A stretch of DNA of 64,000 bases from Chloroflexota bacterium (GTDB taxonomy: Bacteria > Chloroflexota > Dehalococcoidia > UBA2247 > RBG-13-53-26), in assembly GCA_026389585.1 (NCBI GenBank), contig JAPLHP010000036.1, positions 41,366-105,365 on the forward strand. Direction: 5' to 3'. The notes beneath the pieces were generated by a model, which was not told the DNA's origin, made no database searches, and worked only from the letters and a program-made list of their open reading frames with translations. A program made the translations under genes and the position numbers. Shown piece by piece: positions 1 through 64,000 of this stretch. Each line of letters begins with the position of its first letter. The stretch's first letter is position 1.

Positions 1-1726
1 CTTCTGGCTGCTTATCTGGACGTCGTTCCCCGGCGCAGTGCCGGTCGTAACCGCGAAGCGCAGGGCATCAGCACCATAAGCATCAATTGCCGTCACAGGG
101 TTGATGACATTCCCTTTCATCTTGCTCATCTTCTCCCCTTTCTCGTCCCTCACCAGGCCATGAAGGTAGACCCAGCGAAAGGGGATATCGCCCGTATTCT
201 CAATACCCATCATGATCATCCTGGCTACCCAGAAGAAAAGGATATCATAACCTGTTTCCATCACAGTGGTAGGATAAAAATATCGGAAGTCCTCCGTATC
301 CTCAGGCCAGCCCAGGGTGGAGTGAGGCCAGAGTCCGGAACTGAACCAGGTATCAAGAATATCCGACTCCTGATAGATATTGGTTGAGCCACAATGAGCG
401 CATTCCCCGGGCTGATCGACAGTAACCGTGGGTTGGCCGCAGGCTTCACAATACCATACCGGGATCCGGTGACCCCACCAAAGCTGGCGGCTGATGCACC
501 AATCACGGATACTCTCCATCCAGTGCAAATAGACCTTGGTGAATTGCTCAGGGATGATGGTTATCCGTCCTTCCCTCACAGCCTTAACAGCCGGTTCGGC
601 TAAGGGCTGAGTTTTGACGAACCACTGCCGACTGGCCCAGGGTTCAACGATGGTGCCGCACCGGGTACAGTGCCCTACGGACTGAAGATGTGGTTCAATC
701 TTCAGCAGGAGCCCGTCCTTCTCCAGCCGGGCCAGCAAGGCTTTGCGGCAATCGAAACGGTCGTATCCATCATAAGGCCCTGCTTCCTTATTCAGGGTAG
801 CATCGGCGTTTAATATGTTTACCGAAGGCAGTTTATGCCGCTGGGCCATCTCAAAATCCACGGGGTCATGAGAGGGAGTAACCTTCAGTGCGCCTGTACC
901 AAAGGCCGTGTCCACAGCTTCATCAGCGATAACCGGTATGGGGCGGGAGATCACGGGAATGGCCACACTCTTGCCTACCAGGCTGCTGAAACGCTTGTCG
1001 GCAGGATTGACCGCCACAGCAGTATCGCCGAACATGGTCTCGGGACGAGTGGTGGCTACAGTGACGTGGCCCGGCTCACCAACCACGGGGTAGTTGATGT
1101 AATAAAGATGCCCTTCTATCTCTCGATGTTCCGTTTCCAGGTCGGAGAGCGCCGTCCGGCAGCGGGGACACCAGTTGATAATCCGCTCCCCTCGATAGAT
1201 AAGTCCCTTCTCGTATAGACGAACAAAAGTGGTGGCCACCGCACGGCTGGGCTTCTCATCCATAGTGAACATCTCCCTGGTCCAATCGCAGGAGGCGCCC
1301 ATTCTTCTATGTTGCTCTCTGACAGTCTCCCGGCATTTGTTGGCCCATTGCCATGCCCTTTGCAAGAACTTCTCTCTCCCCAGGTCGAACCGGGTTGATC
1401 CCTCCGCAGCCAGTTGCCGCTCCAGTACCACGTGAACCGCAATGCTGGCATGGTCAACCCCCGGGAGCCAGAGAGCCTCCTCCCCTTTCATGCGATGCCA
1501 GCGGACCATGATGTCCTCGATGGTAGCTACCAAAGCATGCCCCAGATGCAATTCACCGGTAACATTGGGTGGGGGCATGATAATGGTGAAGGGTTTCCTG
1601 TTGCGGTCTATCCTGGGGGTGAAGTAGCCTTTCCTGGACCAGAATTCGTAGATCCTACCCTCAACCTGACCAGGTTCGTAGGCTTTAGGTAGCTGTTCTG
1701 CCTGGTCTATTCCCTTAACACTCATC
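1..1726 (-). CDS. valS: valyl-tRNA synthetase, N-terminal ~575 aa (3' end lies outside window)
   Basis: Minus-strand translation from ATG at 1726 gives MSVKGIDQAEQLPKAYEPGQVEGRIYEFWSRKGYF...; HIGH-type class I signature (PPPNVTGELHLGHA) and KMSKMKGN motif near position 1-120. Not in the ORF table because no stop falls inside the window. Confidence 0.9.
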
Positions 1727-1777
1727 CCTTTTTGTCCACGCCTTTCGCAGCATGCCTATCCACTTTCGAGGCCACTT

Positions 1778-1880
1778 CCCTTCAGTAGGGACAGACCTTC
1801 AGGTCTGTCCACTAATCTCCGGCTTCAGACCTCGGACAGCATTAGCAGACTCCGGACAGAGCTAAAGCTCTGTCCCTACA
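1778..1880. repeat. REP-like palindromic element, left flank of RAYT gene
   Basis: Contains the palindromes GGGACAGACCTTCAGGTCTGTCC and GGACAGAGCTAAAGCTCTGTCC. A near-identical copy lies at 2458-2571 in the same orientation. Confidence 0.7.
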
Positions 1881-1970
1881 AGACCATACCGCATTACAGG
1901 CCCCATACAGGCTATAGGCAGCATGGCCATCCAGGGTTGCACCTGCAAACCTGAATATCCCATATTGTAA

Positions 1971-2456
1971 CTAACCTAATCCTCCAGCATCAGGGACAAA
2001 CGATCCTAAAAGTGAATAGTCCTCGTAACTGTCTACCAATCCCTTCCGCACTGGATTATTGAAGATGTACAGGGCTACATCCTGTAGTGCTTCTTCCTTC
2101 CTCAGAATATGGTCATAGTAACTTCTCTGCCATAGAGAATCACCATAAGCTTTCTTGAAGGCTACCCCACTCCTCTGCTTAAAGAGCTTCATGAATTTAG
2201 GTAAGGAGGAATCTTCCTTGCCAACGATTAGAAGATGAAGGTGATCGGGCATAAAGCAGTAGGCATAAACACTGAACCCAGCTCGTCTGGATGTCTCTTC
2301 AAGAGCAGGGAGGAGGCTATTGACAATGTTCTTGTGTTTGAAGTAGGGCTTCCCCTGTTCTGTAGAGCAAGTTATAAAATAGGCATAAGAACCGGCGTAG
2401 TCAAAGCTTCTAAGCCTCGGTGAGGAATTTCGTCGTCTCAAGTGATCTTTGATCAT
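1971..2456 (-). CDS. REP-associated tyrosine transposase (RAYT, IS200/IS605-like Y1 transposase TnpA_REP)
   Basis: 161 aa. HxH-type motif (PDHLHLLI) and C-terminal Y-containing region typical of Y1 HUH transposases. Flanked on both sides by REP-like palindromic repeats. Confidence 0.75.
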   Translation of the reverse strand: MIKDHLRRRNSSPRLRSFDYAGSYAYFITCSTEQGKPYFKHKNIVNSLLPALEETSRRAGFSVYAYCFMPDHLHLLIVGKEDSSLPKFMKLFKQRSGVAFKKAYGDSLWQRSYYDHILRKEEALQDVALYIFNNPVRKGLVDSYEDYSLLGSFVPDAGGLG

Positions 2457-2457
2457 T

Positions 2458-2571
2458 TCCCTTCAGTAGGGACAGACCTGAAGGTCTGTCCACTAATCTC
2501 CGGCTTCAGGATTCGGACAGCATTAGCAGACTTCGGACAGAGCTTCGGACAGACCTAAAGGTCTGTCCCTA
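2458..2571. repeat. REP-like palindromic element, right flank of RAYT gene
   Basis: Direct copy of the 1778-1880 element (CTTCAGTAGGGACAGACCTGAAGGTCTGTCCACTAATCTCCGGCTTCAGG...) with one extra GGACAGACCTAAAGGTCTGTCC palindrome. Confidence 0.7.
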
Positions 2572-2594
2572 CAACTCCAGACCCCTACAGGCTG

Positions 2595-3797
2595 CTAGGC
2601 TGCCAATAAACTGACAACCTTGTCCAGAATCCTGTGAGCCACCTCCGATTTTGGCATCAGGGGCAGCTCATCCACATTACCTTGAGCATCGATCAGGGCC
2701 ACCTTATTGGTATCAGCTCCAAAGCCGCTGCCCGCCTCAGTGATATTGTTAGCCACGATAAGGTGGAGCCCCTTGTTCTTCAGCTTAACAGTCGCGTTTT
2801 GCACCGCGTTCTCGCTTTCAGCAGCAAACCCCACCTTGATGAGATTTCCCTTTACTTCGCTGATGATATCGGGATTCCTGATCAAATCCAACTGCATCAG
2901 GGGGAACTCCTCTTTTTTCAGCTTGCTCTTAGCGGCGGTCGCCGGGCGATAATCGGCCACAGCTGCCGCCATGATCAGGGCATCTGTCCCAGGAACAACC
3001 TTCAGGACCGCTTCCCGCATCTGGAGCGCTGTTTGAACCTGGACCATCTCCACCCCGTCAGGAGCAGGGAGTGTGGTAGGAGCACTGATCAAGGTTACCT
3101 TTGCCCCCCGTTCCCGGGCAGCCTCGGCCAGAGCGTAACCCATCTTGCCCGAGCTCCTGTTGCAGATAAGACGAACCGGATCAATAGGCTCCTGGGTACC
3201 GCCTGCAGTAACAACGACATGCTTCCCCGCCAGATCGCTCTTCCTATCGAGAATCCGGCGAATGGCCGCCAGAATATCTTCAACATCGGCCAGACGCCCC
3301 TTGCCCGTCTCCCCGCAAGCCAAAGCGCCATAGCCCGGTTCCACGATCTTGAATCCCCTGTTGCGGAGCTTGGTCAAGTTCTCCTGGGTAATCGCATTTT
3401 CCCACATATGCACGTTCATCGCCGGCGCCAGGACAACAGGCGCCTTTGTGGCCAGTACCGTACAGCAGAGCATATCGTCGGCGATACCTGCCGCCAGCTT
3501 GGCCATGATATTAGCCGTAGCCGGGGCGATGACCACCACCTCAGCCCGTTCAGCCAGGGCAATGTGTTCGATATCGTATTCGTCGGGGTTGGCAAACATG
3601 TCGGTAGCCACCGGCCGGTGAGTGATGCTGCGAAAGGTCAGCGGAGTGACGAACTCGGTGGCACATTTGGTCATGACCACGTCCACTTTGGCCCCGGCCT
3701 GCGTCAGCTTGCTGGCCAGTTCTGCCGCCTTATAGGCAGCAATACTGCCAGTCACACCCAGAACTACCGTCTTATCCTTTACCATACCGGACTCCAT
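2595..3797 (-). CDS. coaBC: bifunctional phosphopantothenoylcysteine decarboxylase / phosphopantothenate-cysteine ligase
   Basis: 400 aa. N-terminal flavoprotein domain (VVLGVTGSIAAYKA) and C-terminal DFP/CoaB ligase domain. Confidence 0.9.
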   Translation of the reverse strand: MESGMVKDKTVVLGVTGSIAAYKAAELASKLTQAGAKVDVVMTKCATEFVTPLTFRSITHRPVATDMFANPDEYDIEHIALAERAEVVVIAPATANIMAKLAAGIADDMLCCTVLATKAPVVLAPAMNVHMWENAITQENLTKLRNRGFKIVEPGYGALACGETGKGRLADVEDILAAIRRILDRKSDLAGKHVVVTAGGTQEPIDPVRLICNRSSGKMGYALAEAARERGAKVTLISAPTTLPAPDGVEMVQVQTALQMREAVLKVVPGTDALIMAAAVADYRPATAAKSKLKKEEFPLMQLDLIRNPDIISEVKGNLIKVGFAAESENAVQNATVKLKNKGLHLIVANNITEAGSGFGADTNKVALIDAQGNVDELPLMPKSEVAHRILDKVVSLLAA

Positions 3798-3859
3798 ATT
3801 AACCTAATGATTCTGAAAACGCCATACTTTTGGCCTCTGAATCCCCTGGTGCGACAGGG

Positions 3860-4627
3860 TCAGGATCGATTCAAGTCGTAAATCAACTGCAGCCCGAGCA
3901 GGGTCAGGTGGCGGTTTACCACCTCTATTACCTTCGTCTCCCTGGCAATGACCTCCGCATAGCCGCCAGTGGCAATCACTTTGGCCTTTCCCCCCAACTC
4001 CCGGCTGAGGCGACCCACCAGACCTTCAACCATCCCAACGTAGCCAAAAATGACCCCTGACTGCATGGCAGCAACGGTGCTCTTGCCAATGGCATTTGGG
4101 GGACGGATCAGTTCTATTCGAGGCAACCTGGCCGTGCGGGTAAATAGCGCTTCCGTAGCTGTCTCCATACCAGGCGCTATAGCTCCGCCAAGATAAGTAC
4201 CGTCCTCAGAAATGACGTCGAAGGTGGTGGCAGTGCCCATATCAATGACGATCGCCGGCCCACCGTAGAGTCGATACGCAGCGGCCGCGTTGACTATCCG
4301 ATCGCCACCAACCTCCCGGGGATTGTCCATATTGATGCGCACTCCAGTCTTTAGCCCCGGCTCCACTACCAGCAACTTTACCCCGAGATAACGCTGGCAG
4401 AGCTCCTCAAACACAGTAGCCAGGGGAGGCACCACACTGCACATAATGGCCTCTTTTATGTCATCCTTGGCCACACCGTGGTGCGGCAACAGATTGATCA
4501 ACAAAGAGGCGTATTCGTCCGACGAGCGGTGAATACCGGTGGCTATAGAGAGGTGGGTCTTCAGTTCCCCGCCATCGAAGATACCGTAGGCAACCTTGGA
4601 GTTTCCGACGTCAATAGCTAGTAGCAT
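3860..4627 (-). CDS. coaX: type III pantothenate kinase
   Basis: 255 aa. MLLAIDVGNSKVAYGIF N-terminus and ASKHA-fold motifs typical of CoaX. Confidence 0.85.
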   Translation of the reverse strand: MLLAIDVGNSKVAYGIFDGGELKTHLSIATGIHRSSDEYASLLINLLPHHGVAKDDIKEAIMCSVVPPLATVFEELCQRYLGVKLLVVEPGLKTGVRINMDNPREVGGDRIVNAAAAYRLYGGPAIVIDMGTATTFDVISEDGTYLGGAIAPGMETATEALFTRTARLPRIELIRPPNAIGKSTVAAMQSGVIFGYVGMVEGLVGRLSRELGGKAKVIATGGYAEVIARETKVIEVVNRHLTLLGLQLIYDLNRS

Positions 4628-4652
4628 CTGTTACCCTCCGATTAGCCCCACT

Positions 4653-6269
4653 TCATAGAGAATCATCCTTGAGCCTGCTGATAACTACTGGCAGAACAGG
4701 CAAAAGGTCGCTGGCCAGCATTCCCGCATCCCCCAGATCCTTTCTCACCAGCTCCCCGGCCTGGCTGTGAAGGAATACCCCTGCAACAGCAGCATCGAAG
4801 AGGCTGAGCCCCTGAGCTACCAATCCGGCGATCGCTCCGGCGAGCACATCTCCCGTCCCTGCTGAAGCCAGCCCCGGGTTCGCTGTGGGGTTGATCACCA
4901 TCCTGCCATCCGGAGCAGCCACTATAGTATAGGCTCCTTTGAGCACAATAGTTTTCTGCCATGAAACGGCTGCCTCCCTGGCCACGCTCAGCCGCCTGGA
5001 CTGGATTTCATCCACAGAGCGTCCAGTGAGCCTCGACATTTCCCCAGGATGCGGGGTGAGTACAGCATCGCAAGGCAGCTTTTGCCACCATTGGGATATC
5101 CCGGCCAATGTGTTGAGAGCATCCGCATCAAGAACCAGGGCAGGCAAGTCGGCCGAAGAAAAAAAGATTGTTTTCATAAACTCAACCACAGAAGGACTTT
5201 GGCCAGAGCCACACCCCAGGAGAAGGACATTATAGTTAGCCAGTGACGGCCGAATGGTCTCAAACGCATCAGCCGTCACAATTCCCGGCTCTGATTCCGG
5301 CAATGGAGCATAGATCACCTCTGTCAACTTCGAAGCCAGGATAGGCTGAAGGCTGCGAGCAGTGGCGAGCGTCACCAGTCCCGCCCCCACCCTGGCAGCG
5401 GCGGTGCAGGCAAGATAGACTGCGCCTATGTAATTGATTGAGCCGCCGACTACAAGAACCCTGCCAAAGGTACCCTTATTGGCATCCGGCAGGCGCTCTG
5501 GAAGCAACCCCCTTACCTTCTCGCGGGTAACCACCTCTGTGGGAATATCCTCTGCCAGCTTTGACGGTATGCCAATATCAGCCACAACAAGCCTGCCAAC
5601 CTTACCCGCACCGGGGAAAGCAAACAACCCATGCTTGGGATAACCAAGCGTCACAGTAAAATCAGCGGCAGGGCAAGCAGCATCAACAGCCCCTGTATCT
5701 GCATTAAGTCCTGAAGGAAGGTCAACAGCGACAAGCCGGAGATTTCTATTCTTCTCCTTCGCCTCCATCACCTTCAACAATGCCTGTTTGAAAACACCCT
5801 CTATGGGTCTCGTCTTGCCAGTACCGAAGAGGGCATCGACAACTACCTCTATTGATGGCAGCAGACTATCGAGGGCAGCCAGACTATCATGCTTGATAGC
5901 AGCTATGGTAGGAATGCTCCTCCTCTGAATAAGCTGATAATTGATATCGGGATCCGCACGCTTTCCCGGGAAGTAGACATAAACGTCGGCCCCCCAATCG
6001 TGCAGGTGCCGGGCAGCTACCAACCCATCACCACCGTTATTCCCCGGGCCTACCAGAACCAGGATACGGCGTCCGGCAACACCACCCAGCCACCCTCTCA
6101 CCTCCCGTGCCACAGCCAACCCGGCCTTTTCCATCAGCACTTCCGAGGGCAGACCTATTGCAGCAGCACGCTGCTCGATCTCTCGCATCTGCTCGCTGGT
6201 AACAACTTTCAAAATATTTCTCCTGAGCGACACAATTATATCAGATGGCTTTTCCCCGGGACAACGCAC
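4653..6269 (-). CDS. nnr: bifunctional NAD(P)H-hydrate epimerase / ADP-dependent dehydratase (YjeF N+C domains)
   Basis: 538 aa with YjeF_N (GPGNNGGDGLVAARHL) and carbohydrate-kinase-like YjeF_C (AGTGDVLAG) domains. True start may be slightly downstream of the first ATG. Confidence 0.8.
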   Translation of the reverse strand: MRCPGEKPSDIIVSLRRNILKVVTSEQMREIEQRAAAIGLPSEVLMEKAGLAVAREVRGWLGGVAGRRILVLVGPGNNGGDGLVAARHLHDWGADVYVYFPGKRADPDINYQLIQRRSIPTIAAIKHDSLAALDSLLPSIEVVVDALFGTGKTRPIEGVFKQALLKVMEAKEKNRNLRLVAVDLPSGLNADTGAVDAACPAADFTVTLGYPKHGLFAFPGAGKVGRLVVADIGIPSKLAEDIPTEVVTREKVRGLLPERLPDANKGTFGRVLVVGGSINYIGAVYLACTAAARVGAGLVTLATARSLQPILASKLTEVIYAPLPESEPGIVTADAFETIRPSLANYNVLLLGCGSGQSPSVVEFMKTIFFSSADLPALVLDADALNTLAGISQWWQKLPCDAVLTPHPGEMSRLTGRSVDEIQSRRLSVAREAAVSWQKTIVLKGAYTIVAAPDGRMVINPTANPGLASAGTGDVLAGAIAGLVAQGLSLFDAAVAGVFLHSQAGELVRKDLGDAGMLASDLLPVLPVVISRLKDDSL

Positions 6270-6378
6270 ATGTGCGCAGTGTCCAGGGCATACTATGCAG
6301 TTTTTGGGCTATTCGTGGCTGGTCGTAACAGCGAGGCGTGTGGGGATGAGCCCGGGGATTTATCCCTTGCTCTGGGTT

Positions 6379-6801
6379 TCAGGCTAACTTTATCTTCTTC
6401 CTGGCACGGCTATCCAGGTAATGCTGCAGACGTTCCTTCGTAGTTACCCACCTGCCACCGAGCCTCATCGCCCATAGCCTTCCCTTCTCTGCCTGTGCCC
6501 TCAAGGTAACTGATGCAAGGCCCGAGAGCCGCGATGCTGCCCTCAAATCAATGAGCTCATCGATGCTGCAGGCAGCCAATTGCCCCGCAGGAAAGCGCTT
6601 GCTAGCATCCATGATCTCTACCGAAGAAAGGCTGTCATCTTTGGTGTAGTTCAGGATCACCCCCGGCTCTGCCTCTCTGCTATAGTTCAATGCCATCTCG
6701 CGATCCCTAAGATAAACTGTAAGCATATCAACCTCAGGCTCATACTCAATATTCAGGGTGCTCTTCGCCCTTGCTTCAGCCTTTGCCTGTTTCATCATGT
6801 G
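6379..6801 (-). CDS. DUF2283-domain protein fused to C-terminal excisionase-type HTH (putative antitoxin)
   Basis: Sequence EYEPEVDMLTVYLRD matches the DUF2283 core. C-terminal GRLWAMRLGGRWVTTKERLQHYLDS resembles excisionase/MerR-type HTH. Start taken at the internal MMKQAK, which overlaps the upstream DUF4258 stop. Confidence 0.6.
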   Translation of the reverse strand, partial: HMMKQAKAEARAKSTLNIEYEPEVDMLTVYLRDREMALNYSREAEPGVILNYTKDDSLSSVEIMDASKRFPAGQLAACSIDELIDLRAASRLSGLASVTLRAQAEKGRLWAMRLGGRWVTTKERLQHYLDSRARKKIKLA

Positions 6802-6806
6802 CCCCC

Positions 6807-7007
6807 CTATCTCATCTTGATCACAGTCACCACGAAGGTATACGAGCCTATCATCAGCCAGATGACTTTCAACTTCCCGTGACGGGATTCCCACTTGTCG
6901 CCTTTGGGCAACCGTTCTCCTGCCTTAACAGCTTCCTCAACCTCATCTAGAGTCAGCTTGTACAGCCGCATCTTGTTCTTAGCATGGCGGCTGAATTGCA
7001 CCTCCAT
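6807..7007 (-). CDS. DUF4258-domain protein (putative toxin of a DUF4258/DUF2283 pair)
   Basis: 66 aa, MEVQFSRHAKNKMRLYKLTLDEVEEAV, typical DUF4258 N-terminus. Gene overlaps the start of the DUF2283 gene. Confidence 0.6.
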   Translation of the reverse strand: MEVQFSRHAKNKMRLYKLTLDEVEEAVKAGERLPKGDKWESRHGKLKVIWLMIGSYTFVVTVIKMR

Positions 7008-7224
7008 CAGGGTTATTATAAGCGCAATCGCTTATGACTGTCAACGCCTGCGCTCAGTAGCCAGGATAATATCGTGGTTTGTGCAATTTAATACTAGGAG
7101 TGTGTCCGAGTAATACCTATGCTGAGCGTGGGCGACCTTGATTTTTGACTTCTTCTAGGCACGGCCAACCTATTACTCAGACAGGCTCCTAGTGCCTGGT
7201 TGCACAAGTAAGCGTAGCAATCGA

Positions 7225-7460
7225 GATTCTTCGCTGCGCTCAGAATGACACAATGGCCAAGCAGAATGCCACCTAAGAGCCTGTCATCATGACAGTGGGC
7301 GACATGTTACCATGACGGTGGGCAATATGTCAGAATGACATGTGGTAGTTCTAAGATAATGACACCCATCAATGGTTCTGTGAAAATGTCACCCTGAGCC
7401 GAAGCCGAAGGGTCTCCCCTCACAAAGCGAATGACGCTTATTCTTGCAACTAAGCACTAG
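7225..7460. repeat. dispersed repeat family copy A (GATTCTTCGCTGCGCTCAGAATGACAC head, AATGACA-type tandem units, GTCACCCTGAGC...GCGAATGACGC tail)
   Basis: Shares head, internal tandem units and tail with 55764-55975. Head also present at 51577 and 60872. Confidence 0.7.
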
Positions 7461-7560
7461 GCCCACAGAGTGTCATGGTCATGCCCCAGCGCAGCACTCT
7501 CACGGAAACTGGTATAATATCAAGCACTACACAAAGAAATCTGACTGGCCGGAGGACACC

Positions 7561-8148
7561 ATGGATGACATCAAGAGCGCATTTGAGAGAGCAATGGAGA
7601 GAATAGCGAACCTCGAAGAGCCATCAAAAGATGAGGTTATGCAATGGAAGTATACGCCTGAGGGGCAAAAACTGGCGGTAAAGTATTTCAAAGAGGACAT
7701 CAACCTGATCGCCGAGCTAGGAAAATTCAAGGAAGAAGAGAAACGCTTTGTTGCCAAAGGAGCAGAGGAGGTTCTGCTGAGAAATATAACCCTCCCCGCT
7801 AATGAGCCTGCCAAGAAAACCACGAAGAAAGCCATGGAGGCCCTTAAGGCCATTAAAAGGGATAAGGGCGCCCTGGAGAACGTTTACAGCAAAATGAGGC
7901 GCGTTTTTGATCACTATGCGCAAGAGGGAGAGCAGCAGAGAAGGCAGGCTTATGAGATGCTAAAACAGGACTTTCAGATGAGGATGCAGCAAGCCTTACA
8001 GCAGCAGGGCCTGCCGCCCGGATCAAAGATCAACATAGAGAGCCAGCCGCAATTCCAGGAGGAGTGGCACAGAACCATGGCCCACCTGGACTCTCAATAT
8101 AGCCAACTACTCGATGAATACAAGCAGGAGGTAGAGGGTTTACGCTAA
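7561..8148 (+). CDS. hypothetical coiled-coil protein
   Basis: ORF 7444-8148, but the first 117 nt overlap the repeat element. Internal ATG at 7561 (MDDIKSAF) is preceded by GGAGG. Glu/Lys/Gln-rich, no recognisable domain. Confidence 0.5.
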   Translation: MDDIKSAFERAMERIANLEEPSKDEVMQWKYTPEGQKLAVKYFKEDINLIAELGKFKEEEKRFVAKGAEEVLLRNITLPANEPAKKTTKKAMEALKAIKRDKGALENVYSKMRRVFDHYAQEGEQQRRQAYEMLKQDFQMRMQQALQQQGLPPGSKINIESQPQFQEEWHRTMAHLDSQYSQLLDEYKQEVEGLR

Positions 8149-8314
8149 GGAACCGACCATCTCCCCGAAGCTCCCTGGCATCGCCAGCAAGATCCGAGAG
8201 GCCTATCTCTCGGGTTCTGTCTATGGACCAAAATGGTTCACCAGACTTAACCCATCCACACCAAAAAGTCGGGGCATTCCTTGAGGTTGCCATAACACAC
8301 ACTGCGGGCTGGAC

Positions 8315-9178
8315 ATGAGAATAAGGGATATTATTAAGCATAAGCAGAAGGGTATTTCGTTTGAGTTTTTCCCACCGAAGACGGAAGCGGGTGAGAAGCA
8401 GCTTTTTGATACTATTCGAAGGTTGCAGGCCTTCGAGCCCGGTTTCGTTTCCGTAACCTACGGAGCCGGGGGTAGTACTCGCAAGAATACCCGACATGTG
8501 ATTGAACGGATCGTGCAGGAAACCGCCCTCAGCCCGATGCCACACGTGACCTGTATCGGTGAAAGCGATGAGGGCTTGAGGGGTATGCTACGAGACTATC
8601 AGGAATTGGGCGTGGAGAATATTCTCGCGCTCAGAGGGGATCTCCCGGAGGGGGAGACGGGGTTGACCGCCGATGCCACCAGCCGCCACGGCATTGACGT
8701 GGTGAAGCTGGCAGCATCGTTCAAGGCATTCTCCATAGGGGTCGCTGTGTATCCTGAAGGGCACGCCGAGGCCTCCAGTCTTGAGAGTGACCTGCTCTAC
8801 ACCAAGCAGAAGATCGAAGCAGGAGCCGACTTTGCCATCACTCAGATGTTCTTCGACAACCGCTTCTTCTACGATCTTGTGGAAAAGGCAGGGGCAGTCG
8901 GGATTCGGATTCCGATTATCCCAGGCATTATGCCCATAACAGATGTGGCAAAGATAAAGCGGTTTACCCAGACCTGCGGGGCGACGCTGCCGACTACGCT
9001 CATCCACCGGATGGAGAACGCTGGTTCCCCGGATGAAGTGGAGAGAATGGGCATAGAATTCGCCACCAGGCAGTGTGAAGATCTATGGCAAAACGGAGTC
9101 CGCTTCTTCCATTTCTATACGCTTAACCGCGGTGAGGCAATCACCCGGATTCTTCACAACCTCTCTTTGAATACATGA
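8315..9178 (+). CDS. metF: 5,10-methylenetetrahydrofolate reductase
   Basis: 287 aa, FEFFPPKT...VTYGAGGSTR...HVTCIG motifs of MetF. Confidence 0.85.
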   Translation: MRIRDIIKHKQKGISFEFFPPKTEAGEKQLFDTIRRLQAFEPGFVSVTYGAGGSTRKNTRHVIERIVQETALSPMPHVTCIGESDEGLRGMLRDYQELGVENILALRGDLPEGETGLTADATSRHGIDVVKLAASFKAFSIGVAVYPEGHAEASSLESDLLYTKQKIEAGADFAITQMFFDNRFFYDLVEKAGAVGIRIPIIPGIMPITDVAKIKRFTQTCGATLPTTLIHRMENAGSPDEVERMGIEFATRQCEDLWQNGVRFFHFYTLNRGEAITRILHNLSLNT

Positions 9179-9207
9179 GGTGGGCACCGCAACTCGAACG
9201 ACATCGG

Positions 9208-10053
9208 TCATGATTCCGTCCAGCTCAGGATATACCCGGTATCCCCCACGTCCAGATCAGGTTTCGCCACCGCCCATCTCCCGGTGAGGCCCGTCTCCCT
9301 GGCCGCAAGCTCGAATTGACACATGGCAATCCCCATATCCACACGTTGAAGGTCTAAGCCCCTCAAGAGCTTATCGTAACCCCTCGTCCGTTTCAGATAG
9401 AAGTGAAGGGCAGCCCGGTCTTTCTGTTTGACAATTCGCCAAGGCTGGTTGTTTGATGCGGAAGGGCCCAGCCTCACGCAATCAAGCACCAGGGCATATT
9501 TGCCTGCTGAGTCTCTCGCCAGAGGGGTATTCATATCTCCATCAAAGAACAGTTGCTCCCAGGGCTTTCGCTGGTCGGATCCGGCAAAGCGCCTGAGTAC
9601 CCTTTCTCTGGCAGTCCTTTTCTCACGTGCATACCCAATCGGGCTAATCGCAGGGACAACTTCGTCATCTGAGACGTTTATCCTCGAAGCGAAATTGGCT
9701 CGCTTGAATGTGCCGCCCAGCCAGCAGGTTCCTAAACCTAGAGAGGTCGCCACCAGTATCACTCTCTCGAAGCAATACCCCAGATCCTCCATTGCTCCCA
9801 CATCTTCCTTGATGGCCCCCACGATGAATGATCTCGCCCCTCTGATAAACCCATAGGTTCCAAGCGTCTTGATCTCACTCCTCTCCATCTCCGAGAAATC
9901 AACGAGATCAAATCTCACTCCGTGACCGAACGGACCTTTGTGGCCTGAGTGGAGCAAATCGATTATCCTTCGCTTCTTTTCCGCTTCGATCGGCTGATCT
10001 GTGTATGTTCTTACAGAGACACGGTTGTTGATGGCTTCAATCATGGAGTCCAT
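9208..10053 (-). CDS. nitroreductase-family protein (two-domain)
   Basis: 281 aa with NADH-oxidase/nitroreductase fold motifs (SVRTYTDQPI, SNNQPWRIV). Confidence 0.7.
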   Translation of the reverse strand: MDSMIEAINNRVSVRTYTDQPIEAEKKRRIIDLLHSGHKGPFGHGVRFDLVDFSEMERSEIKTLGTYGFIRGARSFIVGAIKEDVGAMEDLGYCFERVILVATSLGLGTCWLGGTFKRANFASRINVSDDEVVPAISPIGYAREKRTARERVLRRFAGSDQRKPWEQLFFDGDMNTPLARDSAGKYALVLDCVRLGPSASNNQPWRIVKQKDRAALHFYLKRTRGYDKLLRGLDLQRVDMGIAMCQFELAARETGLTGRWAVAKPDLDVGDTGYILSWTES

Positions 10054-10144
10054 CTGATTCCTCCTTTTTCCGCTTCGGGGTAAATGCCCACACCCATACT
10101 AGATACTATCACGTCACTCCATGGTATGCCACCGAGTTCTACTG

Positions 10145-10318
10145 ACCCAAATCCGTGGATTCCTCCCAAAGTGGGTGTCATCCTTCTGCGGAAGGACGAC
10201 CTGACCACGTCATTCCTGCGTAGGCAGGAATCCAGAGAGTACCATACCCCTTGGCCTCCCCCTGGATTCCCACGTTCGTGGGAATGACATTAATGTGAAG
10301 TAGTCCACGGATTAGGGA
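10145..10318. repeat. nested palindromic element (MITE/REP-like)
   Basis: Outer inverted repeat AAATCCGTGGAT...TCCACGGATT. Inner hairpins GTCATTCCTGCGTAGGCAGGAATCC and GGATTCCCACGTTCGTGGGAATGAC are mutual reverse complements at their ends. Confidence 0.6.
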
Positions 10319-10398
10319 CTGACAAGAAGATAAGCAGTGCCAGGCCAGTTGTGAGATATGGCGTCGTGCTGAGAGGCCAACCTTCTCAGCCGAGATAC

Positions 10399-10965
10399 CT
10401 ACTTCCGCGCTATCAGCGAGAGGAATTCGGCCCTGGTGGCTGCTTTGCGCCTAAAGACTCCTCGATTGGCCGAGGTGACGATGTTGCTCCCAGGCTTCTT
10501 TATCCCGCGCATAATCATACAGAGGTGCTCCGCCTCGATGACCACTGCCACCCCATCAGGTTGGAGAGCCTCGACAATGGCCTCAGCGATTTGGGTAGTC
10601 ATGCGCTCCTGTATCTGAGGGCGGTGGGCTACTATCTCCACCACCCTGGCCAGCTTGCTGGCACCAACGACCCGACCATTGACATTGGGAATGTAACCAA
10701 CATGGGCCGAGCCATAGAAGGGCAGAAGGTGGTGCTCACAGAGGGAATAGAAGGGGATGTCTTTTACTATCACCATTTCCCGATGTCCCTCGCCAAAGCC
10801 GGTCGCCAGTTCCTGCTTGGGGTCTTTGTCGATGCCACTGAAGAGCTCGGCATACATTTCCGCAACGCGCTGCGGCGTACCCGCCAGACCCTCCCGCTTC
10901 GGGTTCTCGCCGATGGCCTCGATAATAGAGATAACTGCCCGCTCAATTTTGGCTTGGTCAAGCAT
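10399..10965 (-). CDS. folE: GTP cyclohydrolase I
   Basis: 188 aa, ...CEHHLLPF...HVGYIP... motifs. Confidence 0.9.
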
Positions 10966-10982
10966 ATCGCCCTCCCTGCACT

Positions 10983-11657
10983 TTAGATTATCCGCCCATC
11001 CCTCATCTTGAGAGACCGGCTGGCTACCTCAGCCACTGCCTCATTATGGGTGATCAGCATAATAGACATGCCGTATTCACTGTTCACACGCCTGAACAAA
11101 AGGCCAACCTCTTTCGTGGTCTTGGAGTCAAGATTCCCGGTTGGCTCGTCAGCGAGCAATATTGCCGGGTTATTGGCCAGAGCCCGGGCTATGCCAACCC
11201 GCTGATTCTCCCCGGCGCTCAGTTCCCGCGGCTTGTGGTGCAGCCTTTTGGGCAATCCAACCCACTCCAGCAACTCGATGGCGCGCTTGATCTGCTCCTT
11301 TTTGGGAACCCCGGCCATCTCCATGGGAAACATCACGTTCTCCAGCGCTGTCAGTATGGGCATAAGGTTGAATCCCTGAAAGACAAACCCGATCTTCCTC
11401 ATCCGCAGACGGTCCAAACTGGTCTCCTTCAACTCCGATACGTCCTGGCCTTCAAAGCGTATTGCCCCGCCCGTGGGATGATCTATGCAGCCAATGAGGT
11501 TGAGGAGGGTCGTCTTGCCGGAGCCAGAGGGGCCCATGACGCTGACAAAGTCCCCCTTGTCTATCACCAGGTCAATGTTGTCAACAGCCCTGATCTCCTC
11601 GCCACCCATCATATACACCTTTGACAGGTGGGTGACCTCTACTATCGCATCACTCAT
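10983..11657 (-). CDS. ABC transporter ATP-binding protein (MacB/LolD-like)
   Basis: Walker [10 protein letters not shown], signature LSAGENQRV, Walker B ILLADEPT. Confidence 0.9.
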
Positions 11658-12822
11658 ATCTGAGGGCCTCCACTATGTTTATCTTAGAGATCCTCCAGGC
11701 AGGATAAAGGCCAGCCAGGACTCCGATGAGCACGGCGATCAACAGCCCCGCACCAAAGATACCGGGGCTGACCACAGCCTGGAGGAAGGCCACACCGGCA
11801 AACCGATGTATGGCCCAGGTTATCACCTTGGACAGGCCAACGCCTCCCAGGCAGCCCAACCCCCCCGCTATGAGGCAGGTAATCAGCGATTCAGTAATAA
11901 TGAGCCGGAATATGGTCGCCCGGCGCACACCCATTGCCCTCATGGTGCCTATTTCCTTCGTCCGCTCGCTTACGGCCATCAGCATAGTAGAGAGGATAAA
12001 CAGAACGCCTATAAGTAAGGCGATAGAGGCCACACTGAGGTGGATGGCACGGGCCATGGACAGGAGATTCCTCACCACCCCCGCCAGTTCCTCGGTTGTC
12101 CGACCCACAATGTCCTCTGGATGAAGAGCAGTGATAGCGACGGCTGTCTCCTCAGTCTTGTTGCGGTCCTTTACAGTCACTGCGGCGCTGGTGATGCGGC
12201 CCAGCTCATTTAGTGCCAATTGCACATCTTGAAGGGGTGCATAGGCAATCATATCCTCAAAGCCGCCGGTGGACTTGAGAATGCCGACTATCTTGATTTC
12301 GCGGCCTTCCACCCCAAGAGGAAAAGTATCCCCCACTTCCAGACCCTGAGCCTTAGCCACCGCCGCTCCAACCACAATGGTACCTTCGTCCCCTTCTTTG
12401 AAGAGTTCTCCGTCCTCAAGTTCCAAGGAAGGCCTGAGGTCGGGCAGGAACTGCGGAGTTACCCCATTCAGCACAACAAAATTCCCCATCATAGAGTCGG
12501 GGGCATCTCCGAGGTAGATGGTGCGGGTATATATGGGGTAGACAGCCTTCACATTATCGATATTCAGAATATCGTTGACGTAGGCTTGAGAAAATGCAGC
12601 CCCAGTGGACTCAAGCAGAGGGCTGGTACTGCCTCCTGCCTGCCTGGGCAGGACATAGATATCCTCTTTCCGTTCCCTGGTTGTTTGATTAAAGCTGTTC
12701 ATAAAGCCTTCAGTGATGCTCAGCAGGCCGACGGTGAAGGTGATGGCAACAGCTACCCCCAGAATGGTAAGCAGGGTTCGGGTGCGCCGCCTAGTGAGGT
12801 TCCTCAGCGCCAGCTTAATCAT
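11650..12822 (-). CDS. ABC transporter permease, FtsX/MacB family
   Basis: 390 aa. N-terminal TM, periplasmic MacB_PCD-like region, C-terminal FtsX 4-TM domain. Overlaps the ATPase gene. Confidence 0.8.
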   Translation of the reverse strand: MIKLALRNLTRRRTRTLLTILGVAVAITFTVGLLSITEGFMNSFNQTTRERKEDIYVLPRQAGGSTSPLLESTGAAFSQAYVNDILNIDNVKAVYPIYTRTIYLGDAPDSMMGNFVVLNGVTPQFLPDLRPSLELEDGELFKEGDEGTIVVGAAVAKAQGLEVGDTFPLGVEGREIKIVGILKSTGGFEDMIAYAPLQDVQLALNELGRITSAAVTVKDRNKTEETAVAITALHPEDIVGRTTEELAGVVRNLLSMARAIHLSVASIALLIGVLFILSTMLMAVSERTKEIGTMRAMGVRRATIFRLIITESLITCLIAGGLGCLGGVGLSKVITWAIHRFAGVAFLQAVVSPGIFGAGLLIAVLIGVLAGLYPAWRISKINIVEALRYE

Positions 12823-12870
12823 GGCAGTTCCTCACGCAGAAATGACTGAAGAGAGAATAGTGGATACGCT

Positions 12871-13929
12871 TCAACCCCAGCCGAGAGCCTTCTCTATCTT
12901 GTCAAGTTCAGGGGGCAGTTCCATAAAAGAGGGAGCGCCTTTCATGGCAGTGTCCGGGTCTTTCAGGCCACTGCCGGTCACTACGCAGACCACCCTTTTC
13001 CCCGATAAATCCAGGCGGGGGGCCCACTTAATGAGACCGGCGACAGAAGCTGCCGACGCCGGTTCACCAAAGACACCTTCTCTGGTGGCCATGCGGCGAT
13101 ATGCTGCCAGAATCTCGTTATCGCTCACGCAGTCAATAATGCCCCCGGACTCATCCCGGGCTGCCACCGCACCCTTCCAACTGGCCGGATTGCCGATGCG
13201 TATCGCTGTGGCCACCGTCTCAGGGTGGGCAATCTTCTCGCCTCTGACTATGGGCGCCGCTCCTTCCGCTTCGAATCCCATCATCTTCGGAGTCTGTCTG
13301 GCTTTGCCCGCCCGGTGATATTCTACAAATCCCTTCCAATAGGCGGTGATATTGCCGGCATTGCCCACCGGGATAAACAGGTAATCAGGAGCCTCACCCA
13401 GGACATCGACGACTTCAAACGCAGCCGTCTTCTGTCCCTCAATACGATAAGGGTTAACTGAATTGACCAGAGTGACAGGGTGCTTCTCCACTAATGTGCG
13501 CACTATATCGAGGGCCTGGTCAAAGTTGCCGCCGATGGTCACTATTCTGGCACCATACACTATGGCCTGGGCCAGTTTACCCAAAGCGATATTCCCTTTG
13601 GGAACCACAATGATGGTGTTGAGCCCGCACCGCGCTCCGTAGGCTGCTGCCGAGGCGCTGGTGTTTCCGGTGGAAGCACAGATAATGGCCGAACTCTTCG
13701 CCTCCAGCGCTTTGGCCACTGCCACCACCATACCACGATCCTTGAAGGAGCCGGTGGGGTTGCACCCTTCCAGTTTGAAATATAGCTCCCCGCAGCCTAT
13801 CTCCTTCTCCAGGTTCTGGGACCTGACCAGGGGAGTATCCCCTTCACCCAGGCTAATACGAGGAGTAGCAGGAGTAACAGGGAGCAAATGACTGTACTTT
13901 ACTAATACACCAACGCCCATTGTCTCCAT
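12871..13929 (-). CDS. thrC: threonine synthase
   Basis: 352 aa, PLP-lysine motif [10 protein letters not shown]. Confidence 0.9.
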
Positions 13930-13932
13930 CCA

Positions 13933-14139
13933 TCAGAGAAACGTCTCTATCTCGCGCCCCTTCTCATCCTTTCTCTGCTTCAAATATCCCCTGGCCCAGG
14001 AACACTTTTCGCACAGACGTAATACCGGTTTCTCGTCCTCAGAGACATAGGCATACCTCTCAGGGTGTCTCATAACCCTGCCACATCCATCACACTCTAT
14101 CTCACCAGTGACAATGACTCCCGAAGTCCAAGCCGTCAT
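13933..14139 (-). CDS. small CxxC...CxxC zinc-ribbon protein, hypothetical
   Basis: 68 aa with CDGCGRV...CEKC; sits between hom and thrC in the same operon. Confidence 0.4.
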   Translation of the reverse strand: MTAWTSGVIVTGEIECDGCGRVMRHPERYAYVSEDEKPVLRLCEKCSWARGYLKQRKDEKGREIETFL

Positions 14140-14150
14140 TCGATAACCAC

Positions 14151-15443
14151 CTACCCTTCAACTCTGATAAGATTACATATTTCCTTAACAGCGGGAAGCT
14201 TCCCCATGTCGTTTAAGGATTGCTGCATGAACCGCTCTCGAGCCGGATGAGTCATGATCACTATCTCCGCCGTTTGAGTGGCAGCATTCGCCTCTTTCTG
14301 TATGACGGAAGCAATGCTGATAGAGCGATCACCGAGTATTTTGGCTATCTGGGCAAGAACGCCGGGGCGATCAGCAATGCTCATCCTGAGATAGTAGCGG
14401 GTCTCCAGTTCTGAAATGGGCTTGATGGCCTTCGGCCGGAGTGGCCTCGGCTGTACAGAGCCCTTCTTCGCTGAACTTACGGCCTGTCCAATAGCGATGA
14501 CATCTGAAATGACTGCACTGGCCGTGGGCTGGGCGCCAGCTCCCCTGCCGTAGAAAATCACCTTGCCTACCAAGTCCCCCTCTATCTGCACAGCATTATA
14601 GACTCCGCCCACCTTAGCCAGTAGAAATTCGGCCGGAATGAAGACGGGGTGTACTCTAACCTCAACCACCCCACCCCCCTGCTTTGCAATGGCCAGGAGC
14701 TTTATCTCGTAACCCAGTTCCTTGGCATAACGAAAGTCTGACTCGCGCAGGCAGGCAATACCCTGGCAGTAAACATCCTCAGGGCGAACATCAGTATGAA
14801 AGACAACGGTAGCCAGGATAGCCAGCTTATAGGCAGCATCTCTCCCCTCAATATCGTTAGAGGCATCTGCCTCGGCATAACCCAGCTCCTGAGCCTTCTT
14901 CAGTGCAGTGTTGAAGTCTACCCCTTCACTGGACATCCTGGTAATAATATAGTTGGTAGTTCCATTGATGATGGCATATATCGTGGTTATCTCATTGGCC
15001 AGCAGGCCGTGCTGGAGAGGAAGCAACAACGGAATGCCTCCACCCACGCTCGCCTCGTAGAGGAGGGATAATCCCTTCTCTTGGGCAATTCCCAGAAGCT
15101 CCATCCCATGCTTGGCAATTACTTCCTTGTTCGCAGTCACCACGTGCTTGCCATTCAGCAGTGCTTCCCTAATGTACTCCAACGCCGGGTGCTCGCCCCC
15201 GATAACCTCGATCACAATATCTATCTCCGGGTCAGCCAGGATCTCCCGCGGGTCAACGGTGAGAAGACGAGGGTCCACCTGCGCTGAACGTGACTTTACC
15301 AGATCGCGGACCAAGACTTTCCTCAGCACGAGCGGGCGGCCCACCTCCTCAGTTATAGTCCTGTCCTTTTCCAAGAGGGCCCTGACTACCCCTCCGCCTA
15401 CCACCCCAAGCCCCAGCAACCCGATGCCGATGCTTTTCTTCAC
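14151..15443 (-). CDS. hom: homoserine dehydrogenase
   Basis: 430 aa, NAD-binding GLGVVGGGV, catalytic domain, C-terminal ACT domain. Confidence 0.9.
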   Translation of the reverse strand: MKKSIGIGLLGLGVVGGGVVRALLEKDRTITEEVGRPLVLRKVLVRDLVKSRSAQVDPRLLTVDPREILADPEIDIVIEVIGGEHPALEYIREALLNGKHVVTANKEVIAKHGMELLGIAQEKGLSLLYEASVGGGIPLLLPLQHGLLANEITTIYAIINGTTNYIITRMSSEGVDFNTALKKAQELGYAEADASNDIEGRDAAYKLAILATVVFHTDVRPEDVYCQGIACLRESDFRYAKELGYEIKLLAIAKQGGGVVEVRVHPVFIPAEFLLAKVGGVYNAVQIEGDLVGKVIFYGRGAGAQPTASAVISDVIAIGQAVSSAKKGSVQPRPLRPKAIKPISELETRYYLRMSIADRPGVLAQIAKILGDRSISIASVIQKEANAATQTAEIVIMTHPARERFMQQSLNDMGKLPAVKEICNLIRVEG

Positions 15444-15461
15444 TCTTCGCTCAATCTCTCC

Positions 15462-16472
15462 CTATGTCTGGATATGGTCCAGAGCCCAGGAGATCTTCGG
15501 GTCATCCAGATAGCTCACCATGTTATTGGCTTCGGCACTCTTCGCATCCGTAAGCCACTTGCCAAACACGTCGCCGATCAACGTATCTCTGTCACCCGCA
15601 CTGAGCAGCCTCAACCCCTTTTCCAACACCTTTATAACCCAGTAGCTCTCCGAGCCTTCGCTCTCAAGAATCGGCTCACTCACTGTGCTGTTCTCAGACC
15701 CCTCGGCAAAGGCATAGTCATCAAAGGCAGTACTCTCAATGCCCCGGGGTATCCATTCTACCGTAGTGTTATCCGAGGAAGTATTCGGGTAATACTTGGA
15801 CGGCGAGTAGTCGGTGACCAGTGTATTGAAATCCTCGTCCGCTAGCCATCTATCTCTCACTGCAGTGGCATTATCTGCACCTACTACAAGCATGGCTTGA
15901 ACCCTGACGTGCTCAAACTCCCGATCCGCGGGGTAATCCCGGTCACCAATTCCCTGCCGCAGACCAGACTGCACCAGGGATGGCTTTATGTACATTTGTT
16001 TGAAATCCTCCACCGAAATCCCTGCCGTGGCGAGATTCGTCTTGAGCTTTTCAACAGTCATACTGGACGAACTCAATATCTCCTGTAACTTCTCTTCGAT
16101 AGCCCCGTCACTGATGACAACGCCAAAATCCTTCTTCAGCCCCTGCTTCATCAATTCATTATCCTGGATATACGTCGCTATTGATTCAACATCGCTAGCA
16201 GTTGAAGTGGAGCTCATCCCCTGCAGGCGAAGCATCTTCACCAAATAGCCCATATCAAACACAGTATCATTTACTCTCACTATGGGCTGGCGCCAGGGTT
16301 TGATCCGGGTGTCATAATAGCCATAACCAACTATCGCCGGAACGGCAATAATAGTCAGTACGATTATGGCCTCGATGGTGTACAGCCACCTCTTCTCCCT
16401 CCCCCACCTGGAACGCCCGCGCGCAGGCGCTCCCTTACGAGTCAAACCTTCAGTCTTTGGTTTCTTGTCCAA
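15462..16472 (-). CDS. membrane-anchored SurA-N-like / chaperone-like protein, hypothetical
   Basis: 336 aa, one N-terminal TM helix, periplasmic-type domain without clear PPIase motif. Confidence 0.4.
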   Translation of the reverse strand: MDKKPKTEGLTRKGAPARGRSRWGREKRWLYTIEAIIVLTIIAVPAIVGYGYYDTRIKPWRQPIVRVNDTVFDMGYLVKMLRLQGMSSTSTASDVESIATYIQDNELMKQGLKKDFGVVISDGAIEEKLQEILSSSSMTVEKLKTNLATAGISVEDFKQMYIKPSLVQSGLRQGIGDRDYPADREFEHVRVQAMLVVGADNATAVRDRWLADEDFNTLVTDYSPSKYYPNTSSDNTTVEWIPRGIESTAFDDYAFAEGSENSTVSEPILESEGSESYWVIKVLEKGLRLLSAGDRDTLIGDVFGKWLTDAKSAEANNMVSYLDDPKISWALDHIQT

Positions 16473-16545
16473 GTCTTACCTCTGCAAAAGACTAGAACTC
16501 TGATGAGCGAGAGAATGGATTGGGTACACGCAGGTAGGAAAGCAG

Positions 16546-16854
16546 CTACCCTCGTAGACTGGCAACCCCCATTTTACGCATATGCGCTGGCGTGAAGGGT
16601 AGCAGTGCTAGATGACGCGCCCTCTTAATTGCCAGGGCCAGAGCTCGCTGATGTTTAGCGCAATTGCCAGTCCTGCGTCGCGGCTCAATCTTGCATCGAT
16701 CCGAGACGTAACGACGTAGCAGAGCCGGGTCTTTATAGTTTATGTCATCTATCTTATCAGCACAGAAAATACATGCCCTCCGTTTGGGGAGATACTTCGG
16801 CCGAACTGGCCTTCTAGTTGTCCTCGCTCCTCTCATGTCTGCCATTTTTGCCAC
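16546..16854 (-). CDS. rpsR: 30S ribosomal protein S18
   Basis: [15 protein letters not shown]...[32 protein letters not shown], canonical S18. Confidence 0.9.
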
Positions 16855-16860
16855 CTTTCC

Positions 16861-17274
16861 CTAGAATGGGAGATCCTCTTCCACCACCGCCTCATCAACC
16901 TTATCAACCTTCGCTTCGCCTTCCGGGAGTGGGGCAGCAGCAGCCTGCCTGTCAAGGGAGAGTACCCTATCTGCCACTATCTCCACACGGCTCCGCTTCT
17001 GTCCATCCTGTCCTTGCCAACTGCTCGTTCGCAGCCTGCCCTCTACGTAAGCCAGCTTACCCTTAGTCAAGAACTGGTTACAGCTCTCAGCCAACTTATT
17101 CCAGGTAACTACGGTAAACCACTCCGTCTCTTGTTTCCGTTCACCTTCGGGACTATTGAATATTCTGTTGGTAGCAATACGAAAGCTGGTCACCGCGCTT
17201 CCATTGGGAGTAAATCGCATCTCTGGATCAGCCCCCACGTTGCCAATAATCATCACCTTGTTCAAATTAGCCAT
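16861..17274 (-). CDS. ssb: single-stranded DNA-binding protein
   Basis: 137 aa, OB fold (MANLNKVMIIGNVGADPEMRF) and acidic DLPF tail. Confidence 0.9.
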   Translation of the reverse strand: MANLNKVMIIGNVGADPEMRFTPNGSAVTSFRIATNRIFNSPEGERKQETEWFTVVTWNKLAESCNQFLTKGKLAYVEGRLRTSSWQGQDGQKRSRVEIVADRVLSLDRQAAAAPLPEGEAKVDKVDEAVVEEDLPF

Positions 17275-17287
17275 CGGCTCTTCCCTC

Positions 17288-17572
17288 TTACTCCAATCTC
17301 ACTAACAAGAACCGCAATATCTGCTCTGAAGTCCGCAAGTTCCTCTCCAGCTCCAATGCCATTTCGGGCTGAAGTTTGAACGGGGTCAGCACATAATTCC
17401 CCTCTCTGTATTTCTTTATCGGATACGCCAGTTTCCTTCTGCCCCATCGATTAACTTCACCAACAACACCACCTTTTTGAGTGATGAACTGCTTCACCTT
17501 CTCGATTTCGGCAGGCAGAGCCTCCTCAGTAATCTCAGGACTGAAAATCACTGTCACTTCGTAATCGTGCAA
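17288..17572 (-). CDS. rpsF: 30S ribosomal protein S6
   Basis: HDYEVTVIFSPE... matches the S6 N-terminus. Probable TTG start at 17572; the ORF-table ATG at 17632 adds an unlikely Cys-rich extension. Confidence 0.8.
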   Translation of the reverse strand: MHDYEVTVIFSPEITEEALPAEIEKVKQFITQKGGVVGEVNRWGRRKLAYPIKKYREGNYVLTPFKLQPEMALELERNLRTSEQILRFLLVRLE

Positions 17573-17650
17573 CTTCTCTACTCCCTCCACTGCCAATGAA
17601 ATGCAGGTTGTCGGACAAACTATAACACACAAATGGCTGAATCCACAAGC

Positions 17651-18886
17651 TCAGGGCAGCGGAAAGCGTCGGGTGATCCCATCCACTTCCTGAGAGGCCT
17701 CAAGTTTTATCTTCTCATTCCCGAGATTGGTCAACACTCTATGGATTAGCGAGGCTATTTGTCTCATCTCCTGCGGACCGAGTCCCCTTGTAGTCACCGC
17801 AGGAGTCCCAAGCCTCAATCCGCTAGTGGTTTGCGGTGGAAGAGGATCAAAGGGGATGCCATTCCGGTTGGTAGAGATGCCAACACTATCAAGGGCTTCC
17901 TCCGCTACCCTCCCCGTTATCCCTGCCCCACGAAGATCAATAAGGAGGAGGTGGTTATCTGTGCCTCCGCTAACGATCCGGAAACCCAACTTCTGTAATT
18001 CATCAGCCAAAGCCTTGGCATTCTCCACGATATTTTGCTGGTAAGTAACAAACTCGGGTTGCATTGCCTCATGGAAACAAACTGCTTTCGCTGCAATGAC
18101 GTGCATTAGAGGGCCACCCTGCGTGCCAGGGAAAACAGCAGAGTCCAGGATTTTGCCCAACCCCTGCTTAGCGAGAAGAAAGCCACCCCGGGGGCCACGC
18201 AGGGTCTTGTGTGTGGTCGCAGTGACTACCTGCGCCCAGGGTACCGGTGAAGGATGTACTCCAGCAGCCACCAGGCCAGCTATATGAGCCATATCGACCA
18301 TAAGCTGTGCCCCCACCTCTTCAGCAATATGATGAAACCTCTCAAAGTCAATAATTCTGGGATAGGAACTGGCTCCCGCCACAATCAGCTTTGGTCTATG
18401 TTCTTTGGCCAGGCGCTCCACCTCGTCATAGTCAAGCCGCTCCGTTTCCCGGTTTACTTCATAATGAATGAATCTATATAACTTTCCAGAGAAACTGACC
18501 GGACTTCCGTGGGTGAGGTGTCCCCCATGAGCCAGGCTCATGCTCATTACCTTATCCCCAGGGTTGAGCAAGGCAAGGTAAACCGCCGCATTGGCCTGAC
18601 TTCCACTGTGAGGCTGAACATTGGCGTACTCAGCATGAAAGAGCTCCTTCGCCCTGAGAACTGCTGTTCTCTCCACTTCATCTACTTCCTGGCAACCACT
18701 GTAGTAGCGGCGCCCCGGGTAGCCTTCGGCGTACTTGTTGGTAAGGACAGAGCCCTGTGCCTCCAGTACCGCCCGAGTGGTGTGGTTCTCAGCAGCGATG
18801 AACACCAGCTTGCGTTGCTGCCGTTCCTCTTCTCTCTTAATTAGTGAGGCAATCTCTGGATCTTTCTTCGGCAACTCTTTCATATT
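17651..18886 (-). CDS. glyA: serine hydroxymethyltransferase
   Basis: Start at [13 protein letters not shown]. The ATG overlaps the comF stop (ATGA). PLP-Lys region [11 protein letters not shown]. Confidence 0.9.
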
Positions 18887-19608
18887 CATACTTCCCTGGC
18901 TAAGGCCAAACCCCAAACAGAGCTGGCGCCAGATCCCTTCAAGGCGATGGCACAGGAATTCAACGTGGCCCCTGTGGTACACACATCATCAACGAGAAGG
19001 ACCCGTCTCCCTTTCAAGCTCTCATTTTGGCAGCCAAAGGCCCCCAGTACATTACCTCGACGCTCTTCGGCGTCGGGAGTCCTGGCTTGAGCCCGCGTGT
19101 CCCGAAGCCTGACCAGCGAATCCTCTACGACTGGAAGGCCAAGCAGTTTCCCGAGTTCCCGAGACAAGAGCCCGGATTGATTATACCCTCGCTCACGCAA
19201 CCGACGGGAATGAAGCGGGACCGGTACAAGAACATCCCCAGGCAGGGGCTTGGTTCCCAAATACTGAGCCAGCAACTGCGAGAGTGGAAGAGCCAGCGCC
19301 CTAAAGTTCCTGTACTTGAACTGATGAATGGCCCGACGCACCATGCCCTGAAAAACGAAGGGTGAACGGATACCATCGATCTCCAGTCTCAACCTCCGGC
19401 AAGAGGGACAATAATCTTCCTGAAGTAATGGCTTGCTGCACATGGGACAGAGCGGGGGCGTAAGGCGAGCGATAGTCCCGCAACAGGGCGAGCAGATGAA
19501 AGCACCATCCTTCCCGCAGCCAACACAACGAGGTGGAAAGACTAGATCGATAAACTTGCCCTTAAACTCGCCTACCCGGGCCCACCAGATCACATTCTGA
19601 AAGATCAA
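18886..19608 (-). CDS. comF: ComF-family phosphoribosyltransferase-domain protein
   Basis: 240 aa, N-terminal double CxxC zinc finger and C-terminal PRTase motif [13 protein letters not shown]. Confidence 0.8.
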
Positions 19609-19614
19609 TATAGT

Positions 19615-19869
19615 CTAACGTGCTCGGGGATTATGCATTGCCCCACTGATAACCGGCTCGTTTATATAAACGTCACCATTCCTTATCTTCAAGTTGAACC
19701 CACAATCGGGATTGGTACATACCCATGCCTTGTAATGGATCGGCGCGCCCTGGCTACCGAAATCAGATAGAGGCACCAGATCGCCACTACTGCACTTCTG
19801 ACATTTGGGCAGCACTAAATGCTCCACAAAACCACCTCCCAAACGAAAATCAAGATTAGTATATCCCAT
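19615..19869 (-). CDS. small zinc-ribbon protein, hypothetical
   Basis: 84 aa, CQKC...CTNPDC. Confidence 0.4.
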   Translation of the reverse strand: MGYTNLDFRLGGGFVEHLVLPKCQKCSSGDLVPLSDFGSQGAPIHYKAWVCTNPDCGFNLKIRNGDVYINEPVISGAMHNPRAR

Positions 19870-19908
19870 TACGTGTCAGTTTACAATTTGGGGATGTTCA
19901 GGCTACTC

Positions 19909-20613
19909 TTAATCTATACGTGCCGCGAGCTTTGCCAAGTCCCAACTATGTTCATACAGATGCATCCCACTGCTGATGCAGATCAACTCACCGTCAGGAA
20001 CCCCGATCTCGGTCGCCATATACTCCTTCATAAGTTGCAGCGCGGCAAGATTGGACGGGAAGCCTCCCCATAGGTCCCAGGATCTGAAGTAAACGACAAA
20101 GTGGAAACGACCATAACGGATTCTGGTGTGTATGCCTCTCAGGCATTGTGGATCCCCCAGATAGATAGATTCCCGGCTGCCCACCGCCATGTACGCCTGA
20201 TTAGTATTGTGGCCGCCCTCCTTATACATCCGGATTACTTCAGGAATCTGCGACTCAAGATCCTCTCCGTAAGTGTACTGCTCGCCTTTTTCTTTGCAGG
20301 AAGTCATGAGGTAGGGTAAGTAGGTCTCGACATACTCCATAGTCGTTGGCGGGGGAACACCCTGCGGTACATCAGGTACCAGCGGCCGTATACCCGGTTG
20401 TCGTATCTGAACTACAGCCAAGTCAAGTTCCCTTCTGCGCTGCCCCTCAAAACTCCCTCGATCTATACGGTACTCATAACCCTCCGCGAGAACGCTGCGC
20501 AAACAGAGAAACCAGGCTTCCGGCAGGTCCCTAGCTTCAATCAAGGTTACACGCATAGACTTCTCAGTCATAGTCATAAGCCTTTCAAGACCCGGCTTTC
20601 GGTTCGCCTCCAC
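19909..20613 (-). CDS. thyA: thymidylate synthase, short archaeal-type ThyA
   Basis: DPQCLRGIHTRI...FHFVVYFRSWDLWGGFPSNLAALQLMKEYMA parallels ThyA catalytic Cys and the Q-YQRS-D-GLPFNIAS region. Adjacent to dut. Confidence 0.65.
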   Translation of the reverse strand: MEANRKPGLERLMTMTEKSMRVTLIEARDLPEAWFLCLRSVLAEGYEYRIDRGSFEGQRRRELDLAVVQIRQPGIRPLVPDVPQGVPPPTTMEYVETYLPYLMTSCKEKGEQYTYGEDLESQIPEVIRMYKEGGHNTNQAYMAVGSRESIYLGDPQCLRGIHTRIRYGRFHFVVYFRSWDLWGGFPSNLAALQLMKEYMATEIGVPDGELICISSGMHLYEHSWDLAKLAARID

Positions 20614-20714
20614 TTTTCAGTAGCTTCTGACCCAGGGCTCCCAATCAGAAACGAGGGGAGCTAACAATCGGTCTTCACCAACAAGAATAAAACTTGGAAC
20701 GATATACCTAGAAC

Positions 20715-21170
20715 CTAGTGGCCAGTCGAACCAAACCCTGATGACCCTCGCGCCGTTTCTCTAATATCAGTCACTACACTTACTTCAACGTCCACAACCG
20801 GTAGTACCATTAATTGAGCGATACGGTCTCCCTGGTTGATGCGGTAGGGATTCGAACCGAAGTTCTTCAATTCCACCATAACCGTTCCGCGGTAGTCACT
20901 GTCGATCCACCCGGCTCCCACCTCTATATTCGCCCTAACTGACAGCCCAGACCGGGATGCTATCCTGCCAACCGTTCCATGAGGCAATTCTATAACAATT
21001 CCTGTCGATACAAGGGATCTGCCAACTTCAGCGCGCCCATCGGGCTCGCAATGAGTAGGCGGAACCTCCATACTTTCCGCTGCATAAAGGTCAAAGCCGG
21101 CACTCCCTGGAGTCATCTTCCCGGGTGGCTTCGCGGCCGGATGAACCAACTTGACTGCAAGCGTAGGCAT
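20715..21170 (-). CDS. dut: dUTP diphosphatase
   Basis: 151 aa, motifs GSAGFDL, RSGL, GWIDSDYRG. Confidence 0.85.
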   Translation of the reverse strand: MPTLAVKLVHPAAKPPGKMTPGSAGFDLYAAESMEVPPTHCEPDGRAEVGRSLVSTGIVIELPHGTVGRIASRSGLSVRANIEVGAGWIDSDYRGTVMVELKNFGSNPYRINQGDRIAQLMVLPVVDVEVSVVTDIRETARGSSGFGSTGH

Positions 21171-21281
21171 AGTGATTAACTAGAGTAGTCTAACTTAGAT
21201 GGAGTTCGATTCCCTAATACTCCCGGTTAAACCAGCCAGTAGATTATAGGGTTCAGGGCAGGCTTCATCAACTTGATCAGC

Positions 21282-21896
21282 CTACACAACCCCGGGGGAT
21301 ATATATAATCTATGGTCCAGGATATACTTTTCCACAGCTCCAGGTACCATCCGGCGAATGGAAGCCCCCTGTGCTACCCGGCGTCGAATATCAGAGGCGC
21401 TGACATTTACTTGCGGCACCTCTACGAAGGTAACATGCCTGGAAACACCCGTGATACATGATTCGAGCCACTCCAGTGGAGGAGGGGCAAAACCCGGTCT
21501 GGTGAATGCTACCAACTGGCAAATCTGTATGAGGCGGGACGGCTCCTTCCATCGCGGCAGGTCTGAAAGCACGTCACTCCCTAAAATGAAACTCAGTTTT
21601 GCTCCAGCGCCCAGCTGCCTTTGCAGTATATCAATGGTATCAACAGTAAAGGAGGGGCCAGGTCTATCGACCTCAGTAGTAGATACCTGGAAGTATCTCT
21701 TCCCAGCAATGGCAAGGCGTACCATCTCCACTCGGTGTCTCGCCGAGGAAATAGGAACATCTGCCTTGAGCCAAGGCTGCCCTGCCGGGACAAAAAAAAT
21801 CGTCTCTAAGCCAAGAACACTTTTCACCTTTTGCGCCGCAGCAATATGCCCACGGTGGACGGGGTCAAAGGTGCCTCCAAACACACCTATATTCAT
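21282..21896 (-). CDS. nadD: nicotinate-nucleotide adenylyltransferase
   Basis: 204 aa, GGTFDPVHRGH HxGH motif. Confidence 0.9.
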   Translation of the reverse strand: MNIGVFGGTFDPVHRGHIAAAQKVKSVLGLETIFFVPAGQPWLKADVPISSARHRVEMVRLAIAGKRYFQVSTTEVDRPGPSFTVDTIDILQRQLGAGAKLSFILGSDVLSDLPRWKEPSRLIQICQLVAFTRPGFAPPPLEWLESCITGVSRHVTFVEVPQVNVSASDIRRRVAQGASIRRMVPGAVEKYILDHRLYISPGVV

Positions 21897-22093
21897 GTCA
21901 GTCCTACTGCTTTACAGGCCATCTGCACAATTTCCGCATAATACCGACCTTCCTACCAACTCTCAAAGTAGTAGCCTGTAGCACATGAACTACACGTGAC
22001 TGCACTTATTGGATGCAGGGAATCTTATTGTGTATTAGTAGTCTAGTAGAGTAGATGATGTTTGGATAATAGATAGTAATAATAGTAGTAGGC
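21897..22093. promoter_or_regulatory. AT-rich region downstream of dnaA, candidate DNA-unwinding element / DnaA-box region of oriC
   Basis: TAGTAGT-rich stretch with near-consensus DnaA box TTTGGATAA. Lies at the strand-switch next to dnaA. Confidence 0.4.
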
Positions 22094-23410
22094 CTATGTG
22101 GGAAGATTAGCCACAATCTGGTGGATGTTTCTCTGCATTGCGGGATCAGTAGAAACTACGCCGGCTATTCTATGATAGCCCCTGAGAATGGTGGAGTGGT
22201 CTCTGCCGCCAAGCAACTTGCCGATATCCTGCAGGGGGCAATTTGTCTTCTCTCGTACAAGGTAGATGGCAATCTGGCGCGCCATGGCTAATCGATTGTC
22301 TCTCTTACGGCCTTTCAGGGATTCTAAACTTATCTGGAAGTGGTCGGCCACTGCCTTCAATATCGATGCTGGGGTGGTAGCATATGAGCCTAAATTATCC
22401 GAAGGCATATCGCGCAGAGCCTGCTGCGCCAACTCCAGTGTAGGATGCTGCTGTGCCATCTTTGCATCGGCGATAAGCGCAGTCAGGGCTCCCTCTAGTT
22501 CCCTGATATTTCGCTGGCAGCGCTGGGCGATGAAATCAAATACAGCTTCGTCGATGACAACCTGCTGTTTCTCGGCTCTTGCGTGAAGGATGGCCAAACG
22601 TGTTTCCAGGTCTGGTGCTTCAACCTGGGCAATAAGCCCGCATTCGAGGCGGGAACACAAGCTGCTCTCCAAGGTAGTCATCGCCTTTGGAGGGCGATCG
22701 CTGGTGATAACCAACTGGCGGTCAGTGTCCTGCAGTTCATTGAAGGTGTGAAACAGTGTTTCCTGTGTCTGCGGTTTGCCAACCAAGAACTGGATGTCCT
22801 CTATGACGAGAATGTCAGCGTTCCTGAATTTGCTGCGAAACTCCTCTGTCTTTCTCTCCCTGATTGAACTTATGAACTCATTGGTAAATTGCTCACTGCC
22901 AGTATAAACGACCTTGAATCCGTTTTCGGAAGCTTCATTCCCTATCGCGTGTGAAAGATGGGTCTTTCCCAGACCAGATCCACCGTGGATGAAAAGCGGA
23001 TTGTACTGCCGCCCTGGCTCCTCAGATATTCCCAAGGCAGCAGCGTAGGCAAGACGGTTTGAACTCCCAACGACGAAGTTTTCGAAGGTATACCTCGGGT
23101 TGCCCACTGGTGGTGGCAGCTTCGATTGTGAGTGGTTCTGGCCCTGCCAGACAGAGTCCTGGTCCGGGCAGACCTGGAACAGAACCTCAACCTCATGCCC
23201 TACAAGGCTGATGAGCACCTTTATTACCAAAGAATGAAGACGCTTTTCCAGCCATTCCTTGGCGAAAGCGCTGGGAGTTCCAATTACAAATTGATTTCCT
23301 TGGTGACTGATCCCTACAGTGTCCTTTAGCCAGGTTTCGAAGTTGGCTTTGCTAACCTGAACCTGAAGGGCACCTTTGGCAGTCTCCCAAGTCTCTTTAG
23401 CTGTTTTCAT
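22094..23410 (-). CDS. dnaA: chromosomal replication initiator protein DnaA
   Basis: 438 aa, AAA+ Walker A GGSGLGKTHL, sensor motifs, C-terminal DnaA-box binding domain (LQDIGKLLGGRDHSTI). Confidence 0.95.
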   Translation of the reverse strand: MKTAKETWETAKGALQVQVSKANFETWLKDTVGISHQGNQFVIGTPSAFAKEWLEKRLHSLVIKVLISLVGHEVEVLFQVCPDQDSVWQGQNHSQSKLPPPVGNPRYTFENFVVGSSNRLAYAAALGISEEPGRQYNPLFIHGGSGLGKTHLSHAIGNEASENGFKVVYTGSEQFTNEFISSIRERKTEEFRSKFRNADILVIEDIQFLVGKPQTQETLFHTFNELQDTDRQLVITSDRPPKAMTTLESSLCSRLECGLIAQVEAPDLETRLAILHARAEKQQVVIDEAVFDFIAQRCQRNIRELEGALTALIADAKMAQQHPTLELAQQALRDMPSDNLGSYATTPASILKAVADHFQISLESLKGRKRDNRLAMARQIAIYLVREKTNCPLQDIGKLLGGRDHSTILRGYHRIAGVVSTDPAMQRNIHQIVANLPT

Positions 23411-24035
23411 ACCCCCCTTTATGGGCTAAAAAGTCTTGTTCTGCGACGTGAGGATTCGGAATTATTTAAGAAGCGAGAAATTACTGAACAAAGCCTTCTC
23501 CCCGAGGATGTGGCTGGATAAGTATAGAACTGCCCTCCTTGGGCTGGTCAAGGGCTTAACTTTATGTTGCGTTGCTCTTGAGGATTGGCCCCACTTATAT
23601 TTAGAAGGGTTGCCCCCGAAAAGCCTTTTATGAGTTTACAACCGTCCCTGTTTCCCAGGTCAAGGGGTTTACTTTATGTCTTGTTGGCTGATGTGAGATT
23701 CTCCCTGTAGTGACACACTCGATCTGTAAAATACCAACCAATGCCGTTTCATGTGTCAGCAAGTTGTTAGCAGCCTTGCTGCTAACAACGTTCCTGAGAC
23801 CTCTGCCTCGTCTATGCGTATCTTTGTGTGCTTGCACAGATATTTCACAAGGTTATTTGCGGTACCGGCATCAGCCTAGACTCCGCAATCCCGAGGTAAC
23901 GTGCCGACAACTTCCGGGTACCACTTGACAACCCCGTTTTCCCATGGTATTATGCAGTGCATAGTAGTATCAGCATAACAATACCCCTTCCCGGAGTCGC
24001 TGAGAGGAACGAGAAAGCAGACGAAATCGAGGTCA
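23411..24035. promoter_or_regulatory. dnaA upstream / divergent intergenic region: candidate oriC and promoters
   Basis: 625-bp gene-free region between divergent dnaA and PadR genes. Perfect palindrome TTGTTAGCAGCcttGCTGCTAACAA (~23761-23785). TTGACA-17-TATTAT promoter (~23925-23955) upstream of the PadR operon. Confidence 0.5.
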
Positions 24036-24440
24036 GTGAGCATGTGGGGAAACAAGAAGAACGTTGATGAGACAGAATCGGCTGACAAGAAGTTTCAGAA
24101 GGAGCTCGTTTCGGGTGTGGCTGCGCTGGTTCTCCTGAGCATCCTCAACGAGGCGAAGGAGCCCATGTACGGCTATCAGATTGCCAAGGTCATCGACGGA
24201 CAGGCAGAAGACGCGGCCGTGCTGAAGCAGGGAGCTCTCTATCCGGTCCTTCGATCACTGGAGAGCAGCGGGCTACTGGAAAGCCGCGTCGAACCGTCCG
24301 TCTCCGGGCCCCCGCGGCGGTACTACCAGATCACGGAGTTGGGTCGGGGCACACTGGCGCGCTGGCGGGAGATGTGGAACCAAATGAGAACCTTCGTGGA
24401 CACCGTGATGAAAGGAGAGGGCAATGATAAAGAGCGTTGA
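24036..24440 (+). CDS. PadR-family transcriptional regulator
   Basis: Winged helix MYGYQIAKVI...GALYPVLRSLESSGLLES typical of PadR. Confidence 0.85.
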   Translation: MSMWGNKKNVDETESADKKFQKELVSGVAALVLLSILNEAKEPMYGYQIAKVIDGQAEDAAVLKQGALYPVLRSLESSGLLESRVEPSVSGPPRRYYQITELGRGTLARWREMWNQMRTFVDTVMKGEGNDKER

Positions 24441-25332
24441 TGAGTATTTGAGTCTGCTCAGGAAGGAATTAGCTGGAAGCGACGCTGCTGTGGTCCAAGA
24501 TGCCCTCGCCGATGCTGAAGAGCATCTCCGAACGGCACTGGCCCAGGCCATCAATGGCAATCCCAACGCCTCAGAGGCAGAAGCCCTCCCGGCGATCGCC
24601 GAGAAGTATGGATCACCGCAAGAGATTGCGGCAGCCTACAGGCAAATGGAGGCCCGCCTTCCTGCCGGCCTGGGCAGGTACACATACGCGGGGCATCGAT
24701 CAGTCTTCTCCCGCTTCTTTGGTGTGTTGGCTGATCCCAGGGCCTGGGGTGCACTCCTCTATCTCCTTCTCTCCCTGGCCATCGGCATTGTGTTTTTCAC
24801 GTGGGCAGTCGTCGGTGTGTCTCTATCGCTCGGGCTGTCGGTTCTCATCGTCGGGCTGCCGTTTGCCGTTCTCTTTCTCCTGTCCATCCGCGGCATCGCC
24901 TTCATCGAAGGCCGCATGGTTGAGGCCTTACTCGGAGTCCGTATGCCCCGCAGGCGGATGTTCTCCGATGACAGAACCGGATTCTGGAAGAGAATCAAGG
25001 ACTTGTTCACACAAAGGATCACCTGGACAGCACTGGCATACTGCATATTGCGGCTAGGTCTCGGCATTGTCTACTTCGCCGTCTTCGCCGTTCTGGTTGG
25101 CCTCTCAATCTACCTCATCGCGATGCCAATTACCGTGGGTATTCTGGACATGCCGGCCTACATCATTCTGGGAAACACTGAGTATCTGGCCACTACTTGG
25201 TCCATACCCTTCTTCTTCCTGTTGGGCATGCTCCTGCTCACGGCCACCATGCACTTGACAAAGTTGGTGGGTAGGGTGCACGGGGCGCTGGCCAAGTTCA
25301 TGCTGGTGTCGAAGAAGGACTGGGAGGATTAA
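24424..25332 (+). CDS. DUF1700/HAAS-type membrane sensor-like protein (PadR-associated)
   Basis: N-terminal MIKSVDEYLSLLRKEL...EAEEHLR (DUF1700 family), then a multi-TM C-terminus. Overlaps the PadR stop. Confidence 0.6.
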   Translation: MIKSVDEYLSLLRKELAGSDAAVVQDALADAEEHLRTALAQAINGNPNASEAEALPAIAEKYGSPQEIAAAYRQMEARLPAGLGRYTYAGHRSVFSRFFGVLADPRAWGALLYLLLSLAIGIVFFTWAVVGVSLSLGLSVLIVGLPFAVLFLLSIRGIAFIEGRMVEALLGVRMPRRRMFSDDRTGFWKRIKDLFTQRITWTALAYCILRLGLGIVYFAVFAVLVGLSIYLIAMPITVGILDMPAYIILGNTEYLATTWSIPFFFLLGMLLLTATMHLTKLVGRVHGALAKFMLVSKKDWED

Positions 25333-25391
25333 AGGTTGTCGCGCGTCGTGAGCAAAGACAGAGGAGCATCGGATCAAAGAGGAGGAGACAG

Positions 25392-26312
25392 ATGAGGAAG
25401 TCACTGACTGGCCATCTTGCAGGAAGGCAACAGAAGCCCTGGGTGCATCGCATAGGGCAGCCATTGAGCCCCATCCCCATCATGCTCATCGTTACCCTCG
25501 CCTCCCTGGTCGGCTTGATGGTGCTGGCTTCCTCCGCATGTACGACGCAGTCAGCCGTAAGCACCAAGACCAATAACTTCAACGTCGGTGACTCTCTCAC
25601 CCTCAATGTAACCACGCTGGGCGGGCGGATCGAGGTCAGTGCCGGCTCAGACAACGTTGTCACGGTGAGGGCCGAACTAAGAGACATCCGCCGGATCAAG
25701 TACCTAGCCATTCAGAGTGGCAATGAGGTCACCATTACGGCTGAAAAGACAGGGAAGTGGTGGTTCCCTGCCGGCAATACCAGGGCAGACATCTATGTGA
25801 CTGTGCCCCCTCACACGGCCCTGAAGCTGAGTACCAGCAACAGCAAGATCGAGGTCCAGGGAACAACCGCCGGTGGTATCCTCGAGACATCGAACGAATC
25901 CATAGTCCTCGACAATGTCAAAGGTGACTATGTTGCCACAACCAGCAATGGCGACGTTGCGATCTATACCATAGAAGGCAGTGCCTACGTCAAGACATCC
26001 AACGGCGAGGTAGGATTGAACGAAGCCAAAGGGGAATTCAACGCCACAACCAGCGGCGGAAACGTGTCCTTCAGCGGCCAGATGACGCCCGGAGGAAGCA
26101 ACCGTCTGGTCACCAGCAACGGGTTCATTGAGGTAGCGTTGGCCGGAACGCCCAGTGTCCAGCTTGACGCCTCCACCACCAACGCAAAGGTCGAGTGTGC
26201 GTTGCCGATACTGGCCACGAAGACCGATACACACCACCTCGTAGGAACAATCGGTGCCGGAGAAGCGAATCTTTACATCGAGACTTACAACGGGAACGTG
26301 ACCATCAAGTAG
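25392..26312 (+). CDS. DUF4097-family beta-repeat protein (putative adhesin-like, LiaG-like)
   Basis: 306 aa, signal/TM then repeated TSNG.I.V/NGNV beta-strand units. Confidence 0.6.
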   Translation: MRKSLTGHLAGRQQKPWVHRIGQPLSPIPIMLIVTLASLVGLMVLASSACTTQSAVSTKTNNFNVGDSLTLNVTTLGGRIEVSAGSDNVVTVRAELRDIRRIKYLAIQSGNEVTITAEKTGKWWFPAGNTRADIYVTVPPHTALKLSTSNSKIEVQGTTAGGILETSNESIVLDNVKGDYVATTSNGDVAIYTIEGSAYVKTSNGEVGLNEAKGEFNATTSGGNVSFSGQMTPGGSNRLVTSNGFIEVALAGTPSVQLDASTTNAKVECALPILATKTDTHHLVGTIGAGEANLYIETYNGNVTIK

Positions 26313-27048
26313 CCACCCAGCAGATATCCCAAGAGGCAAGACAGCCTCGACAGCAGGGTCCACGACCAAACCCTCAGAGTCGAAGAACAGGAGCAGCAGA
26401 CGACATGCACAGACCACGCGCCTGAGCATCAATAGACCACAGCCCTATGAGGACCATGGTGCATCTAGCTAGAGTTCTTCATGGCGTTGCCTAATGCATG
26501 AGGCTTCACTCTGAGGCTTAAAGACAGCACACCCTGTTGTGGCGTCCATCAATCCTGCAGGGGGTGTTTCTGGCGTCAACGTAGCCTGGTCAAGGCAACC
26601 CCCTCGCAAGCAAGGCGTCTCGGGCGCTTTTTTGTAGGACATAGTGGTAGGCACCCTTCGACGGCCTTGACCAGGCGGGGCGTTGGAACAAGCGTCGAAC
26701 CAAGAGGGCTTCGCCCTCTTGCCTGGAACCGCGCACCCCCATCGTCCCTCGTATCCCTCTCTCGATCTTGGGCCTGGTAGAGCAGTGCACCTTAGTGGTG
26801 TCATGAGTATCACTACACCTTGTCTTTTCATTCCGTAGATCAAGAAAAAACTATTTAGTGGTAATAGTACGGCAGATGCTATTGTGCAACAGCGATGGCT
26901 GATAGGGGTGGCCCAAAGCTACGGGAAGGTGTGCAAAAGAGGTGCATAGAATCGGCGGGCTGTGCATGGTGGTTAGCAAATTGTTAGCAAAAGTGTCAGA
27001 ATATGCTGAGGGTTGACATGGATCAGGGGGCATTTTGTGAGGGGAAAG

Positions 27049-27125
27049 TGGCGCGCCTAGAGGGATTCGAACCCTCGACCCTCGGTTCCGAAGACCGATG
27101 CTCTGATCCGCTGAGCTATAGGCGC
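27049..27125 (-). tRNA. tRNA-Arg (anticodon TCG)
   Basis: Minus-strand GCGCCTATAGCTCAGCGGATCAGAGCATCGGTCTTCGGAACCGAGGGTCGAGGGTTCGAATCCCTCTAGGCGCGCCA folds as a cloverleaf. Anticodon loop CTTCGGA, CCA encoded. Confidence 0.85.
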
Positions 27126-27202
27126 TGGGGTGGACGGAGGGATTCGAACCCTCGATCTCCAGGGCCACAACCTGGCGCCTTAAACCACTGGGCTACGCCC
27201 AC
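27126..27202 (-). tRNA. tRNA-His (anticodon GTG) with G-1
   Basis: Minus-strand GGTGGGCGTAGCCCAGTGGTTTAAGGCGCCAGGTTGTGGCCCTGGAGATCGAGGGTTCGAATCCCTCCGTCCACCCCA. Anticodon loop TTGTGGC, extra 5' G pairs with C73. Directly abuts tRNA-Arg. Confidence 0.85.
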
Positions 27203-27221
27203 CACGAGGCCATTTTAGCAT

Positions 27222-27950
27222 TTGCAGGAGGCGATTATCAAGCTGAGAAAGCTACCCCGGGAGAAGGTGGGGGCTGTTGTTGCTGCCGCTGGCAATAGCC
27301 GGCGGATGGGTGGAGTGGACAAGATTTTTGCGGACCTCGCTGGCAAACCGGTCCTGGCTCATGTGCTTGAAGTGTTTGAGAAATGTGGTGCAGTGGATCA
27401 GGTGGTGGTCGTGCTGAATGAGGTGAGCCTGGAGCGAGGGCGAGAGGTGGTAAAGGAAGGAAGGTTTCACAAGGTGGCGCAGGTATGCGGCGGTGGAGAA
27501 CGGCGCCAGGATTCGGTAGCCGAGGGGCTGAAAGGGCTGGGAGGGTGCCACTGGGTGGTGATTCATGATGGGGCGCGTCCTTGCATCACTCCTGATCTGA
27601 TAGAGCAGGGGTTAGAGGAGGCCTCTCAGACTGGGGCGGCTATTGCCGCGGTACCTGTGAAGGAAACCGTAAAAATAGTTGAAGCCGAGGGGACAATTCG
27701 GAATACCCCTCAGCGAGAAAACCTCTGGATGGCACAGACCCCGCAGGTGTTTCGCTTCGATATAATAATGGAGGCATACAGGCAGGCTAAAGGGGAAGTG
27801 ACGGATGATGCTGCTCTGGTGGAGGCACTTGGGTATAAGGTCAGAGTCTACATGGGCTCCTATGATAATATTAAGATTACCACGCTAGAGGACTTAGCCC
27901 TGGCAGAGATCATTTTGAGGAGGAGACATGAGGGTTGGCATCGGCTATGA
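27222..27950 (+). CDS. ispD: 2-C-methyl-D-erythritol 4-phosphate cytidylyltransferase
   Basis: VVAAAGNSRRMGG...DGARP motifs. True start likely a GTG near 27264 after GGAGAAGG. Confidence 0.85.
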   Translation: MQEAIIKLRKLPREKVGAVVAAAGNSRRMGGVDKIFADLAGKPVLAHVLEVFEKCGAVDQVVVVLNEVSLERGREVVKEGRFHKVAQVCGGGERRQDSVAEGLKGLGGCHWVVIHDGARPCITPDLIEQGLEEASQTGAAIAAVPVKETVKIVEAEGTIRNTPQRENLWMAQTPQVFRFDIIMEAYRQAKGEVTDDAALVEALGYKVRVYMGSYDNIKITTLEDLALAEIILRRRHEGWHRL

Positions 27951-28419
27951 TGTTCATCCTTTAGTGCAGGGAAGAAGGCTTCGGTTAGGGGGTATAGAGA
28001 TACCCTTTGACAAGGGGCTTGATGGCCATAGCGATGCCGATGTTCTGGTGCATGCCATTATCGATGCTTTGTTAGGCGCGGCTGGTTTAGGGGATATAGG
28101 TATTCACTTTCCCTCCTCTGATCCGAGGTATAAGGACATCTACAGTATCACGCTTCTTCGCCAGGTAGCCACGCTGCTCCAAACGGAAGGATGGCAGGTG
28201 TGTAATATTGATGCTACCATAGTGGCGGAAAAGCCTCACCTGTCCCCCTTTGTCCCTCAGATGCGGAAATTGATCGGCCAGACCCTGGGTATCGGCATAG
28301 AGCAAGTGGGGGTAAAAAGCACTACTTCTAAAGGGCTCGGCTTTTTGGGGGAAGAGAAGGCGATAGCTGTATATGCTGTGGCCTTAGTGGACAAGGTCGC
28401 ACATGAGGTCAAAACCTGA
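27928..28419 (+). CDS. ispF: 2-C-methyl-D-erythritol 2,4-cyclodiphosphate synthase
   Basis: MRVGIGYDVHPL...GHSDADVLVHA canonical IspF; overlaps the ispD end. Confidence 0.9.
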   Translation: MRVGIGYDVHPLVQGRRLRLGGIEIPFDKGLDGHSDADVLVHAIIDALLGAAGLGDIGIHFPSSDPRYKDIYSITLLRQVATLLQTEGWQVCNIDATIVAEKPHLSPFVPQMRKLIGQTLGIGIEQVGVKSTTSKGLGFLGEEKAIAVYAVALVDKVAHEVKT

Positions 28420-28477
28420 GAACACTGAGAGTCTATTCGGGCTATTGATATTAAACAGTCCAGGTTAGGGAGCGATC

Positions 28478-29857
28478 GTGAAGATATATAACACTCTTTC
28501 AGGGCGGGAAGAAGAGTTCGTGCCTCAGGGTGAGGTGGTGAGGATGTATGTCTGTGGTGTTACTCCTTACGCTGAGTGCCATCTTGGCCATGCCATGAGC
28601 TATGTAGTCTTCGACGTGGTGCGACGCTACCTGGAGTTTAAGGGATACAAGGTGAAGCATGTGCAAAACTTTACCGATATTGACGACAAGATTATCGATC
28701 GAGCGCACAAATCGGGCACTTCTCCTGCCGAGTTGGCTGAAAAGTTTATTTCCCAATACTTTGTTGATATGGATAAGCTGAATATTAAGAGGGCTCACGT
28801 GTATCCTAGAGCTACTGAAGAGATACCCAAAATCATTGAAGTAGTTCAGGGCCTGGTTGACAGGGGGCATGCCTACCAGGCAGGTGGCGATGTCTACTTC
28901 AGGGTGAGCAGTGCTCCGGATTATGGAAAGCTCAGCCACCAGGGCCTTGAAGCCCTGCAAGCGGGGGCGCGTGTAGAAGTAGGAGCCGGCAAGGAATATC
29001 CTCTTGATTTTGCCTTGTGGAAGGCGGCGAAGCCCGGTGAGCCGTGGTGGGAAAGCCCTTGGGGCAGGGGGAGACCTGGCTGGCACATTGAATGCAGCGC
29101 CATGTCCCTGAGACACCTGGGTGAGACCTTAGACATACATGGCGGAGGACAGGACCTGATCTTTCCGCATCATGAGAATGAGATAGCCCAATCGGAAAGC
29201 TTTACTGAGGTCACCCCCTTCGTCAAGTACTGGATGCATAATGGTTTCGTGCAACTGGGTGGAGAGAAGATGAGCAAGTCCCTGGGGATTCTTGTTACCA
29301 TCAAGGAGGTCTTGGAACGCTTTACTCCTGATGCAATACGGTTCTTCATCCTGAGCTCCCACTATCGTAGCCCGATCAGCTTCAGCGAGGAGAACCTGGC
29401 GGCTGCGGAAAAGGGTGTGGAAAGACTGCGGCAGTCAGCCCTTGACAATGGTCAGTGTGAGGTGAAAGGATCGACAGGGGCAATTGACGCCGAATTGTTT
29501 CGGCAGAGGTTCATCGATGCCATGGATGATGACTTCAATACAGCTCAGGCCGTGGCGGCCTTGTTCGACCTGGCCAGGGAGATTAACCGGGCTACAAGTC
29601 AAGGTGCTGATGTGCGGCAGGCTCGAGAGAATTTGATTGAACTGGGAAACGTTCTGGGGTTTACCTTTCAAGAGAAGGAAATCAAGTTGGCTGCCGAGCC
29701 CTTCATTGACTTGCTGATTTCGATTCGTGCTGAGCTGAGGAACGAGAAGCAATGGCGGATGGCTGACAGAGTCCGCTCGTGCTTGAAGGATCTGGGGATA
29801 GTTCTCGAGGACACGCCTCAAGGAACTATTTGGAAGTATGAGAAACCGATGGGGTGA
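28478..29857 (+). CDS. cysS: cysteinyl-tRNA synthetase
   Basis: 459 aa, HIGH (CHLGHAMS) and KMSKS (KMSKSLGI) motifs. Confidence 0.9.
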   Translation: MKIYNTLSGREEEFVPQGEVVRMYVCGVTPYAECHLGHAMSYVVFDVVRRYLEFKGYKVKHVQNFTDIDDKIIDRAHKSGTSPAELAEKFISQYFVDMDKLNIKRAHVYPRATEEIPKIIEVVQGLVDRGHAYQAGGDVYFRVSSAPDYGKLSHQGLEALQAGARVEVGAGKEYPLDFALWKAAKPGEPWWESPWGRGRPGWHIECSAMSLRHLGETLDIHGGGQDLIFPHHENEIAQSESFTEVTPFVKYWMHNGFVQLGGEKMSKSLGILVTIKEVLERFTPDAIRFFILSSHYRSPISFSEENLAAAEKGVERLRQSALDNGQCEVKGSTGAIDAELFRQRFIDAMDDDFNTAQAVAALFDLAREINRATSQGADVRQARENLIELGNVLGFTFQEKEIKLAAEPFIDLLISIRAELRNEKQWRMADRVRSCLKDLGIVLEDTPQGTIWKYEKPMG

Positions 29858-30013
29858 GGGGTGGTTGCGGATTCAGGCTTCATTCTCGCCGTGACCCTGA
29901 TTTCTCTATAATGTCTGTAGCCATTGCAGACATGCTGTTGCAGATGTGCTTGACGAACACTCAAGTATGTGCTAGTCTCAGCACAAATCTAGCTGAAAAG
30001 GAGGGTTTAGACT

Positions 30014-30157
30014 ATGTCACAGGCTTACTGCGTGAAGTGCAAGAAAAAGGTGGAGATCCTGACCCCAAAGCAGATCATCATGAAGAACAAGCGTCCTGCG
30101 ATCCAAGGTTTGTGCCCGAAATGCAAGACCAAGGTATTCCGCATAGGTAAGGGCTAA
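30014..30157 (+). CDS. 47-aa double-CxxC zinc-ribbon protein, hypothetical
   Basis: MSQAYCVKCKKKVEILTPKQIIMKNKRPAIQGLCPKCKTKVFRIGKG. AAGGAGGG RBS 6 nt upstream, TTGACG-17-TAGTCT promoter upstream, stem-loop downstream. Below the ORF-table size cutoff. Confidence 0.55.
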   Translation: MSQAYCVKCKKKVEILTPKQIIMKNKRPAIQGLCPKCKTKVFRIGKG

Positions 30158-30167
30158 TCTCAGTACT

Positions 30168-30194
30168 ACGGGGGTCACTTGAGGTGGCCCCCGT
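30168..30194 (+). terminator. stem-loop after small zinc-ribbon gene (possible terminator, no U-tract)
   Basis: ACGGGGGTCAC-ttgag-GTGGCCCCCGT inverted repeat 11 nt after the stop codon. Confidence 0.35.
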
Positions 30195-30359
30195 ACTTCA
30201 CCTGCCACCATAGCCTGCTTGGCGGCCTCTATAGGCGTTGCGGAAAGCCTCATGGCTGTCCCTGGCTGTAGAACGAGGGCTCTCGCATAGAGCACACCCC
30301 TCGTTTTTCTGGTCTGTGCGCTGTAGAATGCAGACACTCTACTGGACGGGAGGTTATTC

Positions 30360-30542
30360 GTGAAGAATGTTCAGCTTTCCGTAGACGGCAACACCCTCAC
30401 TATCACGGTGGACTTGACCAAGGAGTTTGGGCCATCGTCCTCTGGTAAAACCATCATCATTGCCTCAACCGAAGGGAATTTCCCGCTGCTCGGGCGCACT
30501 GAAGTAATTGGCCTGAACGTCTATCGCAAGAAGCAGCGGTAA
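30360..30542 (+). CDS. 60-aa hypothetical protein (GTG start)
   Basis: Extended -10 TGTAGAAT at ~30332 and GGGAGG RBS 7 nt before GTG. Sequence MKNVQLSVDGNTLTITVDLTKEF... with no recognisable domain. Confidence 0.45.
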   Translation: MKNVQLSVDGNTLTITVDLTKEFGPSSSGKTIIIASTEGNFPLLGRTEVIGLNVYRKKQR

Positions 30543-30794
30543 TCCACGGATTGGGGTCTATTGCCCTCCAACACGGTTGGCCGCCCGTCACCGCTTCCTG
30601 GGATGTAGTTTGTCAGCACACCAATCTTCTATGATACTTATGCCGCATATACGTCATCTAAAACACAGGTCTACACCCTGCTAACCCTATTTCCGGTGCG
30701 CAGTATTGAAGATGGGTCCATACCAGTAACATGTGGGTTGAGGACAGATCAGAGTTCTACAAGACGCTGGTGGGGTGAGAGGACAAACAAGAAA

Positions 30795-30829
30795 GCCCAC
30801 CTGATGCAGGTGGGCCTCTGTTGCCTTAG
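30795..30829 (-). terminator. rho-independent terminator of sensor kinase/response regulator operon (hairpin is symmetric)
   Basis: GCCCACCTG-atg-CAGGTGGGC hairpin. On the minus strand it is followed by TTTCTTGTTTGT, just downstream of the kinase stop. Confidence 0.6.
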
Positions 30830-30909
30830 AAAGGGGGGTAACCTCTCATGAGCACCTTCAGTATAGCGGGCGAAGCTTAGGCCTGGATGGGAAAATGCTT
30901 ATAAGATGA

Positions 30910-32292
30910 TTAGAGTTTCAGCCAGATGGTGAATATGCTGCCTTCGCCTGGCTCACTGGTCACAGTAACCCTTCCCCCGTGCTGCTCAACAATTCCCTTG
31001 ACAATAGCCAGCCCCAGACCTGTCCCCCCGCTGGCTCTGGAGCGGGCCTTGTCGGCCCGATAGAAACGGTCGAAGATATGCGGCAGGTGCTCAGGAGATA
31101 TTCCTATTCCGGTATCAGCCACCTTCAAGAGCGCCCAATCACCGTTCTGAAACAGTGCCAGGGTGATGGTGCCTCCCTCCGGGGTATACCTGATGGCATT
31201 GTCTACCAGATTCCTCAAGACCTGCCCCAGTCTGTCTACATCTCCCTTTACCCACAGGTCCTCCTGACGTTCTATCACAATCCGCCGGTCTCCGGCCAGG
31301 TGCGTTGCCCGTTCCCCGGCATCAAGAAGCATTTCCTTCAGTGAGACCATTTCTTGCCGTTCTGACTGACCTGACTCAAGTTCGGCCAGAACGAGAAGGT
31401 TGCTCATTATCTTGGTCATTCTCGTTGTCTCTGCCTCAAGAGCCCTCACCGATTCCCGGCGGTCTTCCTCACTGAGGTTACGTTTCAGCAAATCCAGATT
31501 GCCCTGAATGACAGTCAGTGGACCTCTCAGCTCATGGGAAGCATCGGCCACGAAGTCCTTCTGAGATTGAAAGGCTCTATCCAGGCGCTCGATCATGTGG
31601 TCGAAGGTAGTGGCGAGTTGTCCAATCTCATCTGCCGGGCCGCGGTAGCCAACCCGGCGGCTGAGATCAGAGCTTGAGGAGATACCCTGAGCCGTGGTGG
31701 TGATACGTCTTACGGGAGAAAGCGCCCGGCGAACCAGAATCGCCCCCGATATCAATGCCAGTGTCAGAATCACCACCATACTAACCAAAACAGCCAGTCC
31801 GATACGTCCAATAGCGGCATCTGTGGAGGCCAGGGACTGCGCTACCTCCAGAACAAGAATCTGGTCCTTCAGATACAAAGGCGAAACCATAGTACGGATC
31901 CTGGTATTGCCAGAAGAAACCGTTTGAATAGCCTCCTGTCCACTCAATCCCGTTGCTATCAACGACGAGGCAGCTGGCAGCTCCTGATCCTGAAGGTTGT
32001 CCGATTTCACCACCACATTGCCATTGCTGTCTATAATCTGGACAAAAATCCCTGGAGAAACGATCTCATTTATGGGAGGCAAACTAGAGTGGATAACGTC
32101 GTAATCGAGAGGCCCGGTGGTTTCATCGGAGTGCAATGTACTGTGCACTTGTGTTGCATAGACCCTCAGGTTGCCATCTACCTGTGTAATAAGCCAGTTC
32201 TGCAGCGCGGCGTAGAAAAAAGCCCCGAAGAGCAGAATGATAACGCCCAGTATGAGGGTAAACCACAGAGTCAATCGCCAGCGAATTGACAT
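30910..32292 (-). CDS. sensor histidine kinase (TM-periplasmic-HAMP-HisKA-HATPase_c)
   Basis: 460 aa, H-box ASHELRGPLT, N/G boxes (DTGIGI, GGTGLGLAIV). Confidence 0.85.
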   Translation of the reverse strand: MSIRWRLTLWFTLILGVIILLFGAFFYAALQNWLITQVDGNLRVYATQVHSTLHSDETTGPLDYDVIHSSLPPINEIVSPGIFVQIIDSNGNVVVKSDNLQDQELPAASSLIATGLSGQEAIQTVSSGNTRIRTMVSPLYLKDQILVLEVAQSLASTDAAIGRIGLAVLVSMVVILTLALISGAILVRRALSPVRRITTTAQGISSSSDLSRRVGYRGPADEIGQLATTFDHMIERLDRAFQSQKDFVADASHELRGPLTVIQGNLDLLKRNLSEEDRRESVRALEAETTRMTKIMSNLLVLAELESGQSERQEMVSLKEMLLDAGERATHLAGDRRIVIERQEDLWVKGDVDRLGQVLRNLVDNAIRYTPEGGTITLALFQNGDWALLKVADTGIGISPEHLPHIFDRFYRADKARSRASGGTGLGLAIVKGIVEQHGGRVTVTSEPGEGSIFTIWLKL

Positions 32293-32296
32293 GCCC

Positions 32297-32962
32297 CTAT
32301 TCCTTTAGAACGTAGCCAACGCCGCGAACCGTATAAATCAACCTGGGCTGGCCTCCGGCCTCCAGTTTTGAACGCAGGTAGCGCATATAGACCTCTATGA
32401 CATTGGATTCGCCGCCAAAGTCATATCCCCACACCTTCTCATAGATCATGTCCCTCTTAAGCACCTGCCGCGGATGGCGCAGGAAAAGATCGAGCAGCTC
32501 GAACTCCTGGGCAGTAAGGTGTATCAAGTCATTTCCGCGCCTTACCTCTCTGGTGGCGGTGTTCAATGAAAGATCCATGAACCGAAGGACTTCTCCTTCT
32601 GTGGGCCGGCCGCGCCTGAGCAAAGCCCTTAACCTTGCCAGCAGTTCATCAAAGGCAAAAGGCTTGACCAGGTAGTCATCCGCGCCGCTGTCGAGCCCGG
32701 CCACCCTGTCAGTGACGGTGCTCTTCGCGGTAAGCATCAGGATGGGTATCTCACCTGCCTGACGGAGTCGCTTGCTCACTTCTATGCCATCAATCCCGGG
32801 CATCATGACATCCAGGATGACAAGGTCAGGTTCTCTCTCAAGGACTTTGGCTAACGCCTCGGTACCGTCACCGGCTGTGTCGACGGTATAGCCCTCGTAC
32901 GTCAGGCCCCGTCTGAGGAAGCTCACGATTTCAGGATCGTCGTCGACAACTAGAATACGCAT
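32297..32962 (-). CDS. OmpR-family response regulator
   Basis: Start at [13 protein letters not shown]. Receiver domain plus winged-helix trans_reg_C ([10 protein letters not shown]). Confidence 0.85.
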
Positions 32963-33501
32963 GTTATCCCCCACGCTGACTGCGCATGTATTCTGTGCTC
33001 CGCCCCGTTGGGGGCAATGATAGACCACGGCAATATCCAGGTCAAACAACCTGCAATGGGCCACGCCCGGCATGCACGGTGCTGATGCAGAGGCTGGACA
33101 CAAAATGGCCTCGCAGGGACCACTCGAGGGGCATGAGCTTCCATCACATCCTCCATTTCCACAAGTCCCCGCCGGGATGATTGCTTTATAGACAAGAAGA
33201 AAGCCCAGCTTTTCGGATGGGCTTTTCTTATCTTAGAGTGGGGGGGGTGTCCTCTCTAAGACATCCTCAGTATAGGGAACGAAACTCCACCTTGCATTGG
33301 AAACAGATTAGAGAATGCTTAGAAAATGATTAGAAATTTTAGCTCACGAGGTCCGTCATGTTCAGGGATAGGGTGAAGGCGGGTATCCCTGCTTGTCTAT
33401 GAGGGGTTACCTGACAGAATGGCATCACCTATTTGCCAACTTGACAGACAGGACGATGTTATTCATACTATGGTATGAAACTGGTATGAAGAGGTGATGT
33501 C

Positions 33502-33759
33502 ATGTCCAAGACAACCAAGATTGCCATCAGCCTTCCGGAGGAATTGCTCGATGCTGTGGAGAGAGAGAGAGAGGAAAGCGGTGAGAGCCGCAGCCAGTTC
33601 TTCCGCCGTGCCGTAGAGATAATACTCCGTCATCGGCGGGAGCAGGAAATGAGCGAGCAGTACATCCGCGCCTACCAACAGGCACCTGAAACCAGAGAAG
33701 AGGTTACAGCCGCACGTCGATCCGCCAGTAGCATTCTGGGTGAGGAGCCCTGGCAGTGA
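33502..33759 (+). CDS. mazE: ribbon-helix-helix antitoxin (MazE/CopG-like)
   Basis: 85 aa, IAISLPEELLDAVEREREESGESRSQFFRRAVE RHH fold. Stop overlaps the mazF start. Confidence 0.7.
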   Translation: MSKTTKIAISLPEELLDAVEREREESGESRSQFFRRAVEIILRHRREQEMSEQYIRAYQQAPETREEVTAARRSASSILGEEPWQ

Positions 33760-34070
33760 GAAGAGGTGAGATATGGTGGGCAGAACTGGAACCGCCGGCC
33801 GGGCGGCGGCCCGTGGTGCTCCTGTCCCGTGATGAAGCATATGTCGTTCGCTCTCTGGTTATTGTGGCGCCAATCACTACCCGCATCCGCTACATACCTT
33901 CCGAAGTGCTTTTGGGAGTTGGTGATGGGATGCCCCAGGAATGTGCAGCCAATCTGGATACCATTACCACTATCCCCAAAGACTGCCTCCGTAGCCGGCT
34001 GGCCACCATAAGTGTGAAGAGGCTGAAGGAGATTGAGGCGGCTATTCACTTCGCTCTTGGTCTGGAATAG
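33756..34070 (+). CDS. mazF: MazF/PemK-family endoribonuclease toxin
   Basis: MRRGEIWWAELEPPAGRRPVVLLSRDEAY...ANLDTITTIPKDCL typical of PemK/MazF. Confidence 0.8.
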   Translation: MRRGEIWWAELEPPAGRRPVVLLSRDEAYVVRSLVIVAPITTRIRYIPSEVLLGVGDGMPQECAANLDTITTIPKDCLRSRLATISVKRLKEIEAAIHFALGLE

Positions 34071-34075
34071 GTGAA

Positions 34076-34131
34076 GGGGGGCAGACACAGCTTCCGCTGG
34101 GGAAGGCCATCCTTCAGCCAACCGACGCAGC
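34076..34131 (+). repeat. 52-bp direct repeat R1 (left boundary of HEPN-like/NTase cassette)
   Basis: GGGGGCAGACACAGCTTCCGCTGGGGAAGGCCATCCTTCAGCCAACCGACGCAG is ~90% identical to 35463-35518. Confidence 0.7.
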
Positions 34132-34169
34132 GTGCTGCTGCCGTCGATGATATCATGAGTGGGCACTGG

Positions 34170-34493
34170 TCACTCCTTCAGAAGCTCCGGGTGATTCTGA
34201 CGCAGCCATCTTTCCACAGACTGACGGAGGGTCTTGGCCAGACCTAGCATCTCCCCTACTTCTTGTTCAGAAACCATACCGATCATCTCATAATCACTGA
34301 TATTGCGTTTCTTGCGAAGCTTATCCAGTTTCTCAATTGTTGCACCATCGAGATGCATGGTGAAGGCCAGGGACTGGATAGTCCAGTAATGGTGACCTTC
34401 TTGTGGTGCCCTGTAGCCGCTGGCAGCCAGAGCCGCCGTAGCAGACTGGAGGGCAGCGTTATACGCGGTAGCAAACCTCCTGTCTGCGCTCAA
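34170..34493 (-). CDS. HEPN-like / NTase-partner small protein (putative toxin of MNT-HEPN-type pair; motif degenerate)
   Basis: 107 aa all-helical. RKKRNISDY resembles but does not exactly match the HEPN Rx4-6H motif. Sits downstream of the nucleotidyltransferase gene in the classic MNT-HEPN order. Confidence 0.4.
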   Translation of the reverse strand: MSADRRFATAYNAALQSATAALAASGYRAPQEGHHYWTIQSLAFTMHLDGATIEKLDKLRKKRNISDYEMIGMVSEQEVGEMLGLAKTLRQSVERWLRQNHPELLKE

Positions 34494-34565
34494 GTCGTGT
34501 ATCTGGGCATCCGCCAGATCGCGATCAGCTACCGCCAGAGTCGGACGATCTCGCGACTACCTGTT

Positions 34566-35198
34566 TTATGTGTTCTTAACCGCCCGTTTTTCAACCAGTC
34601 TTGCAAGCTCACCTTCATCACCTATGAGAAAAATCTTATCACCCTCGAGTACTATCTTCAGGAAGTGATGGTTCTCCCGCATTTTCTGCTTGAATTCGGA
34701 GGTAGGGTAGACAACCGGATTTACCTCTCTTCCCAGCGTCTTTTGAGACGGACTGATGAGTGAGACGATTTCCGAAAAGGTTGTCTTGCCTATTACCATC
34801 ATATCTATATCACTTGTTCTTTGTTCCGCTCCGCTGGCGATGGAACCGAAGATAAAGGCAACCTGTATCTTTCGCGCCGCCGGTCCTAAACTTTGCCGTA
34901 GCACGTCCGCCACTCCGAACGTCTTGGTTACAATACTCTTAAGCTCTGCGTAAATGGGACAACTCTTGTTTGCCCGGTAATAAACTTGCCTTCCCTGCAC
35001 CTCGCGGCTGATGATGCCGGTGTCCGTCAGGTTTTTCAGCTCCCGCTGTACCGTTCCGCGACCAGTTTTAACGGCATCCAGTATTTGTTTCGTATAGAAG
35101 GAGCTATCTGTTTGGCCGTAAAGAAATGCCAGGACTGCCTGCCGGGTTTTGCCGAAAAGGCCGCTGCATAATGAACTATCAGTCATATTCTTACCCAT
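34566..35198 (-). CDS. winged-HTH + minimal nucleotidyltransferase (MNT) fusion protein
   Basis: N-terminal ArsR-like wHTH (GKTRQAVLAFLY...GTVQRELKNLTDTGII), then NTase motif FGSIASG...SDIDMMV. Confidence 0.7.
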   Translation of the reverse strand: MGKNMTDSSLCSGLFGKTRQAVLAFLYGQTDSSFYTKQILDAVKTGRGTVQRELKNLTDTGIISREVQGRQVYYRANKSCPIYAELKSIVTKTFGVADVLRQSLGPAARKIQVAFIFGSIASGAEQRTSDIDMMVIGKTTFSEIVSLISPSQKTLGREVNPVVYPTSEFKQKMRENHHFLKIVLEGDKIFLIGDEGELARLVEKRAVKNT

Positions 35199-35245
35199 TC
35201 AGGGTATTATCTTACCCATTTTGGGTAACAAGGTCAAGTATTAGA
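35199..35245 (-). promoter_or_regulatory. promoter/operator of MNT operon
   Basis: Minus-strand TTGACC-17-TAAGAT with palindrome TTACCCAAAATGGGTAA between the -35 and -10. GGGTAAG repeated at the start codon. Confidence 0.5.
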
Positions 35246-35462
35246 CACCCCCTGCTTTTTTCAGCCGCGCCGATGTAGGACTTCCCCAGGCCTACCACAT
35301 CAGCAATGAAGGCTCCGCCAGGCTGGTATCGGGGCCATCCTGGCCATGGATGATAGGAGCCTGAAAGCCCGGTTGAGGCAGGCAAACGCCCTGGGACTGC
35401 CTCAGGCTATCATTTTGGCAAAGAAGAGGTAAGATCAGGCAGCGATACTGAGAGGCATGGGG

Positions 35463-35518
35463 AGGGGGCAGACATAGCTTCCGCTGGAAAAGGACATCCT
35501 TCAGCTAACCGACGCAGG
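35463..35518 (+). repeat. 52-bp direct repeat R2 (right boundary of HEPN-like/NTase cassette)
   Basis: GGGGGCAGACATAGCTTCCGCTGGAAAAGGACATCCTTCAGCTAACCGACGCAG. Confidence 0.7.
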
Positions 35519-35879
35519 ATGATGAGCAAACTCGGATTTCGCACCATGTGAATAGGCTAAAACTGAGTCCGGTCCGCGATAGTGAGCCACGCGGTTCAAT
35601 ATATAGAACTCCAGAACTGACCTTCAAGGCCGCTTTCGCTTTCCCCCTGAAGGCTCGGGCATTGTCCCAACGATATGCCTCCAGATAACAGAGCAAGCCC
35701 AGAGGCTTTGCCGCTTTCCTGGTGGAGACGGGGAAGAGTCGAAATCACATCTTCAATATTTGCAGCGGGGCTCTATCCCGTATGTGTCTAGTCGGACCTC
35801 ATCCAGATGGATCATACATTTCAAGCTTCTGTGTGATGCAACAATCTGGACTTTTGTTACCGCCTCTATTAAGTTCCAC

Positions 35880-36077
35880 ATCTCAGCCACCAACTGCCTT
35901 CTGAATGGTGGTGACGTGCTCTCTTTGCAGCAGATACTCGGGCACTCAAGCCTGGAGATGGTGCGGAGGTATGTGACGTTAGCGTCAGCCCGGGTCATGG
36001 TGCAACACAGGAAGTTCTCGCCGATGGACAGAATGAATCTTGGCAGAATGTGGCTGACTCGAGTGCCTCGCAACTAG
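35880..36077 (+). pseudogene. tyrosine recombinase/integrase C-terminal remnant
   Basis: LLNGGDVLSLQQILGHSSLEMVRRYVTLA matches the integrase C-terminal LGHsss.tT..Y.H region with catalytic Tyr. Upstream catalytic R/H boxes are degraded; only ~65 codons remain. Confidence 0.65.
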
Positions 36078-36952
36078 GGCAGGGACGCACGCAGAGCGGC
36101 AATGATTCGTTCTCCCTTGTTGGGGTCTTCACCAGCCGCACGCTTCTTGGCGACATATTCTTCGAGAATGCCCAGCGCTGCAACGTTTGAAACGTAGCGG
36201 AACAGGCCCGTTGCCCAAGCTGTCGAGCCTGGATTATGTGGATTCGTGTGATATTTCCAGAAATCGATCTCGTATCCTAGCATATCGTCCAGTGCACTGC
36301 TCTTGTCTCCAAAGATCTTGGTTTCTCTGCCAGGGTCTTCAACAAGCTTGGTGATTGCGAAAGCGCCCACCACAAAGCGGTCTCTGCGGTCTGGAGGCTC
36401 GGTGGTGAGAAGGGCTATCTTGCCTACTCTCGCGCCCCTGATCTTTCTGGGGCGGATCATCGTGCCATGTTCATCGGAGTCCCATCCCGCTGCGAAGTAG
36501 AAATCAATCAACGCTGTCGACTCATAGCATGGACTCCGTAGAGCTAGGTCCTGACCAACAAAATCTCTGCATCTGCTGAGTAGGCAGTACGGTCCTCCGA
36601 ATCTTAAATTGTGGACGTATGCTTTGTCACTGCATATGCCCTTGTATCCCTTATCATTCCAGTTGCACTTGAAGGCAATATTGCCATCCTCTTTCTTGCC
36701 AACTTCGCGGCGCTGCAATCCATCCTCGATTTCTCGCGCCAGAGTCTCGATCCTACAGCGCCGGTTCTCAACTATTGTCCGATGTATCTCATTACTGGGA
36801 TTGGCTGCTTCCTGGAGGCGTTGGAACGTCTCCTCCGCCGTTGAAAGGTGTTCTGCTGCCTGTTGGTAGACGAGACCATGGATCAGAGCCCCAATGTTGT
36901 TTAGTTGCTGATCCAGGGACTCGCGGATAGTGCGTAGATCGTCATTGCCCAT
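36074..36952 (-). CDS. hypothetical cysteine-rich protein, last gene of defense operon
   Basis: Start at MGNDDLRTIRESL overlaps the GmrSD stop. Cys cluster CNWNDKGYKGICSDKAYVHNLRFGGPYCLLSRC. No domain recognisable by eye. Confidence 0.45.
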   Translation of the reverse strand: MGNDDLRTIRESLDQQLNNIGALIHGLVYQQAAEHLSTAEETFQRLQEAANPSNEIHRTIVENRRCRIETLAREIEDGLQRREVGKKEDGNIAFKCNWNDKGYKGICSDKAYVHNLRFGGPYCLLSRCRDFVGQDLALRSPCYESTALIDFYFAAGWDSDEHGTMIRPRKIRGARVGKIALLTTEPPDRRDRFVVGAFAITKLVEDPGRETKIFGDKSSALDDMLGYEIDFWKYHTNPHNPGSTAWATGLFRYVSNVAALGILEEYVAKKRAAGEDPNKGERIIAALRASLP

Positions 36953-38858
36953 TAGTTCGTTCCGGATATGCCCACAACCTAACCGCCAAGTCGGCCAGTC
37001 TCTCGCTACGCGTCCTGATCGTAGTCTCGTTCCACACATCGTCATCGGAAAACTGCTGAAAATAGGAGTTGAGGATCAGCAGGCTCTGTTTTGTGATTTC
37101 CGCGCGCTTTGCCCTGAAGGGGCCGTTGCTGACTTCAGAATTGAGCGGTTGGGTCAGCAGTGTCAGGTTGCCGAGGCTGTGAATGGAAGACCAACGCCTC
37201 GATTCCATCTCCTTTTTTTCAGCCGCCTGATGTTCTGGGTAGGGCCATTCTTCTGGCTTGAACTTCTGGGGCATTATGTGCTCAATCGTCAGATTGTTGT
37301 TGATCGGCACAGGTGAAAGCTGCGATTCCTGACTTGGGGTCCGGTTGGCCAATTCGAGGGCAGTGAGAACCATGCGCATCCTCTTGGGGCCGAGGGAATC
37401 GTACAACGGTTCGTACATAAGGCTCTTTAGGAACGCCTCGTTGCCTGGCCAAACAGAGCTATCCCCCTCCAATGAAAGCAATTCGCGACGCACAGACACA
37501 TGACTCGGCATTCCTTCTCTGCTCAGCTTGGTAAGAAGACCAAGAAAAATGCGGTTGTAATTCTTGGGCGTCAGCCTGCATATGGCCCTTCGAACAATGT
37601 AGGACTCAATGTCAGCCAGTATGCGGGCAAACTCCTCTGCTGCTATCTGGTCTCGGTCTTCACACAGCCAGAGCATGAACGGGTAGACGGTTGTCGTGTC
37701 CAGTGCCCGAAGTCTCTGGGCCAGTATTCCTAGCCGACTGGTGTCATCTGCCTCCAGAAGTGAGCGGAATACTGAGCTCGACCGCTTGGCTGTTTCCAGC
37801 TCCAGTTCTAGGGAGCGCTCGGTCAACTCACCGTCCCACCACTCTTTGAATTCCTGGTAAAGATGTCCCATCTTGATCTCGTGACCTGCACGATACGTGA
37901 GATAGTGAAAGAAGAACAAGTCCAGCCGACTGCGGAACAACCTCCCTTGCCTTTCCTTTTCCTTCCAGAACTTGCCTGTCGACCCACCCGCTTCGTCATA
38001 ATCCTTCCACCATTGGTTGTATAGGGCATTCACATCCTTGTTCTGCCTACTGGCATACAGGAAGATGAAGTTCCTGATCAAGTCGGAGGGTTCGAGTGGG
38101 ACACCTCTATAGTTGAGGGTCTCGAATATCACCTGTGGATCGTCCTCCACGTCAAGTTGTATCTCGACGATTTGCACATAACGCATTACCGCTTCAAAGA
38201 GTAAGTTAGCGAGTTCTCTCATCGACTCTTGGCTAGACGTTTGGCTCGGTAGCGCCTCCTCCTCATCAATGCCACTTAGGAATCTCTTGATGACATCGTG
38301 GAAGTAGAAATAGGCTTCGACCAAGGCCGGGCGCGGGGGAACTAGCTTCTTCCGATGGAGCTTCTGCGGATATTTGGCTGCAAGTGCTTCGGCGGATCCT
38401 GCCTTCATCACATTCTTGACATCTTCTTGATAGGCATTCGTGGGCCACACCTTGAATTGCTCATCGGCGTTGTAGAATGGGCCGGGATTACCAGTTAGGC
38501 GGCCGAGCTGCATCTTGAGGTAGTCATCGCCCGACTCGACCACTGCATCTCTAAAGGCAGCCAGGAAGACTTGTAGGGTGAGCAATCGCTGTTGCCCATC
38601 TATGATTTCAGAAGCAGGCATTTGCCTGATCACGGTGGGCACCTGGCTCAGAACAATGGCACCAAGGAAATGCTTGCGAATTGTGTTCCTTGAAGCTCCC
38701 TTATGAACCTGCACCAACCTGGCCTGTTCCGCTATGTCACCCCAAAGCGGTTGCCATTGCTGGTCTTGTGTCCAAACATACCCACGCTGAAAAATCGGCA
38801 CCAGGTAGCGCCGCTGCCTTTCAAATAGATCGAATACGGTGATCTTATCTGTCTTCAT
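36942..38858 (-). CDS. GmrSD-family type IV (modification-dependent) restriction endonuclease, DUF262 + DUF1524
   Basis: 638 aa. N-terminal ParB-like DUF262 with IIDGQQRL motif. C-terminal HNH-like DUF1524 (NNNLTIEHIMPQK...NLTLLTQPLN). Confidence 0.8.
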   Translation of the reverse strand: MKTDKITVFDLFERQRRYLVPIFQRGYVWTQDQQWQPLWGDIAEQARLVQVHKGASRNTIRKHFLGAIVLSQVPTVIRQMPASEIIDGQQRLLTLQVFLAAFRDAVVESGDDYLKMQLGRLTGNPGPFYNADEQFKVWPTNAYQEDVKNVMKAGSAEALAAKYPQKLHRKKLVPPRPALVEAYFYFHDVIKRFLSGIDEEEALPSQTSSQESMRELANLLFEAVMRYVQIVEIQLDVEDDPQVIFETLNYRGVPLEPSDLIRNFIFLYASRQNKDVNALYNQWWKDYDEAGGSTGKFWKEKERQGRLFRSRLDLFFFHYLTYRAGHEIKMGHLYQEFKEWWDGELTERSLELELETAKRSSSVFRSLLEADDTSRLGILAQRLRALDTTTVYPFMLWLCEDRDQIAAEEFARILADIESYIVRRAICRLTPKNYNRIFLGLLTKLSREGMPSHVSVRRELLSLEGDSSVWPGNEAFLKSLMYEPLYDSLGPKRMRMVLTALELANRTPSQESQLSPVPINNNLTIEHIMPQKFKPEEWPYPEHQAAEKKEMESRRWSSIHSLGNLTLLTQPLNSEVSNGPFRAKRAEITKQSLLILNSYFQQFSDDDVWNETTIRTRSERLADLAVRLWAYPERTNGQ

Positions 38859-38910
38859 GAGTCATACACCAAGAAAATACTATGCAGAGAACAGCGTCGG
38901 CTGAGCCCGT

Positions 38911-39084
38911 CTACTTGCGCTTCGGAATCGTGTACGTTCCCTTTGCACCTTGATAGACGTTGAACTTCGACTTGCAGCTTTCGCACTCATAGCGCTTAAC
39001 ATCAGAGCTCCCGTACTTCCACGACCGAATGGGCTTGGTCGAGACAGGTCGACTACATATGGGGCAGTTTGTTGCAGTTACCAT
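38911..39084 (-). CDS. 57-aa zinc-ribbon protein inside the defense operon
   Basis: MVTATNCPICSRPVSTKPIRSWKYGSSDVKRYECESCKSKFNVYQGAKGTYTIPKRK. AAGGAGG RBS 7 nt upstream of the ATG. Below the ORF-table cutoff. Confidence 0.55.
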   Translation of the reverse strand: MVTATNCPICSRPVSTKPIRSWKYGSSDVKRYECESCKSKFNVYQGAKGTYTIPKRK

Positions 39085-39210
39085 ACAGACACCTCCTTGC
39101 CTGGTCCCTTATGGGTTGTCTACGTGACATATGGATGTATATTACTCTTCCTAAGAACAATTCTGCCAGTACCGCTCTGTAGGCCCGGATCGCGTTCTTG
39201 AATTCACTCG

Positions 39211-41976
39211 CTACCATGGCCGCATCAATGCTTCCCTCTTCGCAGCTCCGCTCAAGACCTGGGCACAGGACTCCCAGTCTGTGCGCTCGATTTTCTGATA
39301 ACGGATCTCGAACGGGTGCTTCTCAGGAACGGCATCAATGATGCGCTTGGCTTGCTCCTCCTCACCGATAGCAACGTCAATCCAGACATCTTCAAGTACG
39401 TCAGGAATCTGCCCAAACAGGCTAAATATACTCTGAAGCCTAATGGACAATAATTGGTGAACGCGATCCTCGACAGATCCCAAGTAGCGCATGTTGTAGA
39501 CGTATACAATATCGTTGAGCTGCCCGATACGCTGTATCCTACCTTTGCGTTGTTCGAGACGCGTGGGATTCCATGGAAGGTCCAGGTTGATGAGCGTGCC
39601 GAGTCTCTGAAGGTTCAGCCCCTCAGATGCGGCGTCAGTCCCGAGCAGGAGGCGGATCTGCCCATTACGCACGCCAGCCTTAATCTCCTCCCGGTCGACC
39701 GGCGTGAATGAGCCGTCCTTCCACATGCCGGATTTACCGCTGCCTGCGTAAATAGCGATTGGCTCGTCGGGGAAGTCAAGGACGAGTTCTTTGGCCAGCC
39801 ACTGCACTGAATCATAGTACTGGCTGAAGACGATGCACCCCTTATCGAGCCAGCTTCGCCCCCGGAGGCAATCAAGGACTACGGAGTACTTGGGGTCTCG
39901 CTCCTGATTGGCTTCAAGCGCCTTGACGAATCTTTCGAGCAATACCCGCTCCTCATCGGTCAGAGTCTTTAACGTGCTCAGGGATGCGGCAGGATTCTCA
40001 TCCTCGCTCTCCGCGTCCGAATCCAAGGTGAACGAGCCGAGGTCTCGCCACGACGCCAGCATGGTCTCGGCTGTGGCTTTGCCTGCCGCGATACTGCTGC
40101 CCACCCGGCGCAGGAGGAGCGTGCGAAGAAAACCTGAGCCCTTCATGCGGGCACCAAGCTGCCGACAGAACTCCTCAGCCAGTTGGTATGCATCTCTGAG
40201 GAAGAGGGGTAAGCGGATGGCATCCTCGTCGCGATCCCCTAGAAGTTCGACACGGATCGGTTTTAGGTACGGCTCGCCGGTTTCAGGGTCGATTGTCTCC
40301 TCAAGATACTTGCGGCTCCGCCGTACGATATGGCGGATGAACGGATTATGCTGGTCAACAAAACGAGGGAACATGGCGTGCACACGGGCCTTGTCGGGAG
40401 GATTAAGACGGTCCCAATCGCTGCCGCCGGCAGACACTTCCATGTCGGTCATTCCCAGCGACCGACGCAGGATCTCGAAATCTCGATGCTCGGAGGATGG
40501 GGGTAATGGTGTGCGGACCCATTGCCACATGTCCAGTTCATCCTCCAGCTGTCTCGCCGTGCCCAGTACCAGCGGCAGGGCTCTTTCGGCATGGTGCCAC
40601 TCACTCCATGCGCCACCAAGGACAGCCTCGCTACCACGGCTCAGGATGTCAAGGAGATCCCAAGCCTCCACAGGGCGGATCTGAACGGGTGTCGCAGTCG
40701 CCAGGAGCATGCTCTTGGTGTGCTTTGACAGTTCATAGAGGAATTGAAGCAAGTTGTTCGGATCAGGTTTCTCCCCGTCACGACCTTCGCCCAAGTTTCG
40801 ACGGCGGGCGTTGTGTGCCTCGTCAACGATGATGCATTCATAGTCAAGGTGTTTGAGGTGCTCAGAATCCTCGCACTGAAAGACGGCCCTTGAAGTAGGA
40901 ACAATGCCAACGCGCCGCGGACAATTGCGTATTGCCTGGGGACCAACAGAAGGGTACTCGACACCGCGCTCATCCACCCATTGCTTCCCTGTCCATACGG
41001 CGGAGGGCATGTCAAGCAGGTCGTTGAGCTCATCCCGCCACTGCCAGACAAGCGCTTTCGGTGCGAGCACCAGGATTGGTTTGGTGCTGCATAGGGCCAT
41101 CAGCTCAGCCGCCATGGCGAGCTGAATGGTCTTGCCAAGGCCGACCTGGTCGGCGAGAACAAATCGCGCTCCTCCGGGGCTATTGAGATGTGCATCGAAC
41201 GCCAGCTTCACGAAGAACTTCTGGTGCTCCCAGAGACCCGCCTGCTGACGATAGACCGATGCCTCGATAAAGACCGATGCAGGTGTTGGAGCCACTGGCA
41301 ACGTGCCTGAGGGCCTCGCCCAGTCCTCCACCGAACTTATGACAGAGCGTTTGCTGAGGCGAGCGACATCTTCGATGACAAATTCCGCAAGCGGCACCGC
41401 GGCATGGTGAGTCCATAGGGCATCAAACTCTTCTTGGACCCAGGCCACAGCCTCCGGCGATGAGTCTTCCCACAGAAGTTCGTAATTCAGTGTCCATGCT
41501 GACCGTGATTCATTGACGCTGCCCAAGAAGGCAGTGCGACTCCCATCAGCAAGCATGATTACCCCGGCCTTGCCGTGAACGAGCCCGAAGTACTCATCCG
41601 GGAGCACTCTCACTTGTAGCTTCCCGCTGCGCAGGAACTCGTGAAGACGCGAAAAGCGGTTACGAGTTGCCTCTCCCCCAGATTCGACCAGCGTCTCGGG
41701 ACGCGAGCTACACCACTCCTGTCGAACGGCTGCAGCGGCGGCTCGAGCTGTGGCAACGTCTTGAGGTCGCAGCCCCGAGTTGCACACGATGCGTACAAGT
41801 CCGGTCACGCTCTCAATGGCTTCGCCAGCCACCTCAAGGATAGATCCGGAGAAGTATCCGGCGATGCGGTCATAAGCTTGCGCACCATGCAGGCGGTCTG
41901 TGAAGAATGACCGGTCCAGTCGTTGCCGCCTGGAGGAAAAACGCCGAATTTGGCTGTGGGCAACAGGGTCGTTCAT
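39211..41976 (-). CDS. PLD-family nuclease domain fused to SNF2/DEAD-like helicase
   Basis: N-terminal HKD motif (HGKAGVIM...GSVNES). Helicase motifs: Walker A GLGKT, DEAH box IIVDEAHNARR, C-terminal helicase motif LLLGTDAASEGLNLQ, motif VI QRKGRIQRIGQ. Start taken at MNDPVAHSQ. Confidence 0.8.
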   Translation of the reverse strand: MNDPVAHSQIRRFSSRRQRLDRSFFTDRLHGAQAYDRIAGYFSGSILEVAGEAIESVTGLVRIVCNSGLRPQDVATARAAAAAVRQEWCSSRPETLVESGGEATRNRFSRLHEFLRSGKLQVRVLPDEYFGLVHGKAGVIMLADGSRTAFLGSVNESRSAWTLNYELLWEDSSPEAVAWVQEEFDALWTHHAAVPLAEFVIEDVARLSKRSVISSVEDWARPSGTLPVAPTPASVFIEASVYRQQAGLWEHQKFFVKLAFDAHLNSPGGARFVLADQVGLGKTIQLAMAAELMALCSTKPILVLAPKALVWQWRDELNDLLDMPSAVWTGKQWVDERGVEYPSVGPQAIRNCPRRVGIVPTSRAVFQCEDSEHLKHLDYECIIVDEAHNARRRNLGEGRDGEKPDPNNLLQFLYELSKHTKSMLLATATPVQIRPVEAWDLLDILSRGSEAVLGGAWSEWHHAERALPLVLGTARQLEDELDMWQWVRTPLPPSSEHRDFEILRRSLGMTDMEVSAGGSDWDRLNPPDKARVHAMFPRFVDQHNPFIRHIVRRSRKYLEETIDPETGEPYLKPIRVELLGDRDEDAIRLPLFLRDAYQLAEEFCRQLGARMKGSGFLRTLLLRRVGSSIAAGKATAETMLASWRDLGSFTLDSDAESEDENPAASLSTLKTLTDEERVLLERFVKALEANQERDPKYSVVLDCLRGRSWLDKGCIVFSQYYDSVQWLAKELVLDFPDEPIAIYAGSGKSGMWKDGSFTPVDREEIKAGVRNGQIRLLLGTDAASEGLNLQRLGTLINLDLPWNPTRLEQRKGRIQRIGQLNDIVYVYNMRYLGSVEDRVHQLLSIRLQSIFSLFGQIPDVLEDVWIDVAIGEEEQAKRIIDAVPEKHPFEIRYQKIERTDWESCAQVLSGAAKREALMRPW

Positions 41977-41983
41977 GGTCTCC

Positions 41984-44974
41984 TCATACGTTGTCCTGCC
42001 GGTTCCGTAACGCACCAGCTAGCAACGCCGCCGCCTCGGCATCCTTGTGCCAGTGAACCAACGAAGTGTGATGGCGCAGCGCTGCGAGAAACTCCAGTAT
42101 GTCGATCAGGCGGGCTCGGTTGCTGGCGTAGTCTTTGATCTCCGTGGTGAACCATGTGATGGCTTCGCGTGTGCTGTCCATTTCTGTGGTCATGAAGACT
42201 CCGAACAATGCGTGGCGCACTAATGTGTCGCCGAAGCCATCTCCACCAAGATCCTTACGGCCGAATTCGCTGGCGGTTTTGAGGCGAGTCTGGTTGGCCT
42301 TCGTGCTGGCCAGAAGCGGTTTGTACTCCCTGACGCCGAAGCCGCGGGCGAGTTCTTGATATACCCCATTTCGATACTCACCGTGGCTCTCCATCTCCAA
42401 ACCCTTGAGGTAAAGCCGCTCAACAGCGGCCAAAGATTTCCACAAATGCCTATCAATGCCACGTGGCACCAAGTGGTCGCAGGCGATGGCCACAGCCTTG
42501 CGGATGACATCTTCTACTGGCGATACTTCTCCGCGGGCGCGAGTGCGGGTAAGCTCGTAGTTGACATCTATCTCTTCGATATTCTTGGAGGTGAGCACGC
42601 GTAGGGCAGCAGCATAGGCGGCAAGCTGGTAGTCTGTGTCGGCAAAGCTGGGGTCTCTCTCGTCGTCCATGGCGAGCATCGAGTCGAGCTGGTGTCGGAC
42701 CTCTGTTTCGACCTCAGGGTACACTTCGTCAAGGAAAGATGCCCCCTGCGGGCTCTGCTTGCGGAGGATCAGCAGCACAGTGCCTTGCACATAGTTGCCT
42801 TCCTTAAGAGGTGAGGATGTCTCGGTGGCGATGCACCAAGCTGCGGTTACGCGCAGTCCTGCGGCCCACAGGATGAGAGCCAGATCAGCCCACACGCCAG
42901 CGTCCTGATGGGTGAACATAACAACCTGCAGGCCGTTGTCAGGCATGTGCTGAGCCATGTTGCGGTAGCAGTCGACCATCGCCTTGCGAAAGCTGTCGTC
43001 ACTGCCCTTCACCGCCAGAGCTCGTTTAGAATCTGCATACCATTCTGGAAAGAGTTTGACAAGGTGAGTCTCGTACCAAGCAAGGAAGTATTCGGAGAGT
43101 TCATCATATTGAATGGCATCACCGTACGGGGGATCGGTGATCCACAGATCAGATACGTAGCCGCACTGACGAGCGTCAAGTGCCAGCACTTTGCCGCTGC
43201 CCACCACTTGCGCCCGGTTGATTAGGGCCATCCAAGTTGTTTGGAGGGCTGGCAAAGGCCTGACCCCAAAGTTGGATAGAGTGTTCAAAGCTTGGTTGCT
43301 GAAAGTCTGTTCAGTCTTCTCATTTGCTGCATTGGAGTGCCAACGGCAAAGCCGTGAGTTCCAGTCACTGCACCGGCCTATTGCCAAGACAAGAGCTGCT
43401 TCTTCCGCCGGAGAAGCTCCGGCATCGGCCGCAGCAGCGGCAAGCAAGCCGTTGACGAGAAGTTGCCTCGGTGTGAAGAGGTGGTGCCAGTGTGTCCAGC
43501 CACGCGTCCGAATGGGCTCGTCTGTCTTCACGCCCGGCTCGATCCGGCGACTTGGGATGAAGCCCTTCTGCTGCCAGTCCGTAAAATGCTCCATCAGGAG
43601 ATCCAATACACGCTGCTCACGCGCAAGGTCCTTAGCTGTCGGTGAGCGATAGTACCGCGCGCTGTGCTCCTTCCCTCCCACGTCGGTCCAGGTGTCAACC
43701 CAGCGGATGCAGTATAGGCGCTCGCCGAAAACATCACCATCGCGTGGAACGATATCGCCATTCTCCCAGCCTCTGAGCAAGCTTCTACTCTCGCTGAAGG
43801 TTCCGCGTCCATCTCCCCGTATCGCGCGAATCGGGGTGGGGTGAGCTTTGCACTGCGGGCAAATCAGTTCTGATTCCTTGGCTGTACCTGCTCGGTGTGC
43901 GGCTTCCAGCGCCTCATCCAAGACGCCTTGGACTATCTCGAAATCATAGCAGCAACGCTTGTCATTTGGCACAAGGCGTGCAATCGTTCTGCTGCCCCTT
44001 CCAATAACCCAGGAGGATGCAAGCGGTATGCGCCAGTTGCACTCGGGACACGTGACCTCGACACAATACAAGTAGGCATCGGCCCGCCAGCGTCGGCCCG
44101 TTTTGGGATCAGGCTCGCTGTGTTCAATGCCCCATGCGGTCACTTGGCGATCAACTTGTTCGAAAACAGTTCGCTGGATTCTCTGGACTCCTTCTGCTAC
44201 CTTTGGCACACCCCCCACGATCTTCAACGCGGCCCACGTAAGCAGTGCCGCCACCGGGTTCAAGTCGCTGCCATAGGCCTCACAGCCAATGCGGGCCGCC
44301 TCAAAGGGAACCGACCCGCCACCACAAAAGCAGTCGCCCACCCGAGGGACATGGCCAAAGCGGTTCTGGCCAAGCTCGGCAACTAAGTCAGCAAGCGAGG
44401 CGGCATGGGTACCAAGATGGGCATTGATAATCCGCCACGATTCGGCAGATGGTCCATCAACTTGCTCCGGGCGGACGCAGTATTCCTGCTGTTCGTCGTA
44501 CGATAGGCCGAGGAAAACTCGATGCTGCAGCTCATCCTTCTCGTGGCTTGTAATGCCTTTCTTGAGTTTGGGTTCCGTATCCGTAGAGCCAAGGTCGAAG
44601 TAGCGGCTTTGATCTGTGGGCCCAAGACATCGAAACAACTTGGCCGCCGGTATGTTCTTTGACTTGCGGCCGAGCATTCCGTCTTCATCCATAGTCATCA
44701 GTCGTAGGAAGACTTCTCGGTCTCGGGCTGCGTCAGTAGTTGCGGGCAAGAGCAGACCCAGGATTGTGGCTCGGCAGAGCACAAGGGGTTTACGCCCCCA
44801 CCACTTCCCCAGGCCGGTCAAAGTCTGGCTCTGTTTTGCGGTCCGCTCAGCATAACTCTCCTTCGAGAGCTTCGAGACGGGAAACTGAGTCTCAATTAGG
44901 CATAGCTCGGAACGCTGGAGCGATGCCGTGTGTTGTGCCGTTTCTGTGACTGTGGTCGGCATGTCTCTATTCAT
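41984..44974 (-). CDS. DUF1156 (COG1743) Zn-ribbon-containing DNA amino-methyltransferase
   Basis: 996 aa. N-terminal ETQFPVSKLSKESYAERTAKQ...GKWWGRKP is DUF1156-like. SAM-MTase motif IV WITDPPYGD. Cys clusters CPEC...CPQC. Confidence 0.75.
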   Translation of the reverse strand: MNRDMPTTVTETAQHTASLQRSELCLIETQFPVSKLSKESYAERTAKQSQTLTGLGKWWGRKPLVLCRATILGLLLPATTDAARDREVFLRLMTMDEDGMLGRKSKNIPAAKLFRCLGPTDQSRYFDLGSTDTEPKLKKGITSHEKDELQHRVFLGLSYDEQQEYCVRPEQVDGPSAESWRIINAHLGTHAASLADLVAELGQNRFGHVPRVGDCFCGGGSVPFEAARIGCEAYGSDLNPVAALLTWAALKIVGGVPKVAEGVQRIQRTVFEQVDRQVTAWGIEHSEPDPKTGRRWRADAYLYCVEVTCPECNWRIPLASSWVIGRGSRTIARLVPNDKRCCYDFEIVQGVLDEALEAAHRAGTAKESELICPQCKAHPTPIRAIRGDGRGTFSESRSLLRGWENGDIVPRDGDVFGERLYCIRWVDTWTDVGGKEHSARYYRSPTAKDLAREQRVLDLLMEHFTDWQQKGFIPSRRIEPGVKTDEPIRTRGWTHWHHLFTPRQLLVNGLLAAAAADAGASPAEEAALVLAIGRCSDWNSRLCRWHSNAANEKTEQTFSNQALNTLSNFGVRPLPALQTTWMALINRAQVVGSGKVLALDARQCGYVSDLWITDPPYGDAIQYDELSEYFLAWYETHLVKLFPEWYADSKRALAVKGSDDSFRKAMVDCYRNMAQHMPDNGLQVVMFTHQDAGVWADLALILWAAGLRVTAAWCIATETSSPLKEGNYVQGTVLLILRKQSPQGASFLDEVYPEVETEVRHQLDSMLAMDDERDPSFADTDYQLAAYAAALRVLTSKNIEEIDVNYELTRTRARGEVSPVEDVIRKAVAIACDHLVPRGIDRHLWKSLAAVERLYLKGLEMESHGEYRNGVYQELARGFGVREYKPLLASTKANQTRLKTASEFGRKDLGGDGFGDTLVRHALFGVFMTTEMDSTREAITWFTTEIKDYASNRARLIDILEFLAALRHHTSLVHWHKDAEAAALLAGALRNRQDNV

Positions 44975-44988
44975 GGTTCATCCCGAGT

Positions 44989-45732
44989 CTATTGAGAGCG
45001 GCTCGAATCTGACCCAAAGCCCAGCTGATTCGCCGCTTTTGCTCGCCGCGTTTTCCGTGACTTCCTGGCACTCCCTGTTGAGCTATGGGCTGTGCCCTCT
45101 TGAGCTGTAAGCTGGTCGGATTCGCTCATTGACTGGCTCACTAAGCGGAAGAACTCTGGCACAATCGGCTGATCGGGAGGACGGTCAGAGACCGGGTTCT
45201 CAGTCAGGGCAAATCGCACTGCCTTGCGCCAACCTCGCCCTCGGCCATCGGCGTAGCTGCCGGTAGCCGCCGCCGTCATGGTGTATAGCCACCAGCGCTC
45301 CTCGGGTGTCAGTCCCCGCCAGTTGGCGACCGCCGTAGGTATGAGGGCAGGGTCAGCATCTTCAAGAGCCCAGGTGAGGAGGGTCAGTTCTTTACCCAGC
45401 ATGCGGCTAACCGTATTGTAACCAGCTTTCCAGCGCCCCGGACGTTTGCCCTCTCTCTTGAGGCGCAAGTTGAACTCCGCGCGCACCAAGTCGGCGACTG
45501 CGTTCCATTTCGGCCGATCAAGTTGGCTTTTCACCTGGCCATCAAGACGCTCACCGTAGTGAACCGAATCGGCGATGCGATCGGGATCCCACGACAGATG
45601 TTCACTGATTGTGATGGGTTGCGTCGTGCCAGCAGGAATGTGAACCAGGAAATGGGAAACTGACTGGTTGGGGTCAAAGCCGAAAGTGTCGACAAGCACG
45701 TCCGGACTAGGTTTCTGGTTACGTTCAGCCAC
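44989..45732 (-). CDS. DUF3780-like protein (inferred from position between DUF499 and DUF1156 genes)
   Basis: 247 aa. Position and size match the DUF499-DUF3780-DUF1156-helicase arrangement predicted in defense islands. Family call relies on synteny, not verified motifs. Confidence 0.45.
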   Translation of the reverse strand: MAERNQKPSPDVLVDTFGFDPNQSVSHFLVHIPAGTTQPITISEHLSWDPDRIADSVHYGERLDGQVKSQLDRPKWNAVADLVRAEFNLRLKREGKRPGRWKAGYNTVSRMLGKELTLLTWALEDADPALIPTAVANWRGLTPEERWWLYTMTAAATGSYADGRGRGWRKAVRFALTENPVSDRPPDQPIVPEFFRLVSQSMSESDQLTAQEGTAHSSTGSARKSRKTRRAKAANQLGFGSDSSRSQ

Positions 45733-48700
45733 TATTGCCTCACCTCTGAAGCCTGATAGTCGGTCTTGTTCTCATTGATCCAGTCGAGGAACCCCTGCCC
45801 GCGCTCAAAGTGGAGGGCCGATACCTCGATACCGAGTTGACCTTCGTTGGTGAGCTTGCGGACGGCATCGGCGGCCTCCCGCAGGGCATCCGCACCAAGT
45901 TGGATCTTCTCATGCAGAGTGAGCTCAGCCCAACGGTTGCCCGTCACGCTGACCTTGATTCCACTCATGGACATGGGATGAGCCTTCAGTCTCTCCAGGA
46001 AACCATACGACTCGAGCGTGGTGTTAAACTCATGACGCCTGGTCCACGTCAGGGGTCTATCGGGGTCAATTTGCTTGTCCGTGTCGGGTCTGTCCCAAAG
46101 TATCTCGGCAGTCAACACTTCCGAGACGACGTCGCCGTGCATCGCTACCGCCAGGACGAACCGCGTGCCACGATGGACCTCGAAAGGCTCCTCGTAAGTA
46201 CCACCGGAAACCTTGGGGTCTGAGCCATCCGTGGTGTACTTGATCTCGGTGCGCCCGTCCTTGTTGGGGGCAGCTCGGAGCTCAACAATCTTGTTCCCTC
46301 TCTTGCCCGCGTAGGTCTTGTATTTCAAAGTCAGGCGGTTGCGCCACTTGTGATCCGGGCCAGAAGCATGCGTTCGCGTAGAATCCACGGCCAGAAACGA
46401 GACCTCCATTTCGCTCGTTCGATAAAGACCCTGCTCGACCTTCTGGGAGGCTTCCGTCGCATCAGCGCCGACTTCGGCGTACACAGTGTCGCCGTGCACA
46501 GGCGTAACCTTCAACTCCACCTCTCCAGTATCTTCATGGCGTGAGCGCTCCTGTATCTGCACCGAAGTGGTCTTGGGTGGTGGTGGGTTCCGGTCAACGT
46601 AGCCCGCCGGATCCTCGCGCCAGACCTCACGGTATACAAGATCATCCTTGATAGCATCGAGCGCCTCGCGACGGTGCCACTGCCACTGAGGGTTCATGGC
46701 AGCACGTCGCTTGACTTCGCTCCACAACATAACGGGTGTCGTAAACAGACGCGCTTCAATCTTCTTGCGGAATGTATCGCTCGTAACGTCTTCGGTGTAC
46801 TTCTGCTTGTCCTTCAAGACCTGGATGACCTGGTCCTCGCCGTTGTACTTGTTCCCCTCGTACTTCATCAGGAAGTCAGCAGAAAGGAAGACATCCGTAT
46901 CATTTTGACGGAAGGGGTAGTACAGAGTCGAGAATGTCTCTTTGACCGCTGAGAGGAACTGGCCCAGAATGCGATCCCGGAGTTCATCTGCCTGCTTGAA
47001 CTGAGGGTCCGTCTGAGGAGTCTTGTCCGCCTCCATTTCGTCGAGAATATGTTGGATAGCCTTGAGCCGCTTGGCGCTGTCGATTAGTGTGTCGAAGGTA
47101 TTGCGCGAACCCGTCAAGACGGCGATACGATTCTTGAAGGGAGTCTGCCCGTAGAATTGGACGAGTTGGGGGTTCAGACCCTGGCCAACGTAGGGCTCGG
47201 AGATGACGAGAGAGATGCGATCCTGGAACACTTGAATCTCGTCGATGGACGGCAGCACCAGTACTTCCTGATAGCACCAGCCCATCGGCGGTTTGAAAAG
47301 GGTCTTGAGGCGCTCTCTGAGTTCTTTCAATGCCTGTTCTCGGACATATGCAGTGGACAGCGACTCCAGCTTCGCGACGAGGTTCTGGACGTTCTTGAAG
47401 AACAGCCTGCCGTCACGATTGGAGTGGAGGTACCAGGCTGCAGTGGCAAGCTTCTCGAGAATATCGCTCTTGAGACGGGCCAGATTCCTACCGGGCGCGC
47501 AGAGGTAGCCCACCACTTCCGGGATGGTTAGGCCGACAACAGCATTCGGGACATTGGCCAGCGAAGACATGAAGATGAGCCGACATGCGTCCTGCGTGTC
47601 ATTCGTGCCCAGGTTCTGATCCATGACTTCGGCGACTGCTTTCCCCTGAGATGCAATATCGTGGGCCACGGCGTTGTCCAGTGTGGGGTTGATCTGGCGG
47701 ATTTCCGACAGGGTCTCGGGGTCGTTCAAGTCTATGTTGTGCACGCCAATGAGATACACCTTCTCCGCTTCCCCCGATTGCCACAGTCGCGAGGTGATGA
47801 TGCGCATCAGGCGGATCAGTGCACGGGTCTGCTGGAATCCGGGATTTTCACGAAAGCGTGCATACAGGTCTTTGATCGAAGGGTGGAACGGGTAACTGTC
47901 TTGGATGAACTGCGCAAACTTCTCTGGCGACTGGGCCGTAATGTCCATCTGTCGCGCCTCGCGGATGGCCTTGGCATATGCTTGGGCGACCTCTGTCACC
48001 TCCTCGTTTGGTGGCAGGTCCTTGAACAGGCGCTTCCGCAGGATGTGATAGAACTCATCTGTGTTGATTTGAACCGGCGTCAGGTTCATCGAGTGCCTTT
48101 GGGCCTCGCTCTGAAGCTGCTTCAGCAGGTCGGCGATCTGGGCACTAGCTTCGGCATAAGTGCCGACAAGGTCAGTCAGCACGATGCACACGTTGGCTAG
48201 CTCTTTCTCTGCGACTGCTTCGAAAAGGTTGGTCAGTGCTGTGGCCGTGACGTGCGAAAGATCTGAGTTGCCGACGGCGATTGACTTGGCGTTATCGAGG
48301 TAAGGTGGCAGTTCGTCGAGGAGTATCAGGGTAGGCTTGCCTTTGAGCAGGTTTATCCAGGCTGAGCGGCCCGGAGCCTTCAGCGGCGAATAGTAGTCCT
48401 TGAAGTCGGCATGTCTACCTATCTGACGCGCTATCTCTCCCCAGATACCGTGTGGAACGTCGGTTTCGCGGCCTGAGAAGGCAATGACTCGCACGGGTGG
48501 CAGCGCCTTCGCGCTTGGCAGTCCGGGCAGAACAGCTGCACGGAGTTCCGGATGCTTCGCCAACAGGCCAAGAGTGATGAGGTTATGTGTCTTGCCCCCA
48601 CCCATCGCCTGGGTGAGTTTGAATACTGCCTGCTCCGAACGACCCTCAAGTCGCCGGAGGGCCTCCATAAGCAGAGTTCGCATCCCGTCCGTGACATAGT

Positions 48701-48833
48701 TCTCTTCGAGGAAGGCCCTAGTGTCGATCTTGTCTTCGGCCAGATGCATCAGGTTGAGAACGGTGTCGCGACGAGCCGCGTCGAAGACGCTCTCGCGTGG
48801 TGTGCATAGGGTCTTGATCGATTTCATTTGCAC
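45732..48833 (-). CDS. DUF499 / BrxC-PglY-like P-loop ATPase
   Basis: 1033 aa, Walker A AMGGGKTHNL near the N-terminus, Walker B ILLDELPP. Size and architecture match DUF499. Confidence 0.7.
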   Translation of the reverse strand: MQMKSIKTLCTPRESVFDAARRDTVLNLMHLAEDKIDTRAFLEENYVTDGMRTLLMEALRRLEGRSEQAVFKLTQAMGGGKTHNLITLGLLAKHPELRAAVLPGLPSAKALPPVRVIAFSGRETDVPHGIWGEIARQIGRHADFKDYYSPLKAPGRSAWINLLKGKPTLILLDELPPYLDNAKSIAVGNSDLSHVTATALTNLFEAVAEKELANVCIVLTDLVGTYAEASAQIADLLKQLQSEAQRHSMNLTPVQINTDEFYHILRKRLFKDLPPNEEVTEVAQAYAKAIREARQMDITAQSPEKFAQFIQDSYPFHPSIKDLYARFRENPGFQQTRALIRLMRIITSRLWQSGEAEKVYLIGVHNIDLNDPETLSEIRQINPTLDNAVAHDIASQGKAVAEVMDQNLGTNDTQDACRLIFMSSLANVPNAVVGLTIPEVVGYLCAPGRNLARLKSDILEKLATAAWYLHSNRDGRLFFKNVQNLVAKLESLSTAYVREQALKELRERLKTLFKPPMGWCYQEVLVLPSIDEIQVFQDRISLVISEPYVGQGLNPQLVQFYGQTPFKNRIAVLTGSRNTFDTLIDSAKRLKAIQHILDEMEADKTPQTDPQFKQADELRDRILGQFLSAVKETFSTLYYPFRQNDTDVFLSADFLMKYEGNKYNGEDQVIQVLKDKQKYTEDVTSDTFRKKIEARLFTTPVMLWSEVKRRAAMNPQWQWHRREALDAIKDDLVYREVWREDPAGYVDRNPPPPKTTSVQIQERSRHEDTGEVELKVTPVHGDTVYAEVGADATEASQKVEQGLYRTSEMEVSFLAVDSTRTHASGPDHKWRNRLTLKYKTYAGKRGNKIVELRAAPNKDGRTEIKYTTDGSDPKVSGGTYEEPFEVHRGTRFVLAVAMHGDVVSEVLTAEILWDRPDTDKQIDPDRPLTWTRRHEFNTTLESYGFLERLKAHPMSMSGIKVSVTGNRWAELTLHEKIQLGADALREAADAVRKLTNEGQLGIEVSALHFERGQGFLDWINENKTDYQASEVRQ

Positions 48834-49247
48834 ATCCCTCCTGCCCCGGTCCCATCAGATTGCTCTGGCTGGGCGACCGCGGGCCGATTGTCAATTGTAT
48901 GCCTGATCACGAAATCCTGGCGAAAGCGGCAACATAGCGAAAACAAGGCCTTCTGACAATGCGAATTCTACGACTACCCTTGCTATTGTGCAAGGGATAC
49001 CCTTTTTGGAGCGTGCTCTCCAGGACGCAGATGAAGGGAGTTTGCAGGTAACGAAACAGCGAATTGTTGGATCACAATCTGGACTATTGTTCAACGTTCC
49101 AGCGCTCCGAAACGGCAGCTCTTCTCTTGAACTTGGCAATGATGTAGTATGCATGTAGAATTGGCCAGCACTAAGACGATTGCATTGAAGAGAAGATCGT
49201 AAACAGCGCCGTAATCTTCAGGGAAGATCGGAGGCAGCTAGTAGAAT

Positions 49248-50600
49248 ATGGAAGTGAGAGATCCTCTGTACGGTTTGGTGGAGTATGGGACAGATGAAGA
49301 GAAGATAATAAACAGCATCGTACTTCAGAGGTTGCGAAACATAAAGCAGCTTGCATTGGCTAGCGCTGTCTATCCTGGTGCACATCACTCGAGGTTTGAA
49401 CATAGTATTGGCACCATGCATTTGGCTGGGATGGTAGCGAAGAGGCTGGGGCTAGAAGCGGAAAGGCCTGTTCTGCGACTCGCTGGACTGCTGCATGATG
49501 TTGGGCATGGGCCGTTCTCTCATGTCTCTGAACAAGTTATGGAGGGATATGCAAGTGACATCATGGCCAAATATCATGCAGATGGCGTACACGAATTGAT
49601 CAGTATGATGCTTATTGAGAGGCTTGGCAGCTTGGCAGGAGTGACACTCGAAAGCGGTGTTACATCCGGGATATGCGAGCTTCTCAAGAAACAACCTAGA
49701 AGGTCTTTGCAGCAAGGCATCATCTCGGGTCCGTTGGATGTCGACAAACTTGACTATCTTCGGAGGGATAGCTACTTCGCCGGGGTTCAGTACGGAGCCT
49801 TTGATCTCGATAAGGTGATTCATAGCCTCACCAGGATAAGGATCAGTAGTGAAGAAGAACAACTAGGTTTTCATGAGGAGGGTGTCCATGCAGTTGAACA
49901 GCTCCTACTTGCAAAGTACCACATGAATGTGCAGGTCTATCAGCATAGGATTAGGCGCATAACTGATGCAATGCTGGTTAGTGGCATTAGGTTTGCCTTA
50001 GAGGAAGGAGTTGGTGAAGTCCAAAGGCTTTTCACTGTGGAGGATTCTGATGCTTACCTGCAGTACTATATCTCGAACAATGATAATACTCTCATGGACA
50101 CAGTCCTACAGAAAGGCAAGGAAGGGTCGAGAGAGCTGTTTCAGCGCATAAAGGAGCGCAAACTTCTGAAACAAGTGTTTTCACTCGAGATAAGCAGAGA
50201 CAACTTTCCAGACGCAGTTCAGATGGACAACATATTGCGCTTGTCTGATGCACAATTGCACCAGATAGCACAACGGGCAGTGGAACTCTATTCTGCAACA
50301 GATAGCAGGCTGGATCCAAACCTGGTCATAGTGGACAAACAGACCATCTCTAATCCAACCTTCAAATCACCTCAGACCAGCATTGATCAAGGCACGATAA
50401 TGGTAAAGACGAAGTCTGGACAGAGAAAGGCTTTCCCAGACATATCCACTATCTTTCGGAACCCTAGCATAGATCCCAAAGTCGAGGTTCTCTACGTCTA
50501 CTTGCCTCTGGATTGGCTCGGAAGCAAGGGGGACAGGGATGCGTTCATCAACCAAAGATATGATACAATGGCTGAACAAGTGATGGAGGTGGTCAAATGA
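49248..50600 (+). CDS. HD-domain phosphohydrolase of the dGTPase/SAMHD1-like family
   Basis: HSRFEHSIGT...LLHDVGHGPFSH...DKLDYLRRDSYFAGV motifs of dNTP triphosphohydrolase-type HD proteins. Confidence 0.75.
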   Translation: MEVRDPLYGLVEYGTDEEKIINSIVLQRLRNIKQLALASAVYPGAHHSRFEHSIGTMHLAGMVAKRLGLEAERPVLRLAGLLHDVGHGPFSHVSEQVMEGYASDIMAKYHADGVHELISMMLIERLGSLAGVTLESGVTSGICELLKKQPRRSLQQGIISGPLDVDKLDYLRRDSYFAGVQYGAFDLDKVIHSLTRIRISSEEEQLGFHEEGVHAVEQLLLAKYHMNVQVYQHRIRRITDAMLVSGIRFALEEGVGEVQRLFTVEDSDAYLQYYISNNDNTLMDTVLQKGKEGSRELFQRIKERKLLKQVFSLEISRDNFPDAVQMDNILRLSDAQLHQIAQRAVELYSATDSRLDPNLVIVDKQTISNPTFKSPQTSIDQGTIMVKTKSGQRKAFPDISTIFRNPSIDPKVEVLYVYLPLDWLGSKGDRDAFINQRYDTMAEQVMEVVK

Positions 50601-51196
50601 GATTGGACGATCTCGTCATACTGACGCTGCATTTCAGCGACAACAAGATGATTGCTGGTCGGACCCTCCTACAAAAGACCCTCTACTTCCTTAACGCAAA
50701 GCTTAATCTGGGCGTGGAATTTGCGTCTCACTACTATGGTCCCTATTCCTCCGACGTTGCTGAGTCAATTGCCCGTCTGAATTCTGCTGGTATTCTGGAG
50801 GAAAGCATTGAGTACCTCCAACCGCTGAGTTTTGGAGTGACTTTCGAGCCCAGAAGGTTTACATACAGGCTTACAGACACTGGAAAGAGCATAGCAGAGA
50901 TTGCCGAAAGACGGAATGAGACCGAAGCCGAAGCGATCAAGGGAATCCTTGATCGCATGAAGAATCTAGGCGTTGTGGATGACTACAAGAGCCTGTCTAT
51001 TGCAGCAAAGATGCACCGTATATTGAAGATCGAGAAGAAACCTATGACAGCCTCGCAGGTTCTGGAAGAGGCCAAAGCCTTAGATTGGAGAATAGAAAAG
51101 GGAGATGCTGATGGAGCAGTGGTTTTTCTCAAGGGGATGGACTTAGTCATGGAATTCGAGCATCCTGCTGCAGCGAATACAGCAACCACGGCTTGA
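50597..51196 (+). CDS. Panacea (DUF4065/SocA-like) domain protein, putative antitoxin
   Basis: LLQKTLYFLNAKLNLGVEFASHYYGPYSSDV matches the DUF4065 core (L.KLLYf...g..l....f.aw.yGPv...vy). ATGA overlap with the HD gene. Confidence 0.55.
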   Translation: MRLDDLVILTLHFSDNKMIAGRTLLQKTLYFLNAKLNLGVEFASHYYGPYSSDVAESIARLNSAGILEESIEYLQPLSFGVTFEPRRFTYRLTDTGKSIAEIAERRNETEAEAIKGILDRMKNLGVVDDYKSLSIAAKMHRILKIEKKPMTASQVLEEAKALDWRIEKGDADGAVVFLKGMDLVMEFEHPAAANTATTA

Positions 51197-51576
51197 GTTG
51201 CAAGTAAGCCTCCAGTTGAAATTGTGTTGATCTTGAACTAGTGATGACCTGTGTTAGGGGTCGGTTGCGCCTACACGCAGGACATTGAAGTCCATCCTCG
51301 GGCTTCTATGAGTTGACAAGACCACCCCACCAAGTGCATCCATTAGGAAGTCCTTGTATATTGGCATGCCATATTCCACATCGTCACGCGCTGTCTCTCA
51401 AGAGATGCTCCTTTCGGAGCAGCGACAGGGTCATTGGGTAATGCCAGTCTTTGGATGAAACAGGCTTCCGCAGGCTGGGTGTTGACCAGAAGGAGACAGA
51501 TTTGATCCTAGAAGAGATTACTGGGTAAGCCGAAATACGTGGATTCAGAAGCATAACGTTCTACATCCCCCACTGA

Positions 51577-51690
51577 GATTGCTTCGCTGCGCTCGCAATG
51601 ACACCGGCGGCTAACCCGCAATGACACCAGCGGCCAACCGGAATGACACGGCACACAAACCCCTGAGCCATAAGCGAGAAGAAATACGAT
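51577..51690. repeat. dispersed repeat family copy C (head plus three ~22-bp GCAATGACACCGGCGGCTAACC units)
   Basis: GATTGCTTCGCTGCGCTCGCAATGACAC head, then tandem units as in 55764-55975. Confidence 0.65.
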
Positions 51691-51727
51691 ATGTTCGGAG
51701 ATGTTTCCTAGCCATGGGTCAGCCCCA

Positions 51728-52228
51728 TTAGTCATGGGCCAGGCGGCGTATCGTTGCGTTTATGGAGTTGCTCTCACCTTGGGTGATCAAGCCGTCACGG
51801 ACCGCCAGCTTCAACAGGTCTCCTGTACCAAAGACAGCAATAGATAAACTCACAGCCTTACATGCTTCGCGTGCAAGGCCATCATCTGTCGCTATATCGT
51901 AGCCCCTGTTGCAGGCGATGGCTATTGACGCGGATTCGCCCAGCCCCAGCCTCCTTCCAAGGAGCAGGTTAGCATATATCGAGATTTCTTCCCCGGAGGA
52001 TTCATCAAGAGTAACCACGCAGATGGTACCGTCAACCTGCATCTGTGTTAGAAGAGCTATGAGATATTGCCCTCTACCGGGCCAGCGTGAGGCTTCCTGA
52101 AGGACCTGGCCGGTGATGCAGAAAGTGCCCTTTGGCCAGATTCCCAGCACTCGAGCTAGAGCTCCGGCAGAATACAGTCTTGAGACAACGTCGTTATCGA
52201 GGACAACAGGTCTGTTGAAAGGCGACAT
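51728..52228 (-). CDS. PIN-like domain protein (DUF4411-like), putative toxin partner of ImmA/IrrE
   Basis: 166 aa. N-terminal VVLDNDVV plus downstream acidic residues fit a PIN fold. ATG directly follows the ImmA stop. Confidence 0.5.
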   Translation of the reverse strand: MSPFNRPVVLDNDVVSRLYSAGALARVLGIWPKGTFCITGQVLQEASRWPGRGQYLIALLTQMQVDGTICVVTLDESSGEEISIYANLLLGRRLGLGESASIAIACNRGYDIATDDGLAREACKAVSLSIAVFGTGDLLKLAVRDGLITQGESNSINATIRRLAHD

Positions 52229-53377
52229 TCAGGCATCGCCTTCCTTACTTTCTCCACTAAGCTCGTCTCTGAGTTCGTAGTAGTTCCTCCTCAGGAGTTC
52301 GGCCAGCTTCTCAAATGAGACAAGTTTCGCCTTGTAAGCCTCGTATGCCAGATATTTGTAATGACGAGGAAGCATGTCAGGGGGATCCTCTCTGTCACAA
52401 TATCCCAGCAGGATGGCGATAGGTGATGTGGTGACTCGTTGAGTCATAATGCCTTGCCATCTGGAAAGCGAGAGCTTCCTGAGAGATACCAACCTCCAGC
52501 CGGTTGCTTCAAAGCTGGTGCCGAAATAAGTCGCTAGATGAAAGACGACCTCAGCCGTTGGGGCAGTTGTCTGTTTGGATACAAACTGGCTCAACATCTC
52601 ATTCATGGCGCGTCTGGGCATCAGGAAAGCAGCGGCAAATGCATTGGCGAAACGTTCGTGAGGACGCCGTGTCACAAATCCAGTGTCGGTGTCAATGTGA
52701 GCATGGGCTAACTGATTCCGATGGGCAATGCAGTGCCCATACTCGTGTGCCACAGTAAATGTGCGCCTCCGCTGAGGATGAAGTGAGTTGATTAGCAAGC
52801 AGGCGCCAAGGTCCTTGTCACACGCAAAAGCGCCGGAGAACCCTTGTGATTCCTCCGGCAGGTGAAATATCTTCACCCCCCTCTTCTTTTCCAGTAAGTC
52901 GCAAATATCCTTTATGGGCTGACTATCAAGGCCCATTGAGCTTCGCTCAGCCACTGCCAGGTCTTCGGCCTGTTCCAGTGTTGTTGGAGAAGCACTTGAG
53001 TAGTCAGGCGGCCCCGGCATCTCTGGCGCTCCCACGAGCTGCATCAGGTCTCGGTAGTCTTTGCATAAGTCTTGAAATCCGATGATTGTCTCCCGGGGAA
53101 CAGCTGCTGCTGAAGCAGCTCGGAGTAGAACGGAGAAGCAGGCACTGGACTCGTCCTGGTCAAAGAAGAAGGTCAGGGGACGATGATATAACTTGGCGAA
53201 CTTGTATAACTCTACGGCCGAGACACGTCGCTTCTGACTCTCAATGTCTGAGACGGTGGATGTTGCGAGGCCCATACTCTCGCCGACCTGGCTGAGAGTG
53301 AGTCCCAAGGCTGTTCTGGCTTGCCTCAGCATACGGCCGACTGCGACAGGCAAATCCGTCGTTGCACTAACAACCAT
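52229..53377 (-). CDS. XRE-HTH + ImmA/IrrE-family (COG2856) zinc metallopeptidase
   Basis: N-terminal HTH (LGLTLSQVGESMGLATSTVSDIESQKR). HExxH motif HEYGHCIAH. Confidence 0.75.
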   Translation of the reverse strand: MVVSATTDLPVAVGRMLRQARTALGLTLSQVGESMGLATSTVSDIESQKRRVSAVELYKFAKLYHRPLTFFFDQDESSACFSVLLRAASAAAVPRETIIGFQDLCKDYRDLMQLVGAPEMPGPPDYSSASPTTLEQAEDLAVAERSSMGLDSQPIKDICDLLEKKRGVKIFHLPEESQGFSGAFACDKDLGACLLINSLHPQRRRTFTVAHEYGHCIAHRNQLAHAHIDTDTGFVTRRPHERFANAFAAAFLMPRRAMNEMLSQFVSKQTTAPTAEVVFHLATYFGTSFEATGWRLVSLRKLSLSRWQGIMTQRVTTSPIAILLGYCDREDPPDMLPRHYKYLAYEAYKAKLVSFEKLAELLRRNYYELRDELSGESKEGDA

Positions 53378-53489
53378 GTTTGCCCTCCTTCAGCCGACTT
53401 CGGAAAAGTACAACATTATTGGATTCGAGAGCATTTTATCACACGAATTTTCGGAGGTCAACATTTGTTGCATTGCGCCAGAGGCACAT

Positions 53490-53629
53490 AGCAGCCGTTC
53501 CTGTCACTTCAGGGCGGCGACGACTTTATTGGTTTGTCTTTCTAAGGCTTCCAAGGAAGACTCGTTGGTGATAGTGAAGTCTGCCATGGCGATGGGCCCA
53601 CCTTTGTTGAGCTCCTGTATCTCCATCGC
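53490..53629 (-). pseudogene. diverged remnant of the 3' end of the UPF0200 kinase gene (att-like scar)
   Basis: Encodes MEIQELNKGGPIAMADFTITNESSLEALERQTNKVVAALK, ~88% nt identical to the 3' end of 58694-59236 including 14 bp past the stop. Starts right at the AbiEii stop. Confidence 0.7.
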
Positions 53630-54523
53630 TCAATTTCCTTCTGAATCGGTTTCGGCTCTTGCGGGAAAGAGTTCCTTCAGGGCTGACATAAATTCATCAA
53701 GCTGCAAACCGGGGCGATAATAAGGGCTTTCCCTCAATCGGATCATGCCCGGATGGTCGAGGGCGGAGAAGTGTTTCAAGACCAGACGTCCTGCCTCCAT
53801 AATGTATGGATCGTCTCCGTACTGATGGCGCAATTCAAGGGCATGTTTCCACTCCGTCTCCATGGTCGTCGCCAGGATGGTGTACATATCCAGGGCATGG
53901 TAGCGACCGAATTCCTTGTTGGCATCGTTGAGCCGGTCCTTGAAGGCGAATAGTTTCATCATCAGGAACGTGTAGGGTTGCGGAAGAAAGACCTCAGCTT
54001 GCCAGGGCTCGCCTGAACTGAGTTTCCCATTCAGCGTTTCCGGCAACAGCCCTTCTTCCAACGTCGGAACTTCGTCGACGGGATGGGCGTGAATGCCAAC
54101 GGAAGGATCGGGCCGGGCACGGCGGGTGTCCGTTTTCACCCGTGTGCCCTCAAAACGGCTTTGCGGACCGGTAAGGATGTCTATCTTGACGCTGCCTGCC
54201 TGAGCGCCTCCAGGACCGAGCTTCATAAACTGGTATTTCTCTGCGCCGCGAACAACCTTATAGCCCAGCCTGGCAATGGCCTCTGCCAGTGGTTTCAATT
54301 TTGCTGACTGGATGAGCAGTTCCGGACGTAGAAACAAATCAAGGTCGTTGGTGGAACGTGCTTCAGGCCATTCACGGAAGAGTGTTGGCGCACCGAGGCG
54401 GCGCACGTAATCGGCCTTGAGGTAGATGCCAAAACCGCCGCCAATGATGAGTCTGATATCCGCGCCTTGCACTTCGTAGAGCAGATCGAGCAACGCCGTT
54501 TGAAGGTCGGGGATCGTGATCAT
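53630..54523 (-). CDS. AbiEii/DUF1814-like nucleotidyltransferase (type IV TA toxin family)
   Basis: 297 aa, NTase motif IIGGGFGIYL...NDLDLFL. Overlaps the upstream gene by 4 nt. Confidence 0.55.
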   Translation of the reverse strand: MITIPDLQTALLDLLYEVQGADIRLIIGGGFGIYLKADYVRRLGAPTLFREWPEARSTNDLDLFLRPELLIQSAKLKPLAEAIARLGYKVVRGAEKYQFMKLGPGGAQAGSVKIDILTGPQSRFEGTRVKTDTRRARPDPSVGIHAHPVDEVPTLEEGLLPETLNGKLSSGEPWQAEVFLPQPYTFLMMKLFAFKDRLNDANKEFGRYHALDMYTILATTMETEWKHALELRHQYGDDPYIMEAGRLVLKHFSALDHPGMIRLRESPYYRPGLQLDEFMSALKELFPARAETDSEGN

Positions 54524-55671
54524 TGCTGCTCTCGGTGAAGATTCACCAAGAGGAACGACTTCACCTGTTCGGCAGTCTCCCGGTCACGCTTGTCGCCGGC
54601 CATCAACTCCAAATACACCTGCACAGGGGAGGCCCACCAGAAGTTTCCCTCCTGCCGGGCATCGAAGTAGACCGTTTCATCCTCTGTCTCGACGACTTCA
54701 AGGTTCGGGAAGCGATCCGACTGACTCCCAGACAGCCGCTCCAGCAGCATCTCCAAACGCGGGCAGTAGACAGAGAACAGATCCCCTCGCTGCATCACGG
54801 CATATTGCGCCACCGATGATGTCCCTGCAGCCACAAGGGGCAGGCCCAATTCCAGCGACTGCTTTTGCAGCGATTCCCGGATCGTTCCGTTCCCTTCCGA
54901 GACTTTGAGGCGGACTCGCTCCCTGATTTTCGGAGGGACATAGTTGTCACTCAGTTTTTCCAGAAGTTTGTCGGGTTGCAGCAGGCAAATGGTACTCTTG
55001 CGCTCGACGACCAAATCCTCCCCCAACGTCTTCAACACTTTCGACACCGTCGACAGGCTCATGGGCCTCGTAGCCCAACGGTTCACCAGCATGTTTCGCC
55101 GGTTGATCTCGGCGCAAATCTCTTGAACGGTGTCGTAGCTGGAACGGGCGAGGAAGACCCTGCCAACCATGGAACTGTTCTTCCGATAGATGTTCTTGAT
55201 CGGTGCTGAGGAGGAAAAACAGTTCTTCTCGCCGCTGCGGAACAGGGCAAACATGCCCGGCACAACCACCACGCCGTTACCGCACAGGTCTATGCCGCTG
55301 ATGCCTTCCCGCTCCAGCTCCTGCAGTTGCCGTTCACTGAGGAAAGGCATGATAAGCATAGGCCGGTAGCTCTTCGGGAGCGACAATAGTTTCAGCAGGT
55401 TGAGCCCATCCTGAAACGCCTTGGGCGTCGATAGGGATTTGCATTCGACGGCGAACTTTGCCGTGCTCTCACGCCATGATACCTCAATCAATGCATCGAG
55501 GCGACGGTTTCCGCCTGCTTCAGGCTGACTCTCCAGGAAGCGAAAAGACAGCGGAGGCAGTGAGACTTTACCTCTCCGAAGCTGTTCAATCATCTCCCTC
55601 TCTGTTGTCATTTTCCTGATGCTTTTCATTTTCCTAAACAAGAAAATAGCAGTTTTTAGGAAAACATGCAA
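54520..55671 (-). CDS. putative AbiEi-like antitoxin/regulator (hypothetical)
   Basis: 383 aa, upstream of and overlapping the NTase gene as in AbiEi/AbiEii pairs. No motif verified by eye. Confidence 0.35.
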   Translation of the reverse strand: MHVFLKTAIFLFRKMKSIRKMTTEREMIEQLRRGKVSLPPLSFRFLESQPEAGGNRRLDALIEVSWRESTAKFAVECKSLSTPKAFQDGLNLLKLLSLPKSYRPMLIMPFLSERQLQELEREGISGIDLCGNGVVVVPGMFALFRSGEKNCFSSSAPIKNIYRKNSSMVGRVFLARSSYDTVQEICAEINRRNMLVNRWATRPMSLSTVSKVLKTLGEDLVVERKSTICLLQPDKLLEKLSDNYVPPKIRERVRLKVSEGNGTIRESLQKQSLELGLPLVAAGTSSVAQYAVMQRGDLFSVYCPRLEMLLERLSGSQSDRFPNLEVVETEDETVYFDARQEGNFWWASPVQVYLELMAGDKRDRETAEQVKSFLLVNLHREQQ

Positions 55672-55679
55672 GTCTTATC

Positions 55680-55763
55680 TTACGGGTTACGGCTCAGGGC
55701 TGCGATGACTTTATTGGTTTGCCTTTCCAGGGCTTCTAGAGAGGATTCGTTGGTGATAGTCGA
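55680..55763 (-). pseudogene. second remnant of UPF0200 kinase gene 3' end
   Basis: Encodes ...TITNESSLEALERQTNKVIAALSRNP. Closer to the 53490 remnant than to the intact gene. Confidence 0.65.
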
Positions 55764-55975
55764 GATTGCTTCGCTGCGCTCACAATGACACCAGCGGCTA
55801 ACTGCAATGACACTGCGGCTAACCAGCAATGACACCGGCGGCCAACCAGCATGACACGGTGACCAACCGGAATGACACAGTGGGCAATATGCCACCATGA
55901 CACTCATGCAGTTTGTCACCCTGAGCGAAGGCGAAGGGTCTCCCCTCACAAAGCGAATGACGCCTATTCCTGCAT
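55764..55975. repeat. dispersed repeat family copy D (longest tandem array)
   Basis: GATTGCTTCGCTGCGCTCACAATGACAC head, ~6 tandem 21-23-bp CAATGACACNGCGGCTAACC units, GTCACCCTGAGCGAAGGCGAAGGGTCTCCCCTCACAAAGCGAATGACGCCTATTCCTGCA tail shared with copy A. Confidence 0.7.
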
Positions 55976-55991
55976 CCAGGCACCAGGCGTC

Positions 55992-56696
55992 CTACTGTTT
56001 CGCTGCCTGCGCGGGTATTCTGTAGGGACAGGTTGCCCTGAGGTTGCAGTGAGCACACACGTCGGCCTGTGTCCAGGTCGACATCCGTGGGCCTATGCCA
56101 ATGACCATGGAGAGGGACTTCAGCGGAATCATCATCCCTGTGGAGGTCAGACTGACTCCGATTTCGTTAGCAGGCACCAGCCCGAACAATTGCTGCTGTT
56201 CCGAAAGGGGAAACCCAGGCATGCCCGGGTTGAGAGGACTGCTGGCCTGGCAATTGCGGAATGATGCCTCACGAGTCACGATACGGCACACCTCCAGGTT
56301 CAAAGCATCCACAGCAGCACTTCCGATGCCATCAAGCAGCAGCCCCCGCAAGGGTTCACTCTTGCTGAAGCACATCTTTGACTCCTGCTCCAACCTCGGA
56401 CCAATAGTGCAGACCGCGACAGCAAGCTCCCGAGCCTCCGGAAAAAATGAAGGAACCAGCGGCCCATGAACGACTGTGCTCCCCTGCAGTGTCAACTGGT
56501 CATGGGTTTTCTCAGTTATGGGGTGGATTTCATAGGCGACGGCTGGCTCTAACAGATGCTCACAGTCTACTTTGGCCAGCAGCTCATTGACTAACTTGCC
56601 AATCTCAGGCCTCAGCCGAGAGTATTCGCTCACTCCTTCCCGACGAAACACTGCCTGGGTTGTCAGGCTCAGGGTGATATCACGTACTACAGTCAT
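55992..56696 (-). CDS. methionine-synthase B12 activation-domain-like protein (putative corrinoid activation/accessory protein)
   Basis: 234 aa, in an operon with a corrinoid protein and an MtaA-like methyltransferase. C-terminal Cys motif CAHCNLRATCP. Family assignment tentative. Confidence 0.35.
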   Translation of the reverse strand: MTVVRDITLSLTTQAVFRREGVSEYSRLRPEIGKLVNELLAKVDCEHLLEPAVAYEIHPITEKTHDQLTLQGSTVVHGPLVPSFFPEARELAVAVCTIGPRLEQESKMCFSKSEPLRGLLLDGIGSAAVDALNLEVCRIVTREASFRNCQASSPLNPGMPGFPLSEQQQLFGLVPANEIGVSLTSTGMMIPLKSLSMVIGIGPRMSTWTQADVCAHCNLRATCPYRIPAQAAKQ

Positions 56697-56881
56697 CCCT
56701 TTACCCTTCCATTGGCTGAGGGGCAGTCCACGAGAAGCATTCCTGCGAGGATACCTCTCGTGGCAGACACGAACCGGAATCAGGCACGAAAGCCATCCTG
56801 ACAGTACGGCCTTTCCAACACAATCGAACCGGTGGCGCTCTCTGGCATCGAAGACCTTTCACTGCTCACGCAGTGAGGAAG

Positions 56882-58030
56882 CTATCTTCCAGACAATTCG
56901 TAGCTCTTAGCAGTCTCAATCATAGCCCTGAAGTTTTCCGGCTTGCAGTTGGGTGGTGTAGCGCAACCGGTCCCGAGGATGAACCCTCCCCCTTTGCCAA
57001 CTTCATCAATGAGCTTCCGGCAATAGGCTGCCACCTCCTCCGGCTTGCCCAGGGACAGCAGCGACGCCGGAACGTCACCGTAAATGCAGAGGTGGTCCCG
57101 CAGGATTTCCTTGGCCAAGAAGATGTTGGTGGTACTGTCGAGCCCCACCACCGCGGACCCCTTCGGAAGCTTCCGCAAGTAGGGAAGGTTCTTGTTCCAG
57201 CATGTATCCAAGTGAAAGATGGTAGTGATCCCCTCGGACCAGAAAGCGCCAATGATCTCCTGCGTGTAAGGCCACCAGAACCGCTCGAAGACGGACAAAG
57301 GGTAGTTTAAGCCGGAGGCTCGCTCATCAACGAACAGCCATGACTTCATGCCAAACGCTTTACAGACACCGATCTGCTTCGGAATCAGTTCGGCCGTCAT
57401 CTTCTTCATGGCTCTTTCCACCGGCGCGGGATTGTAATAGATGTCTTTGGTAAACGGGATCATAGAGCGCATAAGCGACAGCCTGAAGAATGGGTGAAAC
57501 TCATGGGCAGCAAGGAACGGTTCGATCCGCCTCTTCTTCAGTTCCTCGGTGTATGTACCCCAGTTTGTCAGCGTTTCCCACAGGTGAGTCTGCAGCTCGT
57601 CGGGCCGGAAGCTGGCGATCCGCCACAGATAGTCCTTGTAGTAGAACGCGTCAGCCCCCATTTCACAAAGCTTCTCGTAGTCCTCAGGTTTCATAACTTC
57701 TTCTTCCAGGAGCTGGAACATATAGTCGTCGGGCAGGTCCTTTCCTGGAATCCGCATCTTCATCGGATATATGTTGGCTGCCTGCGATTGAACCGGTGTG
57801 ATCGGTCCGCCATAAGCACAGTCCCAACCTCCACAATCATCGAACACTTTGAAGAACGCCGCCTGTGCCATCTTGGCGTCATTGCTGACCTGAGCCATGG
57901 TCATGCCTGCAAGATGCGCTGCGGGCTCCGGGCTGAGGAATGGGACTATGGGGACGCGGTCCGTTTTCTCCAGTCTGGTGGCCGCCCACGTTCTCTCGGT
58001 GGAGGTCATGGTTTCCCTGGCCATCTTCAC
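56882..58030 (-). CDS. uroporphyrinogen-decarboxylase-family (MtaA/CmuA-like) corrinoid methyltransferase
   Basis: 382 aa URO-D fold protein adjacent to a B12-binding protein. Confidence 0.6.
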   Translation of the reverse strand: MKMARETMTSTERTWAATRLEKTDRVPIVPFLSPEPAAHLAGMTMAQVSNDAKMAQAAFFKVFDDCGGWDCAYGGPITPVQSQAANIYPMKMRIPGKDLPDDYMFQLLEEEVMKPEDYEKLCEMGADAFYYKDYLWRIASFRPDELQTHLWETLTNWGTYTEELKKRRIEPFLAAHEFHPFFRLSLMRSMIPFTKDIYYNPAPVERAMKKMTAELIPKQIGVCKAFGMKSWLFVDERASGLNYPLSVFERFWWPYTQEIIGAFWSEGITTIFHLDTCWNKNLPYLRKLPKGSAVVGLDSTTNIFLAKEILRDHLCIYGDVPASLLSLGKPEEVAAYCRKLIDEVGKGGGFILGTGCATPPNCKPENFRAMIETAKSYELSGR

Positions 58031-58659
58031 TTCCCTCCTATCACATTCAGGCAGTAGGCTACGCCTTCCATGGCGTCCAGAGTCTGGAAGTCAGCTCCGA
58101 CGTAGTCCCTCGTCATGGGGGTGGTCACTCCCCCTCCGATCATCAGTTTCGTATTTTTCCTCAGCCCGGCTTCTTGAAGCATCCGGGCAGCCTCCTTCAT
58201 GCTGGGGAAAGCCGTGGTGATGAGCGCTGAGAACCCGACAAACCGAGGCTTGACCTTCTTCACCTCCACCAGCACGCGGGACGGCGGCACGTCCACGCCC
58301 AGATCGTGCACTTCAAAGCCGTGAGCCTGCAGCAGGGTAGCCACGATATCCTTGCCCAGGTTGTGGATGTCGCCCTGCAGCGTAGCCAGCACGACCCTGG
58401 CCAGGGGCTTTTCAGGACGCAACCTGGCCAGGTGCGGTTGCAGTATATTCATCGCTTCTTTGAAGATTTCGGCGGAAAGCATCAGTTCGGCCAGAAAGTA
58501 ATCGCCTTTCTGAAAGCGCTCGCCAACAGTGCTCATGCCATGACGGCATTCTTCCAGGATCCGGAGGGGTTCCTCGCCTTTCTCCAGCCTGGATCTGACA
58601 GCCTGCACCGCCTCATCACGCTTCAACTCGACAATAGCCATGCTAAGTTCTTCAGACAT
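58027..58659 (-). CDS. corrinoid (cobalamin-binding) protein, MtaC-like
   Basis: 210 aa. B12-binding motif GDIHNLGKDIV (DxHxxG). N-terminal helical cap domain. Confidence 0.8.
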   Translation of the reverse strand: MSEELSMAIVELKRDEAVQAVRSRLEKGEEPLRILEECRHGMSTVGERFQKGDYFLAELMLSAEIFKEAMNILQPHLARLRPEKPLARVVLATLQGDIHNLGKDIVATLLQAHGFEVHDLGVDVPPSRVLVEVKKVKPRFVGFSALITTAFPSMKEAARMLQEAGLRKNTKLMIGGGVTTPMTRDYVGADFQTLDAMEGVAYCLNVIGGK

Positions 58660-58693
58660 TTGGCCTCCTTGTTTCCTCAGGCAGCCGTTCCTG

Positions 58694-59236
58694 TCACTTC
58701 AGGGCTGCAACGACTTCTCTGGTCTGTCTTTCCAGGGCTTCTAAAGAAGATTCGTTGGTGATGGTGAAGTCTGCCATGGCGATGGGCCCACCTTTGCTGA
58801 GCTCTTCGATCTCCGCCATGTCCCGGCCGGCAGCTTCATCAAGCGTCAGGGGGCGGATGGGCCTTTTCGTCAACCTCTGATATCGTGTCTGGGGAGAGGC
58901 CCAAACTGCCACCACGGTAAAACGGCCGCCGTAGCGGTCCTTCAACAGAGTGTATTCTTCCCATGAGTAGAGGCCGTCCACAACGACATCAGCCGATTTG
59001 AGGAGGCGATCAATCCTGGGCAGGCTGAGCCTGGCATAAGCTGACATTCCATGCTCTTTTCTGAGTTGTCCCCTGACATACCGTTCGTTTTTCTCGTTCA
59101 GCTCGAGCCCTCTTTCCCTGACCTCTTCATCGGTAATATCGCCGAACCTGACTCTCACAAAGCCGCTATTTTCAAATACTCTGGCTACCTCTGATTTGCC
59201 CGAGCCTGCCATACCAACAATCGATACCACTTTCAT
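58694..59236 (-). CDS. UPF0200-family P-loop nucleotide kinase-like protein (archaeal dephospho-CoA-kinase-like)
   Basis: 180 aa, P-loop VGMAGSGKSEV. Its 3' end has diverged copies at 53490-53629 and 55680-55763. Confidence 0.6.
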   Translation of the reverse strand: MKVVSIVGMAGSGKSEVARVFENSGFVRVRFGDITDEEVRERGLELNEKNERYVRGQLRKEHGMSAYARLSLPRIDRLLKSADVVVDGLYSWEEYTLLKDRYGGRFTVVAVWASPQTRYQRLTKRPIRPLTLDEAAGRDMAEIEELSKGGPIAMADFTITNESSLEALERQTREVVAALK

Positions 59237-59239
59237 GGT

Positions 59240-59806
59240 TTACTTCTTCTCTTTAGTTTTGGGCTGAAGACTCCTTTTTATCTCCTCTTCCTCCTGAGCA
59301 AGCAGCTCCTTCAACTCTGCGACATCATAGCTCTTTACCCCGACACCCCGCTCTCTCATGTGCACCCTGGTGATCCCGGCGTTAATGATCAGTTTCTTGC
59401 AGATCAGACAGGGCCCGTAGATTCGATCATTTTCTCCCCGGCTGGCATCATAGGCATCCTTATTTCTTTCACTGGAAATATACATTTCCCCACCGACTAT
59501 GCTGATGCCCGTCCTGGCGGCATTGATTATGGCGTTTTGTTCTGCATGGACACTGCGGCACAATTCGTACCGTTGACCGGGCGGAATATTGAGTTCCCTC
59601 CTGAGACATATTCCGGTGTCAATACAATGGGCTGTCGTTCTGGGAGACCCCACATAGCCTGAGCTAAGCTCTACACCATCCTGGCCGACAATAATCGCCC
59701 CTATCTTTCTTCTGAGACAGGTACTCATTTCCGATACAACCTCTGCCCGGTTCAAGAAGTGCTCAAACTTGTCAGGTCTTTTCACCTTAGGCCAGCGAGT
59801 AGTCAC
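59240..59806 (-). CDS. dCMP deaminase-family zinc deaminase (ComEB-like)
   Basis: 188 aa, VHAEQNAI and PCLICKK zinc-binding motifs. Confidence 0.8.
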   Translation of the reverse strand: MTTRWPKVKRPDKFEHFLNRAEVVSEMSTCLRRKIGAIIVGQDGVELSSGYVGSPRTTAHCIDTGICLRRELNIPPGQRYELCRSVHAEQNAIINAARTGISIVGGEMYISSERNKDAYDASRGENDRIYGPCLICKKLIINAGITRVHMRERGVGVKSYDVAELKELLAQEEEEIKRSLQPKTKEKK

Positions 59807-59990
59807 GAATCACCCCCTTAATTTCAGGAACTGCTTACAGCAGTCGCGGACATGGCTGGGATAGCTGTGCGAATCGTACATGGGAGGTGGGGAGGGTGTC
59901 AAGAAGGTGGGGGACACCCCCAAGCCCCCGACAAAGGGGCTTCTGCCCCTCTGCACTCCCCAAGGATACGTCAAGGGCTGAACCTGAGAG

Positions 59991-60215
59991 TTACCTTTCC
60001 GGGTGGTACTTGAAGGAGAGCTTCAGCTTGGTGCGGTAGGCACGGACCTTCCCGTTGTCGATCTGCATATCCATCTCGACGACCTCAGCAATGCGGAGGT
60101 CCTCCAATGTCTTAGCAGCCGTCTCCACTGCTACTGCAGCAGCCTTCTCCCATGATTGGGTACTGGTGCCAATGACCTCGATTACGTCGTATACGCTGCC
60201 TGCTCCATCCGTCAT
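59991..60215 (-). CDS. dodecin-family flavin-binding protein
   Basis: 74 aa, VYDVIEVIGTSTQSWEKAAAVAVETAAKTLEDLRIAEVVEMDMQI matches the dodecin fold consensus. Confidence 0.7.
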   Translation of the reverse strand: MTDGAGSVYDVIEVIGTSTQSWEKAAAVAVETAAKTLEDLRIAEVVEMDMQIDNGKVRAYRTKLKLSFKYHPER

Positions 60216-60315
60216 GTCCCCTCCCTTTCTCCTCGTGGACTCTGGTACGCTCCCCGAAGATCAATCGTGCTCTGCATCTTACAGGATATGTTCTGAATAT
60301 GTCAAGGAAGCCGCT

Positions 60316-60801
60316 TCACCTGGCGCCAGCCTTCCTGATCAGGTCCGACAGCACCTCCGCTGCCTGTCTCCGCTTTTCTCTGTTGGCAGTGGTAACGTCG
60401 ATGTACTGGAGGGCTTTTGTTTCACAGAACTTCGCGCACGCCGGTTCACCATCACAGAGGTCACATTTGATGATTTTTCTGGCAGCAGGATCGAAACCCA
60501 TAGCGCCGAAGGGGCAGACTGCCACGCAGAACCTGCAGCCGATGCAGAGATCATAATTTACCGCCACCCTGCCAACGTCTTCGTCCCTGGCGAGAGCCTT
60601 CACCGGACACACCGCCATGCAGGGGGCCGACTCACACTGCTGGCAGAGCATGGGGATGGCGATGCAGTCCTGGTCCCACTTGACGACGGCGACCATGGCC
60701 CTGCCTGGATTCACCGTCCCATTCTTGTTGACAGAGCAGACCACCTCACAGAGCCTGCAGCCGGTACATTTCGAATGGTCTACGATCAGCATTTTCTTCA
60801 T
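60316..60801 (-). CDS. 4Fe-4S dicluster ferredoxin-domain protein (electron-transfer subunit for AOR)
   Basis: Start at MKKMLIVDHSKCTGC. Four CxxCxxCxxxCP motifs. Confidence 0.8.
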   Translation of the reverse strand: MKKMLIVDHSKCTGCRLCEVVCSVNKNGTVNPGRAMVAVVKWDQDCIAIPMLCQQCESAPCMAVCPVKALARDEDVGRVAVNYDLCIGCRFCVAVCPFGAMGFDPAARKIIKCDLCDGEPACAKFCETKALQYIDVTTANREKRRQAAEVLSDLIRKAGAR

Positions 60802-60871
60802 CGTTCGCGCCCTCCCTGCTGAAGTATTGACATGACCGGTGCAACCAGGCACCAGTCAGCGTAACAACCGA

Positions 60872-60921
60872 GATTCTTCGCTGCGCTCAGAATGACACCC
60901 ATTTCTGCCACCAAGCACTAG
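60872..60921. repeat. dispersed repeat family copy E (50-bp miniature: head + tail only)
   Basis: GATTCTTCGCTGCGCTCAGAATGACAC joined to ...CCAAGCACTAG, matching the head and tail of copy A (7225-7460). Confidence 0.6.
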
Positions 60922-62801
60922 ATAATATGCGAAGGTTCCTGGTCCAGGCCTAACCTTACCAGGGTCTCTGATTTGGGTACTCCATTCCTGTCCCAGCCAT
61001 ACACCTCATAGTATTCATCGAGCAACCCTTCAAACTTTTCTCTGTCTATCGTCCTGTCCTTGAACCCGGGCGGGCCGAGAGGAGTCGGTTCCACAAAGTA
61101 GCGCTCGGGCAGAGTATCATCTTTCCTCTTTGCTCCCTCACGATTGTTGAACATCCTCTCCAGGGTACAGATTCGTTCGGCTATTTCCATCATCCCCGAT
61201 GGTGACAGATCAAGGCCCGCGATGTAGTGAACCAGCTTGCAGTAATCCTCGTAGCCAATGCTGGAGGGGCTCATGAAGAGGGGGTAGAATTTGCATGTCC
61301 CCAGAGCATCGGGAATAGCATATAGAAGCTCATGCCACCGGATTAACCTGCCGCTCCCCTCATAGGCATTCATCTCCGGTACCGGGAAACCGAACAGCTT
61401 GTCTCTGATCTCCGGGGGCAGCAGGTGGGCATCCAGGCCAGGGCGGTTTCTCAGGTGGTCAGCACCCCTCGTGGCCACAGCTATGCCTAATGAATGGCTG
61501 GGTGTGGCCCTTTCGTCCGTGTGGAGGCAGCTCATGCCCTTGATGTGAACATTGTAGTAGCGGGACTTTTCTCCCAGCTTCTCTATGGCTCTGAGGGGGC
61601 CCTCAGCCAGAATGTCTCCCAGTCCCTGCCTTTTGGCAATCCGGTGCACCATTTCGTACAGCACCTGCTCGTTGCCCCACTCCAGCTTCAGACCATCAGT
61701 AACCCTGTCATCAATGATGCCTTTCTCATACAGCTCTATCGCCCAGGAGACCATGCTGCCAAGCTCCAGGGAGTCAACGCCGTACTTGTTGACCAGGTAA
61801 TTGCCAACAAGAGCAACTTCCATTCTTTTACAGTCGACCTCTGCAGTGAGGGCCGCCAGCGTACTCCATTCCGGCCCTTCCATGTATTTCCCTTTATCAG
61901 GGCCTTCCGGGACCATATATCTGTGGCGACAGTGAACCGGGCAGCCGAAACAGGCAGCCATCCCTATCGAGAATTTGAGCATGTTCTCGGCATACAGACT
62001 CCCCCCATCCGGAACCTGATTGCGTTGGAAGTTCCTGTTCCTGACGCGGCCGATCATGTCCGAGGTATCGTGCCACGCAGGAGTGCCCAGTCTGGAGAAC
62101 TCTTTCATCGCCGGGCTGTTCCTTAACAGCCCCATAATATGCTCCAGATACCCCATAGCCTCCTTGGTATAGGAAATGCCCAGATCCTGAGTACCCCTCA
62201 CCGCGATGGCCTTCAGCTTCTTCGAGCCCATGACGCAGCCCATTCCCGTCCGGCCGGCGGCGTTCTTCAACCCTCCCAGAACGCAGGCATACCGGACCAG
62301 GTTTTCCCCGGCCAGACCAATGCAGGCCACCTTTATCTCGTCATCCTGATGGCCCTTTCTGATAATGGCCGGCGTCTCGAATGTGTCTTTGCCCCACAGA
62401 TGGGCGGCATCCCGGATCTCAATGTCTCCGTCATGGACCCAGAGGTAGACCGGCTTCTCCGCTTTTCCCTTGATCACCAGATGGTCAAATCCGGCGAACC
62501 TGAGCTCGGGAGCAAAGAAGCCCCCCATGTTGGAGCTTCCTATGAAGCCTGTCAGCGGAGACTTCGCCCCTATGTGACATCTGCCGCTGGATGGAGCCAG
62601 AGTTCCTCCCAGCAGGCCGGCGCTGAAGGTCAGGACGTTTTCCGGGCCCATGGGGTCGCTGCCGGGAGGGATGTGGTTGTACATCAGATACACATCGATA
62701 CCCCTGCCGCCGAGATACATCCGGCGCATTTTCTCCGGAATGGGCTGTTTCTGGATATGGCCGCTCGATAGATCGATATACGCTATCTTCTGTTCCTGCA
62801 T
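60918..62801 (-). CDS. aor: aldehyde:ferredoxin oxidoreductase (tungsten/molybdopterin AOR family)
   Basis: Start at MQEQKIAYIDLSSG. AOR_N and AFOR_C domain organisation, ~627 aa. Confidence 0.85.
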   Translation of the reverse strand: MQEQKIAYIDLSSGHIQKQPIPEKMRRMYLGGRGIDVYLMYNHIPPGSDPMGPENVLTFSAGLLGGTLAPSSGRCHIGAKSPLTGFIGSSNMGGFFAPELRFAGFDHLVIKGKAEKPVYLWVHDGDIEIRDAAHLWGKDTFETPAIIRKGHQDDEIKVACIGLAGENLVRYACVLGGLKNAAGRTGMGCVMGSKKLKAIAVRGTQDLGISYTKEAMGYLEHIMGLLRNSPAMKEFSRLGTPAWHDTSDMIGRVRNRNFQRNQVPDGGSLYAENMLKFSIGMAACFGCPVHCRHRYMVPEGPDKGKYMEGPEWSTLAALTAEVDCKRMEVALVGNYLVNKYGVDSLELGSMVSWAIELYEKGIIDDRVTDGLKLEWGNEQVLYEMVHRIAKRQGLGDILAEGPLRAIEKLGEKSRYYNVHIKGMSCLHTDERATPSHSLGIAVATRGADHLRNRPGLDAHLLPPEIRDKLFGFPVPEMNAYEGSGRLIRWHELLYAIPDALGTCKFYPLFMSPSSIGYEDYCKLVHYIAGLDLSPSGMMEIAERICTLERMFNNREGAKRKDDTLPERYFVEPTPLGPPGFKDRTIDREKFEGLLDEYYEVYGWDRNGVPKSETLVRLGLDQEPSHII

Positions 62802-62894
62802 TTCAGCCTCCTCGTGCCCCAGACCGAATCGAGAGCACAATCATTTCCGGCAGTGAAACTGCTGCCCCATATCGTTTCTGCAGCCGATCAACGG

Positions 62895-64000
62895 TTACGC
62901 TTTAAGGCCATAGGCTTCCTCCAGCATCTGAACAGGGTGTGTGGCCTTGATCCCGGTGCCCGCCTCTATCTGCAACTGGCAGGCGGCGCAACTGGTGATG
63001 ACCCTGTCCGCCCTGGCCATCCTGATCTCGGTGAAGAGCTTGCCACCGATCTCCATAGCCAGGTCCGAATATTCCTTCTTGTAGCCGTGATAGCCGGCCA
63101 TGCCGCAGCAGTTGGCGTTCACACGGCTGATAGATAACCCCGGGATGAGGTGCATCAGCTCGAGTGAGTCCCCGGCGCTGTCTTGAACCTTGAGGTGACA
63201 GGGAAGGTGATAGAAGGCCGACTGTGCTATCTCGGCCATATCGCTGTTGAGGTGGCCTTCACGCTTTAAGTGCATGAGGTATTCGTCCACATAGTAAGTA
63301 TGACTGGAGACCAGCCTGGCCATATCGCTGTCACAGAGACCCGGATACTCCCGTTTGATCATGAGGGCGCAACTGGGACAGGTGGCCACGATATCGCAAC
63401 CGTCGGCGATCATGGCAGCCAGGGAGTGGATATTATACTCCGCATTTCTGTGAAAGGCACGCCTGTTCTTGTTGGCCATCATGGGCATGCCGCAGCACTT
63501 CTGGCGGGGAATCAGTACCTCAACGCCGTTTCTTTCCAGGACCCTGACCATGGCCTGGGCCACCTCCGGGCGGTAATAGTTGGCAAAACAGCCGACGTAG
63601 CAGGCCACTTTTCTATGGGCTGCTGTCTTCGGGCTGCGTCCACTTTGCCTGGCAAACCAGTGCTGGAACGTCTCACGGCCAAACCGGGGCAACTGCCTCC
63701 TCGCATCGAGGCTGAGGCCCGCCTTGATTATGGTTCTCCCCGGGTCAACGTTGATCACAGCATTGGAAACGGGTGCAGCGACGGACCCCACCCTGGCAAG
63801 AGCCTCCGGGTTCCCCAGGATGCGGTCACGCAGGCTCCGCCCGTGTTTGGCAGCCCAATCTGCCTGAGCTTGCCACATCAATGACGGAAGGTCAATCGAT
63901 AGAGGACATTCCACACGGCACGTTTCGCAGTGAAGGCACGTGTCCATTAATGGATTCTGGCCCAGGAGGAACGTGAAGAGGTGATCCCGGGGACTCCAGA
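62895..64000 (-). CDS. Fe-S cluster-binding protein with two CCG domains (GlcF / heterodisulfide-reductase-like), probably 5'-truncated by window edge
   Basis: CxxCxxCxxxCP at the ORF start is the second half of a 2x[4Fe-4S] region. Two cysteine-rich CCG motifs (CCGMPMM, CCGMAGYHG). Confidence 0.7.
   Translation of the reverse strand, partial: WSPRDHLFTFLLGQNPLMDTCLHCETCRVECPLSIDLPSLMWQAQADWAAKHGRSLRDRILGNPEALARVGSVAAPVSNAVINVDPGRTIIKAGLSLDARRQLPRFGRETFQHWFARQSGRSPKTAAHRKVACYVGCFANYYRPEVAQAMVRVLERNGVEVLIPRQKCCGMPMMANKNRRAFHRNAEYNIHSLAAMIADGCDIVATCPSCALMIKREYPGLCDSDMARLVSSHTYYVDEYLMHLKREGHLNSDMAEIAQSAFYHLPCHLKVQDSAGDSLELMHLIPGLSISRVNANCCGMAGYHGYKKEYSDLAMEIGGKLFTEIRMARADRVITSCAACQLQIEAGTGIKATHPVQMLEEAYGLKA

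Follow-up and report, generated by a model that had tools for sequence, protein, structure and literature searches.

Introduction

Small non-coding elements with terminal inverted repeats are represented in bacteria by MITEs of the IS630/Tc1-mariner type or the IS5 type, cyanobacterial Nezha being an example. In the BrickBuilt MITE of Porphyromonas gingivalis, a non-coding intergenic element, a 'leader' and a 'tail' with short inverted ends surround a spacer-less minisatellite of imperfect units of about 23 nt (Klein et al. 2015, PMC4596501). BrickBuilt copies number in the tens per genome and contain from 1 to 22.8 units each, and many lack the leader or the tail (PMC4596501). The REP/REPIN/BIME elements form another group, whose mobility is due to RAYT transposases (Nunvar et al. 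2010, PMC2817692; Bertels and Rainey 2011, PMC3116915).

Two further precedents bear on gene units that stand beside a conserved gene. In the ssrA islands of Dehalococcoides and in ICE/CIME accretion at fda, tandem islands lie at the 3' end of such a gene. Homology-facilitated illegitimate recombination, reportedly described in 2002 by de Vries and Wackernagel and by Prudhomme and co-workers, is the second precedent, and its classical cases delete recipient DNA. The term is used in PMC6382021.

Here we describe copy D, one copy of a repeat family in a 64,000-nucleotide stretch of DNA from an uncultured member of the Dehalococcoidia, hereafter the window. Copy D occurs at a junction within a defence island, where it touches the remnant of a kinase gene. 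We conclude, with a probability of roughly 0.6, that it represents a dispersed, non-coding, MITE/REPIN-like mosaic element in decay and truncated on its left side, which was carried as cargo and cut by a recombination join, and that it is neither an att site nor a general boundary marker.

Results

Anatomy of copy D

Copy D (Table 1) is dominated by tandem units of about 22 nt (CAATGACACCAGCGGCTAAC and its variants) present in 4.5 copies. Tandem Repeats Finder placed this array at 55783-55880 with a period of 21-22 and a score of 94-111, the top-scoring array of the window; corresponding arrays in copies A (7282-7345) and C (51594-51649) comprised 2.7 and 2.5 copies, respectively. The string AATGACAC occurs 11 times in the window versus 1.67 expected, a count reached in 0 of 100 shuffles. 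Three units quoted in the first-pass annotation were exact, at 55783-55804, 55805-55825 and 55826-55847. Its description of D as the longest copy is true of the array, which is the largest regular one, and not of the whole element, copy A being longer (272 versus 227 nt).

Table 1. Position and character of repeat copies, their parts and neighbouring genes in the window.
Feature	Position	Strand	Description
Copy A	7189..7460	+	Complete canonical element with both terminal inverted repeats, 272 nt
Variable region (defence island)	35443..58671		23 kb, between the kinase gene and a Polbeta nucleotidyltransferase gene
Copy C	~51534..51680	+	Different left module, perfect GC-type head, 2.5 type-1 units, degenerate tail
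Kinase 3' remnant 1	53491..53624	-	Equals kinase 58814-58681, stop codon plus 13 nt beyond; 88% over 134 nt
Two-gene module (383 aa, 297 aa)	53623..55690	-	Exactly between the two kinase remnants
Kinase 3' remnant 2	55694..55760	-	Equals kinase 58762-58699; 86% over 64-67 nt; truncated at the end fused to copy D
Copy D	55760..55986	+	Left-truncated mosaic: head hairpin, tandem units, tail hairpin, right terminal inverted repeat
Copy D, head hairpin module GAGATTGCTTCGCTGCGCTCACAATGAC	55762..55789	+	GC-type stem ATTGC/GCAAT with one C.A mismatch
Copy D, four type-1 tandem units of 21-22 nt (CAATGACACCAGCGGCTAACYG)	55783..55868	+	Each repeats the inner end of the head hairpin
Copy D, type-2 units (AATGACACAGTGGGCAATATGCCACCATGACAC...)	55869..55914	+	As in copy A and related metagenome copies
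Copy D, tail hairpin module GTCACCCTGAGCGAAGGCGAAGGGTCTC	55915..55942	+	Inverted stem-variant of the head, stem ACCCT/AGGGT
Copy D, linker CCCTCACAAAGCGAATGAC then right terminal inverted repeat GCCTATTCCTGCATCCAGGCACCAG	55943..55986	+	Weak terminator-like hairpin on the minus strand
B12 unit	55992..58659	-	B12-binding protein 58027-58659; URO-D/MtaA-like methyltransferase 56882-58030; ORF 55992-56696
AAA_18-type nucleotide kinase gene, intact	58694..59236	-	Last ~130 nt (58681-58814) copied in both remnants
Copy E	60869..60921	+	Internal-deletion derivative, head fused to right end at GAATGAC direct repeats

Copy D aligns with copies A and E and with a copy in the close relative L121 from the head through the terminal GCACCAG. 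The left arm, whether of the kind found in copy A or that found in copy C, is missing, and D is therefore not intact. The mismatch in the head stem arises because D reads ACAAT; a perfect counterpart of this head module is located in copy C at 51575-51602. The type-1 unit was confined to copies C and D, occurring in 0 of 241 fetched loci, so that these two copies have a private unit type as well as a head type in common. Judged by module sequence, copy D is a chimera in which the GC-type head and type-1 units are C-like and the type-2 units, tail and right end are A-like. The private sharing between C and D hints at a local relationship, which our preferred reading can cover only by regarding the two, speculatively, as allelic donor and recipient copies.

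Several known kinds of repeat were compared with D and set aside. Its units run head to tail without the spacers of a CRISPR array, and iterons and protein coding were ruled out on anatomy. As for an integron attC site, the strings GGCTAAC and GGCCAAC each deviate by one base from the consensus (RYYYAAC ... GTTRRRY), and no integrase was found.

The repeat family and its instability

Self-comparison revealed four family copies in the window (A, C, D and E), all on the plus strand, and these were aligned with 13 metagenome copies retrieved by a 24-nt tail string, most of them from the same sample as L121. Window and metagenome copies have common ends and modules and span 50-330 nt. The canonical element is non-coding, 150-330 nt long, and is ordered as left end CTAGTGCCTGGTTGCACAAGTAAGCGTAACAATC, head hairpin GAGATTCTTCGCTGCGCTCAGAATGACAC, variable interior, tail hairpin (GTCACCCTGAGCGAAGGCGAAGGGTCTC), linker (CCCTCACAAAGCGAATGAC) and right end GCCTATTCTTGCAACTAAGCACTAG. 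Outer inverted ends of about 20-26 nt (CTAGTGCCTGGTTGCACAAG...CTTGCAACYAAGCACTAG) are present in copy A and most metagenome copies, and D has the right one only. Inside them, the head and tail hairpins are inverted versions of a single 27-nt module. Between the hairpins lies a variable run of units of about 22 nt, and every unit begins anew with AATGACA(C), the sequence on which the head hairpin closes (its AATGACAC end); the type-2 unit CATGACAGTGGGCAATATGTCAC is found in copy A, in the right half of D and in metagenome copies. Modeled as single-stranded DNA, copy A forms one long hairpin of -46 kcal/mol (z = -3.87), with 0 of 200 shuffles folding as well. Copy C lies between convergent defence genes, and its left module also occurs in an insertion in L121.

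The family thus described is small, non-coding and multicopy (4 copies in 64 kb plus 13 in metagenomes), has terminal inverted repeats, and displays presence/absence polymorphism, all features of MITEs. Site E contains about 50 nt in the window versus a full element of about 200 nt in L121, with flanks 96-98% identical. The difference is exactly a clean deletion between the AGAATGACA of the head and the CGAATGACA of the linker, at GAATGAC repeats. Likewise, the orthologue of site A in L135 has fewer internal units between flanks that are 97-98% identical. We infer that the array would grow and shrink by slippage or unequal recombination among AATGAC(A) direct repeats. In L121 and L123, a cluster of these modules of about 500 nt, mixed with GTAG-type REPs, separates the deaminase gene from the kinase gene; in the window and in L122 the cluster is absent and the two genes are 4 nt apart. 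A 35-nt imperfect duplication that restores the kinase start flanks this insertion, which is a cluster and not a single element. Module clusters are interrupted and nested in L121, L131 and L134.

Most copies are bounded on both sides by CTAG, and the copy in L129 by CTGG on both sides; CTAG could itself belong to the inverted repeat. The terminal CTAG supplies the TAG stop codon of the flanking gene at E (AFOR) and in L131 (PSP1). Insertion looks like a transposition in trans that would use CTAG/TA as its target, frequently with the TAG of a stop codon as the exact site, and the ends would fit an IS630-type or IS5-type transposase, supplied in trans, that targets TA or CTAG. Neither a cognate transposase nor an autonomous IS with matching ends (TGCCTGGTTGCACAAG) was detected in the window or the 241 fetched loci, so the in-trans step can only be inferred. 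Among the fetched loci, the outer inverted repeat was seen only in the elements themselves and never flanking a transposase.

A hairpin module conserved across phyla

The 27-nt module has the form GTC-A-NNNN-GAGCGNAGCGA(A)-N'N'N'N'-T-CTC, in which a stem of 5 bp leads through tandem G.A pairs and then two G-C pairs to a GNA triloop. The head 23-mer CTTCGCTGCGCTCRSAATGACAC was matched exactly at more than 120 loci belonging to at least 16 phyla among the matches listed. These included Bacteroidota, Bacillota, Pseudomonadota, Chloroflexota, Verrucomicrobiota, Acidobacteriota, Planctomycetota, Armatimonadota, Nitrospirota, Omnitrophota, Fibrobacterota and the candidate phyla radiation (CPR). Cultured carriers of the module include Hymenobacter sp. 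ISL-91 and Inquilinus limosus DSM 16000. A 21-nt version of the module pattern was present in 96 viral contigs. By estimate, about 0.07 module matches are expected by chance in 596 Gb.

Stem pairing was tested on 177 units that were anchored on the loop only, with scan seeds excluded. Perfect 5-bp stems were found in 56 of 177 units versus a mean of 7.1 (maximum 13) when partners were shuffled, indicating that pairing is under selection. Six stem types were recovered, including ATTGC/GCAAT, ATTCT/AGAAT, ATCCT/AGGAT and ACCCT/AGGGT, and the changes between them are compensatory. All but one of the perfect units (55/56) have a 5' GTC, the module beginning GTCA. Units occur for the most part in inverted doublets, with 97 tail-to-head (spacer mode 18 nt) and 29 head-to-tail. 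The succession of head, reiterations of about 22 nt and inverted tail also occurs in the unrelated loci L007, L013, L022, L027, L087 and L100.

The module matched little in annotated resources. Searches of annotated plasmid and phage collections returned only two unannotated Calothrix plasmid matches and no isolate phage. Rfam 15 returned nothing but two tRNAs at the gathering threshold across the whole window, and nothing at E <= 10 in 55650-56050. Neither a published account nor an annotation of the hairpin module was found in open-access text, where sequence strings matched irrelevant primers only and keywords led to general papers on REPs and MITEs and to that on BrickBuilt. In 216 loci, the sole recurrent neighbours, with transposases among those sought, were phage structural proteins, among viral contigs. 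It is possible, and we propose it tentatively, that the 27-nt module represents an unrecognised pan-bacterial structured element.

The position of the module relative to genes bears on whether copy D could be a functional cis-element, either terminating or stabilising the 3' end of B12 operon transcripts or serving the two-gene module as an operator-like or iteron-like array for protein binding. Across phyla the module favours gene 3' ends, lying between convergent genes 38 times versus divergent genes 10 times. Read on the minus strand, the right terminal inverted repeat of D gives a weak hairpin resembling a terminator, with CATTCGCTTTG after it, 5 nt past the stop of ORF 55992-56696; the minus-strand RNA fold has a z of -2.76; and a period of 22 nt approximates two helical turns. 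However, the terminator match has only a 5-bp stem, with 2 such matches found versus 0.5 expected, and D has no Rfam match. The family is dispersed beside unrelated genes in both orientations, its array length varies between strains at orthologous sites, and the two-gene module in L240 keeps its upstream region without any array. We therefore regard a cis-acting role as distinctly unlikely.

Kinase remnants and gene units at the junction

Homologues of the kinase assign the source organism to the Dehalococcoidia/Chloroflexota. The gene order ferredoxin, deaminase, kinase of the window is also that of the close relatives L121 and L122. In both relatives the kinase is followed by a type I R-M island of 8 kb, beyond which correspondence with the window resumes at 35443; 35443-58671 is thereby defined as a variable region. 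In the window this region encodes GmrSD, a PLD-helicase / DUF1156 / DUF3780 / DUF499 system, a dGTPase-like HD protein, a DarG-like protein, a PDC-S70 protein and an RmrA/CapP-like regulator, in addition to the two-gene module and the B12 unit. No integrase or recombinase domain was detected in any of its ORFs with Pfam, PADLOC, NCBIfam or PHROGs.

Within the variable region, the two kinase remnants match one another and the live gene at 85-88% identity. Their breakpoints differ, falling at 58814 in remnant 1 and at 58762 in remnant 2 (kinase positions), and the sequences at the junctions bear no relation to each other, with only 1-2 nt of microhomology at the joins as read from the sequence. 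Copy D touches remnant 2, since the remnant ends at 55760 and the D head begins at 55762. The remnant fused to this hairpin is about 52 nt shorter at that end than remnant 1. On its other side D is followed by the stop of ORF 55992-56696 and then by the URO-D and B12-binding genes. The first-pass annotation had placed D at an island junction, against the second kinase remnant and next to the B12 methyltransferase unit; this arrangement is confirmed, and the junction runs exactly through the element.

The two-gene module had no match in Pfam, NCBIfam, PHROGs, PADLOC or PDB, and exact-protein look-up of the kinase and the 297-aa protein returned no record. The B12-binding protein was matched on short contigs only. 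An AbiE-like identity was unsupported by HMM libraries or PDB search; that reading is a guess prompted by a GG..S.D.D nucleotidyltransferase-like motif. The module is 85% identical over 2069 nt to positions 6834-8901 of L240, where the context is unrelated, with no kinase-like flank and with a MalK-like gene apparently split by the insertion. There the module still has the upstream region that belongs to it, from window position 55690 onward, and lacks an array. In the window, the upstream join of the module falls at kinase position 58699, 3 nt before the stop, and would have turned ...AALK* into ...AALSRNP*. Kinase sequence resumes at 58814 at the downstream join, and thus about 116 nt of kinase sequence are duplicated, the two copies of this stretch being only 85% identical. 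Compared with L122, the window is 96-98% identical in the deaminase gene and about 85% identical in the last 180 nt of the kinase gene.

These junctions permit site-specific tandem accretion to be considered, the main rival among the alternatives to an illegitimate join. An integrase supplied in trans would target the kinase 3' end, and integrase-less, cis-mobilisable units bounded by att sites would accumulate there. The units would be the B12 genes with D and then the two-gene module, the remnants would be attR scars, and D would lie in the attP-proximal end. Three direct, same-orientation copies of the 3' end of one gene, each directly preceding a gene unit, are what such accretion would leave. 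The two-gene module is moreover a discrete unit that also exists elsewhere, the site is a hot spot in relatives, and the layout is like that of the ssrA islands in Dehalococcoides and of ICE/CIME accretion at fda in Streptococcus. However, the remnants start at different places and no core is common to the junctions, the copies are 12-15% diverged, and 35443-58671 contains no integrase or recombinase domain. Neither the R-M island of L121 and L122, at whose site no second kinase copy is present, nor the L240 module, with its lack of a kinase-like flank, fits the model. Accretion would need both a recombinase in trans and later deletion to account for the differing breakpoints, and we consider it unlikely. 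The remnants had been called att-like scars, a description that is doubtful given their different starts, their 85-88% identity and the lack of an integrase in the 23-kb region. Formal membership among att sites fails on the same grounds, with no identical core at the junctions.

Distribution of copies relative to boundaries

Other copies of the family were not concentrated at island boundaries. Copy E is situated between the AFOR and ferredoxin genes, an arrangement syntenic in L121, and the 13 metagenome copies flank ordinary genes, such as those for LigA, HisB, an ABC transporter, radical SAM, PSP1, CoA-transferase and similar proteins. No orientation rule relative to flanking genes or GC skew was found. 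In the window, no copy is present at the kinase-B12, remnant 2-module or module-remnant 1 junctions or at the far island border at 35443. The pair of B12-binding and URO-D genes recurs in the more distant L139 and L140 (76% nucleotide identity) in other contexts and without the element. The element is scattered between ordinary genes of a Dehalococcoidia-like lineage and is no boundary marker or director of insertion. The window has about six module junctions, and of its copies D alone, with C as a possible second, coincides with one. The earlier suggestion that the repeat travels with, or is targeted by, inserted units survives in a trivial sense, D having most likely arrived on the segment with the B12 genes, and is abandoned for the repeat as marker or target.

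Discussion

How copy D came to the junction

Given the differing breakpoints, the 85-88% identity and the lack of an integrase, we prefer homologous recombination on one side, completed by an illegitimate join, to an att site as the explanation. Defence and accessory modules would be swapped at a hot spot downstream of the conserved deaminase and kinase genes. Recombination of incoming modules would be anchored by homology in these two genes, and an illegitimate join to the resident kinase, at its 3' end, would seal the far, heterologous end. Each such event would strand a remnant of the previous kinase allele, and the two remnants suggest two successive events of the same kind. In the most recent, the incoming fragment would have comprised the 3' end of today's kinase together with the B12 genes and D. 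On the donor side it would have broken at the foot of the D head hairpin, which would then have been joined to the resident kinase at 58762. A donor genome in which the kinase, the B12 genes and a full D follow in that order was not among the sequences recovered. Because the donor break passes through D, the element would be cargo cut by the join. Copy D would thus owe its place at the junction to a sloppy recombination join that happened to cut through it, and not to any ability to mark or direct insertion. That an illegitimate-join process operates at the kinase 3' end is our reading of the junction sequences. Both proposed joins fall within about 120 nt of the kinase stop, a proximity that would also be expected from a site-specific system with later deletion.

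Homology-facilitated illegitimate recombination offers a likeness in its single anchor (here deaminase/kinase), its closure at 1-3 nt of microhomology near the end of homology, its independence of a recombinase and the decay of identity toward the insert. At this locus the join would lie upstream of the end of homology, so that a stretch of the anchor is duplicated, unlike the deletions of the classical cases. Tandem islands at ssrA and fda also resemble the locus in that direct 3'-end copies separate successive cargo units downstream of a gene, here in a Dehalococcoidia-type genome. They differ in that no integrase was found here, breakpoints vary and copies are 12-15% diverged.

The location of the proposed donor break, exactly at the foot of the D head hairpin, raises the alternative that the element is a recombination target, its hairpins causing breaks or stalled forks or being recognised by a hairpin-specific enzyme, with islands joined there preferentially. 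The loop of the module holds a GCGNAGC mini-hairpin motif, extraordinarily stable in DNA and reviewed in PMC13037366. The loop reads as tandem G.A pairs around this motif, and such pairing is not captured by standard folding parameters. Module clusters that are interrupted and nested in L121, L131 and L134 would suit a target, as would the presence of both C and D at module junctions inside the island. On the other hand, this is one breakpoint in one element, four other junctions of the island have no element, and most copies occupy stable, syntenic intergenic sites. Folding with standard nearest-neighbour DNA parameters gave single hairpin modules no significant, let alone exceptional, stability. 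We judge a preferred target to be unlikely. The remaining comparisons concern the kind of element of which, by our preferred reading, D is a severed copy.

Comparison with known elements

By analogy, the closest architecture is that of BrickBuilt. Both have a leader and tail with inverted ends, a variable, spacer-less array of units of about 22-23 nt and frequent partial copies, a likeness that is architectural only. The IS5-like end of BrickBuilt, GAGACCTTCGCA, resembles the GAGACCCTTCGC at the start of the tail hairpin described here. In contrast, the units of the two elements have no homology, and the pan-bacterial range of the hairpin module differs from that of BrickBuilt, which is confined to Porphyromonas. 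The units here reiterate the inner end of the hairpin itself, the outer ends (TGCCTGGTTGCA...) are flanked by CTAG, and no matching IS was found.

In behaviour, the closest analogy would be with the REP/REPIN/BIME group. Elements of both kinds are short imperfect palindromes, mostly intergenic at gene 3' ends, that form inverted doublets and mosaics, and enterobacterial REP loops also contain GCGNAGCG. They differ in that REPs have a 5' GTAG, where the module has GTCA, and are normally lineage-specific, where the module is cross-phylum. The window does encode a RAYT (1971-2456; NF047646, 110.7 bits), but it is flanked by classical GTAG REPs of the GTAGGGACAG type and not by the module. No RAYT/Y1 transposase recurred beside modules in 216 loci. 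REP/REPIN membership is therefore rejected on two defining features, the GTAG being missing and the RAYT of the window being flanked by another REP family, although inverted doublets forming long hairpins are present.

MITEs of the IS630 and IS5 types resemble the family in size, terminal inverted repeats, CTAG at both ends, lack of coding capacity and multiple copies. The CTAG ends could reflect duplication of TA inside a CTAG target, as for IS630, or duplication of all 4 bp of CTAG, as for IS5. Long nested hairpin modules and an internal minisatellite are atypical of such MITEs, and no parent IS was found in the window or 241 loci.

Implications

The 27-nt module is conserved almost base for base across phyla, is absent from the RNA and repeat resources queried, and, if indeed undescribed, merits systematic study. 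Were it a pan-bacterial structured element, it would imply either a universal host partner, such as an RNA- or single-stranded-DNA-processing enzyme, or a mobilising enzyme of very broad host range. Elements such as copy D would then be lineage-specific shells built around the module. For the locus itself, the analysis removes the tempting inference that the repeat marks an att site or an island boundary. If the preferred history is true, the nested remnants record the order of acquisition, with the B12 unit newest and the two-gene module before it, and the locus would provide a natural case, from uncultured Dehalococcoidia, in which homologous recombination on one side is combined with an illegitimate join. 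The region downstream of the kinase could then be read as a layered hot spot for defence and accessory genes, each layer leaving a dated remnant of the previous kinase allele.

Composition of the defence island

The window contains a 23-kb defence island (table below). In addition to a GmrSD type IV restriction gene and a PLD-helicase/DUF1156/DUF3780/DUF499 system, the island encodes a dGTPase-like HD protein, a DarG-like protein, a PDC-S70 protein and an RmrA/CapP-like HTH-M78 regulator. Two close relatives (L121 and L122) carry a type I restriction-modification system and an Mrr-like gene in its place.

Features of the window
Feature	Position	Strand	Details
Defence island	35443-58671		23 kb
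GmrSD type IV restriction gene	36942-38858		in defence island
PLD-helicase/DUF1156/DUF3780/DUF499 system	39211-48833		in defence island
Two-gene module	53623-55690; locus L240, 6834-8901		383 aa + 297 aa; 2.07 kb
REP-associated tyrosine transposase (RAYT) gene	1971-2456	minus	161 aa; Pfam Y1_Tnp; NCBIfam NF047646, 110.7 bits
Neighbouring tRNA-Arg(TCG) and tRNA-His(GTG)	27049-27202	minus

The two-gene module is a discrete 2.07-kb moving unit. At L240, the second locus harboring it, a MalK-like ABC ATPase gene seems to be interrupted by the module. Neither protein matched an entry in Pfam, NCBIfam, PHROGs, PADLOC or PDB. At a threshold of E ≤ 1e-5 the 297-aa protein has 1152 homologues; identity is 75–86% among the top 120. 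Because the 297-aa protein contains a nucleotidyltransferase-like GG..S.D.D motif, the module may, judging from sequence, encode a toxin-antitoxin or defence pair.

NCBIfam has a model for the anti-phage dCTP deaminase, a kinase-deaminase fusion; the window's conserved pair of deaminase and kinase genes (58694-59806) matched it weakly and in part (29.8 bits, far below cut-off). More distant relatives have the opposite gene order, kinase then deaminase, with no island downstream. In L121 (2360-2920), and also in L123, a repeat-module cluster of ~500 nt has entered the kinase gene 7 codons from its start. An imperfect 35-nt duplication with 3 mismatches restores the ribosome-binding region and start codon at this cluster; thus, the kinase is rescued by a long duplication, as it is at its 3′ end.

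Repeat families and element copies

The 27-nt hairpin module found within the dispersed repeat element has the form GTCA-stem-GAGCGNAGCGA-stem-TCTC in genome and viral contigs (loci L001-L120 and L144-L223). Searches with exact 23-mers recovered it from bacteria of at least 16 phyla, as well as from 96 viral contigs. Stem variants are compensatory, modules occur as inverted doublets spaced 18 nt apart, and convergent gene ends are the favoured location. Rfam holds no family for the module, and no annotation covers it at the genome and viral loci where it was found.

Paired classical REP hairpins (GTAGGGACAGACCTTCAGGTCTGTCC) lie on either side of the RAYT gene (region 1733-2580) and are a second repeat family in the window, besides the AATGACAC elements. 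Classical REP copies adjoin AATGACAC elements at four loci (L121, L131, L134 and L138).

Directly left of element copy A, a 92-nt stretch (7098-7189) is missing at the orthologous L135 site, where the conserved flank passes directly into the left end of the element. This stretch may be a remnant of another element. Elsewhere in the window, the tRNA pair displayed no unusual feature.

Element copies C (51575-51652) and D (55762-55839) show 87.5% identity over 80 nt, and only these two combine a GC-type head with the type-1 tandem unit (GCGGCTAAC). Both have the same orientation, and the 4.1 kb between them is a block of the PDC-S70 and RmrA genes, remnant 1, the two-gene module and remnant 2, the remnants being partial copies of the kinase 3′ end. 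Copies C and D may represent a single element in its donor and recipient alleles; alternatively, they may have arisen by local duplication.
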